A DNA stretch of 64,000 nt from Selaginella moellendorffii (taxonomy: Eukaryota > Plantae > Lycopodiophyta): the NCBI RefSeq assembly GCF_000143415.4, contig NW_003314343.1, positions 372,813-436,812 of the forward strand. The letters run 5' to 3'. The translations under genes and the position numbers were made by a program. Below are positions 1-64,000 of this stretch, in pieces; within the stretch, counting starts at the first letter, position 1, and every line of letters starts with the position of its first letter. Under the pieces are notes generated by a model. That model did not search any database and had not been told where the DNA came from. It saw only the letters and a list, made by a program, of their open reading frames with translations.

Positions 1-40
1 TTAGTTTGAAAAGTCAAGCAAAAACAGGAGCGACAGATAC

Positions 41-360
41 CTGTCAATCCTATCCCGTAGCTTGGACAAGAACAGCTCGTTGTCTTCTTCGCCAATCCCA
101 ATTATCGTCTGCACAATCCTCTGCTTGTGCTCAACACCGAGCTTTGAAAGATCGACCTGTTCAAGCCTGCTACCCGACACATCTTTGAGAATTGATGTTC
201 TCAACCGGTTGTAAGTAGGCAGCTTCTCAAGTGCGGCCCACAGCAGTGCTTCCTCCTCATTTAGTTGTCTCTCACGAGTCGACGACCGTGAGAAGACCGT
301 GCCTTCTCTCCGGGAGCTCCTCGTGAGCGGGTTGTTCCAGAGAGGATTGTCCGTTGACAT
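41..360 (-). CDS. PDR: Pleiotropic drug resistance (full-size ABCG) transporter, exon 1; gene continues off the left edge
   Basis: EEEALLWAALEKLPTYNRLR...EEDNELFLSKLRDRIDR is the typical plant PDR N-terminus; donor AG|GTATCT at 41/40. Confidence 0.93.
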
Positions 361-730
361 TTGTGGTTAGGAAACGAGATCCAGAATTATCTATCGTCCC
401 TGGATCAAGAAACACTTCACACAGATTTGAATCAACTCCAAAGAGTACCTCTTGATAGCGGCAGTGCATTATGTTCCTCCGGAGTCACCGATGGTTCTTT
501 CAAACTATAGGACAAGAGAGCCAACCAGTCTCGTCGCCGCCGCAGTATGGAAATCAATATCCTGCTTGTCGTTTCCGACCGACTGACTGACTAGCTACAA
601 TGCGGCAGCAGTGGGGTCAAGTCTTTGGTAGAGAACGAAAAGAATGAAATAAGAACAGATAAAAAACACGAAGTTCGCGAGACCAGCAAGCAGTGAAAAC
701 AAACAAACAAACAAACCTGTCTGCTCAAAG

Positions 731-1404
731 TCAAGGGCCGGCGCCGTGGGCCTTGTATGGAAGCTCGCATGCCGGTTCGTGGCCTTTGGATTTATGGACA
801 CCATTTCCAAGCGTCTCGGACACACTCTTACACCGGCATTGGAGCCCGGGACGTATCACGTTTCCATACACCGCCATCTCCACCAGGTCCAGCTCTCGCG
901 CTGCCAAAACAAACAAGATATGCTGTGTGTATAGATTCACTGCGGAAGCTCAAGAGAAGGAAGAACACCAACCTGTGAACTTGAGATCACAAGAGTACTG
1001 CTGGAGTAGATGTTCGTCAGCGTCTTTGTTGCTCTTCAAGCGATTGACACGCGACTGCAAAATCTGGCAGTTGCTCACATCGGTCTCTCCTCCTGTATCC
1101 AAAAATTCACGCACAAAATTACAATGTGGCTGCGAGTGAGGAAGAGGAAGCAAAAGATCGAGAAGGAACCTTTGGAGAAGGGGCGAATGTGATCAAACTC
1201 GTAGCACATACAGCCCTCGCATCCAATGAACTTGCGGCACACCACATTTCCAGCTCCATCCTTGCGCCATCGCTCCGGATGCCGCCCGGGAACCACCTCC
1301 GCCTTCTCCCAGCACTGGCGGCGCATCTTCTCGTCGAAAAGCCGCAGCTTCCGCGCGGCATTGTCCGGCAGAGGCGACGAGGAGGACGAGGTTGCCTCCT
1401 CCAT
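731..1404 (-). CDS. Plant HNH endonuclease-domain protein, 3 exons (1404-1170, 1092-973, 900-731)
   Basis: Spliced product CWEKAEVVPGRHPERWRKD...YEFDHIRPFSKGGETDVSNCQILQSRVNRLK...ELDLVEMAVYGNV; GT-AG introns keep the frame. Confidence 0.88.
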
Positions 1405-1464
1405 CAAAATAAAACACTCTCAATCAAGAACCCTAAAATCAATGTCTCACTTTAGGTGGAGAAT

Positions 1465-1600
1465 CTAGTCTGTGGCGCATTGATTCCCAGCCGGAGCTTC
1501 TCCGGATCGTACTCCATCCACAGATTTTGCTGCCGATGATGTTGCGCCGCGCGTCTGGAACGCCAGGCATAGTGTCGTGTGCTCCTCGCTGCTGCTCAAA
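1465..1600 (-). pseudogene. Remnant C-terminus of an aspartic protease (paralog of 33463-34998) with the gene body deleted
   Basis: SSSEEHTTLCLAF...QCATD* matches SSSEEQTTLCLAF...QCATD*; flanks match 33400-33460 and 35100-35400. Confidence 0.85.
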
Positions 1601-1904
1601 TTGAGCGCATTGTTTGCTTTGTCTTCTAGAAGCAACTTAAGTTGGAAGCCATGCTTAACATCTGAGATTGACACGATCACAAGGTGGAAGATTCTACTTC
1701 CTTAGTGCAAGCGTAAGAAATCCAGGACTCGCCAGGAAAAGATGGAAGTTCCATCTATGATATCTCTCATAAGGTACTTGTGATCTTTCACATTCTATCT
1801 GTGGTTTTTGTGATCAAATGGAAGCCATTCGTCACAAGGAAAAGGCAAGCTTTCTTTCTTTGCTCTAACTTGTGCATACTTCGTTTCGATCGAGCAGCAA
1901 GATC

Positions 1905-2354
1905 ATGGGCGTAAAGAAGGACGTTTTGATCATCTGTGCGGTGGTGGTGGCGATGGTAGCAGCAGGAGTGCAGGGCGTGAAGCTACTCTCGGGGCTGTGC
2001 AGCGACGAGTCCATCCCAGAGGGGAGCACTTACTGGAACAGCCTCAATGCGACGCTGGCGGATCTCGTCCAGAACACTCCCACCGCCGCCAACATGACTT
2101 ACAGCACCAACAAGGGAGTGGAGGGCGACGTCCCCGCCTATGGCCAGGCGCAGTGCCTCCGCAACGCCACCACCAACGTCCTCCCAAGCCAGGACTCGTG
2201 CAGAGGCTGCATCGAAGACATCATCGCCAAGGCATGGCTGGACTGTGTCGACGCCATCGCTGTGGATGTCAAGCTCAACGACGATTGCACGCTGCGCTAC
2301 CAGGACTCTCCATTGCTCCCGGATGTGATCCAGGGAGAAAGAGATCTTCCATAA
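1905..2354 (+). CDS. Single-domain DUF26/Gnk2 cysteine-rich secreted protein
   Basis: Signal peptide; YWNSLNATLADL, YGQAQC-x14-C-x2-C, CTLRY motifs. Confidence 0.85.
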   Translation: MGVKKDVLIICAVVVAMVAAGVQGVKLLSGLCSDESIPEGSTYWNSLNATLADLVQNTPTAANMTYSTNKGVEGDVPAYGQAQCLRNATTNVLPSQDSCRGCIEDIIAKAWLDCVDAIAVDVKLNDDCTLRYQDSPLLPDVIQGERDLP

Positions 2355-2974
2355 AAGTCTGCAGCCATATTATAGACCTTAGCAAGTTCGTTGAAGCAAA
2401 AGTGCAGATCCTTGCTACTTACGTAGTGTGTTCACATATAAGTTAGAGTTTCTTGCAGTGCTTGTGTAGTACCACTTCCACCACACGAGGATTTGCTGCA
2501 CAGTTAACACGTTAGGTGGAACCCCCGCGAAGAGGTTTCACATGATAGAAATGAAGTACCATGAAATGCCGGCGACATTCTTGAGTATCCCTGCAATGCA
2601 AGTTTGTTATGGTATGAAGTAAGCAAGGAAATCGTGTACCTTTAGGAAGCGGCAGTGAACCGAAAGCTGATACGGAGGATTTCTCCAGTATTACCAGTAC
2701 AGGCATGCTTTGAACTTGGGAGAATGTTGACGTGAAGTGCCAAGTCCTTAGAACCAGGACAGTGGAAGTCCATCTCCGGAGTCGACAATAGACTATGGAC
2801 CAGCCAGTCTTGGTGTAACCTCGCTCGTCGTCTCCGAGTGACCGACTTCAAGTCTTTGGTATAGAACAGAAAAAACGAAGCAAGTCTTTGGTATAGAACA
2901 GAAAAAATGAAGTAAGAAGAACAGAAAAAGACCTGTGTGTCCAAAGTCAAGGACTGCTGCCGTGGTCGAAGCTT

Positions 2975-3452
2975 GCTTTCACCCCCTTAGACTCAAACTC
3001 AGACTCGGACTCGGGCTTAGGCTCGGTCTCGGCCTCGGCCTCAGTCCCGGTCTTGGTCCCGGTCTCGGTCTCGGTCTTGATCTAGACTTTGGACTCTATC
3101 TCGGGTCTTTCTTGGACTCCATCTCAGGTCCTTCTCGGATTCCATCTTGGACTCCATCTCGGGTCCATCTCAGGTCCATTTCGGGTCCATCTTAGACTCC
3201 ATTTCGGGTCCATCTCAGACTTCATTTTGGTCCATCTCGGACTCCATCTTGGGTCCTTTTGTGTCCCTTTTCTAGAGACTCATTTATTGCTTGTTTTGTG
3301 TTTGTTCCTCAAACACTTTGTTGGGAGTTCCATTCCCGCTCTTGACCTTTCAAGTCGGAGCTTTTAGTCCAAACGTATTATGTTCGTTTGGCTTTCACTT
3401 CAGCCACTACCACGTGGCACCCTTTTGGCGCCTAGGGATTTTGTGTCTCACA
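2975..3452 (-). mobile_element. 5' fragment of a family-A LTR
   Basis: Reverse complement begins TGTGAGACACAAAATCCCTAGG and carries the GAGATGGA(C/G)(C/T)CC repeats seen at 42647. Confidence 0.9.
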
Positions 3453-4451
3453 ATTAGGTCTAAGTGTATAACTATGATCTTATATACTTATACACTAAAA
3501 TTAGTGTGGTGGGATTTTGATAGTGGTCAGATTGGTTTCAATCTGGACCAATCTAGGGTTTTTAGGTTAATTAATATGCACATTTTTGTATTTCATATTT
3601 ATATATATTTTTATAAGAATTTTATTTTTATATCATACAGGATAAATAGGAAAAATATTAAATATATCTGTCAATTTTATTGCAAAACCAAACCTTCAGA
3701 GGAGTAAGTGGTCCTATCAGGATCTCTCTTATCAATCTATATGGGTGAGTCTTAAACACCATGGAAGTCCAAGATGTGATACTATGGGGTTTGCTGCACC
3801 CCACAGTCAGCTAGACAATGTGCTGCTGCTCGTCACAATGCAACACAGAGTTGAACTGAGTGGTCATCTCAGCTTGTAATATTTACTGAAGATGATCCAA
3901 GGTCAAGAGCATTGGACCGCTGGCCTGGATGATGATGCTTACGGGTTACAACAATCTTATACTTTTTACTGTAACTGCTGATACTAAGTTGGTCTCCTGC
4001 TGATGTTTAGTGCTCCTTTGTTGACCCCATAGTTGACCCTTGAACAACTGCTGCTGTGGTGGTGGCACTGTCGCTGGCGGCGATTGGGGTTCAAACGTAG
4101 CCTGCAACTCCTCCTCCAATTGCTGCTCGAGCTGCTCCAATCGGTGGTCAAAAATCTTAACAAGAAAGAAGAGGAAACAAAAGAAAAGAAGCTTCATGCT
4201 GCTAGATTGTCTCTTAACTCAGAACCCAAAAAGTGCTTCCCTTTTTCAATCTACAAGCTCTGGCATCGTCTTGATGGCACCACCACCACCACCTGCACAG
4301 TCGGGATCAAATACTCGGCACCTCAAATTCTCACTGCTGGCAGCATCTTGTACAGCCTCAAGTACCTTGCCCGGGTGGCAAACTGCCTAAACGCCTCCTT
4401 TAGCGACAAAAAATGAATGTGATCAGGATTCCACGGTGAGAAAGGTGAAAA

Positions 4452-4832
4452 GCACAGAGAGAGCTCCAACATAATACCTGCGAGTGGATCCATGAAAGGA
4501 GTTGGTTTTTGCAATGAAGAAGAAGAGAAAGGACATTGAAAATTTTACTGGACTCTAGTGATCTGCGAGAATGTGGCTGTCTTTTTGAGAAAGATCGTGG
4601 AAGCCATGCCAGGGATCTTGATTGGAATGGATTGAGTTTGCTTGTTGGTGACCATGAGGGCGAGCGCAATGACAATCAGCACCAGCATGAGCACTTGCAG
4701 CACCAGCACCGAGATCTTCATCTCAGCAACGCTCCTGTGGGCTTGGAGCATCCGCAACAACCATAGCTCTCTTCTATACTCGCTCGCTGCAACTGGAACG
4801 TTTCCTGGGCTTGGAGCATTCGCAACACCCAT
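4452..4832 (-). pseudogene. CASPL: CASP-like membrane protein, exon 1 plus the start of exon 2, then truncated
   Basis: LVLIVIALALMVTNKQTQSIPIKIPG...ATFSQIT; splicing (CA|GT...CAG|G, exon 2 from 4477) gives VQYYVGALSV, after which similarity is lost. Confidence 0.7.
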
Positions 4833-4967
4833 ATACACTCGCTCGCTGCAAAGTGATCTAATTCCAACTTTGGCGTTGTGCAAGATGGTGATAAGTTAAG
4901 CTAAGCTAAGCTATCTTAGAGATTGATTGAGTGATGTGCTGGCTATGTGTGGAACAAAAACGAAGTG

Positions 4968-6086
4968 AGAGAGTTTTCAATTTGGGGAATAACTTTTAGT
5001 TGATTGATTGAGTTGCAAAATGTGATCACTGTGACAAAAACAGAATCTCTCATTTTTTGGGTTAGAGCATATTTGATCCAAAATAACATTGGGCTTCCAC
5101 AGCGTGGACCAATATGCCCAAGCCTGGCATCAGGGGGCCGCACTTCTTTTGTTCAAGGCTGAGGCAAGGGAGGTGACCATCATCAAGGCACTCATGGCGT
5201 GTTCTGCCATCTCAGGGATTGTGAGGTAAACATGCTGGTGAGCATGGTGGAAGCTTGCTTGCATCACAATCTTGGCTTGCTCTAGGTACCAGCACTGCAA
5301 GGCCGACATTCTATCTCACTGTCAGGATCGTTCTCAATATCTCACTCTCAGGATCGTTCACAATATCTCACTCTCAGGATCATTCTCAATGCTTGCGCTC
5401 GGGTTGAAGCTCTGGAGTGATCCACAAGAGCTTGGTGCAAAGTGGCATGACCACCCTGAACTACACTGTTGGGAGCCCCGGCCTGGCCAAATTTTTGGGC
5501 ATCCACGAGAGCTTACAGTCTCGACAAATGCACAAGAGCCAGGGTGATAAGATGAAAGTTCACAAAAAAAGAAGATTGCTGCTAGATCAAGGCTAGGGCT
5601 GCTGATCAGTGGTCATAGTAGCAGCAATCTACACTCCAAATTAGACAATCATATGATTACATACCTTCATCTTTCAGAGTATGATAGACATTTCTACTGT
5701 GCTGGCCACAGCAGGAACAACAAATGATGATACCAATCCACTGATCATGCTGGTGATGGTGCTGGTGATGGTCCCCATCCCCTGTGGTGGTGGTGGTGAG
5801 GACAGTGGCAGTGGTATAGATGGTCGTGGTGATCGTGGTGACGACGGTGGCGACAGTCGTGGTGGCCATGGTGGTAATGGTGGCAATCGTGTCTCTTCAC
5901 CTAGCATGCTCTCCTCAACCATGGACGGTTCCTCAACCATTGGACACATTTTCTCACCTATAGCCTCTTGAACAAGCCGGTGAACCTCCACCAGGACCAG
6001 TGGCGGCAGCGGCAACTGCTTCAACAGCTCTTGTAATTGCTGTTCTACCACCACCAATCGCTACTCAAGGAGCACCAAACGGTGGG
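4968..6086. repeat. Left arm of a diverged long inverted repeat (repeat X): PPR-like remnant on + and degenerate coiled-coil/Pro-rich ORF on -
   Basis: Collinear with the reverse complement of 9304-10203; further copies at 56660-57330, 58010-58928 and 61370-64000. Confidence 0.8.
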
Positions 6087-6259
6087 ATATGAAATCCTCA
6101 CTCTGAAATAGAGGAGGAAACAGTAGCAGGAGGAGAATAAGAAGATTCATGATCTCTCACCGCTTTGCTAGATCCACCCCAAGAGCCCTAATTAATAAAA
6201 CTTTAGCTCGATTCCCCTTTGCAATGCTTTTGCCTTGTTGCTAATGCTGTTGCCGCTGG

Positions 6260-8546
6260 TGGAATGCCCGGGTGTTGCAAGGAGTTCATGGCATTCCAGC
6301 TGCTCCACACTTTCTCCAGCATACACGACACGATCACTTGCCTCGACTGGAGCCCCGACGGCAATTGGATCATCTGCGGCTGCAAGGACTTGGTGAGGAT
6401 TTTCAGGCTCCAGAGCAATGCAGAGGGATACAGGCCAGTCATGCTCTCTGCACACTGCAACGTTGTCAATGTTCACCCCTAGGATGGCGTGCTGTGTCAC
6501 TGGGGGCTCAAAAGCTTCCATCTCCCATGCTCGATGGTGGTGGCGATCAAGGAAAGTTGAGGAAGACGTAGCTTCGCAAGGTATTTGCTTGGATCACTTG
6601 ACTTCTTGGTTTCACACACTTACCAATCAGGAAGAATCCGATGGCCAGCAAACGGAGCTACGTCCGGATAAAGGGCAGTGGGAGCTTGTCAAGCAGCACT
6701 TGTTCCACTGGAAGGATCTCGTCGTGCGACTCAACATCCTGGTTGCCGGGTTCTTGTCTGGAGTGTTTGGCATCTACCAAGTCCCCGACCGTATGTGCAT
6801 GCGTCTGCTATCCATCTCCAAAGAGAAGATAAGCACCGCAGTATTCAGCAGGACCGGAAAACTACTTCAACGTCAACTGTGTTGCATATTCACCGGATTC
6901 GCAGCTGATTGCCAGCGGCACCGATGACAACAAAGTAAAGGTCTGGCTGTGATGACTCTCTTCTTGCACCGTCGCTTATGCCTTTCTCGTGTGTTGCAGT
7001 TGTGGAATGCTGCGTCTGAATCCTGTTTCGTCAGCATGAGCACACAAATGCAGTGGCTGGCTGCAGTGTTGTTCTTGGCGGGAAGTAATGCTGTTCTCGA
7101 TGGTCCTGTACGTGCATGGGATCTGATGTGCTATCGAACCTTCACCACGCCCAGTTTGTGTCATTGGCTGCAGACCAAAGTGGAGAGATCATCTGTGCTG
7201 GAACACCCATTCCAGGTATCTATTCGCTTTCTACTCGCTTTCCTTTTCTCGATTCATTTCAAGCTTTACTGCTCTTGCTAGATATACGTTTGGCCCCGTC
7301 CTCAGTGGTCACAAGGGACAGGTTCATGGTCTGGCCTCTTCTCCTACAGACGTGTGTACTCCTACGGGACAATCCTTTCCATTTTCTAACACGTCTTGAC
7401 AGGAGTTCTTGGCTTCCTCGTCACGGGACAAAACCGTGCGCCTGTGGATGTGTTTGAAGGCAAGGGCGGGGTTGAAACCTTCACCCATATGCATGACGTG
7501 CTCACCGTGGTTTACCGCCCGGACGGAAAGCAACTGGGCTGCTCAACACTTGATGGTCAGATCCACTTCTGGGACCCGATTGACGGAGTGCTAATGGGCA
7601 CGATAGAAGGCAGGCGTGACGTTGCAGAAGGGAGATTGATGAGCGATAGAAGAACGGCCGCTAACTCGAGCTCGGGCAAATGCTTTACGACCATGTCTTA
7701 CTCAGCCGATGGCAGCCTACTGCTTGCTGGAGGAACCAGCAAGTACATTTGCATGTACGATGCCACGAACCAGGTAATTATCACGCACAAGCTCGCTTGG
7801 CTTTCATGCTTGCGAGATATCGTCTGTGCAGGCTTTGCTATCTCACAACTATTCGTTGGATGGTGTTCTGGACTTTCTAAACTCGAAGAGAATCTGATCG
7901 ATGACTATGAAAGGACGGTGTCGATGATCAAGTTGGAGGCAAGTTGGCGCAGGACGCTGCGAGGCCAATTATATGAACCAAGTGCGTCAGGATATCTCCA
8001 ACTGGCAGCAGCGGCAACAACGGAAAGCCTAGTCAATGGACAACCTTGTTTATGATCCCACCGATCTCGATGTGGATGTCACACCGGAGGTATGATTGGT
8101 GTTTACGAGCGCACTGGATGTGAAGCTTTTTGTTGCCTTTTGTGTAGGCAATCAATGATGCACTGGAAAGCAAGCGTTATTCACGAGCACTGATGCTGGC
8201 ACTCCGGTTGAACGAGCCGCTGCTGATTCAGAAATGTGTGGAGGCCGTTGCGATCAGTGGTGTTGTCTGCAACATTTCACTTTCGCACCTTGGAGATGAA
8301 CTTGCGCAGTACCTCGAGAAGACACCTCATTTGGAGTTCTTACTGGTAAGTATCAAGTTAGAAGAAAAGATGTACTAAGTTGGCTTTGCTACAGGAGCTT
8401 TGCAATGGCAGAACAATCCAGTCAAGGAACAGGGAGCTCATGCCCGTTCTCAAGTCCCTATCTTGCAGCAACAACCGCCTCCAAAAATGACTACCTTCTC
8501 CATTACCTATGCTCGGCCCCAACTAACAAAGCTTGAACTTGTATGA
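6260..8546 (+). pseudogene. PWP2: PWP2/UTP1 WD40 protein pseudogene (retains introns; many deletions and frameshifts)
   Basis: QFVSLAADQSGEIICAGT, DVLTVVYRPDGKQL, TIEGRRDV.EGRLMSDRRTAANS, DPTDLDVDVTPE, LALRLNE, TPHLEFLL lie in different frames. Confidence 0.9.
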
Positions 8547-9292
8547 TAACGGACGCGCTGCTCAGGCTTGAGAACTAAGGTGAAGTTATTTTTTCTTTTA
8601 TTTGAATGTGAACCAAACAATTTCACAAAACGGAGGTGGGATCGTTGCTGAGAGAATGGAGCTCCTCCGTGCCTTGGAAAAGGAATAACAACAGCAGTGA
8701 GCTTTACAGTAGTGCTGCTTTAATTTGCTCCTTGAGTGCTTGCCTGGCGGCAGAATCCATCTGACACGAGCAAGACGAAGAGGAGATCAGAGCTAAACGG
8801 CAGACAAAGTCGAGATGTACGTTGACAGCACGGCTGCTCGAGGCCGAGGGAGTAGCTGAGATAAAGTTCCGGAGGGAGGAACCACCACCCAGGGCCGCCT
8901 CGAAGCTTGCCACTCCGGGGCACGGGACACTGATAGGTGGGGAGGTGCTCGATGATGGTGGATCCGGCTTGCAAAACTCCCTTGAAGAAATCTCTTTGGC
9001 CACCTGAGAAGCCGGAGCCACCACTCTCTCCTGCGAGTCTAGCTGTCCATGGGGATCACTTGCATGGCCGGCTGTGTCTCCACCGTGATAAACCAAGCGC
9101 CGCCACCCTCAGAGTTGTATACTCCGGCCAGGCGTCCGGGACCGTCCTGGGCTGCCAGGATCGAAGCCCGCCACCTCTGGCCAGTTGACTTGAGATTGCC
9201 GCATATGTATCCTTTTTGGTGCCACAAGCACCAAAAAAGATTGCATCAAGATAAAATACTATTATTTTAGGGCTTTCGGGAAAGGTTTAGGT

Positions 9293-9778
9293 ATGGTGCT
9301 TTACCACCGAGTGACGCTCCTTGAGCAACGATTGGCAGTGGTGGAGCAGCGACTCCAAGAGCTATTGAAGCAATTGCCGCCGATGCCGCCACCGCAGCTG
9401 CCTCCTCCTTTGCTGCTGTCGACGCCACTGCCGCTAGTCCAGGAGTTTATGGCAGAGTTGGTCTCGCTGGTCCGGGAGTCTATGGGTGAGGAGATGTGTC
9501 CACGATCATTGGGTTCCATGGATGAGGAGCCATCCATGGTTGAGGAGAGCATGCTGGGTGAGGGGACACAATTGCCACCACTGCCACTGTCCTCACCACC
9601 ACCGTCACCATCACCACCACCACAGGGGACAAAGAATAACACAGGGACTAACACCAGCACCAGGACCACCATCACCAGCATCATAACTGGATTGGGATCA
9701 TCAATTCTTCTTCCTTTTATCGCCAACATAGTAGGAACGTTTATAGGAACGTTTATGATATTAAAAGTATATAATTAG
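9293..9778 (+). CDS. Orphan 161-aa ORF: N-terminal coiled coil, Pro-rich middle, C-terminal hydrophobic anchor
   Basis: ATG-to-stop open frame; only intact member of a family with about 10 copies in this window. Expression unknown. Confidence 0.4.
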   Translation: MVLYHRVTLLEQRLAVVEQRLQELLKQLPPMPPPQLPPPLLLSTPLPLVQEFMAELVSLVRESMGEEMCPRSLGSMDEEPSMVEESMLGEGTQLPPLPLSSPPPSPSPPPQGTKNNTGTNTSTRTTITSIITGLGSSILLPFIANIVGTFIGTFMILKVYN

Positions 9779-10203
9779 AACCTTTCTCATGGATGCTCGA
9801 AACTTTAAGAACAAGGACATGATGCTGCTGGGGCTCCCAACAGCGTAGTTCAAGGTGGTCATCCCACTTGCGTTGAGAACAATCCCGAGAGTGCCTTGTA
9901 GCGCTGGTACCCTCCTTGGTATCGAGCAAGCTTCCACCATGCTCACCAGCGTGTTTGCCTCACAATCCTCTGAGATGGTGGAACATGCTGTGAGCGCCTT
10001 GATGATGGTCACCTCCTTGGCCTCAGCCTTGAACAAAAGAAGTGTGGCCCCCTTGATGCCTCCGTCCACGCCACAGCTCCACAATGTTATTTTGGAAGAT
10101 AAGCATGAATATGCTCTAACCCAAAAAATGAGCCCTTCTGTGTGATCGCATTTTGCAGATCAATCAATCAACTAAGGGCTGTTCCCCAAATCCAAAACTC
10201 TCT
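9304..10203. repeat. Right arm of the long inverted repeat X
   Basis: 10081-10203 is the reverse complement of about 4968-5090; 9780-10050 of about 5130-5510. Confidence 0.8.
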
Positions 10204-13200
10204 TGCTGGTGCTGATGAATTTTTGGATGGCTATGACAAAGATTATTATTGGAATGAGGAAACTCCACATTTATTATATTGCCTGACAACGAAAAATTAA
10301 TGTGGAAAGGGAGAGATTAAGCATTGGACAGGACAAGCCAAGCTACCTTTCCACTATCTTGTTGTGGTGTAGGAGATCTTGTGTTGAGGCACTGGGCTTA
10401 GCATGCCTCCACTCTCACACCAAACATTCTCTCTCAAAGGGAATGAGGGAATGTGTTACAACACATTTGTTGCCATTCTACTTTTGCAGGAAAGAAAACA
10501 ACAAATATAATGCCTTAACATAAACTATAGCTTGAACATTATCTTTGTTATTATATATTTAAGTTTAAATCAACACTGTTGGACTAAAGCATCATCTTGA
10601 GTACTCAAATCATGAAACAATGTAAAACCTAGAGAAGCAATTTGATTTTCCTTGGTAGAAGGAATGAACTTTATTTCATAGTAATGAGTTCCTAGATATC
10701 TGATACCCAAACCCAAGAAAATCTGATTGGCTGTGATATTAACTAAAGATGATACAAAAAAAAATGTTGTGCTTTAGTTTATACAGGCACGCTTTAAGTT
10801 TATGCCAAAAAAGAAATGCAATCACAAAATTACAGAGGCTAAAGTGAATACGAACTGACAAACGGGGTAGTTTGGTGAAGTGTTCAAGAGCCGACTCTAG
10901 TTCCCCCGGGAGATCGAATGGTCGATGCTCCCAGTCCAAGTGTGGGTGGCACTAACTACTTGGATACCTAGCGTGGCTCAACGAAACTTCGCTCTAAGCC
11001 CATGGCTAGAGCACCCAAAGGTGGAAGGCAGGGAGAGTACCCATGAGGCTTGCGTAGGGCCACGATGTTCTGAAATGTTGTCCTAAAGGCTCAGACTGTG
11101 GAAAGGAAGAGAAGTAATCCTTTGGTGTAGTGACCAAGGATACAGTTGGGTGGTGAGGAAGCCCTAGAGGACTATGGGACTTAGTGGTCAGGCCTGTGGG
11201 CCTCAATCCAATGGCGGTGTTGGCAAACATGGCCATGGGCAAAAAGGGACTTGGTGGGGACCGGAAAAGGGATATTGGGGAAGGCTATTCCCCATGTCTG
11301 TGGGCATCCTAAGGATGCTAAGGAGTGGATTTGGGATGATCACTTTTGGATAGATGGCCCAGTCTTTGAGAGACGGGACTATGATGTAGGTGGTGTCAAA
11401 CCACCGGTGTGACCAAGGTGAATGGGCATGACCTTAGTGTAACGGGTTGATATGTTGGTGGTACCTTGGGGTGTCATTCATGGGATCAGACACGTGGAGC
11501 ACTTGGACCAAGTGCAATGGTTGAGTGGCATGGATGCCATTCTTGGGGCTAGCAAGTCCCTAAGTCCAAAATAGAACTTATGGAGGTTGTGAGTGAGACT
11601 CCTCCAAGTGGTCGGAGGTGTGGTTAAGTGACTAAAGTAGAATGGAAAATTTAGTCGCTTACAACTTGGTATTGGAACTGTTCCTTAGTCCGACTTTTAT
11701 TGGTGCTCAAGTATATCATCACTAGTGTTGACAATGGAAGGTCCTAGGAATGGACCTATCCTTGAGGAGTAGCAAATTAGGAAGACATGGCTCTCCACTA
11801 CAATTCAGATATGAACTTGTAGGTGAGGTGGTAGATAGAAAAGGGCCAATAATAGAATGACTTTGGGATCTTGGGATCAGTGCAAGGTTTTCCTCATTGA
11901 GTTAAGGATGTAATTCAGATGAGTGTTTGACTCAGCAAACTGGCTAATGTAGTTGTGGTAAACAACTATAGTTAGGATCATGGGGAAAATAGAGACTCCA
12001 AAACGATAAAGGAATCACAAAATTACCCTCATGAAGTTGAGGTTGGTGCTTATGAATTTGAGACCAGAATTAATGACCATGGGAGGTCAAATGTGGATGA
12101 GGACATAAATCCTTAGAATGGTAGCCGGGCTACTTTGAATAAATGCTGGAATAACCCCAGGAGTTTGGGGTGTGCTTAGAGGATGAATCGATATTCTCAT
12201 CATATGGACGGATAATCCTAACAGGCGAAGGTAGCCCACAATTATCGAAAAATAGTCAAGTGTTAGAATAACACTTATAATGGTGGTCATGGGAGAAGAA
12301 CATGAATACAAGAAGTTGTATTCCAATGAGCTGACACCTCAACAGTAAAACCTTATAGGTCGGGGGATTAGGAAAAGTCTAAAAGGCTGAATGACTTAAG
12401 TGGAGTTAAAGAATAGTCCTAAAGGACTGATGAAAGCATTTGAACTGAGGTGTGTTGTGCCCCATGGAGGATAGAGAGGATCATAAAACCCAATTATGAG
12501 AATAGTGGGTATCTTATAGGTGGCAGAATGTGCTATACTAAAGTCATGGGAAAGGTGTTCCTAGAAGAAGCAACTTTGGTGTAGAGTTGTGTGCGAACAC
12601 TATAGGGTAGTGTTAACGGATAGTTGGCATGAGAAATGACTGGATTGGTTTTGGCAAAAACCTAGACACAAGTGCAAAGTGTCATAAAGGTAAACTCATG
12701 GAGCCGATGGTGTGGAGACACCAAATGTGCCAAGGTGTGATACCTTGAGGTTATATTGATGGGTTCATGAGAACCCTTTGCCAAGGGAATCCCAATAGAA
12801 ATGGGAATGGCATAACCTAAGCTGAAAGGCATGTGGTAGAGTGTGGTGACCCAGATAATGATGGAGGTGTGGAAACACCAGTAATAAGTTGTAAAACTTG
12901 ATAACTATGAGGCAACTAAGTAAGAGGTGCAAGGTAATTGATTAAACGGGTAAAAAGTAGCTACCCAAGACTTCTTAATGGCATAAAAAAGTTAGATATA
13001 CCCTTATCGGGGATAAATTGCTTATGTTGTGATATAGTAAGTCAATGTTGTAAAAAGAAATGCTCATTGTCAAGGAGGCTATCATTGGGACACCCAAACA
13101 CTCTAGAATATAGGGAGGTGGTGTTTAGTGTCGCGAGGGCAATAAATAAGGCCCAAGGGACTAAATCTCTAGCGAATGATGGATAGAAAGTGCTATCCAA

Positions 13201-14451
13201 ACGTTCAAGGTTGCGGAGATAGAAGAAGACTGTCTACCAGAATGGGACAAAGCCAAAATGGAATTTTTGCAAGGCTAGTGATGGGCATATAAAAACCCAT
13301 AAGTAGCAATGTTAATCCCAGTGTGTGGGATTATAAGTTGAGCATACCCGAATTGAGGAACCACTCCTTAGGCTATCGGGTAGGTTCATCCCTGAGAATA
13401 CTTTCTATGGCATAATAGAAAGTGCAAAGCTATCCTCCTAGTCTGGAGGAGAATAACCGAAGGAAAGGTGTGAAGCCAAATGCAAGTAGTAAAGGGATAG
13501 AACTAAACCATAGGAATCGAATTGCATAACCAAGGGTGGTTATATCAGTTGGGAGTGGAGAATCAAGTGGGTGCTCAAGCATGTTATTACTAACAACCGT
13601 GATGCCATGGAGAGTCTAAAACATGGAATTGTCCATGTTGGACCATATAGCAATTTAAAAACTTGCGAAAGGAGAGGCCTTAGCAAGCTAAGGGACAGAG
13701 AATTCCTTCAAAGGTTCCCAAAGACACTTTTAGGTAGCTTGGTACCTAGAAAGCTAAGTGTAAATGGTTCATAAAACGTGCGAAATCAGAGTGGCGCAGC
13801 AAAAGTGTGGCATTGAAGCTTGCCATAATGCAATGCTATCAAAGTTGAGGAAGTAATTCCCGAGTGCTCAAAGGGATAGCTTTGAATGAAAGTCAATGGT
13901 CGAGGGCTTTCCCGCTTGTGCATAAAGCCATGTTATGTTGGTTGGATGACTTGATAAGTGAGATTGGCAAGTCATGGGAACAAATACCTTAGTTAAAGGT
14001 GCTAACTTCAAAACGGTGGCCTATAGGGCCAAGCATGGAGGAGTCCATGCATGATCACAAATTTGTCAAGTAAAAGGACTTGGTAGTTGTCAGGAATCCC
14101 CCAATTCTTGCCACATTCCTGACTCTCGCCGGATTCCTGACTTGCAGACCACATTCCTGACTCTCGAGACACTTCCCTATTCCTGACTCTCGAGACACTT
14201 CCCAATTCCTGAGTCTCGAGCCATATTCCTGATGATGATGTGGCGCCTCCTCGACCTCAACTATATTTAGGCCGTCCTCGATCCAAGAGTGGTGGAGCTT
14301 CATCAACCTATAGTATATATAGGTTAGCCTTGTTCCATTTCTCCACAATCTGAATCAACGCAAGTCTAAGGCTTCTTCTTTGTTTCCACTAGCTTTTTCT
14401 CTTTGTCTTTTTGCATTTTCCAGTCTTGATCTTGTCAGGGGTCTTGACAGT

Positions 14452-14466
14452 TTGATTCAGATTGTG
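14452..14466 (+). promoter_or_regulatory. Self-priming primer-binding site of element B
   Basis: TTGATTCAGATTGTG is the exact complement of LTR bases 14344-14358; no TGG-type tRNA PBS is present. Confidence 0.8.
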
Positions 14467-14531
14467 TTTTTACGTTTTTGATTTAGCTCGTTTTGATTGT
14501 TTGATTACCTTTGCCTTTTTCCCCCTTGCCG

Positions 14532-15503
14532 ATGGAGTCTCCAAGTCATCCTGATTTCTTTGCTGAAGTCCTTGCAAAAATCTAGTCTGAGAATACCGAG
14601 TTGAAGGCGACCCTTCTTCGCATGCAGCAGGAACTTGCTTCACTTTCAGCTCAAGGATCCAGCAAAGTTCCTGAACCGAAGGTGAGTTTCCCGGCGAAAT
14701 TTTCAGGCAAGTGTTCGGAGCTTCGCGGATTCCTGAACCAGATGGAGTTGATCTTCGCACTTCAACATCGGCGGTACCCCACTCCTGAGTCTCAAATCGG
14801 TGCGATTGGGACGTTGCTCGAAGGTGCAGCCTTGTCATGGTTTTCTCCTCTTCTGGAGAAGAGCATGAAAGGGGTCGTGGTTCTGGAGCTGATGGATCTT
14901 CAATTGTTCAAAGAGAAGCTCAAAGCATGTTTTGGCGAGACGGATCGGGTTCGGGCTGCTACCACAAAGATGAGACGTCTCTCTCAGGGGTCTCGTCCTG
15001 CCTCGATCTACGCTGCAGAGTTCCAACTCTTTGCTTTGGACACTCAGTGGGATGAGCGGGCCCTGATTGACCAATTTCGTTTCGGCCTCAACAACGGTGT
15101 CAAGGATTTATTGCTCACCATGGAGGATCCCAAGGACCTGTTGGACGCCATCAACAAAGCTGTTCGATGTGACAATCGTCTCTTTGAACGTCGTCAGGAA
15201 AGTCGCCACGCCGCTGTTTTTCCGTCCCAGACTCAGGAATCCCAGCTTGAGTCTTCGGGGCATACTCCTGAACCTACTGCTCCGGTTCCGATAGATATTT
15301 CTGGTACTCCCCGACTCATTAGAGGGAAGTTGAGTCCTGCTGAGAAGCAACGTCGAATATCTCATAATCTTTGCCTTTATTGTGCTGATCCTAATCACAA
15401 AGCAGCTGTATGTCCCAAGAAGCCTCCCCGACTGCTCGAGTTCACTCTGCCTCAAAGTCCACCTCTATTGCAGTCGGGAAACGACCCTGTCCAAACAGAG
15501 TAG
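14532..15503 (+). pseudogene. gag: Element B gag (early TAG; zinc knuckle CLYCADPNHKAAVC)
   Basis: PAKFSG...LRGFLNQM, LIDQFRFGL, CX2CX4HX4C; ATG at 14532 is in frame with ORF 14601-15503. Confidence 0.9.
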
Positions 15504-15520
15504 GAGCTGTCTGTTTGGAC
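15476..15520 (+). promoter_or_regulatory. -1 programmed ribosomal frameshift signal
   Basis: G GGA AAC in the gag frame, 6-nt spacer, 11-bp perfect stem GTCCAAACAGA/TCTGTTTGGAC. Confidence 0.82.
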
Positions 15521-18500
15521 TCCCCGAATAAAAATCACTTTTCTTCTTTATCAAGCTCCTCACCACCTTTCATCAAAGCCACCACCAATTCCCGCAACTT
15601 CCGCGTCCCATGTCTCCTTTCTTTCACCGGACAATCAGGACTCAAGGCTCTGGCGCTACTGGACTCAGGTGCAACTTCCTGCTTCATGGACACGGACTTT
15701 GCTGCCCGACATCACGTTCCTCTTTCTCCTACCATACGGGATTTGAGGGTTGAAGGCATCGGCGGGCATTTTGTGTCTCCACCTTCTGGACTTAGGGAAA
15801 CATTGCCCGTTCGAGTACACATCGGGTCCACCGTCACCGATATCGCCTTCAACATCATCAACAGCAAGTCCTCCTCTATGGTGCTCGGTCTTCCTTGGTT
15901 CCAACTACATCAGCCTCAGATCTGTTGGAAGGAATTACAGCTCATCTCTCCCACAGCTTCCCCTGCTGTTCATCGAGTCCGAATCAGGAATCGGGGTTCT
16001 GTTCCTGACTCTACAAAGTTTTCACCGTCTTCTTTTTCCTCTCTTCCATCTTACACTAGACCGTATCCTCGTCTCATCATTCCATTTAGTCGTACGCCTC
16101 CTCCTATCTCCACAATCACTATGAAAGAACTCTTTCATGAAGAACCTCTTTTCCTTTTTGCTTTGCATGTTTCTCCTGTCAGTCTTCCTGAGAAGTATCA
16201 TGATTTTGGGGATGTGTTTGACAAGAAAAAAGCTAGTGTACTGCCTGTTCATTGGCCTTATGATTGTCCCATTGATTTACAGGAAGGAGCGTCACCTCCG
16301 TGGGGGCCTATCTACGGGTTATCCCCGTCCGAGCTTAAGGCCCTCAAAGAGTACGTGGATGAGAACCTTGCCTCGGGCTATATTCAGCATTCGCAGTCCC
16401 CGGCTGGAGCGCCTGTCTTCTTTGTCAAGAAGAAGGATGGGAGCTTGCGGCTAGTCATCGACTACTAAGGTTTGAACAAGGTGACTATTTGGAACCGTTA
16501 TCCGCTGCCTCTGATCTCGGACCTGTTGGAACGCCTCGGCGGTGCCCGCTTCTTCACCAAGATCGACCTCCGTGGAGCATACAACCTGATCCGGATCCGG
16601 CCTGGTGATGAATGGAAGACTGCATTTCGAACCCGCTATGGCCACTTCGAGTACACTGTCATGCTATTTGGCTTGACAAATGCTCCAGCAGTTTTCCAAC
16701 ACATGGCGAACGACGTCTTTCGGGAGTTTCTTGATCAGATGATGATCGTCTACCTCGATGACATCCTCATCTACTCAAAAACTCAGGAGGAGCACAACGA
16801 ACATGTACGCAATGTGCTAGCGAAGCTGCGAGAACACGGCCTATACGCGAAGCTTGAGAAATGCTCGTTCGATCAGCAGTCTGTGGAGTTCCTTGGGTAC
16901 ATTGTCACTCCTGAGGGTATCACGATGGATCCTGCCAAAGTCAAGACTATTCTCGAATGGGAGCCTCCACAATCAATGTTGGACGTTCAGGTTTTCCTTG
17001 GCTTCGCCAACTTCTACCGCAAATTCATTGATCACTACTCTGACATTGTCCTTCCTCTCACGCATCTCACTCGCAAGGATGTTCCCTTCTCTTGGTCTAC
17101 TGCTGCCCAGCAGGCCTTCGACACACTCAAGGCGGCCTTCAGTTCTGCTCCTGTCTTGATCCATGCTGATTCCTCACAACCTTTCTTCATCGAGGCTGAC
17201 GCCTCCGACTTTGCCATTGGTGTTGTGCTGTCTCAACTCGGAGAAGATCACGAACTTCATCTGGTCGCTTTCCATTCTCGAAAATTCCAGTCTGCAGAGA
17301 TCAATTACGAAATCCACGACAAGGAGCTCCTTGCCATCGTGGATTTCTTTGGAGAGTGGCACCGTTTCTTGGAGGGGGCGGACCATCAAACAATAGTCTG
17401 GATGGATCACAAAAATCTCGAGGACTTTGCCATTTCCCGAGTTTTGAGCCGTTGTCAAGCAAGGTGGGCACAATTCTTGAGTCGGTTTGACTTTGTTATC
17501 AAGTACAGACCTGGAAAGCTTAAAGGCCTTCTTGATGCTCTTTCAAGGCGCTCCTATCTCAGTCTCAGGCTTGGTAATCCTGCCTTCGATCAACAGGATC
17601 AAGTTATCCTCGGTCCTGATCGGCTTCAAGTTATGGCAATTTCCCTGGCCCCTTAGGACTCCTCCTTGATGGATGCAATCAGAAACGATCTCCAATCTGA
17701 TGACCTCGCCAGCGATATTTTCACCCATCTTTAGGCTGGACACCTAGTGACTCCCGACTGCCGGCGATTTGACGAGTTCGAGTTCTTAGATGGCTTATTG
17801 TATCGTGGGGAGCAGCTTTACGTTCCTGAAGGTGATGCTCAAAGGTTGGTCCTGATGGCGTGCCACGATAGCCCGACTGCTGGTCATTTCGGCATTGCGA
17901 AAACCTATGAGCTAGTTGCACAGGACTTTTGGTGGCCTCACATGGATGACTACATCAAAGCCTTTGTTACCTCCTGTGACACTTGTGCCCAGAATAAGGT
18001 ACCTCGCCACCTTCCTTCAGGTTTGCTTCGTTCCCTCCCGGTCCCTTCAGGTCCTTGGGAATCCATCTCCATGGATTTCCTGAGTGATCTTCCGAGTTCT
18101 TGAGGCTTCAACAGTATTTTAGTCGTGGTGGATTGCTTCACAAAGATGGCGCACTTCTTGCCGTGTACCAGGGAATTTTCGGGCGAGGACATGGCAAAAC
18201 TGGTATTCAGGGAAATTTTCCGACTTCATGGGATTCCTACAGATGTGGTTTCGGATCGGGGGCCTCAGTTCATCTCTCATTTCTGGCAACAGTTTTTGCA
18301 GCTGCTTGGAGTGAAGGCCAACCTCTCTTCGGCATATCATCCTCAAACTGATGGACAGTCCGAGCGAACGATTCAGACGCTGGAACAATTCTTGAGGTTC
18401 ATCAACTATCATCAAGATAACTGGTTCAATATCCTTCCCCTTGCTGAGTTCTCCTATAACAACTCTGTTCACTCCTCTCTTCGAGTTTCTCCCTTCTTTG

Positions 18501-19213
18501 TGAACTCTGGCTGAAATCCCCGATTCAATCTCTCACTTCCTTCTCCACCTGAATCCTCTCGTTCAAATCCCCGCTCTGAGGCATTTATCTCCAACCTCCA
18601 GGAAATCCACAACTCCATCTCCTTCCACCTCCATCGTGCTCAGGAATCTCACAAAACATTTGCCAATGTCCATCGTCAGGATTGTCCCCCTTACAATATC
18701 GGGGATAAAGTCTGGCTCCTCAGGCGAAATATCTCCACCACCAGGCCCTGTCCAAAACTCGATTTCAAACGCCTCGGTCCTTTTCCTATCACTGCCATCA
18801 TTAATCCCGTCACTTATCGCCTTGCACTTCCCTCCTCATATCAAATTCACCCCGTTTTTCACTCCTCTCTCCTTGAGCCTTATATTCCCAGTCCTATTCC
18901 AAATCGGGTCATTCCTCCGCCTCCACCAGTGCAGCTCGAGGATGGGTCTGAGTACGAGGTTCAGGACATCCTTGATTCCAAGATTTCACGGTCTAAACTC
19001 TACTATCTGGTCGACTAGAAGGGTTACGGACCTAAGGAACGCACTTGGGAACCTACAGACAACCTGATTCATTCTCCTGACCTTGTTCAGGACTTCCACC
19101 ACCGCTATCCTTCTCGTCCCAGTCCTCATTCTTTTTCTCCATCTCCCATCCCTCGCCGCTCATCTCATCCTCCTCTTCGTTCTCGTTCACATCCTCGTTC
19201 CACTCGTTCTTGA
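15476..19213 (+). pseudogene. pol: Element B pol in the -1 frame (PR, RT, RNase H, IN, chromodomain), several in-frame stops
   Basis: LLDSGAT, VYLDDILIYS, DASD...DKELLAI, HDSPTAGH...CDTC, HPQTDGQSE, YEVQDILDS...WEP. Confidence 0.92.
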
Positions 19214-22200
19214 GGAGGGGGTGCTGTCAGGAATCCCCCAATTCTTGCCACATTCCTGATTCTTGCCGGATTCCTGACCTGCAGACCACATTCCTGACTC
19301 TCGAGACACTTCCCTATTCCTGACTCTCGAAACACTTCCCGATTCCTGAGTCTCGAGCCATATTCTTGATGATGATGTGGCGCCTCCTCGACCTCAGCTA
19401 TATTTAGGCCGTCCTCGATCCAAGAGTGGTGGAGCTTCATCAACCTATAGTATATATAGGTTAGCCTTGTTCCATTTCTCCACAATCTAAATCAACGCCA
19501 GTCTAAGGCCTCTTCTTTGTTTCCACTAGCTTTTTCTCTTTGTCTTTTTGCATTTTCTAGTCTTGATCTTGTCAGGGGTCTTGACAATAGTGTGGAGGAA
19601 CTAGGTTCCTAAACTGTGATCTGTAGTGCGCTTTAAGTATAAGTTCGTGCACTAGCGTGGGGAGTCATGCCAGGCATCCTAGGTGATGCCATCTATATAT
19701 GCATATACGGAGGTTGAGTTCGAGTCCCAACCCTCTAGTGCTTGGGTTTGAGTCCCAAATCACTAGGGTGTGGTGATGGTTTTGAATATGAGGACACTCA
19801 TTTTTCGGTGGTCATGGACTCTCAGTGAGGAGACTGGTTTGGGTCGTGATGCACGATTAGATTGCTTAGTGCGAAAGCTCGGCATATCTAACTTGAACGC
19901 TTTGGTGCAAGTGGCACCAAGGACGTGGTGAGTGAGATGGGGACACCTAATCTTAGTTGCTATGGACCCTTGGCTATAACGGTTGGCTTGAGTGCACCGC
20001 CACGTGTGGGGGATGCCCCTAGGGTCTATGGTCAACAACTTGAAGGTCTAGAAGACTAAGTACCTCTTAACAACTCTGTTAAGGTGCCAAGGTGAGATCA
20101 CTATAAATAAGGACAAGGTCCTTGGTTGGCTAAGGAATGGGTTTAAAGTGTTGATTTGAATTATTTATAATGGTGTGGCTTGGTCAAGATGACCAAGTGG
20201 GAAGAGCACCTAAGAGAAATAAGCTATATCCATGCGATGGCATAGTGAGTCTGAGGAAAATAGTCTTTATAAGAGACCTATAGGAAGGTCACTAAATTGA
20301 GCTATGAATAAAGCCATAGCAGAAAATGATAAAGAGACATACTAGGGGTAAACACCCTTTGGACTTGGCAAGCAAATTCTTTACTATAAAACCAAAAAAA
20401 TACCTCAAAAATGGAGGTAGCAATCCTATGTTGTTGGGTGCAACTATCAAAGGATAAAAACAAAAGACTAATGGCTAAGAAAAAAGCTATGGGAACCATG
20501 GGAAAGAATCCAAAAGGCAAAGTTAAGCCAAAAACACCAATGTGTTGGGGGCTAACAAATTGTGGGAAAGGTAAAGTGTTTCCAAGGATGGATTCCCAAT
20601 TGCTCCGATTTGGCGAAAGTAGAAGCTCCAAAGGAGAGAGCGGTAAGGTAGCCAAATGATAGGGCCATGGACAGCCCTAGCACAAATTATGATAATGGGA
20701 ACTTAATGCCCAAGAAGGCACGAAATAGAAGAGAGGATGATAATGCCCTCAAGTAGAGAACTTTCTAGGGTGGGGAAGTGGAGTTACACAATATATGTAA
20801 TGCAAGGTGTTGGAGACACCTAGGAAATTGACTTCAAGAAGTCAAAAGTAAAAGTTCCAAAGTGTAAAGGTTATATCGATGGAAACTAAGACTACTTGAG
20901 AAAGAGTTGTTAGATTGAGATAGAGATGGTGTCTCTAACAAGTTTAGCGAGAACTAAACCAATAAAAAGAGAGAACCACTACAAGAGGTCCAATCAATCT
21001 TTAAGTTGGAGAGACTATCCTCCTTAGAGGATGGGTAAGGCATGGTGAGCCTTCAATATCAAACTATTGACGAATATTGGCGAAGTGCTAAGAATGGAAA
21101 GGGTAATACATGTTGGTATTACTTTATAAAATAATTTATCGTTCGATGAGGATATCGAACTTTGTCTATGGGTAGTAGAGTTGTGAGACATAGAATCCCT
21201 AAGCCCCAAAGTGGAGCCGAAAGGGTGCCATGTGGTAGTGGCTAAAGCAAAAGCCAAAAGAACATAACACGTTTGGATTAAAAGGTCCGACTTGAAAGGT
21301 CGAGAGCGGGAGTGGAACTCCCAACGAAATGATCGAGGAACAAGCACAAAGCAAGCAATAAGTGAGTCTCTAGAAAAGGGACACAAGAGGACCCAAGATG
21401 GAGTCCGAGATGGACCGAGATGGAATCCGAGATGGACCCGAGATGGAGTCCGAGATGGACCCGAGATGGAGTCTGAGATAGAGTCTGAGATGGAGTTCGA
21501 GATGGACCCGAGATGGACCCGAGATGGAGTTCAAGATGGAGTCCGAGATGGGAGTCCGGGATGGAATCCAAGATGGAGTCCGAAAAGGACCCGAGATGGA
21601 GTCCAAAGTTGAGATCGAGACCAAGACTGGGACCGAGACCGGGACCAAGACCGGGACCGAGGCTGAGGCTGAGGCCGAGACCAAGCCTAAGCCTGAGTCC
21701 AAGTTTGAGTCCAACTCCAAGTCCGAGTTCGAGTCTAAAGGGGTGAAAGCCCAAAGCATTCATCTTCCAAACCCTGGGGGGTTTGGTGAGTTCCAAAAGT
21801 ATAGTAGGGGGAGGACTCCAATGGAGCCAATTTGGCCAGGAAAGGCCAGTTTGTCCTAGGAAGGCTGTACCTAGGTGTTGGGTGATAGGATAACCACTGG
21901 GAACTCCAAGGCTAGAGTGAATATGGACCAACAAACAGGGTAGTTTGGTAAAGTGTTCAAGAGTCGGCTCTAGTTCCCCCGGGAGATCGAATGGTCGATG
22001 CTCCTAGTCCAAGTGTGGGTGGCACTACCTACTTGGATACCTGGCGTGGCTCAATGAAACCTCGCTTTAATCCCATGGCTAGAGCACCCAAAGGTGGAAG
22101 GTGGGGAGAGTACCCATGAGGCTCGCGTAGGGCCACGGTGTTCCGAAATGTTGTCCCAAAGGCCCAAACTATGGAAAGGAAGAGAAGTAGTCCTTTGGTG

Positions 22201-25200
22201 TAGTGATCAAGGATACAGTCATGTGGTGAGGAAGCCCCAGAGGACTGTGGGACTTAGTGGTCAGGCCTATTGGCCTCAATCCAATGGCGGTGTTGGTAAA
22301 CATGGCCATGGGCAGAAAGGGACATGGTGAGGACCGGAAAAAAGATATTGGGGAAGGCTATTCCCCATGTCTGTGGGCATCCTAAAGATGCTAAGGAGTG
22401 GATCTGGGATGATCACTCTTGAACGGATAGCTCAGTCTTTGAGAGACGGGACTATGATGTAGGTGGTGTCAGACCACCGGTATGACCAAGGTGAATGGGC
22501 ATGGCCTTAGCGTAACGGGCTGATATGTCGGTGGTACTTTGGGGTGTCGGTCATAGGATCGGACACATGGAGCACTTGGACCAAATGCAATGGTTGAGTG
22601 ACATGGATGTCATTTTTGGGGTTAGCAAGTCCTTAAGTCCAAAATAGGAATTATGGAGGTTGTGAGTGAGACTCTTCCAAGTGGTTAAAGGTGTGGTTAA
22701 ATGACTAAAGTAGAATGGAAAATTTAGTCGCTTACACTAATATCATCCTCTCCTTTCAGAAAATGGAAAATAATTAAGACTTTTTGGTCGGGATTTGAAA
22801 AGTGATGTAAATTTTCAAATCCATCATTGTAATGCACCTTTATTTTATGTTGATTTACCATAGAATAACCATGAAACAAAACCTAAACCCTCCATATGCC
22901 ACATGCCATATGCTATGTGTCCAAAGGACAATGGAGTGGAACCTAAATTTCAAGGCTTAGGCCACTAAATAAAGAAATAGAGCAAACATGACACCAAGAA
23001 GCAAATGTACTAGAGCATGGAACAACTCTTAAGCGTATAGCCTAAGAACTGAAGGGATAAAAATATGGAGTGACTTGGAATAATCCTAGAGCATATTTTA
23101 ATGCCATGATCAGCATACAAAATAGAGTTATACAAATTTTAGTGCTATTTTAATATACTAGTGGCTTAATGTGAGGATATAAGTACTCTATTAGCTAGCA
23201 TGGTGTGAAACTTAGGTTTAGACCCAAGCCGAACATAGAATAAGGATAAGCATGCAAACAGGAGCTAGACTATGCATTAAGTTGGTTGATTATACCTGGC
23301 TTACCCACTATACCTACTATACATTTGGAACATATGCCCCTATCCCTCCTAAAGAACACATGGTTTAGGTTTTCACCCTTAGTACTAGGAGTTAGTCTTT
23401 AGGATTAATTTACTAAATATAGAATGGTGTTAGATTGCAAATTTAGACATGGGACCAACACTATTATGTTCAAAACAATCTCTACATTCTATATATATAT
23501 GCAAAATTAGCAAATCTAGACACTTTCCATAAATAGCAATTGGGACCAAACAGTACTAACACAAAGTGCATGATAATGAGGGTATTTGGCAAACACGATA
23601 AGTTATCATCTAATGAATATTGAAGGACTAATCTCAATATCACAAGGGTTCTTGTTAAACCAATACAGGACAAAGCAAAAAAGAATTAATAAGCCAGGCT
23701 AAATAAACACTTAGGAATTCCTTCCTTATGCTTGTTTAGCCAAATACAAATACTAACCCCAATTTACTAACATTTGAACAAGAGGGATTGATAAAGGGTT
23801 TAGCAATATTAACCTCCTAATGTCGTAACACTAAGGAAAGAATAGTTAAAAGGACTAGTCGATAAATAACTTTCGATACCCATAGTCACATTCATGACAA
23901 TTGCAAAAACCTTTAGATTCATGGTTTAATATTTTGAGCTTCATGAACCTCATCTATTTTGTGGACACCAAACATTAAATACATAATGAATATAGTATCA
24001 AATATAATATATATATATATATATAACATATAAGCTAGATCCTATTCATTCCTGTTCTCCACATCTCTGTAAGCCACAAATTTTTCCTTTCCAATTTGCC
24101 AGCTTACCTCGACTATCCGTCCAACATTGCCTTGGCTTTTGCTAAGTTCCCTGGCCAAGGTTCTCGCCTATGGTACCAGCTCCTACTTGGTCTCAGCTAC
24201 TCACTGCACAAGCAACGGAGTGTTAGCCATCCATCCACGGATTCCCAAATCACTCCCAATCCCCCTCCCCGGGTTAGACTGGACTTAAGGTTCGGCTATA
24301 CTCCCCGCAAGCACAAACAGCCAAGCACACCAAGCTTCCAGGTTCCTAACATCCTTTGGTACCACAAGACTTGATCATGGGACCCTTTAAATCCCAAGTC
24401 TTGAGTGCAACACTTGCTTCGGGATGCCGAGGCGAAACACCGTGGCCTAGCGGCCCGGTATGGGTACCTCTCGCCCCCCACTTCCATCCCGAAGGAAGGC
24501 CCAAGCCCCTAGGAAGGGCGAGGACCAATGAGCCGCATGGTACTCAAGTGGGGCACCACTCCACATGAGCCGGGAGCACCGCAATCGGTTTCCCTTTCGG
24601 GAGTGGGAGCTGCTCTTGAGCACTTCCTTGGATGGCCCCTCCGGCACCAGCCAAGTCCATGCTCACTCCCACCCAAGGCCCCTCGGTCCCAGTCTCAACC
24701 TCAAGTCGGTTTGGAAGCCCAATTGGAGAGTCCCTTCAAAACTGGTTTCTGGACCTCACTATCCCTACTATACTTTTGGAACCCCCTGCAGCCCCCCCCC
24801 CCCTGGGAGACGCACGCTTTGGGCTTTCACCCCTTGACCCGTATTAGTATTTGGACTTAGTCTCTGGCTCGATCTCGGACCCGATTTCGGATCCGACTTC
24901 GGATTCGGTTTCGGACTCGATCCCGGACTCGATCTCGGACCCGATCTCGGACCCGACCTCGGACTCGACCTCGGACTCGGTCTCAGACCCGATTTCGGAT
25001 CTCAGACTCCGTCTCGAACTCGGTCTCGAACTCGGACTCGAACTCGGTCCCCGAGTCGGTCTTGGACTCGATTCCGGACCCAATCTCGAACTCGGTCCTA
25101 GAGTCGGTCTTGGACTCGATCTTCGACTTGGTCCCATCCGATGAACTCTTTGTCATTTTGGTCATGCTTTTGGGGTTCCTTTAGCCTACGACACCTCGGC

Positions 25201-25289
25201 GAGTTGGTTCCTTACAACTCCACCACCCATAGAAGAAGTTCGATGCCCACATCGAACGTCTCTTTTTATCCTACGACTTGTTGACCATG

Positions 25290-25524
25290 TCTCCGGGGGC
25301 ATCCCCCCACTTAGCGGTGTGCCTAAGTTAGCCTCCCCGGCCAAGAGCCCATGACAACGGAATATAGGTGTCCCTATACTCCTCACCTCACCACGCCCTA
25401 GTATAGGGTCGGGACTTGAACCCAGCCTTGCTTTACTAGGGGGTTGGGACTTGAACCCAACCTCCGTAGAATACGTCTACGGATTCGACATCCCCGCAGG
25501 GAGTCGGGCGTAGCTCCCTACGCC
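25290..25524 (-). ncRNA. Conserved multi-hairpin RNA element in the 3' UTR of element C, with two T-loop/B-box hairpins and a GACA-tetraloop module
   Basis: Compensatory base changes against the homologous family-A segment (46930-47330). Confidence 0.65.
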
Positions 25525-25619
25525 TGGTCAACCTAGCTAACCCATGCTAATTAGCTTACCTTCGGCGCGCCTTCGGGTCCCAACATATGCCACTTGCTCA
25601 ACTTTGCAAATATATATTT

Positions 25620-28600
25620 TTATTTGAACTTTGCATAAGTACATAGAGTTCTGCCTTGCAGAAATTCCTCCACTAGATCTCGCGCGTTCGCTAGGTTCTC
25701 CTCCGGTTCCCATGTTGCTTCGCAGTGTGGAAATCCTTTCCACTTCACATGGAACTCTCGAACCTCGCGTCCTTGTCGCTTGCTCTTGCGCGCATTGAGG
25801 ATGGCCTCGACTTCGTATTCCTCTTCCCCTTGGATAACCTCAGGTAAAGGTCTTACTTGGTCCTTGCGAAGCGGATCCTCAAAGTACGGCTTGAGTAAGT
25901 TCACATGGAACACTGGGTGCATCTTCCCCATCTCTCGAGGAAGTTGGAGACGGTAAGCCACTTTACCGATTCGAGCCTCAATCTCGTAAAGCCCCGCGAA
26001 CCTGCTTAAGGAACTCAAGATCAATTCATTTACAGGAATACATGCATTTTTACCTTTGGGTCAACTTCCGGCTGATCCCACTTGGTAGCCTGAGGTTCTT
26101 GGTGTTCAGCCACACCTTCTCCTCAGCTTGGAACTCCACATCCCGACGCTTTTGGTTCGCGTACTTAGTTTGCCTTTGTTGAGCCCGTTCCAAGGAATCC
26201 CTCACTAGATTCCAAATGTTGAGTCTTTCCGCCGTGAATGCCTCCACTGCGGGTAACTCTCCATGATACTCGGCCACGCCGAGTTCCACAGGACCTTCAA
26301 CAGCTCGCCCATTGATGACTTCCCATGGACTCACCCCAATGCTCAAATGTGGTGAGTTGTTATAACACATTTCCGCAAGTCCCAAATGACTTACCCAGTC
26401 GGTCTGGTCTCCCGAGACATAGCATCGCAAATAATCCTCCAGCTGCCTATTCACCCTTTCCGTTTGTCCGTCTGTCAAGAAGTGTTAGTGCCATCAATCT
26501 TGACTCAATACCCATTACCTGTCTGTGGGTGATAGGCCGTGCTGAATTTCAACTTGGTGCGATACTGTTCTAGGAGTGTCCTCCAGAACCTACTGGTGAA
26601 GATCTTATCTCGATCTGAGATAATCTCTTCCGGCCTTCCCCGCACTCGAACCACTTGTTCGAAGAACAACTTCGCCACACCTTCCGCATCCACATCCGTT
26701 GTGGTGGGTATGAAATGGGCCATCTTTGAAAATCGGTCCACCACCACGAATATCGCATCGAACCCCTCGCTTGGGGGTAGTCCCGTGATGAAGTCCATCG
26801 TGAGACATTTCCACGGACGATCTGGAATGGGGATGCTTTGCAACAAGCCCCCACTAGCCTTCGTCACGGCTTTGACCTGTTGACATGTTGGACATGTCTT
26901 TACATAGTCTTGGACGTCCTTAGCCATATCTGGCCAGTGATACTTCCTTTTGAGTAAGCCCATCGTCTTGGGCACTCCGCCGTGTCCCGCGAGAGGTCCG
27001 TCATGACACTCTTCCAAGGCTACCTTCCTTAGTTCCCCTTCTGGAACATACACCCTCATTTGCTTGTAATATATGAGTCCGTTGCGTTCCGCATAGCCCG
27101 TTTTCTCTTCCGTTAGCAGCTCACCTCTCTGGTGAGCTTCCCGCGCCTCCAGATTCCTCAGCAACACTTCTTGTGCTAGAACATCACTCTCGTATGCGGT
27201 CCGCACATCGTCCCAAAAGGTTGATGTCGCGCTAGATATCGCCAACTTCAAGCTCGCTTTTCGACTTAGCGCATCTGCCACGATATTGCTCTTCCCAGGC
27301 TTGTACAGGATCTCGCAATCAAACTCGGCCAAAGCATTGGCCCACCGACCTTGTTTTCCCCTTAGGTCGGGCTGTGACAAGAAGTGTTTCGTTGCCACAT
27401 TGTCCGTGTAAACCTTGAAGTGTCTCCCAAGGTAGTGCCGCCACTCCTTGAGCGCCTTGACCACCGCAAACAATTCCTTCTCGTGGGCAGGCCACTTCCG
27501 TTGAGCCTTGTCCAGCTTCTTCGAGAAGAACGCTACTGAATGGTTATCTTGCTTCAAAACTGCGCCCAACGCAAAGTCCAAAGCATCCGTGTCTACCTCA
27601 AAGTCCTTACCAAAATCTGGTAATGCCAACACCGGAGCCTTCCTCAACTTCCCTTTGAGGTGGACGAATGCCGCCTCGCATTCTGCTGTCCATACCATCT
27701 TCCCTTTTCCTGTTTGGTCCGTTAAGGGTAGGGCTACTCTCGAATAGTGTCTGATAAACTTTCGATAGTAGTTGCATAGCCCCAAGAACGCCCTCAACTC
27801 ATGTACATTCGAAGGCCGCTCCCATTCCTGGATCGCTTGGACCTTCTCCGGGTCCACCTTGAGCCCATCCTGGCCCACCACATGCCCGAGAAACTTTACC
27901 TCTTGTTGAGCAAAGTCACATTTGCTCTCTTTAGCATACAGTTTGTGTTCCCTTAGTTTCTCAAACACCTTCGCCAAGTGTTCGGCATGCTCCTCTAGCG
28001 TCTCGCTATAGATCAGGATATCGTCGATATAGACGACCACGAAGTGATCCAGATAGGGTACAAAGATGTGGTTCATCAACGCCGAAAACGTTGCCGGCGC
28101 ATTGCACAGCCCAAAGGGCATCACCAGAAACTCAAAGCTCCCATACCTCGTTCGACAGATTGTCTTCTCGACATCTTCCTCAGCTACCCTGATCTGGTAG
28201 TATCCTGACCTTAGGTCAATCCTCGAGAAGTATTTTGCCTTTCCCAACCTATCGAACAGGTCCTCAATCCTTGGCAAAGGGTACTTGTTCTTCTTGGTAT
28301 ATTTGTTGAGCAACCGGTAGTCTATGCACATGCGCATAGATCCATCTTTCTTTTTCACAAATAGCACCGGCGCCCCATACGGCGACTTGCTCAACCTAAC
28401 ATACCCTTTGTCCACCAACTCCTCTAGTTGGCTCTTGAGCTCCTTGAGTTCTTTTTCGTTCAATCGATAAGGTGGACGAACCACCGCCTCAGCACCCTCG
28501 ACCAGCTCAATCTTATGTTCTATCGGTCGTGCGGGGGGCAACCCCGCCGGTAGCTCCTCCGGCATGGTATCCTGGAATTGGTCCAGCACCTACTGGATCA

Positions 28601-30392
28601 CTAAAGGTACTTCTTCCGTTCTTGTCTTTTTGTCACTCTTCACCGAGAGTAAGCACAAAAAGGCTGCCTTAGTTCCTTTAGTGAGTTGTCCTCTCGTGGA
28701 CACCAGGTTTAAGCATGACTCTTTGGCCTTGCTTTGCCCTACCTTTAGATCCTGGGCCTCCACCCTAGATCTTCTTCCTTGGGCATTCGCCAATACCACA
28801 AGGTTCCTACCTTGTCCATGTAGGGCTACCACGAACCGATTAAACCAATCCATTCCGAAGATCACGTCAAATCCCGCCATGTCCAAGACGGTGAAATCCA
28901 TGTCCACTTTCCATGTCCCCACTTCGACTCTCGCTTGTCGAAGTACCTCATCGGTGCTTTGGCTACCCTGAACAAACTCTATAGTCCTTGGTTCGCCTAG
29001 CCGCTGCACCGTTAGTCCGGCTTGCCGGACTATGTCTGCAGCCACAAAATTATCCGAAGCACCCGTGTCAATAAGGATCTTAACAAAGTTACCTCCGAGC
29101 TTCCCTCGGAGGGCTAGTAGATGTCGCGAACGACTCTCTACCAAAGTTGCTCGTGTAATGAGTAACTTTGAGTTAGGGACTGGATCACATACCTCAGTTT
29201 GGACTTCACCCGACTTGATGGCCATATTGGCTCTGGCCTTCTTCGGGTAGGGACATTCCCTCGAGAAGTGTCCCGCTTCGCCGCAGTTGTAGCATACGTT
29301 GTTGCCCACGCTGCTATACGACTTGACCTTCTTATCCGTGGGTTTGTCTCTTTTCGCTTGACTTCCCCACGTACTCGCTCGCTGGCCACCGGATTTGCCT
29401 TTCCGGAACCCCGAGGACTCATTCTTAGAGAAACTCTTCTTGAATTTCCCCTTGCTATATGCTCCCCTCGGTTTGGCCCCTTTGTGAAACGTGGATCCCG
29501 ACCCCGTCGTGTTCCCCTTTCGCAGGTTATCATTGAAATGCACCTTGATGGCCGCATCCAACGCTTCCTTGTAGTTGGTCGGGTTCCAGCGCATCACCTC
29601 ACTGCGAGCCCAGGTTTGCAAACCTGATATAAAGGCATGGAACGCATCCATATCCCCCATGTCCGTGACAAGTATCCTCTTTGCCATGAACCCATTCACA
29701 TATTCTTGGATGGTTCCAGTCTGCTTCAGCCTACTCAGCTCATCTCTCAGATGCAGAGTGGCATTCGAAGGAACGTATGTCGCATGGATCCTCGCCTTCA
29801 TCATGTCCCAGGTGGCCACCGGTCCTTCGTTGGCCTCCGTTGTTCTCCACCAAGACTTGGCATTATTTGCCAAGTATGGTTTTGCATATGGGACCTTCTC
29901 CGAGCTCGGTAACCGCAACGCTCGGAAGTAGTCCTCCATATCGTAAAACCAATCCTCCACAACCTTATAGTCGTTCACTCCCTTGAACACCGGTGGGGGC
30001 TTTGGTTTGTACTTGGGAATTGCCTAAGGGACTGATTCCACTTCGGTCTGTTCGACCTTGTCTGGTTTTGCCTCAGTCCCTGCCGAAGGGTCCGCACCTT
30101 CTGCGCTGCCAGCATCCGCAGTCTTTCGCTTTTCCTTCCGCTTCTCGTCACGCTTTAACTTGCGTACGAGAGTCTCTAGCAGGGCATTGGTCTGTGCCAA
30201 CTGTCCTTCTAGCACGTCCAATCGAGCCTTGGACGACCGAACCTCGCCACCGGACTCCTGTTTGGAAGTTTCCTCACTGGAGTCCTCCTCATGCAAGGAT
30301 TCCTCATCCATAGCCTCTTGTTCAACCGGAGGCTCCAGCTCCGGCGGAGGTTCCGTCTCCGCCTGGGTTCGCTTACGCCCTGCCCTTGCCAT
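25620..30392 (-). pseudogene. gag-pol: Element C single-frame gag-pol with two point stops (30024, 28590) and two introns in integrase (26518-26472, 26053-26002)
   Basis: [54 protein letters not shown]35-E restored by splicing, chromodomain YEVEAIL...KWKGF...WEPEENL. Confidence 0.92.
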
Positions 30393-32534
30393 CTCCCAGC
30401 AATCCGCCTCTATCCTTCGCTAGAACTGAGATAAAGGCTCCGATACCAAATTGTAAGCCACAAATTTTTCCTTTCCAATTTGCCAGCTTACCTCAACTAT
30501 CCGTCCAACACTACCTTGGCTTTTGCTAAGTTCCCTGGCCAAGGTTCTCGCCTATGGTACCAGCTCCTACTTGGTCTCAGCTACTCACTGCACAAGCAAC
30601 GGAGTGTTAGCCATCCATCCACGGATTCCCAAATCACTCCCAATCCCCCTCCCCGGGTTAGACTGGACTTAAGGTTCGGCTACACTCCCCGCAAGCACAA
30701 ACAGCCAAGCACACCAAGCTTCCAGGTTTCTAACATCCTTTGGTACCACAAGACTTGATCATGGGACCCTCTAAATCCCAAGTCTTGAGTGCAACACTTG
30801 CTTCGGGACGCCGAGGCGAAACACCGTGGCCTAGCGGCCCGGTATGGGTACCTCTCGCCCCCCACTTCCATCCCGAAGGAAGGCCCAAGCCCCTAGGAAG
30901 GGCGAGGACCAATGAGCCGCATGGTACTCAAGTGGGGCACCACTCCACATGAGCCGGGAGCACCGCAATCGGTTTCCCTTTCGGGAGTGGGAGCTGCTCT
31001 TGAGCACTTCCTTGGATGGCCCCTCCGGCACCAGCCAAGTCCATGCTCACTCCCACCCAAGGCCCCTCGGTCCCAGTCTCAACCTCAAGTCGGTTTGGAA
31101 GCCCAACTGGAGAGTCCCTTCAAAACTGGTTCCTAGACCTCACTATCCCTACTATACTTTTGGAACCCCCTGCAGCCCCCCCCCCCCCCCCCTGGGAGAC
31201 GCACGCTTTGGGCTTTCACCCCTTGACCCGTATTAGTATTTGGACTTAGTCTCTGGCTCGATCTCGGACCCGATTTCGGATCCGACTTCGGATTCGGTTT
31301 CGGACTCAATCCCGGACTCGATCTCGGACCCGATCTCGGACCCGACCTCGGACTCGACCTCGGACTTGGTCTCGGACCCGATTTCGGATCTCGGACTCCG
31401 TCTCGAACTCGGTCTCGAACTCGGACTCGAACTCGGTCCCTGAGTCGGTCTTGGACTCGATTCCGGACCCAATCTCGAACTCGGTCTTAGAGTCGGTCTT
31501 GGACTCGATCTTCGACTTGGTCCCATCCGATGAACTCTTTGTCATTTTGGTCATGCTTTCGGGGTTCCTTTAGCCTACGACACCTCGGCGAGTTGGTTCC
31601 TTACAATCTCCCACATAGAATATAGATTATAAACATTCAAATGTTTATAAATAATATGAAATGAATTCTAGCAATTGATTATACTCAAATTTAGTCTTCA
31701 TCATAGAAAGATAAAATTAAACATCCTTAACTTATAACATCTTTGATCAAATATTATTTGTACATTGTTATACTATCAAGAATCCTAATTTTAATAAAAG
31801 TTTAAAAGATATACTAAGAAAAGTTTAGGGTTATTTCTACAAGTTATTTCTACAAGATTAAAGTTTCTAGAAATGTTTTTTAAATCTCTAAAATTAGTTT
31901 CACTCTTATAAATTTGTAAAGTAGCCTAATAATAATAAGTAATGAGATGAATATGTAGAAGGACAGTGTTATTTTAAAATGTCTTTAGAGAGGATTATAT
32001 GTCTGCCATCGTCAATTTCTTATTTGAGATTTTTGCTTTCTTCTTTCAATCCTTCAAGCTAGAAGTAGAAAAAAAGCAAGCTCCCCTTCTTCTTATAGAT
32101 GGCATTGTTCTAGAATTCCTTCTTGGCCACTAAGCTAAGAATAAGAGGGAGAGGATGATTCACCACATTTTTTTAGAAGTAGGAGCTAAACCAAGTTTCC
32201 CTTCAGCTTCCAGGACATTGAACTCGTCGGTAAGCTCCTTGCCAGGCACTGGCCTGCCTGCGCTTGGAAGAGGTCCATGGATCTACACTAGAATTATTGT
32301 GTGGAGTTAGCATCTTGGCCTGTTGCGAATCTTGCAAGGTAATGGAAGAATCAATCTATTGTTTTTTATGAAAACCGAGGCTCTTGTGCAAGGGCTTTAT
32401 CTCACTCTCAGGATCGATCTCGGATTGAAGCTCTGGAGCGATCCACCATGATGCAAAGTGGGATGATACGCTGTTGGGAGCCCCGGCAGCGTATGGCGGT
32501 GAGTTTACATTTCTTAGGTTGCATGCATGCATGA

Positions 32535-32815
32535 GTGATTGAGAGCTCCCGGCAGGGTCATGAAGAAGAGGGAGATGACAGCGTCCCCGATCTGGAACAA
32601 GACCCGGATGCTCACATGGAGGAGCTCGACCACGAGGCTGTCCAGTTTGTGGATACCTCGGGTTTTGCTGCACCTGCTGCTGCGAAGAGAACCCGGGGAA
32701 AGAACTGGAACCATGCTGAGACCATGGTCCTGATTGATCTCGTTCGGGAAAAACATCTCGCGAAGATTGCGGGGGAGGGAGGAGCAGCCAGCATGTTCTC
32801 ATGACGAAGACACAG
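32535..32815 (+). pseudogene. Fragment of a Myb/SANT-like (trihelix or Harbinger-ORF1 type) DNA-binding protein
   Basis: KRTRGKNWNHAETMVLIDLVREK resembles the first helix; the frame breaks and joins the HNH duplicate. Confidence 0.5.
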
Positions 32816-32819
32816 CGCT

Positions 32820-33400
32820 GTGGCCTCTGGATGAACTGATGGACACCATTTCCAAGCGTCTCGGACACACTCTTACGCCCGGGACGTATCACGTTTCCAT
32901 ACACCGCCATCTCCACCAGGTCCAGCTCTCGCGGTGCCAACACAAACAAGATATCCTGTGTGTATAGTTTCACTGCGAAAGCTCGAGAGAAGGAAGAACA
33001 CCAACCTGTAAACTTGAGATCGCAAGAGTTAAGAGTACTGCTGGAGTAGATGTTCGTCAGCGTCTTTGTTGCCCTTCAAGCGATTGACACGGGACTGCAA
33101 ACTCTGGCAGTTGCTCACATCGGTCTCTCCTCCTGTATCCAAAAATTCACGCACACCTTTGCAAAGATCGAGAAGATCGAGAAGGAACCTTTGAAGAAGG
33201 GAGCGAATGTGATCAAACTCGTAGTACATACAGCCCTCGCATCCAATGAACCTGTGGCACACCACATTTCCAGCTCCATCCTTGCGCCATCGCGCCGGGA
33301 ACCACCTCCGCCTTCACTGGCGACGCATCTTCTCGTCAAGAAGCCGTAGCTTCCGCGCGGCATTGTCCAGCAGAGGCGACGAGGACGAGGATACCTCCAT
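32820..33400 (-). pseudogene. Disrupted duplicate of the HNH-domain gene
   Basis: Near-collinear with 779-1404 but has deletions, a collapsed intron 1 and a 7-nt duplication creating a stop near 33030. Confidence 0.9.
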
Positions 33401-33462
33401 CAAAATAAACACTCTCAAGAACCCTAAAATCACCGTCTCTTTCATTTAGGTAGAGAATCTAG

Positions 33463-34998
33463 TTAGTCTGTGGCGCATTGCGCTGGGGCGATCCCCAGGC
33501 GCAGCTTCTCCAGATCGTACTCCACCCACAGGTTTTGCTGCTGGTAGTTCCCGATGATGTTGAAGGGAATGTCGCCACTCATCAGGAACGCCAGGCACAG
33601 TGTCGTCTGCTCCTCACTGCTGCTCACGGGTATGAGAATGCTGTTCTTGGGGAGCACCACGTCCAGGCCGCCGCGGAAATGCAGCGTGATCGAGGGAAGG
33701 ATCGTGGATTCCAGCGCGGCGGTGCCGCTGGTGATGTTGTAGCATGGAGTGAAGCCGGAGTTATCGTCCACTTTGGCCAGGTGAGACGTTCTCGCCAAGA
33801 ACTCTCTCCTCATCGCTTGGAAGGCAGGCTTCTTAAGGTACGTAAACGCAGTCCCCGAGTCGATGATCGTTCCGCCGCTGCCAGTCACCTTGTCGATGTC
33901 GAAGTTTTTGTGTGACAGTGGCAACCGGCTCTCGTCCACGCTGATCCCGACCAGGCCAACGTAGTAGTAGTCCAAGGATGCGCTTGGAACCGCCGGGTTC
34001 TGGACGAGCGGCGTGTATCGGAGATACGGGGAGATGATATCCGACTCCCCGAAGAAGACGAGGCCGGAAGAGTTGAGGTGGGCGATCTTGTCCGGGAAGC
34101 AGTGAGAAAACTTTCGAGCGTACCGCGAGCTTAGCTGCGACGGGAAGGAGATCGGCCTCCGGTCCATTCCCAGCAGCCCGGACGCTCCCGTCGGTAAGCC
34201 TTCTCGATCGATATCCGCGCAACCGAGGGTGATGTTGCTGAGCTTCACAGGTTCGCCATCTCCAAAGTTTGGGGTGTTGCCTGCGATGGTTTCCATGGCC
34301 AGCAGGCCCGAGCTCAAGCTTCCATCACCGTACTGGATAGAGAAGAGGCAAGTCCTTCCAGACGGGCTGCAGAATGGCTTGACACCCTGGTAGACGTTGG
34401 TGCAAGTGGAGGAGGCGCAGGGAAGCTTGAAGAAGGAGGAAGAGTGGCGGGGATTGAAAGGTGGCCGGAGAGCGGGCACGCAGTCTTTGCAAGGCACGCA
34501 CTGGATCCAGGAGACGTCGCTGCCCGTGTCCATGATGAGAACAACTTCCACTGCTGGTGTTCCGACTTGGAGTGGCACGTAGTACTCGAGCCCGGCTTGT
34601 CCCAGCGTCACAACGGGGCTCGTGAACCCGGTCACAGTGTTTTTTCCATGGTTACGATGGTGGTGATGGTGGTGGTGGTGGCGGTGGTGGTGGTGGTGGT
34701 GCTTACTTCGACGATGTTTTGCTACTCGAGCCTGCCGCGCTTGAACGTACTGGATGACATCTTTGAAGGCAGCATCACGGTGCGTGGGAGAAGACTCGGA
34801 ATCAAGCTCTAGTGCAAGCTTCTCGTCTCTCAGCTTGGATCTGGGTGCATCCCTGTGAACGACACTGAAGCCGATGCTTGTGCTTCCATCGCTGGCCTCG
34901 AGCACGGATCGGACGTCCAGAGAATGAGCAGCAGCAGCAGCAGCAACAGTCGATCTGATGAGCACAAACAGCAGCAACAATGGTTTGGAAGGCTGCAT
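33463..34998 (-). CDS. A1 family aspartic protease (nepenthesin/ASPG-like), 511 aa, intronless
   Basis: Signal peptide, MDTGSDVSWIQC and IIDSGT catalytic motifs, IIGNYQQQN. Confidence 0.96.
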   Translation of the reverse strand: MQPSKPLLLLFVLIRSTVAAAAAAHSLDVRSVLEASDGSTSIGFSVVHRDAPRSKLRDEKLALELDSESSPTHRDAAFKDVIQYVQARQARVAKHRRSKHHHHHHRHHHHHHHHRNHGKNTVTGFTSPVVTLGQAGLEYYVPLQVGTPAVEVVLIMDTGSDVSWIQCVPCKDCVPALRPPFNPRHSSSFFKLPCASSTCTNVYQGVKPFCSPSGRTCLFSIQYGDGSLSSGLLAMETIAGNTPNFGDGEPVKLSNITLGCADIDREGLPTGASGLLGMDRRPISFPSQLSSRYARKFSHCFPDKIAHLNSSGLVFFGESDIISPYLRYTPLVQNPAVPSASLDYYYVGLVGISVDESRLPLSHKNFDIDKVTGSGGTIIDSGTAFTYLKKPAFQAMRREFLARTSHLAKVDDNSGFTPCYNITSGTAALESTILPSITLHFRGGLDVVLPKNSILIPVSSSEEQTTLCLAFLMSGDIPFNIIGNYQQQNLWVEYDLEKLRLGIAPAQCATD

Positions 34999-35416
34999 TG
35001 CTTTCTCTTCTCTGGAGCGAGCAAGCTCCTTTTATGGGCAACGTCCGGCCGATCCATCTGTGGAGTAACGTAAGAGGCCTGTTCTCGAGGGGTGGTGGCA
35101 AGAAGCAACTTAAGCTGGAAGCCGTTTTGGTTTATGCTTAACATCCGAGATTGACACAATCACAAGGTGGAAGATTCTACTTCCTTGTACAAGCCTCAAA
35201 AATCCAGGACACCAGGAAAAGATGGAAGTTTCATCTATGATATCTCTCATCAGGTACGTGTCAATATGATCTTCCACATTCTAACACTCCAACTGTGCTT
35301 TTTTGTAGCTATGTGTGATCGGGCGGAAGCGATTCATCACAAGGAAAAGGTAAGCTTGCTGTTGGTTCTTTGTTACTCTAACTTGTGCTTGCTTTGTTTC
35401 CAGAGCTCTTCAATCG

Positions 35417-35674
35417 ATGAGAGAAGGAAGTTGTGATCGTCTGGGCGGTGGTGGTGGCGATGGTAGCAGCAGGAGCGCAGGGCGTGAAGCTACTCTCAGC
35501 GAGGAATCCATTCCAGTCAACCAAACGCTGGCGGATCTCGATCATGGCACTTACTGGAACAGCCTCAACCAAACGCTTTCGACTGTGTCGCAGGACTCGA
35601 CAACACTGCTCCCACTTCCAGGTGTGATCCTGTGCGAGAGAGTGGAGAGAAAAAAGAAAAGAGATCTTCCATAA
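35417..35674 (+). pseudogene. Deleted and scrambled duplicate of the DUF26 gene
   Basis: AVVVAMVAAGAQGVKLLS and TYWNSLN match 1905-2354; the Cys core is missing. Confidence 0.85.
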
Positions 35675-35881
35675 AAGCTTGGAGGAGATCTTCTTTAAGT
35701 TCCAGCGACCAAGTCGAGAAGAAATAAACATCCAATAAAGGCCCCCGTGATAAAGTGGAGGACGATTAACCTCCAACCCACATCGCCAATTGGAAGCATC
35801 CAGGTCGTGGACCGCGCCAGGAAATGTGAAACAGAGCCCAGCGATGCTGATTTCTCGGGCTGCCCGTCACCCTCCGCCGCC

Positions 35882-38800
35882 ATGGCCGATGCCCACCGCC
35901 ACCACCACGAGGAGGAGCGCCAGGAGGAGGACGAGGGTGGCGGCGATGGCGATGAGCAAATCCTCCACTCGTCAAAGGGATGCTGCCGCTTCCTGCGATC
36001 TCTCCGGGCGCTGGTGGTGGTCACGCTGGTGCTCCACTTGGGCATCTCCGCGCTGGGCACCGCAATGGCGGTGGTGTCGTCCTCCTCCAGCGGCTGCCCA
36101 CGATCGCTGCTAGTGGCGGCGGCGCTGGTTGCTAGCGGCGCTTGCGCGCGAGTGGCTTGGGTGGTGGGCACTGGCTTGTGCCAGGCCGCCACCGCGGTTA
36201 CCATGATCGCCGAGGAGCACGTCCCAGCTTCTCGGAGGAGGACGAGCGGCGCCACCAGCGCGGCGATCAGGATTGGGAGACGGGTAAGAAACAAGCAATG
36301 TGGATTCTCATCTCTTTTTTCTTCCTTGTGCTCTTGCTCGAGCACAGATTTGGTATCGAAGGTGGCTATGGTGGGGACGATTTGGTGTTCTTGTCACCTC
36401 CTTCCAAACAGGAGGAGCTTGCTACTTGACCATCTTGGCTGTAAGGAACGCTCGTTCATCCTTTTGCTTCCCTGGTAAGGATCAAGCACTGTGTTCTTTG
36501 GATCTTCTTTGTTCTAGCTCTATAGGATCTTCTCCTTTGTTTTCTCTCTCGTGTCACAGGCCCTGACGCGGCGGCATTGTTGCGAGACACGCTTGTCATC
36601 CTTCCCATCGCTACATGGCTGCTCGTCTTGGCACAGTGTTGCGTTGGCTCGGACGTGCTCTCTTGGAGGTCGCTCTACGAGATGCAACACGAGGCATGGC
36701 GCGCTCACTACCGCGAGATTTTCGATCGCGGCATTCGAGAGCTGCTTTGCTGCCTTGGGCGATCGAGATATCTGTGAGTCGCGAAAGAAAAATCGCTTTT
36801 TTCTTGTGTGCTCATTTAGTACTTGTGAATGGATCTCCAGGACAACCATGGATGAAGACGAGGTTGATACGGTGGCAGCACTTTTAGGCGATCTTGTTGC
36901 ATACCGTGCTGCCGGTGCAAGCCATCTCGAGTTTCTCGCTGGTAAAGATTCATGGATAGAACTTGCAAGCAAGCTTTTTTTTATCTTTCTTTGTTTCTAC
37001 AGGTGTTGCTCTTCTGAGAACTCGCAAGTCCAAGCCTCCAGTTCCGAAAGATCTCCCTCCGGCTCCCGGTCCGCTGGTCACAGAAGCTGCTCTTCTCCAT
37101 CCATATGCCGTGGCTGCGTACACGGTTTGCGATTGTCAAAACAATGCTGTCAGCTTCAAAGAGTTCTCTTGCTGATCTTCCCAGGGGCCATTGCTGGACA
37201 TTGGACGCACACCGCTACTCTTTCCCTGTGCTTGGATGTACCGGCAAGGACTCCTCAGCTTATGGAACCGCAGAAGGTAGCTCGAGTTTTTCTTTCATCT
37301 CGGAGAAACAGCTAACTAAGCTTTGGCTTGCAGGAGCCCGAGTGTCGACGGTGATAATTGGTGGCGAGGCCATGCGACTGCGTTCCTTCGTGCTGCTCGC
37401 CTCCCAGCCGAGGCGCTCTTGAAAGGAAGGATTCACCAGGTTTTGATGTTTGTAGCGTCACAAGTTTCCCGCGAGCTGACTTGGTCACTCACTATTTCAG
37501 AGAAACCGAGAGACAGTCTACTTCGTGATTGAGTTGAAGGAACTCAAGTTGGTTGTTGTCGCTGTTCGTGGGACTGAAACACCGGAGGATCTTCTCACAG
37601 ATGGCCTGGGACGTGAATGCATCCTTGCCGACGCTGATTTTCAAGGATTGTTCCTGTAAGTAGTGCTCTCGCTCTCATTCCCTACAAGTTTGATACTCTA
37701 CGCAGGTCTGGTCATTTGTCTGACACAGCAAAGCGTGAAATCTCGTCGTCAAATCCTCACTATGGCCATGCCGGTGTGGTGGCGGCGGCCAGAGAGCTTG
37801 CCTTCGAGCTGGACAGCCCTGAAGATAATCCCGAGCTTTCAGGTTTCGAAAGAAAACTCTTTGCTCATGTTTAAGTTTGTGTTTTCATTTCTTTAGCAGG
37901 TAGCGCTGGATCATCGAAAAAAACTGGTTTTTTGACTTCCATACTCGGTCCCGGTGGGAAGTGTGAAGGCTTTTCTTTGAGATTTACCGGACACTCACTG
38001 GGTGGATCGATTGCTGCTATGGCGGGAATGATGGTACGTATGTATGAGTTTTCCTCTCTTGTATTTCAATCTCTCTCTTTCTCGAGCAGCTATGGCACCG
38101 CTTTCCAAACTTACACACTTACGGATATGGCGTTCTTCCCTGTGTCGACGCTGTCATCGCAGAAGCGTGCTCACCATTTGTAACAAGGTAGGCCGAAAGT
38201 TTCTTTCATCCTGCCCTGACCGTCCACCACCTTTTAGTGTTGTGTATAACGACGAGTTTGCATCGAGGATGTCCGTGGCTTCGCTGATGAGGCTCCGCGC
38301 GGCCTCGCTCCGAGCTCTAGCAGCGGACTCGGACACCTCCGAGTCGGCAGTGATAGCGAGAGTGGCCAGAAGGCTCTTCGGCTCATGGAGGCGAGGCAAA
38401 GCTTCCAATGCAGGGGCCACTGGCAAAACTTCCAATGGAGGAGCCACTAACGAAGACTCCAATCCAAGTCCCGGTGGAGCAACGCAGTACAAGCGTGGCA
38501 AATGCGGCCACAAGCTCAAAGGTGGAGCCTTTCTTTGCTACCATGCTTGTCACTGTGTCATGGGCATGCCCAAGGGCGCTCATGGCAGCTCGACCGTGGT
38601 AATGGGAAGGCCGGTTGGTTCCACGGCCAATGGTAGTGTTAATGGTAACGGTGGTAAGCTGGAGGCGACCAAGGTGGTGTCCGGGGAGGTTACGGTTGAG
38701 GAGAACGGTTCTGACGGGATGGTTGCTTCCCTGGATGCAGGATCTCGAGATAAAAACTCCAAGACCCGAGATGCCCGAGATGTCCGAGGTGACGAACTCG

Positions 38801-39264
38801 GCTCTAGTGGCGAGTTTCTCCGAGGTGTAGTGAGCGGTGAGCTGCTTAGCAATGGGATCCCGGGCCAAGGCGAGAATGGTCTTGTAGGATTCAAGCCGGG
38901 GTCGGACTTGCAAGAGATATGGCCGGTGGAGCTCGTGATGCCAGGCTTGGTCATTCATCTGGTGCGTGTTCCAGACGAGGCACCGGGCTCGTCTTGGTTT
39001 GCGCGGAGGAGGAAGAAACAGCACCAAGCAATCCTGAGAGACCGAGATGATTTCCGGGACCTCGTGGTGTCTCCCTCGATGTTCCTGGATCATATGCCAT
39101 GGAGGTAACGTCGCCAACCTTGGTTTGTTTCTTTCGTTCTTTGTTGTTGAGTTTCTGTGCTTTGCAGGTGCCAGCGCGGGTTGGACGACGTTCTCAAGCA
39201 AGTTTGCACTCGACCACTTCACGCGGACGCGGAATCACAAGGCATCCAAGTCGATGGTTTCTGA
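35882..39264 (+). CDS. Class-3 lipase (DAG-lipase-like) with N-terminal transmembrane helices, multi-exon
   Basis: VRGTETPEDLLTD, HYGHAG, FTGHSLGG nucleophile motif, VYNDEF.SR, MFLDHMPWR; many short GT-AG introns. Confidence 0.9.
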
Positions 39265-39273
39265 AGAAAACTT

Positions 39274-40167
39274 TCAGTTGAAAAGAGTGGAAATGACAAG
39301 CTCTTGCATGAATTTGACTCGCAAGTTTGCTTCCTTCAGTTTGTCGCACTGCTCCTCGGGGGACAAAGCTGCAACCTCCAGCCTTTGTTTGGAGAGGAAG
39401 ATTAGAACCAAGACAACCACGAGGCAACGCCATACCCTTTGTGTGAACATTGGCTTGCGTGCGAGCTATCAGAGAGCGTGGTGAGGAACGGATCCACTGT
39501 GTTACTGGGCGGTGGAGGCCTAACAACGCTTGCAGATGGATCGCTCTAAGCTCCTTGGTGAGCAAAGCCAAAGTTGCGTTTGATGCTAGTGCTCCTGATC
39601 TTCGAAAACGCCGCCGTCTCTGGATGTGGATGTGTAGTCAAGGAGAATTATCTGATTTTGTTCGTGTTTCAAAACGTTTGAAAGGATATCTTGAAAAGCT
39701 GACTGTGGTCTAGCATTATGTGGCCGGCCATGTCTTTCCAAACTTTGGTTCCACAGATCGGACAGACCTGCAGCTAGATGAACTTAGCACATCACTTGCA
39801 ATAAACAAGAGAAAGAAAAGAAAATTCGAAGGAAACACAGGACAGCAGCACAGACCAACCGAAAGGCACTTACTGCAACCTTAGACTCATAGCAGTGCTC
39901 GTCTTCTAAGTGCGAACAAAGGACAGCAACGTCGTAATCTTCGTAGCAATAGGGACACGAGTACTCGGTACGAGACTCGTCCTCGTCTGGATTATCTGGA
40001 GATGAAGAGAAAGAAATGAGAAACCATTCCAGAGACTTAGATAGCCCCCGTACCTGATTGCTGGCGCTTAGGAGTTGACGAGGAAGAAGAGAGGAGGACG
40101 AAGTGGAGGGAGCGACCGGCGCTGCAGACTTATGGTTCCGGTGATTGCCATCTCCATCGCCATCCAT
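39274..40167 (-). CDS. DI19: Di19 (drought-induced 19) zinc-finger protein; start uncertain, apparent frameshift near 39520 (possibly a pseudogene)
   Basis: CPYCYEDYDVAVLCSHLEDEH, VCPIC...GHIMLDH, QRRRR, DPFL, RVKFMQELVISTLF. Confidence 0.8.
39626..39689 (-). other. U12-type AT-AC intron (64 nt)
   Basis: 5' ATATCCTTT, branch site TCCTTGAC, 3' AC; splicing gives LFK|IQRRRRF. Confidence 0.9.
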
Positions 40168-40535
40168 GTCGCAAGTCTTGCCAGTGGTGGTAGCGTTGGT
40201 GGCACGACCAAGCACCCGCCAGCGGCCCCCCTTGGGGACCGGCCGCGGCCCCGGTACTATAACGGCCCCAGGTGCTAAGAGGGGTCCGACAAAGCCTCCG
40301 CCACCACCACCACCTCCGCTTCCTCCGCCCCTCCCCCGTCCCCTGGCTAGCACCTCCTCGACCGTCACTTGCGCTAACCTTGGCTGCTACTACGCTAGAA
40401 CAATGCATGGAAAAAGGATGTAGTTCCGCCACTTCCCTGGGCCTGCTTTGCTTTCTCTCGCTTTTCCTGTGCCTTGCGCCTGGGCTTTGTGTGCTCGGTG
40501 AAGGAAGACGACGCACCAGGACGCCACGTGGCCGC

Positions 40536-41996
40536 CTAGTCGGGCCAGTTGAAAGAGCTGCGTAGTAACTCCTTGGGCACACGTCCGAATCCCTGGCTGA
40601 TGCGTAGCATCGCCTCAAACTCGTCGCGGTCCTTCTTCAGGCCGGAAAGTTGCTGGAGCGCCCTCTCCATGAAGGCGTCGTAGCTCTCCAGCGATTGCTT
40701 GGACGAGTTGGACGGTGGCGGCAGCAGCGACTTGTCGAATTCCAGTTGCTGGTACTGCTTCAGGATGCGGTCCATCTGTTTCGTCAGCTTCTCCCTGGCG
40801 GTCGCGTACTCTTGCTCTTGAGCGCGCTTGAGGCCTTCCAGCGCGCGATCAATCTCTAACTGGTACTGCGGGATCAAGGAGTTCGCCGGGGGGACGACCT
40901 CACCAGGCTGTGGAGTGAGGACGAGAGCTTTGGAGAGTGCACAAACGGCACCATCTTCGTCCAAGGGTGGAGGAGCCGGAGGAGCCGAGGAAGTATCAAC
41001 CTCCATAGCTTCTTCTGCCGGAACAGCCAAATCCATCTTGTCTGCACGCTCGGGCTCTGGATCTCGACCCGAGTTGCTAGCCTCGCCTGGAGCTCCAGAA
41101 TCTACAAGGGGGAAAACCAAGCGGGTTGAGTTACATCCTCGTCGAGAAGGATGAGTCGAGTCCTCTTACCGACGTGATTCGAGTTTCCATTGCATGGATC
41201 GTTACACATCCGCGTCGAAACGGCTTGTATGTCGTCACCATTCCCGGCCTAGCGGTAGAAACACACCCATCTCATCAAACGAGGAAGAAAAACTTAGCTA
41301 GCTCGCTTAGCTAACAAATCTAAACACGTTTGTGTTCAACATCTTTGGCAGGTACCTGATTGTCAACTGATGGCTGTTGCTTTCGTTTCCTCCAAGAATA
41401 TGTTGATAACTGTAGTTTTATGTTAACAGAAGAGCTGGTGGACATAAAACGGTGAACAAAATACCTGAACAGGCGGGCCAACAGTTCTCCGGAGTTGATC
41501 TGCTGTTATATGTTCAAAATAACGGTTGTGGACATAAAACGATAAATATAAAACGTGAACAGGTGGCTGATTGTCATCGATGGTCCCTGCTGGGCTGGCC
41601 TCAGGAGGCTCCTCATCTTCCTCGGTCTGCAGTTACATGTTAAAAATAAATCTTGTGAACATAAAACGGTAAACAACAAACCTGAACTGGCAGCTGATGG
41701 TCATCAGTTCCTTGCTCAACAATTGCTGCCCCTTCAGCTTTGGTCTGTTAAATGTTAAAAGTAAGACAAGTGCATATAAAACTGTAAACGGAAAACCTCA
41801 ACAGGCGGCTGGCCTGCTTCATCTTCCTCAGTCTGCAGTTACATGTTAAAATTAAACACAGAAAGGTAAATAGAGAACCTGAATGTGCCTACAGTTGAGA
41901 AGCTCCTGGGCCTGACGGCGGTCGGCTGACATTGGATTCTCGAACTCAGCAGCGGCCAGGAGCTGACCAGGAGTCATCAAAGGGGGTGCAGGGGAG
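40536..41996 (-). CDS. Multi-micro-exon gene ending in a coiled-coil exon resembling the C-terminus of plant OBERON-like/DUF1423 proteins; 5' end interrupted by the LTR nest
   Basis: YQLEIDRALEGLKRAQEQEYATAREKL...QGFGRVPKELL; a chain of phase-0 GT-AG micro-exons runs upstream. Family assignment is from memory. Confidence 0.55.
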
Positions 41997-42879
41997 TGTG
42001 AGACATAAAATCCTTAGGCCCCAAAAGGGGAGCCGGAAGGGTGCCATGTGGTAGTGGCCGAAGCGAAAGCCAAATGAGCATAACACGTTTGGACTAAAAG
42101 TTTTGACTTGAAAGGTCGAGAGTGGGAGTGGAACTCCCAATAAAGGGCTCGAGAAACAAGCATGAAGCGAGCAATGAGTAAGTCCCTAGAAAAGGGACAC
42201 AAGAGGACCAAAACATAACATGTGGAAGTGTCCGAAATAGACCCGAGATGGAGTCCGAGATGAACCCGAGATGAACCTGAGATGGAGTCCGAGATGGACC
42301 TGAGATGGAATCCAAGATGGACCCGAGATGGAGTCCGAGATGGACCCAAGATAAAGTCCAAGATGGACCCAAGATGGACCCGAGATGGAGTCTGAGATGG
42401 AGTTCGAGATGGACCCGAGATGGAGTCTGAGATGCAGTCCGAGATGGAGTCCGAGATGAACCCAAGATGGAGTCTGAGATGGAACCGGGACCGAGACCGA
42501 GACCGAGACCGAGTCCGAATTCGAGACCGTGACCGAGACCGAGCTCAAATCCAAGTTCGAGTTCGAGTCCGAGTTTGAATACTAATGGAAGCAGTTAGGT
42601 GAAAGCCCAAAGCAATCGTCCCCAAGGGGGAGGGGGGGGGAGGGGGTGTGAGACACAAAATCCCTAGGCCCCAAAGTGGAGCCGGAAGGGCGCCACATGG
42701 TAGTGGCCGAAGCGAGAGCCAAACGAGCGTAACACGTTTGGACCAAAAGCTCCGACTTGAAAAGTCAAGAGCGGGAGTGGAACTCCCAACGAAGTGCTCG
42801 AGGAACGAGCACGAAGCGAGCAAAAGGCGAGGCTCTAAAAAAGGGACCCAAAAGGACAAACACATGACACGTGGGAGTG

Positions 42880-43440
42880 TCCGAGATGGACTCGAGTTGG
42901 AGTCCGAAGTGGAGTCCGAGATGGACCCGAGTTGGAGTCCGAAGTGGAGTCCGAGATGGACCCGAGTTGGAGTCCGAAGTGGAGTCCGAGATGGACCCGA
43001 GATGGAGTCCGAGATGGAGTCCGAGATGGAGTCCGAGATGGAGTCCAAGGTGGACCCGAGATAGACCCGAAATGGAGTCCGAGATGGAGTCCGAGATGGA
43101 CCCGAGATGGAACCCGAGATGGAGTCCGAGATGGACCCGAGATGGACCCGAGATGGAGTCCGAGGTGGACCCGAGATGGACCCGAAATGGAGTCCGAGAT
43201 GGAGTCCGAGATGGACCCGAGATGGACCCGAGATGGACCCGAGATGGAGTCCGAGATGGAGTCCGAGATGGAGTCCGAGATGGAGTCCGAAGTCGAGACC
43301 GAGACCGGGACCGAGACTGAGACCGAGACCGAGATCGGGACCGAGACCGAGACCGAGGCCGAGGCCGAGACCGAGCCCGAGCCCGAGTCCGAGTCCGAAT
43401 CCGAGTCCGAGTCCGAGTCCGAGTCCGAGTCCGAGTCCGG
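42880..43440 (+). repeat. LTR minisatellite of 11/12-mers (GGACCCGAGAT / GGAGTCCGAGAT) followed by 6-mers (GAGTCC/GAGACC)
   Basis: Directly visible; repeated in all full A LTRs and in related form in C LTRs. Confidence 0.95.
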
Positions 43441-46400
43441 AGCCTGAGAGGGTGAAAGCCCAAAGCATTCGTCTCCCAGACCCTGGGGGGTTTGGTGAGC
43501 TCCAAAAGTATAGTAGGGGGAGGACTGCAGTGGAGCCAGTTTGGCCAGGAAAGGCCAGTTTGGCCCAGGAAGGCCGGACCCAGTGTTGGGTGATGAGCTG
43601 CCCACTGGGAAGTCCAAGACTAGAGTGAACACAGACCGACAAGCGGGGTAGCTTGGTGAAGTGTTCAAGAGCCGGCTCTAGTTCCCCCGGGAGATCGACT
43701 GGCCGATGCTCCCAGTCCAAGTGTGGGTGGCACTACCTACTTGGATACCTGTCGTGGCTCAATGGAACCTCGCTCTAAGCCCATGGCTAGAGCACCTAAA
43801 GGCGGAAGGCGAGGAGAGTACCCAGGTGGCTTGCGTAAGGCCACGGTGTTTCGAAATGTTGTCCCAAAGGCCCAGACTGTGGAAAGGAAGAGGAGCAGTC
43901 CTCTGGGGTAGTGACCAAGGACACAGTCGTGTGGTGAGGAAGTCCCAGAGGACCGTGGGACTTAGTGGTCGGGCCTGTGGGTCTCGATCCAGTGGCAGTG
44001 TTGGCAAACACGGCCAGGGGCAGAAAGGGACTTAGTGGGAACTGACAGAGGGATATTGGGGAAGGCTATTCCCCTTGTCGGTGGGCATCCTAAGGATGCT
44101 AAGGAGTGGATCTGAGATGACCACTCACGGATGGTTTGCCTAGTCTTGGAGAGCCAAGACAGTGATGCAAATGGTATTGGACTACCAGTGTGGCAAAGGT
44201 GATTGGGCATGGCCTTAGCGTAACGGGCTGCTATGTCGGTGGTACCTTTGAGTGTCGGTCATGGGATCGGACACGTGGTGCACTTGGACCCAGTGCAAAT
44301 GTTAAGTGGCATGGATGCCATTCTCGGGGCTAGCAAGTCCCAAGTCCTGGATTGGACTTATGGAGGTTGTGAATGAGACTCCTCCAAGTGGTCAGAGGTG
44401 TGGTTAAGTGACTAAAGTAAGAATGGAAAATTTAGTCTCTTACATTTTGGTATCGGAGCTGTTCCTTAGTCCGACTTTTATTGGTGCTCAAGTATATCAC
44501 CACTAGTGTTGGCATCGGAAGGTCCGAGGAGTGGGCCTATCCTTGAGGAGTAGCAAGTCGGGAAGACATGGCTCTCCATTACAGTTCATGGGTGAACTTG
44601 TAGACGAGGTGGTGGATAGAAAAGGGCCAATAATGGAACGACTTTGGGATCTTGGGAACAGTGCAAGGTTTTCCTCATTGAGTTGAGGAGGTGATCCAGA
44701 TGAGCGTTTGACTCAGCAAACGGGCTAATGTAGTTGGGGTAAACAACTATAGTTGGGATCACGGGGAAGATAGAGACTCCAAAAACAATAAAGGAGTCAC
44801 AAGTTTATCCTCACATGGTTGAGGCTGGTGCTCATGAAGGTGAGACCGGAATGGATGACCGTGAGAGGTCAAGTATGGATGAGGACACGAGTCCTCGAAA
44901 TGGTAGCCGAGGCTACCTCTAATAAATGCTGGAACAACCCAAGGAGTTGGGGGTGTATTAAGTGGATGAGTTGGTATTCTCATCACATGGACAAGTAGTC
45001 CCAAGGGGCAAAGGTTGCCCCTGGAGAACAAAATCAAGTGTCGGAGTAACACTTGTGAAAATAGTCCTTTTGAGTAGGACAGGAATGCAAGAAGTGTATT
45101 CCAGTGAGCTAGGGCCTCACAAGTAGGACCTTACGGGTCTGTGGATTAACCAAGTCCAAAACTGCTGGATGACTCAAGTAGAGTCAACGGATGGTCCTAG
45201 AAGGACTGATGGAAGCATTTGGACTGAGGTGTGTTGTACCCCACAAAGGATGGGGGGGGATCATAGGATCCAAGGATGAGAACAGAGGGTATCTCATCGA
45301 TGGCAAAATGTGCCATGCTAAAGTTATGGGAAAGGTGTTCCCAGAAGAAAACAACTTTGACATAAAGTTGTGTGTGACCTCTATGGTGCAGTGCTAACGG
45401 ATGGTTGGCATGAGAAAGAGCGGTGTTCGTCTTGGCAAAGACTTAGACACGAAGGGGAAATGTCATAGAGGTAGGCTCGTGGAGCCGATGGTGTGGAGAC
45501 ACCAAATGTGCCAAGGTGTGATACCTTGAGGCTATGTTGGTGGGTTCATGAGAACCCCTTGCCAAAGGAATCCCAATGGAAATGGGAATAGCATAGCCTA
45601 AGCTGCAGAGCATGCAGTTGGAGTGTGGTGACCCAGATAATGATGGAGGTGTGAAAGCACCAAACAATGAGTTGTAGGACTTGACAACTATGGGGCAACT
45701 AAGCAAGAGATGCAAAATAACTGGTTAAACGGGTAGAAGGTAGTTACCCAAGACTTCTTAATAGCATAGGGAAGTTGGATATACCCTTACGGGGGATAAG
45801 TTGCTTGTGTTGCGATATAGTAAGTCAATGTCATAGAAGGAAATACTCATTGTCAAGAAAGCCATCATTGGGACACCCGAACACTCTAGAACACCAGAAG
45901 GTGGTGTTTGATGTCGCGAGGGCAATGGATAAAGCCCAAGGGACTAAGTCCCTAGCGAATGATGGATAGAAGGTGCTATCCAAATGTCCAAGGTTGCGGA
46001 GACAGGAGAGGACTGTCTACCCGAGTTGGACAAAGCCAAAAATGGAATTTTGGCAAGGCTAGTGATGGGCATGTAAAGGCCCATAAGCAACAATGTAATC
46101 CCAGTGTGTGGGATTATAAGGTGAGCATACCCGGATTGAGGAACCACTCCCTAGGCTATTGGGTAGGTTCATCCCTAAGAATACTTGCTAAAGCATGGTA
46201 GAAAGTGCAAAGCTATCCTCCTGATCTGGAGGAGAATGACCGAAGGAAAGGTGTGAAGCCAAAGGCAAGTAGTATTGGGATGGAACTGAACCATAGAAAT
46301 CGAAGGGCATAACCAAGGTTGGTTATGCCAGCTGGGAGTGGAGAATCAAGTGGGGGCTCGAGGGTGTTGCCGCTAGCAACCGTGATGCCATGGAGAGTCT

Positions 46401-46929
46401 AAGTTATGGAATTGTCCATGTTAGACTATGTGGCATTTGGAAGGCTTGCAAAAGGGAGGCCTTAGCAAGCTGAGGGACAGAGTTCCTTCAAGGTTCCCAA
46501 AGACGATTCTAGGTAGCTTAGTACCTAGAAAGGCCAAGTGTAAATGGTTCATGGAACGCGCGAAATCAGAGTGGCGCAGCAAAAGCGTGGTCTTGAAGCT
46601 TGCCATGAGGCAAGGCTATCAAGGTTAGGGAAGTAGTTCCCGAGTGTTCAAAGAGAGGGCTTTGAACGAAAGTCGATGGTCAAGGACTTTCACGCTTATG
46701 CAGGAACCATGTTACAGTGGTCGGAGAACTTGCCAAGCGAGATTGGCACGTCGGGGGAACAAATACCCTAGTTGAAGGTGATAACTTCAAAAAGGGTGGG
46801 CCATGGGGCCGAGCATGGAGGAGTCCATGCATGATCACAGATATGTCAAGTGAGGGGACTTGGCAGTGTGGGGGAACTAGGTTCCTAAGCTGTGATCTGT
46901 AGCGCGCTTTAAAAATAAGTTGGTGCACC

Positions 46930-47330
46930 GGCGTGGGGAGTCACGCCAGGCATCTTGTGTGATGCCGTCCGTAGATGCATATACGGAGGTTGGGTTCGAG
47001 TCCCGACCCTCTAGTGCTTGGGTTCGAGTCCCAAATCACTAGGGCGTGGTGATGGTTTGGAATATGAGGACACTCATATTTCGGTGGTCATGGACTCTCA
47101 GTGGGGAGACTGGTTTGGGCACACCGCCAAGCGAGGGATGCCTCGGAGTCGTGATGCACGGTTAGATTGCTTAGTGTGAAAGCTCGGCATATCTAACTTG
47201 AACGCTTTGGTGCGAGTGGCACCAAGGACGTGGTGAGTGAGATGGGGACACCTAATCTCAGTTGCTATGGACCCTTAGCTGGAAGGGCTGGCTTGGGCGC
47301 ACCGCCAAGTGTGGGGGATGCCCCCGGGGT
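46930..47330 (+). ncRNA. Family-A copy of the conserved structured RNA element (also at about 19650-20040)
   Basis: GGGTTCGAGTCCC at 46992-47004 and 47020-47032; two GACA-loop modules. Confidence 0.65.
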
Positions 47331-50300
47331 CGTAGTTAACAAATTAAAGGTCTGGAAGACCTAGTACCTATTGGCAAACCTGTTAAGGTGCCGAGGTGAG
47401 ATCACTAGGTGATCTTGTGGCTAAATAAGGACAAGGTCCTTGTTTGGGTTAAGGAATAAGGTTCCTAGTTCAAAGTGTTGATTTGAACTATTGATGATGG
47501 TGTGGCTTGGTCAAGGTGACCAAGTGGGAAAAGCACCCTAGGGAAACGAGCTATGTCATTGCGATGGCATAGTGTGTCCAAGGAAAGTAGTCTCTAAAGA
47601 GACCCATGGGAGGGTCACAAAGTTGGGCCGTGGATAGAGCCCACAGCAGAAGATGCTAAAGAGACTTACTAGGGGCGAACACCCTAGTCTTGGCAAAGCA
47701 GAGCCTTTGCTAAGGAATCACAAGAATACCTCAAGGAGGGAGGTAGAGATTCGATGTTGCTTGGTGCAACAATCAATGGATAGGAGCAAAAGATGAGTGG
47801 CCAAGATAGGGCCGTGGAATCCCTTGGAAGGAATCCAAGTGACAAAGTTAGGCGAGGAACACTAATGTGTTGGACGCTAACAAGTTGCGAGAAAGGAAGT
47901 GTGTTTCCAAGGAGGGATTCCGAAATGCTCCGATTTGGCGAAAGTGGAAGCTCCAAGGGAGGGAGCAGTAAGGTAGCCAAATGATAGGGCCATGAACAGC
48001 CCTAGCACAAAGTATGATAACTGGAACTTTGGCACGAAATAGAAGAGAGGATGATGGTGCCCTCGAGTAGAGAACTTCCTAGGATGGGAAGTGGAGTTGC
48101 ACAAAAAGGTGCAAGGCAAGGTGTCGGAGACACCTAGGAAATTGACTCCAAGAAGTCAAAATTCAAAGTTCCAAAGTGCAAAGGTTATATCGATGGAAAT
48201 CGAGACTACTCGAGAAAGAGTAGTGGGATTGACTTAGAGAAGGGCCTCTAAGAGGTTTAGCGAGGACTAAACAAATAAAAGGAGAGAACCACTACATGTG
48301 GTCCAACCAATCTCTAAGTTGGAGAGACTACCCTCCTTAGAGGATAGGCAAGGCATGATGAGCCTTTGGTGTCAAACCATAGAGGCCTATGCAAAAGGCA
48401 TGGTGAGCCTTCAATGTTAAACCATTGACGAATATGGAGAAGGCATGGTGAGCCTTCAATGTCAAACCATTGACAAATATTGGCTAGGTGCCAAGGATGG
48501 AAATGGTAACACACGCGAGTGTTACTTTACAAAATGGTTTACCGTTCGATGAGGACATCGAACTTCGTCTATGGGTGGTGGAGTTGTGAGACACAAAATC
48601 CCTAGGCCCCAAAGTGGAGCCGGAAGGGCGCCACATGGTAGTGGCCGAAGCGAGAGCCAAACGAGCGTAACACGTTTGGACCAAAAGCTCCGACTTGAAA
48701 AGTCAAGAGCGGGAGTGGAACTCCCAACGAAGTGCTCGAGGAACGAGCACGAAGCGAGCAAAAGGCGAGGCTCTAAAAAAGGGACCCAAAAGGACAAACA
48801 CATGACACGTGGGAGTGTCCGAGATGGACTCGAGTTGGAGTCCGAAGTGGAGTCCGAGATGGACCCGAGTTGGAGTCCGAAGTGGAGTCCGAGATGGACC
48901 CGAGTTGGAGTCCGAAGTGGAGTCCGAGATGGACCCGAGATGGAGTCCGAGATGGAGTCCGAGATGGAGTCCGAGATGGAGTCCAAGGTGGACCCGAGAT
49001 GGACCCGAAATGGAGTCCGAGATGGAGTCCGAGATGGACCCGAGATGGAACCCGAGATGGAGTCCGAGATGGACCCGAGATGGAGTCCGAGGTGGACCCG
49101 AGATGGACCCGAAATGGAGTCCGAGATGGAGTCCGAGATGGACCCGAGATGGACCCGAGATGGACCCGAGATGGAGTCCGAGATGGAGTCCGAGATGGAG
49201 TCCGAGATGGAGTCCGAAGTCGAGACCGAGACCGGGACCGAGACTGAGACCGAGACCGAGATCGGGACCGAGACCGAGACCGAGGCCGAGGCCGAGACCG
49301 AGCCCGAGCCCGAGTCCGAGTCCGAATCCGAGTCCGAGTCCGAGTCCGAGTCCGAGTCCGAGTCCGGAGCCTGAGAGGGTGAAAGCCCAAAGCGTTCGTC
49401 TCCCAGACCCTGGGGGGTTTGGTGAGCTCCAAAAGTATAGTAGGGGGAGGACTGCAGTGGAGCCAGTTTGGCCAGGAAAGGCCAGTTTGGCCCAGGAAGG
49501 CCGGACCCAGTGTTGGGTGATGAGCTGCCCACTGGGAAGTCCAAGACTAGAGTGAACACAGACCGACAAGCGGGGTAGCTTGGTGAAGTGTTCAAGAGCC
49601 GGCTCTAGTTCCCCCGGGAGATCGACTGGCCGATGCTCCCAGTCCAAGTGTGGGTGGCACTACCTACTTGGATACCTGTCGTGGCTCAATGGAACCTCGC
49701 TCTAAGCCCATGGCTAGAGCACCTAAAGGCGGAAGGCGAGGAGAGTACCCAGGTGGCTTGCGTAAGGCCACGGTGTTTCGAAATGTTGTCCCAAAGGCCC
49801 AGACTGTGGAAAGGAAGAGGAGCAGTCCTCTGGGGTAGTGACCAAGGACACAGTCGTGTGGTGAGGAAGTCCCAGAGGACCGTGGGACTTAGTGGTCGGG
49901 CCTGTGGGTCTCGATCCAGTGGCAGTGTTGGCAAACACGGCCAGGGGCAGAAAGGGACTTAGTGGGAACTGACAGAGGGATATTGGGGAAGGCTATTCCC
50001 CTTGTCGGTGGGCATCCTAAGGATGCTAAGGAGTGGATCTGAGATGACCACTCACGGATGGTTTGCCTAGTCTTGGAGAGCCAAGACAGTGATGCAAATG
50101 GTATTGGACTACCAGTGTGGCAAAGGTGATTGGGCATGGCCTTAGCGTAACGGGCTGCTATGTCGGTGGTACCTTTGAGTGTCGGTCATGGGATCGGACA
50201 CGTGGTGCACTTGGACCCAGTGCAAATGTTAAGTGGCATGGATGCCATTCTCGGGGCTAGCAAGTCCCAAGTCCTGGATTGGACTTATGGAGGTTGTGAA

Positions 50301-53300
50301 TGAGACTCCTCCAAGTGGTCAGAGGTGTGGTTAAGTGACTAAAGTAAGAATGGAAAATTTAGTCTCTTACAGGGGGCTGTGGGGGGTTCCAAAAGTATAG
50401 TAGGGAGAGTGTGGGGGTTGAAGCCTAGTGGAGCTAGTTTGGCTAGGAAAGGCCAGTTTGGCCCAGGAAGGCCATACCCAGTGTTGGGTGATGAGTTGAC
50501 TACTAGAAAGTCCAAGACTAGAATGAATACGGACCGACAAATGGGGTAGCTTGGTGAAATGTTCAAGAGCCGGCTCTAATTCCCCCGGGAGATCGAATGG
50601 TCAATGCTCCTAGTCTAAGTGTGGGTGGCACTACCTACTTGGACATCTGTCATGACTCAACGGAACCTCGCTCTAAGCTCATGGCTAGAGCACCCAAAGC
50701 TGGAAGGCAGGGAGAGTACCCATGAGGCTCGTGTAGGCCATGGTATTCCCAAATGTTGTCCCAAAGGCCCAGACTGTGGAAATGAAGAGGAGTAGTCTTC
50801 TGGTGTAGTGACCAAGGATACAGTTGGGTGGTGAGGAAGTCTCAAAGGACTGTGGGACTTAATGGTCGGGCCTGTGGGCCTCAATTCAGTGGCAGTGTTA
50901 GCGAACACGGCCATGAGTAAAAAGGGACTTAGTGGGGACCGGAAAAAGGATATTGGGGAAGGTTATTCCCCATGTTTGTGAGAATCCTAAGGATGCTAAG
51001 GAGTGGATTAGGGATGAGCACTCATGGACAGATGGCCCAATCTTTGAGAGACGGAACTGTGATGTAGGTGGTGTTAGACCATCGGTGTGACCAAGGTGAA
51101 TGGGCATGGCCTTAGCATAATAGGCTGATATGTCAGAGGTACCTTGGGGTGTCAGTCATAGGATCAGACATGTGAAGCACTTAGACCAAGTGTAATGGTT
51201 AAGTGGTATGGATGTCATTTTTGGGGCTAGCAAATCCCTATGTCTAAAATGGGACTTACAGAGGTTGTGAGTGAAACTTCTCCAAGTGGTTGGAGTTATG
51301 GTTAAGTGACTAAAGTAAAATGGAAAATTTAGGTGCTTATAACTTGGTATTAGAGTTGTTCCTTAGTCCAACTTTTATTGGTGCTCAAGTATATCACTGC
51401 TGGTGTTAGCATTGGAAGGTCCTAGGGGTGGGCCTATCCTTGAGGAGTAGCAGGTCAGGAAGACATGACTCTCCACTACAGTTCATGTGTGAACTTGTAG
51501 GTGGGGTGGTGGATAGAAAAGGGTCAATAATGGAACGACTTTGGGATATTGGCAACAGTATAAGGTTTCCTCAGAGAGCTGAGGATGTGATCCAGATGAG
51601 CATTTGACACAATAAACGGGCTAATGTAGTTGTGGTAAACAACTATAGTTGGGATCACGGGAAAGATGCAGACTCCAAAACAATAAAGGAGTCACAAGAT
51701 TACCCTCATATAGTTGAGGCTGGTGCTTATAAATTTGAGATCGGAATTGATGACCGTGGGAGGTCAAATACCACATAAGTCCTTGAAATGGTAGCCGGGG
51801 CTACCTCTAATAAATGTTAGAACAACCCAAGGAGTTGAGGGTGTACTCAGAGGATGAGTTGGTATTCTCATCATATGGACAAGTGGTCCTGAGGGGCAAA
51901 AGGTTGCCCCAAGAGAACAAATTAAGTGTCAAAGTAACACTTGCAAAGATAATCCTTGTGAGTAGGATCTGAATACAAGAAGTTGTATTTTAGTGAGCTG
52001 ACACTTCAAAGGTAGGACCTTACGGGTTGTCGAATGACAAAGTCCAAAAAGCTGGATGACTCAAATAGAGTCAAAAAATAATCCTAAAGGAGTGATGGAA
52101 GCATTTGGACTGAGGTGTGTTGTACCCCATAAAGGATGGTGGGGATCATAGGATCCCAGTATGAGAATAGAGGGTATCTCATCAATGGCAGAATGTGCCA
52201 TACTAAAGTCGTGAGAAAAGTGTTCCCCAAAAAGAAAGCAACTTTGACATAAAGTTGTGTGTGAACATTATGGTGCAGTGCTAACTGATAGTTGGCATGA
52301 GAAGCGACTGCTTTGGTCTTGGCAAAGACCCCAACACAAATGGGGAGTGTCGTAAAGGTAAACTTGTAGAGCCGAGGGTGTGGAGACATCAAATCTGCCA
52401 AGGCATGTTGCCTTGAGGTCAAGTTGGTGGGTTTATGAGAACCCGTTCCCAGAGGAATCCTAATGGAAATGGGAATGGCATTGCCTAAGCTAGAAGGCAT
52501 GCAGTTAGAATGTGGTGACCCAGATAATGATGGAGGTGTGAAAGCACTAAACAATGAGTTGTAGGACTTGACAACTATAGGGCAACTAAGCAAAAGGTGC
52601 AAGATAATTGGTTAAACGAGTAGAAGGTAACTACCTAAGACTTCTTAATGGCATAAAGAAGTTAAATATACCCTTACAGGGTTTAAATTGCTTATGTTGC
52701 AATATAATGAGTCAGTGTCATAAAAGGAAATGCTTATTGTCAAGGAGGGCATCATTGAGACACCCAAACACTCTAGAACACCAGGAGGTGGTGTTTAGTG
52801 TCGTGAGGGCAATAAATAAGGCATAAGGGACTAAGTCCTTAACAAATGATGGATAGAAGGTGTTATCCAAACGTCCAAGGTTGCGGAGACAAGAGAAGAC
52901 TGTCTACTCGAATTGGACAAAGCCAAAATGGAATTGTGGCAAGGCTAGCGATAGGCATATAAAAGCCCATAAGTAGCAACATTAATCCCGATGTATGGGA
53001 TTATAAGTTGAGCATACCCGGATTGAGGAATCACTCCCTATGCTATCGGGTAGGTTCATCCTTAAGAATACTTGCTACGGCATAATAGAAAGTGCAAAGA
53101 AATCCTCCTAGTTTGGAGGAAAATAACTGAAGGAAAAGTGTGAGGCCAAAAACAAGTAGTAAAGGGATAGAACCAAACCATAAGAATTGAATTGCATAAC
53201 TAATGGTGGTTATGCCAATTGGGAGTGGAGAATCAAGTGCTCAAGCATGTTGTTGCTAACGATCGGGATGCCATAGAGAGTATAAAACATGGGAAATTCC

Positions 53301-56176
53301 ATGTTAGACCATATGGCAATTGAAAAGTTTGCGAAAGGAGAGGCTTTAGCAAGTTAAGGAACAGAGTTCCTTGAAGGTTCCCCTAGGTAAATAAGTATTT
53401 AGAAATCTGAGGTTAAGGGATAAGGTTCTTAGTTCAAAGTGTTGATTTGAACTATTAATGATGGTGTGGCTTGGTCAAAGTGACCAAGTAAGAACACCTA
53501 AGGGAAATGATCTGTGGCAGTGCGATGGCATAGTGAGTCCGAAGAAAGTAATCTTTATAAGAAACCCATGGGAGGGTCACAAAGTTGGGCTAGGGATAGA
53601 GCCTACAGCAAAAAATGCTAAAGAGACTTACTAGGGGTGAACACCCTCTGAACTTAGCAAAATAAAGTTTTTGCTATGGAACCGAAAGGATACCTTGAGA
53701 ATGGAGGTAGCGATCAAATATTGGTAAGTGCAACAATCAAGGATAGGAACAAAAAAACTAGTGGCTAAGAAAAGAGCCATAGGAATCATGGGAAAGAATC
53801 CAAAAAGGTAAAGTTAGGCCAAGAACACTAATGTGTTGAGTGCTAACGAATTGTGAGAAAGGCAATGTGTTCCCAAGGATGAATTTCAATTGCTCCGATT
53901 TGGCAAAAATGGAAGCTCTAAGGTAGGGAGCGATAAGGTAGCCAAATAATAAGGCCATGGACAGCCTTAGCATAAATTATGATAATTGGAACTTAGTGCC
54001 CAAGGTGGCACGAAATAGAAAAGAGGATGATAGTGCCCTCAAGTAGAGAACTTCTTAGGATAGGGAAGTGGAGTTGCACAATATGTGTAATGCAAGGTGT
54101 CAGAGACATCTAAGAAATTGACTTCAAGAAATCAAAAATAAAAGTTCCAAAGTGCAAAGGTTATATCGATAGAAATTAAGACTACTTGAGAAGGAGTAAT
54201 GGATTGAGATAAAGACAGTATCTCTAACAGGTTTAACAAGGACTAAACCAATAAACAGAGAGAACCACCACAAGTGGTCGAATAAGTCTCTAAGTTGGAG
54301 AGATTATGCTCTTTAGAGGATGGGCAAGGCATGGTGAACCTTCAGTATCAAACCATTGACAAATATTGGTGAGTTGCCAAGAATGGAAAGGGTAATACAT
54401 GTTAGTATTACTTTATGAAATACTTTATCGTTCAATAAGGACATCAAACTTTGTCTATAAGTGGTGGAGTTCTGAGACACAAAATCCCTAGGCCCCAAAA
54501 GGGGAGCCGGAAGGGTGCCACGTGATAGTGGCTGAAGCAAAAGCCAAACGAGCGTAACACGTTTGGACCAAAAGCTCTGACTTGAAATGTCAAGAGTGGG
54601 AGTGGAACTCTCAATAAAGGGCTTGAGGAACAAACATGAAGTGAGCAACGAGTAAGTCTCTAGAAAAGGGACACAAGAGGACCAGAATATAACATGTGGA
54701 AGTGTCCGAGATGGACCCGAGATGGAGTCTGAGATGGAGTCCGAGATGGAGTCCGAGATGGAGTTCGAGATGGACCCAAGATGGACCCGAGATGAAGTCC
54801 GAGATGGACCTGAGATGGAGTCTGAGATGTAGTCCGAGATAGAGTCTGAGATGAACCCGAGATGGAGTCCGAGATGGAACTAGGACCGAGACTGAGACCG
54901 AGTCCGAGTCCGAGACTGGGACCAAGTCCAAGTTCAAATCTGAGTCCGAGTCCGAATACTAATACAGGCAGTTGGGTGAAAGCCCAAAGCAATCGTCCCC
55001 CAAAGGGGAGGGGGGGGGGGGGCTGTGGGGGGTTCCAAAAGTATAGTAGGGAGAGTGTGGGGTGTGGGGGTTGGAGCCCAATGGAGCTAGTTTGGCCCAG
55101 CAAAGCCATACCCAGTGTTGGGTGATGAGCTGACCACTAAGAAATCCAAGACTAGAGTGAATACGAACCGATAAGTGGGGTAGCTTGGTGAAGTGTTCAA
55201 GAGCCCACTCTAATTCCCCCAGGAGATCGAATAGTCAATGCTCCTAGTCCAAGTGTGGGTGGCACTACCTACTTGGACACCTGGCGTGGCTCAATAGAAC
55301 CTCGCTCTGAGCCCATGGCTAGAGCACCCAAAGGTGGAAGGCGGGGAGAGTACCCATGAGGCTCGCGTAGGCCACAGTGTTCCCAAATGTTGTCCCAAAA
55401 GCCTAGATTGTGAAAAGGAAGAGGAGTAGTCCTTTGGTGTAGTGACCAAGGATACAGTTGGGTGGTAAGGAAGTCCCAAAGGACCGTAGGACTTAATGGT
55501 CAGGCCTGTGGGCCTCAATCTAGTGGCAGTGTTAGCGAACATAGCTATGAGCAAAAAGGGACTTAGTGGGGACTAAAAAAGGGATATTGGGGAAGGCTAT
55601 TCCCCATGTTTGTGGGCATCCTAAGGATGCTAAGGAATGGATCTAGGATGATCACTCATGGATGGATGGCTCAGTCTTTGAGAGACGGGACTGTGATGTA
55701 TGTGGTGTCAGACTACCGGTGTGACTAAAGTGAATGGGCATGGCCTTAGCGTAACAAGCTGATATGTCAGTGGTACCTTGGGGTATCAGTCATGGGATCG
55801 GACACGTGGAGCACTTGGACCAAGTGCAATGGTTGAGTGGCATGGATGTCATTCTTGGGGCTAACAAATCCCTAAGTCCAAAATGGGACTTACGGAGGTT
55901 GTGAGTGAGACTCCTCCAAGTGGTTGGAGGTGTGGTTAAGTGACTAGAGTAGAATGGAAAATTTAGTTGCTTACAAGGAGTCGTCGATGGTGACAACAAC
56001 TGATACTTCTCCGATGATGACAGCTGATACTTCTCTCTGAAAAATTTTTTATAAAAGAAGAAAAGAGAAAAGAAAAACTTACCTTCTTCCGCTGTAACTT
56101 CTTTCACTCAATTTAGCTTTCAGCTTGTTTTGGAAACTAATATCAGCTTCAAAAGAAAAAAAACCAAAATAAAGAG

Positions 56177-56653
56177 TGTAAGCCACAAATTTTTCCATTC
56201 CAATTTGCCAGCTTACCTCGTCTATCCGACCAACACTGCCTTGGCTTGTGCTAAGTTCCCTTGCCAAGGTTCTCGCCTATTGTACCAGCTCCTACTTGGT
56301 CCTACTTGGTTTCAGCTACTCACTGCATGAGCAACGGAGTGTTACCCATCCATCTACGGATTCCCAAATCTCTCCCAATCCCCCTCCCTGGGTTAGACTG
56401 GACTTAAGGTTCGGCTACACTCCCCGCAGGCACAAGCAGCCAAGCACACCAAGCCTCTAGGTTCCTAACACCCCTTGATACAACAAGACTTGATCATGGG
56501 ACCCTCTAAATCCCAAGCCTTGGGTGCAGCATTTGCTTCAGGACGTCGGGGCGAAACACCATGGCCTAACGGCCCGGTATGGGTACCTCTACCCCCCTCA
56601 CTTCCATCCCGAAGGGAAGGCCCAAGCCCCTAGGAAGGGTGAGGACCAATGAG
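56177..56653 (-). mobile_element. Partial LTR of the element-C family
   Basis: TGTAAGCCACAAATTTTTCC... matches 24068-24533. Confidence 0.92.
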
Positions 56654-57399
56654 GTGCAAGGTAGTCTCAACAAAGGCACAAAAGCCACGGTGATTAGATA
56701 AAGATTAACAAAACAGAAGATTGCAGCTGGATCAAGGCTAGGATGCTTGATCAATGGTTGTAGTAGCAACAATCTACACTCTAAGTTACACAATCTCACA
56801 CACACACACACACACACACACCTGACTACATACTTTCATCTTTCGGAGTATGATAGATGTTCCTATTGTGCTAGACACAGTAGGAACAACAATAATGTTA
56901 CTAATTCACTGATCATATTGGTGATGGTCCCCATCCCTTGCGGTGGTGGTGATGGTGAGGATGGTGGCACTGGTGCCGATGGTCATGGTGGTTGTAGTGA
57001 CGATGGTGGCGACGGTCGTGGTGGTTGTGGTAGTGGTGGCAATCGTGTCTCTTCACCCAGCATGCTCTCCTCAACCATGGACGGCTCCTCAACCATTGGA
57101 CACATCTTCTCGCCCATGGCCTCCTTAACAAGCTGGCGAACCTTCGCCAGGACCAGCGGCAGCAGTGGTGGCACTGTTGAGAGCGGCAGGGCCGGGGATG
57201 GAGGAGGCGGCTGCGGCAGCTGCTGCTGTAGGGGTGGCATCAGCGGCGGCAACTGCTTCAACAGCTATTGCAATCGCTGTTCTACCATTACCAATCATTA
57301 CTCAGTGAGCGCTTGACGGTGGGATATGAAATCCTCACTCTGAAATAGAGGAGGAAACAGTAGTAGGAGGAGAATAAAAAGATTCATGATTTCTCACCG

Positions 57400-57887
57400 C
57401 TTTGCTAGATCCACCCCAAGAGCCCTAATTAATAAGACTTTAGCTCGATTCCCCTTTGCAATGCTTTCGCCTCTGCTCCTACTGGTGGAATGCCTGAGTG
57501 CTGCAAGGAGTTCATGGCGTTCCAGCTGCTCTCTAGCATCCAGGACATGATCACTTGCCTCGATTGGATGAAACGTGTATGTACATTCCCTAGTGTCATA
57601 TAGGGACTAATGCAAAAACTGGGCTTGCTGCCTGAAGGTTATGCTACCTAGTGGAGTCTCATCCAAATTGAGTCTCATCCAAACTTGCCTCAACTAGAGC
57701 CCCGGCAGCAATTGGATCATCTACGGCTGCAAGGACTTGGTGAGGGTTTTCACAGGCCAGACGAGCTCTCTGTGCACCGCAATGTTGTCAATGGCGTCTT
57801 CTTCTTCACCAAGAGCACTGAGAGTGGGTCTGCACCTAGGATGGCGTGCTGTGTCACTGGGGGCTCAAAAGCTTCCATCTCTCGTGT
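57400..57887 (+). pseudogene. PWP2: Duplicated 5' fragment of the PWP2 pseudogene (inverted copy at about 60972-61330)
   Basis: Matches about 6160-6530. Confidence 0.85.
57564..57682. mobile_element. 119-bp MITE-like insertion
   Basis: TIR TTGGATGAAAC/GTCTCATCCAA; flanking repeat ACTTGCCTCGA/ACTTGCCTCAA; absent from the paralogs near 6340 and 61170. Confidence 0.7.
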
Positions 57888-57945
57888 AGGTTTAGGGTTT
57901 AGAGTTTAGGGTTTAGGGTTTGAGATTTAGGGTTTAGGGTTTGGG
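57888..57945 (+). repeat. Interstitial telomeric tract (TTTAGGG)n; opposite-strand copies at about 60925-60971 and 61823-61871
   Basis: About 8 partly degenerate plant telomere repeats. Confidence 0.92.
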
Positions 57946-58928
57946 GAGAGTACCCATGAGGCTCGCGTAGGGCCACAGTGTTCCAAAGTGTTGTTCCAAA
58001 GTCCACATGGCATCAGGGGGCGGCACTTCTTTTGTTCAAGGCTGAGGCCAAGGGAGGTGACCATCATCATGGCGATCACAGCGTGTTCTACCATCTCAAG
58101 GATTGTGTGGTGAGCATGGTGGAAGCTTGCTCGCATCACAATCTTGGCTTGCTCTAGTTACCAGTGCTGCGAGGCTGACATTCTATCTCTTTCTCGGGAT
58201 CATTCTCGACGCTTGCGCTTAGGTCAAAGCTCTGGAGCGATCCACCAGAGCCTTGTGCAAAGTGGCATGACCACCCTGAACTACGCTATTGGGAGCGTTG
58301 GCCTGGCAAAAGTTTTGAGCATCCACAAGAGCTTATAGTCTAAACAAAGGCACAAGAGCCACGGTGATTAGATGAAGATTAACAAAATAGAAGAGTGTAG
58401 CTGGATCAAGGCTAGGGTGCCTGATCAATGGTTATAGTAGCAGTAATCTGCACTCTAAGTTACACAATCTCACATACAGACACACACACCTGATTACATA
58501 CTTTCATCTTTTGGAGTATGATAGACATTCATAGTGTGTTGGACACAGTAGGAATAACAATGATGATACCAATCCATTGATCATACTGGTGATGGTCCCC
58601 ATCCCTTGCGGTGGTGGTGGTGGTGGTGAGGATGGTGGCAATGGTGCCGATGGTCATGGTGGTCATGGTGATGACGGTGGGGACGGTTGTGGTGGTTGTG
58701 GCAGTGGTGGCAATCGTGTCTCTTCACCCAGCATGCTCTCCTCAACCATGGATGGCTCCTCAACCATTGGACATATCTTCTCGCCCATGGCCTCCTTAAC
58801 ATGCCGGCAAACCTCTACCAGGACTAGCGGCAGCAGTGGCGGCACCGTTGAGAGCGGCAGGGCCGGGGACGGAGGAGGCAGTGGCAACGGCTGCTGCTGC
58901 TGTTGCTGCAAGGGTGGCATCAGTGGCG

Positions 58929-60850
58929 TGTAAGGAACCAACTCGCTGAGGTGTCGTAGGCTAAACGAGCCCCAAAAGCATGACCAAAATGATAAAGAGT
59001 TCATCGGATGGGACCAAGTCTAAGATCGAGTCCAAAACCGACTCTAAGACCGAGTTCGAGACGGAGTCTGAGATCCGAAATCAGGTTCGAGACCGAGTCC
59101 GAGGTCGAGTCCGAGGTTGGGTCTGAGATCGAGTCCGAGACTGAATCCGAAGTTGGATCCGAGATCGAGTCCGAGATCGAGCCAGAGACTAAGTCTGAGT
59201 ACTAATACGGGTCAAGGGGTGAAAGCCCAAAGCATGCGTCTCTCGGGGGCGCGGGGGGGGGGGGGGGCTACAAGGGGTTCCAAAAGTATAGTAGGGATAG
59301 TGAGGTCCAGGAACCAATTTTGAAGGAACTCTCTAGTGGGGCTTCCAAACTGACTTGAGGTTGGGATTGGGACTGAGGGGCCTTGGGTGGGAGTGAGCAT
59401 GGACTTGGTTGGTGCCGAAGGGGCCATCCAAGGAAGTGCTCAAGAGCAGCTCCCACTCCCGAAAGGGAAACTAACTGCGGTGCTCCTGGCTCATATGGAG
59501 TGGTGCCCCACTTGAGTACCATGCGGCTCATTGGTCCTCGCCCTTTCTAGGGGCTTGGACCTTCCCTTTGGGATGGAAGTGGGGGGGTTGAGGTACCCAT
59601 ACCAGGCCGTTAGGCCACGGTGTTTCGCCCCAGCATCCCGAAGCATGCGTTGCACCCGAGACTTGGGATTTAGAGGGTCCCATGATCAAATCTTGTGGTA
59701 CCAAGGGATGTTAGGAACCTAGAAGCTTGGTGTGCTTGGTTGCTTGTGCTTGTGGGGAGTGTAGTCGAACCTTAAGTCCAGTCTAACCCGGGGAGGGGGA
59801 TTGGGAGAGATTTGGGAATCCGTGGATGGATGGCTAACACTCCGTTGCTTGTGCAGTGAGTAGCTGAAACCAAGTAGGACCAAGTAGGAGCTGGTACCAT
59901 AGACGGGAACCTTGGTAAGGGAACTTAGCAAAAGCCAAGGCAGTGTTGGACGGATAGACGAGGTAAGCTAGCAAATTGGAAAGGAAAAATTTGTGGCTTA
60001 CAGTTTGGTATCGGAGCCTTTTCCTCAGTTCTAGCGAAGGATAGAGGCAGATTGTTGGGAGATGGCAAAGGCAGGGCAGAAGCGAACCAAGGTGAAGACG
60101 GAACCTCCTCCAGAGCTGGAGCCTTCGGTTGAATGAGAGGCTATGGATGAGGAATCCTTGCATAAGGAGGACTCTAGTGAGGAAACTTCCAAACAGGAGT
60201 CTGGTGGTGAGGTTCGGTCGTCCAAGGCTCGATTGGACATGCTAGAAGGACAGTTGGCACAGACCAATGCCCTGCTGGAGACTCTTATACGCAAGTTAAA
60301 GCGTGATGAGAAGCGGAAGAAAAAGAGAAAGACTGCAGATGCTAGCAGCACAGAAGGTGCGGACCCTTCGGCAGGGACTGAGGCAGAAGCAAACAAGGCC
60401 AAACAGACCAAAGTATAATCAGTCCCTCAGGCAATTCCCAAGTACAAACCAAAGCCCCCACCGGTCTTCAAGGGAGTGAATGACTATAAGGTGGTGGAGG
60501 ATTGGTTTTACGATATGGAGGACTACTTCCGAGCGTTGCAATTACCGAGCTCGAAGAAGGTCCCATGTGCAAAACCATACTTGGCAGATAATGCCAAGTC
60601 TTGGTGGAGAATGACGAAGGCCAATGAAGGATCGGTGGCCACTTGGGACATAATGAAGGTGAGGATCCGCGCAACATATGTTCCTCCGAATCCCACTCTA
60701 CATCTGAGAGATGAGCTGAGTAGGCTGAAGCAGACTGGAACCATCCAGGAATATGTGAATGGGTTCATGGCAAAGAGGATACTTGTCACGGACATGGGGG
60801 ATATAGATGCGTTCCATGCCTTCATATCAGGTTTGCAAACCTGGGTTCGC
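58929..60850 (+). mobile_element. Element D: 3'-truncated copy of the element-C family (LTR 58929-60002, PBS 60006-60017, gag remnant from 60062)
   Basis: High similarity to the reverse complement of 29610-31605; breaks at GLQTWVR. Confidence 0.93.
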
Positions 60851-61904
60851 GACCAGACCATCAACACCATTGCCACCATCCTTGGAACACTATGGCTCTA
60901 TGCAAGCCTCATGGGTACTCTCCCCAAGCCCTAATCCCTAAACACCAAACCCTAAACCCTAAACCCTAAACTTGCATGGGAGATGGAAGCTTTTGAGCCC
61001 CCAATGACACAGCACGCCATCCTAGGTGTAGACCCGCTCTCAGTGCTTTCGGTGAAGAAGAAGATGCCATTGATAATGTTGTGGTGCACAGAGAGCTCGC
61101 TTGGCCTATGAAAACCCTCACCAAGTCCTTGCAGCTGCAGATGATCCAATTGCCGCCGGGGCTCGAGTTGAGGCAAGTGATCATGTCTTGGATACTGGAG
61201 AGCAGCTGGAACACCATGAACTCCTTGCAGCACCCGGGCATTCCACCAGCTGGAGCAGAGGCAAAAGCATTGTAAAGGGGAGTCTAGCTAAGTTTTTATT
61301 AATTAGGGCGCTTGGGTGGATCTAGCAAAGCGGTGAGAGATCATGAATCTTTTTATTCTCCTATTGCTACAATTTCCTCCTCTATTTCAGAGTGAGGATT
61401 TCATATCCCACCCTCAGGTGCTCACTGAGCAGCGATTGGCAATGGTAGAATAGCAATTGCAAGAGTTGTTGAGGCAGTTGCCGCCGGTGATGCCACCCCT
61501 ACAGCAGTAGCAGCAGCAGCCGCCGCCACCGCCTCCTCCGTCCCCAGCCCTGCTGCTCTCAACGGTGCCGCCACTGCTGCTGCTGGTTCTGGCGAAGGTT
61601 TGCCAGCTTGTTGAGGAGGCCATGGGCGAGAAGATGTGTCTAATGGTTGAGGAGCTGTCCATGGCTGAGGAGAGCATGTTGGGTGAGGAGACACGATTGC
61701 CACCACTACCACAACCACCACCACCATCGCCACCGTCATCACCAAGACCACCAAGACCATTAGCACCATTGCCACCATCCTCGGAACACTGTTGGTCTAC
61801 GCAAGCCTCATGGGTAGTCTCCCCAAGCCCTAAACCCTAGAAACCAAACCTTAAACCCTAAACCCTAAACCTGCATGGGAGATGGAAGCTCCCATGGGAG
61901 TGAC

Positions 61905-64000
61905 ACTTTCATATCCCACCGTCAGGCACTAAGTGAGCAGCGATTGCAAGAGCTGTTGAAGCAATTGCCGCCGCTAATGCCACCCCTGCAGCAACAGTAG
62001 CAGCAGCTGCCGCCGCCGCCTCTTCTGTCCCCAGCCCTGCCACTCTCAACGGTGCCGCCACTGCTGCCGCTGGTCCTGGCGGAGGTTCGCTAGCTTGTTA
62101 AGGAGGCCATGGGCAAGAAGATGTGTCCAATGGTTGAGGAGCCGTCTAAGGCTGAGGAGAGCATGCTGCGTGAGGACACACGATTGCCACCACTACCACA
62201 GCCACCATGACGGTCGCCACCGTCGTCACCATGACCACCATGACCATCAGCACCATTGCCACCCTAAACCCTACTATTTCCTCCTCTATTTCATAGTGAG
62301 AATCTCATATCCCACCATCAAGCGCTCACTGAGCAACGATTGGCAATGGTAGAACAACGATTGCAAGAGCTGTTGAAGCAGTTGCTGCCGCTGATGCCTC
62401 GCCTGCAGCAGCAGCAACAGCTGCTGCCGCTGCCGCCGGCCCTGCCGATCTCAACGGTGCCGCCACTGCTACCGCTAGTCCTAGCGGAGGTTTGTTGGCT
62501 TGTTAAGGAGGCCATGGGCGAGAAGATGTGTCCAATGGTTGAGGAGCCGTCCATGGTTGAGGAGAGCATTCTGGGTGAGGACACACGATTGCCACCACTG
62601 CCACAACCACCATGACCATCGCCACCGTCGTCACCACGACCACCATGACCATCAGCACCATTGCCACCCTAAACCCTAAACCATAAACCCTACTGTTTCC
62701 TCCTCTATTTTAGAGTGAGAATTTCATATCCCACCATCAGGCGCTCACTGAGCAGCGATTGGCAATGGTAGAACAGCAATTGCAAGGGCTATTGAAGCAG
62801 TTGCTGCCACTGATGCCTCCCCTACAGCAGCAGCAGTAGCTACTGCCGCCGCCGCAGGCCCTGTTGCTCTCAACAGTGCCGCCATTGCTGCCGCTGGTCC
62901 TGGCGGAGGTTCGCCGGCTTGTTAAGGAGGCCATGGGCGAGAAGATGTGTCCAATGGTTGAAGAGCCGTCCATGGTTGAGGAGAGCATGCTGGGTGAGGA
63001 CACACGATTGCCACCACTGCCACAGCCACCATGATGGTCGCCACCGTCATCACCACGACCACCATGACCATCAGCACCATTGCCACCCTAAACCCTAAAC
63101 CCTACTCTTTCCTCCTCTATTTCAGAGTGAGGATTTCATATCCCACTGTCAGGTGCTCATTCAGCAGCGATTGGCAATGGTAGAACAGCAATTGCAATAG
63201 CTGTTGAAGCAGTTGCCACCGTTGATGCCACCCCTACAGTAACAGCAGCAGCTGCCACTGCCTCCTCTGTCCCCGGCCCTGCTGCTCTCAACAGTGCCGC
63301 CACTGCTGCCGGTGGTCCAAGTGGAGGTTCGTAGGCTTGTTAAGGAGGCCATGGGCGAGAAGATGTGTCCAATGGTTGAGGAGCCCTCCATAGTTGAGGA
63401 GAGTATGCTGGGTGAGGACACACGATTGCCACCACTGCCACAACCACCACGACCGTTGCCACCATCATCAACACAACCACCATAACCATCGGCACCATTG
63501 CCAACCTAAACCCTAAACCCTAAACCCTACTGTTTCCTCCTCTATTTCAGAGTGAGGATTTTATATCCCACCGTCAGGCGCTCACTGAGTAGCAATTGGC
63601 AATGGTAGAACAGCAATTGCAAGTGCTGTTGAAGCAGTTGCCGTCGCTGATGCCACCCCTCCAGCAGCCACCACCGCATCCTCCTCCGTCCCCGGCCCTA
63701 CCGCTCTCAACGGTGCCCCCACTGCTGCTGCTGGTCCTGGCGGACGTTTGCTGGCTTGTTAAGGAGGCCATGGGTGAGAAGATGTGTCCAATGGTTGAGG
63801 AGCCATCCATGGCTAAGGAGAGCATGCTAGGTGAGGACACACGATTGCCACCACTGCCTCAACCACCACGACCATCGCCACCGTTGTTACCACGACCACC
63901 ATGACAATCGGCACCATTGCGACCGTCCTCACCACCACCACCACCGCAAGGGATGGGGACCATCACCAGTATGATCAGTGGATTGGTATCATCATTGTTG
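61905..64000 (+). repeat. Tandem array of ~420-bp units separated by short (CCCTAAA)n tracts
   Basis: Junction tracts at 62262, 62667, 63086 and 63505; each unit carries a degenerate MVEQRLQELLKQL...EKMCPMVEEPSMVEES frame. Confidence 0.93.

Follow-up and report, generated by a model that had tools for sequence, protein, structure and literature searches.

A predicted twin T-arm RNA module shared by a Selaginella moellendorffii chromovirus and a non-coding LTR family

The 3′ untranslated region of element C, a chromovirus in the 64,000-nucleotide stretch of Selaginella moellendorffii DNA analysed here (the window), contains a genuine structured RNA module, as yet uncatalogued, that belongs to a known kind, namely an LTR retrotransposon cis-acting signal kept by its parasite, here the non-coding family A, with its function predicted from sequence. 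The unusual feature of this module, which is known from one species, is a pair of tRNA T-arm mimics. When the readings of packaging, export, and reverse-transcription start are taken jointly, the module very probably acts on full-length RNA during replication. Our best single explanation, held tentatively, is that of a conserved folded-RNA signal, of predicted structure, that may tag full-length RNA for Gag/nucleocapsid capture, packaging, and reverse transcription. A selected cis-acting RNA had been proposed in a preliminary description of this DNA, and the module being the only shared interior segment, its compensatory changes, and the pair-keeping variants of family A all support this proposal.

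Table 1. Positions in the window of element C, family A, the module, and neighbouring features.
Feature	Position	Strand	Remarks
Element C	24068..31605	minus	Ty3/gypsy chromovirus; target duplication GAGAT
LTRs of C	30452-31605 and 24068-25216	minus	98% identical
ORF1 of C	26505..30392	minus	gag, CCHC knuckle, PR, RT, RNase H, first part of integrase
Predicted intron 1, integrase	26472..26518	minus	47 nt; GT..AG; CACTAAC branch-like motif
Predicted intron 2, integrase	26002..26053	minus	52 nt; GT..AG; directly before exon with GPY/F-like motif and chromodomain
Chromodomain exon of C	26001-25620	minus	
AATAAA	25619..25624	minus	overlaps chromodomain stop codon; 95 nt upstream of module
Module in C	25524-25280	minus	~245 nt; 3′ untranslated region
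Domain 1 in C	25396..25524	minus	five hairpins, H1-H5
H1	25524-25507	minus	domain 1; GGAG loop
H2	25505-25487	minus	domain 1
H3	25483-25463	minus	domain 1; 46968-46987 in A3
H4	25462-25442	minus	domain 1; T-arm mimic
H5	25441-25396	minus	domain 1; long stem, cap is second T-arm mimic
Domain 2 in C	25280..25395	minus	GUGGUGA linker, H6, four-way junction
H6	25382-25359	minus	domain 2; GACA loop
Four-way junction in C		minus	domain 2; purine loop, GCACACCG loop, GAUG loop
Pre-PPT hairpin region and polypurine tract	25217..25258	minus	common to A3 (48543-48584)
PBS, tRNA-Met type	30437..30448	minus	identical in A3 (44448-44459)
16-nt LTR block	30817..30832	minus	exact in A3 (43838-43853)
B-box-like LTR motifs of C	31432, 31420, 31408 and 25043, 25031, 25019	minus	
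Element A3	42647..50371	plus	non-coding LTR element, about 7.7 kb; target duplication GGGGG
Interior of A3	44445-48572	plus	
Complete module in A3	46930..47165	plus	domain 1 46930-47045, domain 2 47046-47165
Extra domain 2 copy in A3	47225..47342	plus	blastn against C, E 5e-16
Decayed module in older copy A1	19654..20041	plus	domain 1 19654-19769
A1 domain 2	19767-19859	plus	32-nt deletion
A1 second domain 2	19919-20041	plus	
Element A4	41997-55975	plus	
Element B	14088-19586	plus	
Host aspartyl protease (TAXi/A1) gene	33463-35031	minus	
Tandem repeat family	61350-64000 and 56660-58930		~419 bp, with inverted copies

Element C matches SM1-Galahad, a Galadriel-clade chromovirus of S. moellendorffii (PMC3350952), by its described features rather than by alignment. 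Like C, SM1-Galahad is described as a 7.5 kb element of this host species with LTRs of >1 kb, a poly-G tract, a tRNA-Met PBS, a CCHC motif, and an ORF of 1295 aa, exactly the length seen in C, followed by short downstream frames, the last of which holds the chromodomain (PMC3350952); in C the chromodomain likewise lies in a separate downstream frame. ORF1 of C comprises 3888 nt with its stop, ends within predicted intron 1, and carries two internal stops in this copy. The ORF of the published family consensus ends where the intron-1 stop falls, and the split integrase was taken as separate ORFs, with the words “intron” and “untranslated” giving 0 matches in the main text (PMC3350952). The two predicted integrase introns would explain the split and the extra short ORFs reported for SM1-Galahad. 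The conserved motifs of the integrase peptides flanking both introns continue in frame. A 36-nt GT..AG stretch running up to the first base of the module (25559-25524) was set aside as a third intron, being short and unsupported. Section 2.1 of the SM1-Galahad paper describes neither a 3′ RNA structure nor a non-coding partner (PMC3350952).

Depth across both predicted introns equals that of their flanks, suggesting that the family retains them, and no splice joint matching them is found among the 15 of 30 joints listed; together with a consensus ORF that ends at the intron-1 stop, this indicates that any copying of spliced RNA is too infrequent to be visible. How the predicted introns survive reverse transcription is a puzzle in its own right. 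RNA is nearly absent: in runs of 9.2 million records each, the C stretch collects 9 and 3 reads and the A module 1, 0, and 0, and among those few reads there is no splice joint or 3′ end. None of the runs listed as containing the sequence is registered as RNA. Two contigs labelled as RNA, a label that is a guess for that run, enter the predicted introns unspliced. The AATAAA hexamer beside the chromodomain is a candidate early poly(A) signal, being the only AATAAA or ATTAAA in the 5.2-kb sense interior of C. It lies among the most AT-rich 40-nt windows, and its overlap with the TAA stop makes it less surprising (chance about 4%); a common family variant at 25623 turns it into the other hexamer, ATTAAA.

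Family A has the make-up of a LARD, with a length of >4 kb, LTRs, a PBS, a PPT, and no coding relic, the last as judged against the frames of C only (tblastn of A3). Comparison of the A3 interior (4.1 kb) with that of C by blastn at word size 7 returned, at E < 0.3, only the module (73% identity, 25524-25298 against 46930-47142, E 2e-26), its duplicated downstream half in A3, the pre-PPT segment (E 1e-5), and the PBS (14 nt, E 0.22), with the other 21 matches at E 0.77 or worse. The preliminary description had confined the resemblance between C and A3 to the five hairpins; the shared hairpin domain holds, however the homology continues past 25395 into a downstream half that had been missed and that family A carries twice. 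Loops and linker are conserved as well as stems. The module ends ~65 nt from the 3′ LTR in C and ~1.2 kb from it in A3 (approximate LTR starts), and its distance from the PPT is therefore not fixed.

All 8 strong model matches in the window lie within C, A1, or A3, and the module is present in two of the three A copies that have an interior there. It is intact in the youngest copy (A3, LTRs 99% identical) and decayed in the older A1 (91%), where domain 1 folds with a z-score of only -1.0. A4, whose LTRs are 87% identical and whose target duplications nearly match, lacks ~950 nt including the entire module, which counts against the module being necessary; given the low identity of its LTRs, it is possible that A4 lost the module after its insertion. 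A4 is split by A3, which is inserted into the poly-G tract of A4’s LTR. A second chromodomain Ty3/gypsy element, element B, with 362-bp LTRs that are 97% identical, sits inside A1 ~70 nt upstream of the A1 module; a domain-model search of the window found no module in element B.

The five consecutive hairpins of the preliminary description were found where it had placed them in both C and A3, and the two copies of domain 1, folded separately, give the same five helices. The predicted folds have energies of -66.7 kcal/mol for C 25395-25524 (z -6.25) and -57.8 kcal/mol for A3 46930-47045 (z -5.58), with 0 of 200 shuffles equal in either case, although taken alone these scores say little, as most 120-nt windows of the A3 interior have z < -2 on at least one strand and the antisense strand of domain 1 folds equally well. 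Folding of domain 2 favours the sense strand. The A3 interior as a whole shows a purine skew and an unusual abundance of hairpins. A 4-nt palindrome in the H3 loop, reading ACGU in C and UGCA in family A, is a weak candidate for dimer initiation.

Both T-arm mimics consist of a G-UUCRANN-C loop of 7 nt on a stem, and the window contains five such hairpins with stems of 3 bp or more, four of which are module loops. The T-arm 13-mer GGGTTCRAGTCCC has four exact occurrences and two with a single mismatch, where 0.26 would be expected in 64 kb, and all six lie inside C, A3, or A1. Position 57 of the T-loops varies between A and G, as in tRNA loops, and kissing through the T-loops was rejected, the UCGA palindrome being lost where this position is A. 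ARAGORN reports 0 tRNAs in the window, and with neither a cloverleaf nor an Rfam match the module differs from a tRNA gene or a viral tRNA-like structure. An analogy with the paired T-loops of RNase P and T-box RNAs, also put forward in the preliminary description, finds no support in the sequence, since each 7-nt loop closes a hairpin of its own, in the manner of a tRNA T-arm. The double T-loop of RNase P and T-box RNAs is built differently from tRNA-type hairpin loops, being formed by two interdigitated T-loop motifs that stack on the tRNA elbow.

Between C and A3, 77 pairs comprise 52 that are the same, 10 double changes, 12 single changes that keep the pair, and 3 that are broken, with a simulated P of about 2e-4 or lower, a value that is too small, as are the others for these pair counts, since helices and bulges were registered by hand. 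Domain 1 contributes 3 double changes in 40 of these pairs (simulated P 0.015-0.025) and domain 2 contributes 7 in 37, whilst the two A3 copies of domain 2, compared over 36 hand-registered pairs, show 10 double changes and 0 broken pairs. When the MAFFT alignments are left unedited, the value seen for domain 1 (3 related sequences) is reached by 35 of 500 shuffles, and those seen for domain 2 (4 related sequences) by 0-3 of 500 on four of five measures and by 129 of 500 on the fifth. The covariation originally claimed for domain 1 is thus weak there but clear in the downstream half. Wobble pairs on the sense strand are 18 G-U to 1 A-C.

Variation within family A was drawn from 12,115 contigs of one DNA run placed on the A module, taking all 31 variants at 8% or more. 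Eleven of the 12 that fall in stems keep the pair (binomial P 0.009), and the remaining 19 of 31 are unpaired (P 0.04). Four of the 11 lie close to the 8% threshold and could reflect neutral decay: three are C-to-T changes at CpG sites within G-C pairs, and the fourth falls in a C-G pair. A common variant (31%) breaks a pair of H6, and a pair of variants at 8-9% alters the linker. Each of the 12 deletion joints in the A module among those listed occurs in one contig, an observation given no weight here.

The comparison with Rfam suggested in the preliminary description gave no match to any family, neither across the window at gathering scores nor across either module at E values up to 10, and listings and passages of openly accessible papers yielded no description of the module. 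A dispersed tRNA-derived SINE, named in the preliminary description as a finding that would overturn it, is ruled out by a mean depth over the C module (1.02 M) equal to that over coding bins (1.01 M), summed depth from one run being a rough measure, and by a zero share of contigs continuing from the module into unlike sequence. Further afield, an exact 25-nt pattern gave 0 matches in viral contigs and 0 in metagenome contigs. The twin-T-arm pattern matched 16 viral contigs, 15 of them in loci with tRNA genes; in 12 of the 16 (L001-L016, about 1501-1556) the first arm lies in an ARAGORN tRNA and an orphan T-arm follows immediately downstream, perhaps left over from the replacement of a tRNA gene, and two pairs of loci look identical. 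A piece of the integrase gave 5 pattern matches and 0 relatives in viral contigs. Distant chromoviruses were represented by 81 loci at 36-48% identity (the best 80 of 560 confirmed, from 7 of 64 parts scanned, and 1 viral locus), none of them placed in the Galadriel clade and 12 with <250 nt downstream; in the 62 kb downstream of these loci T-loop hairpins number 3 sense and 4 antisense, never twin, with 0 matches to model R1 and one chance-level match to R2 (E 2.5).

The module is taken as the piece needed in cis because the non-coding partner keeps only this segment beyond the priming sites, retention in cis by a non-autonomous partner being what is looked for in a packaging signal. In the proposed mechanism, C would produce a spliced mRNA encoding the complete integrase, whose 3′ end would lie at the AATAAA next to the chromodomain stop. 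Module, PPT, and 3′ repeat would therefore all be missing from it, leaving the module to be carried by read-through, unspliced RNA only. Gag or a host tRNA-binding factor would then take hold of this RNA by its exposed purine-rich loops (GGAG, GACA, GGGGA, GAUG) and by the two T-arm mimics; GGAG is reportedly the loop of the HIV-1 SL3 packaging hairpin. The bound factor would deliver the RNA to the particle, by analogy with the T-arm mimic that brome mosaic virus RNA3 needs in cis for its replication-enhancer function (PMC13191261). That mimic is likewise an internal T-psi-C arm without the rest of the tRNA in a plant RNA replicon, however it is a single arm in a plus-strand RNA virus, with modification and function demonstrated, compared with two arms predicted from sequence within ten helices of an LTR retrotransposon (PMC13191261). 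Family A, coding for nothing, would keep the tag, double one half of it, and compete for the particles of C.

Packaging is favoured by the CCHC knuckle in Gag, the sharing of the module, its compensatory changes, and its intact state in the youngest A copy. In Ty3, packaging depends on the UTRs or POL, whereas the packaging sequences of Ty1 lie at its 5′ end, with the 3′ UTR dispensable for retrosome localisation (PMC4974528), and the Ty1 arrangement counts, by analogy, against a packaging role here. Coupling of splicing to early termination has been described for EVD (PMC5580714). The complete scheme, in which both integrase introns are spliced, the mRNA ends before the 3′ tag, and the twin T-arm mimics recruit Gag or a host tRNA-handling factor, we regard as unlikely.

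The 3′ position and the possible pseudoknot fit an export element equally well, and we consider it somewhat unlikely that the module is a splicing-independent nuclear export element for intron-retaining full-length RNA, similar to the MTE of MusD or the RTE of IAP. The genome RNA of C must keep its two predicted introns, a 6-bp pseudoknot between linker and loop is predicted to be possible in all four domain-2 copies, and the MTE, which adjoins the 3′ LTR, is a multi-stem RNA of ~400 nt that forms kissing and pseudoknot contacts (PMC4588558). The pseudoknot is however invariant and so lacks covariation support, and family A, which has no known retained intron or coding role, has nevertheless doubled domain 2. 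MTE and RTE resemble the module as large multi-stem RNAs near the 3′ LTR with a possible pseudoknot, but they belong to mouse elements, act via NXF1/NXT1, and are described in the cited passages with no mention of a T-arm mimic (PMC4588558, PMC12786077). The TAP/NXF1 receptor, through which yeast and mammals export RNA and to which MTE is assigned, is not used in plants, where LTR RNA export is described as having had no direct study so far (PMC12786077). An aid to the start of reverse transcription, whether by capture of the primer tRNA or by pairing with the 5′ end to circularise the genome, would recall the 3′ PBS segments of Ty3 or CYC5/CYC3 of Ty1 and appears improbable. Ty3 binds tRNAiMet via segments of its 3′ UTR (PMC4974528), the linker exposes UGGU, complementary to the ACCA end of a tRNA, and the 16-nt LTR block contains a 6-nt complement of the GCACACCG loop of domain 2, a candidate long-range pairing with a chance of 2% for one block and 7% for three. 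This pairing lacks covariation, however, and other leader sites match the loop as well or better, whilst the T-arm copies have the same sense as tRNA, with A or G at position 57, which points to mimicry of shape rather than base-pairing.

That the module instead acts as DNA, with two B-boxes binding TFIIIC as an insulator or Pol III promoter, or as a captured tRNA/SINE fragment as in Helenus, is very improbable. Both loops match the B-box consensus, and Helenus TRIMs with tRNA-derived promoters occur in S. moellendorffii (PMC10886601). The Pol III option of the preliminary description nevertheless fails on each element of a type-2 promoter or of Helenus TRIMp3: the best upstream A-box candidate deviates at 1 position in C and at 2 in A3, no better than background (389 of 639 random 100-nt windows hold one with at most 1 mismatch), no TTTT terminator follows within 670 nt in C or from 47033 to the end of A3 at 50371, and the module is internal, outside the LTR. 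Nor would such a role need compensatory changes in nine other helices, and the flat depth across module and coding region speaks against this reading as well. Helenus, present in this species as Helenus-1_SMo, and Cassandra TRIMp3 also carry tRNA-like sequence in an LTR retroelement, but as described these are short TRIMs whose A and B boxes lie in the LTR and are conserved for promoter function rather than for structure (PMC10886601), unlike the module, which lacks an A-box, is structurally conserved, and is present in an autonomous element as well. The 12-bp LTR satellite of C contains three tandem B-box-like GTTCGA..C motifs per LTR, with single motifs of this type in the A-type LTRs. Finally, we find it barely credible that the module is a functionless relic, its stems maintained by palindrome repair or template switching during reverse transcription. 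The hairpin-rich A interior, the equal folding of the domain 1 antisense strand, and the absence of the module from A4 would suit such a relic, whereas its standing as the only interior segment kept between two otherwise unalignable families, the conservation of loops and linker and not of stems alone, and the strand bias of the wobble pairs argue against it.

If the complete scheme set out above is correct, a plant LARD would possess a defined and transferable signal for its trans-mobilisation, and tRNA-arm mimicry would occur within the genome RNA of an LTR element. LARDs have been described as non-coding elements of >4 kb with LTRs, PBS, PPT, target duplication, and similarity to an autonomous partner, all of which apply to family A, with the molecular basis of such long non-autonomous partnerships said to remain unclear (bioRxiv 10.64898/2026.03.01.708851); here, in contrast to the LARDs described there, a single discrete module can be identified as shared. 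With the candidate signal confined to 245 bases of predicted structure, for which compensatory variants already exist, a small reporter would suffice to test helper borrowing or export of plant LTR RNA. Elsewhere in the window, the part of the host aspartyl protease gene that was searched shows 99% identity to SELMODRAFT_136051, and copies of a tandem repeat family occur in both orientations in two blocks towards the end of the stretch.
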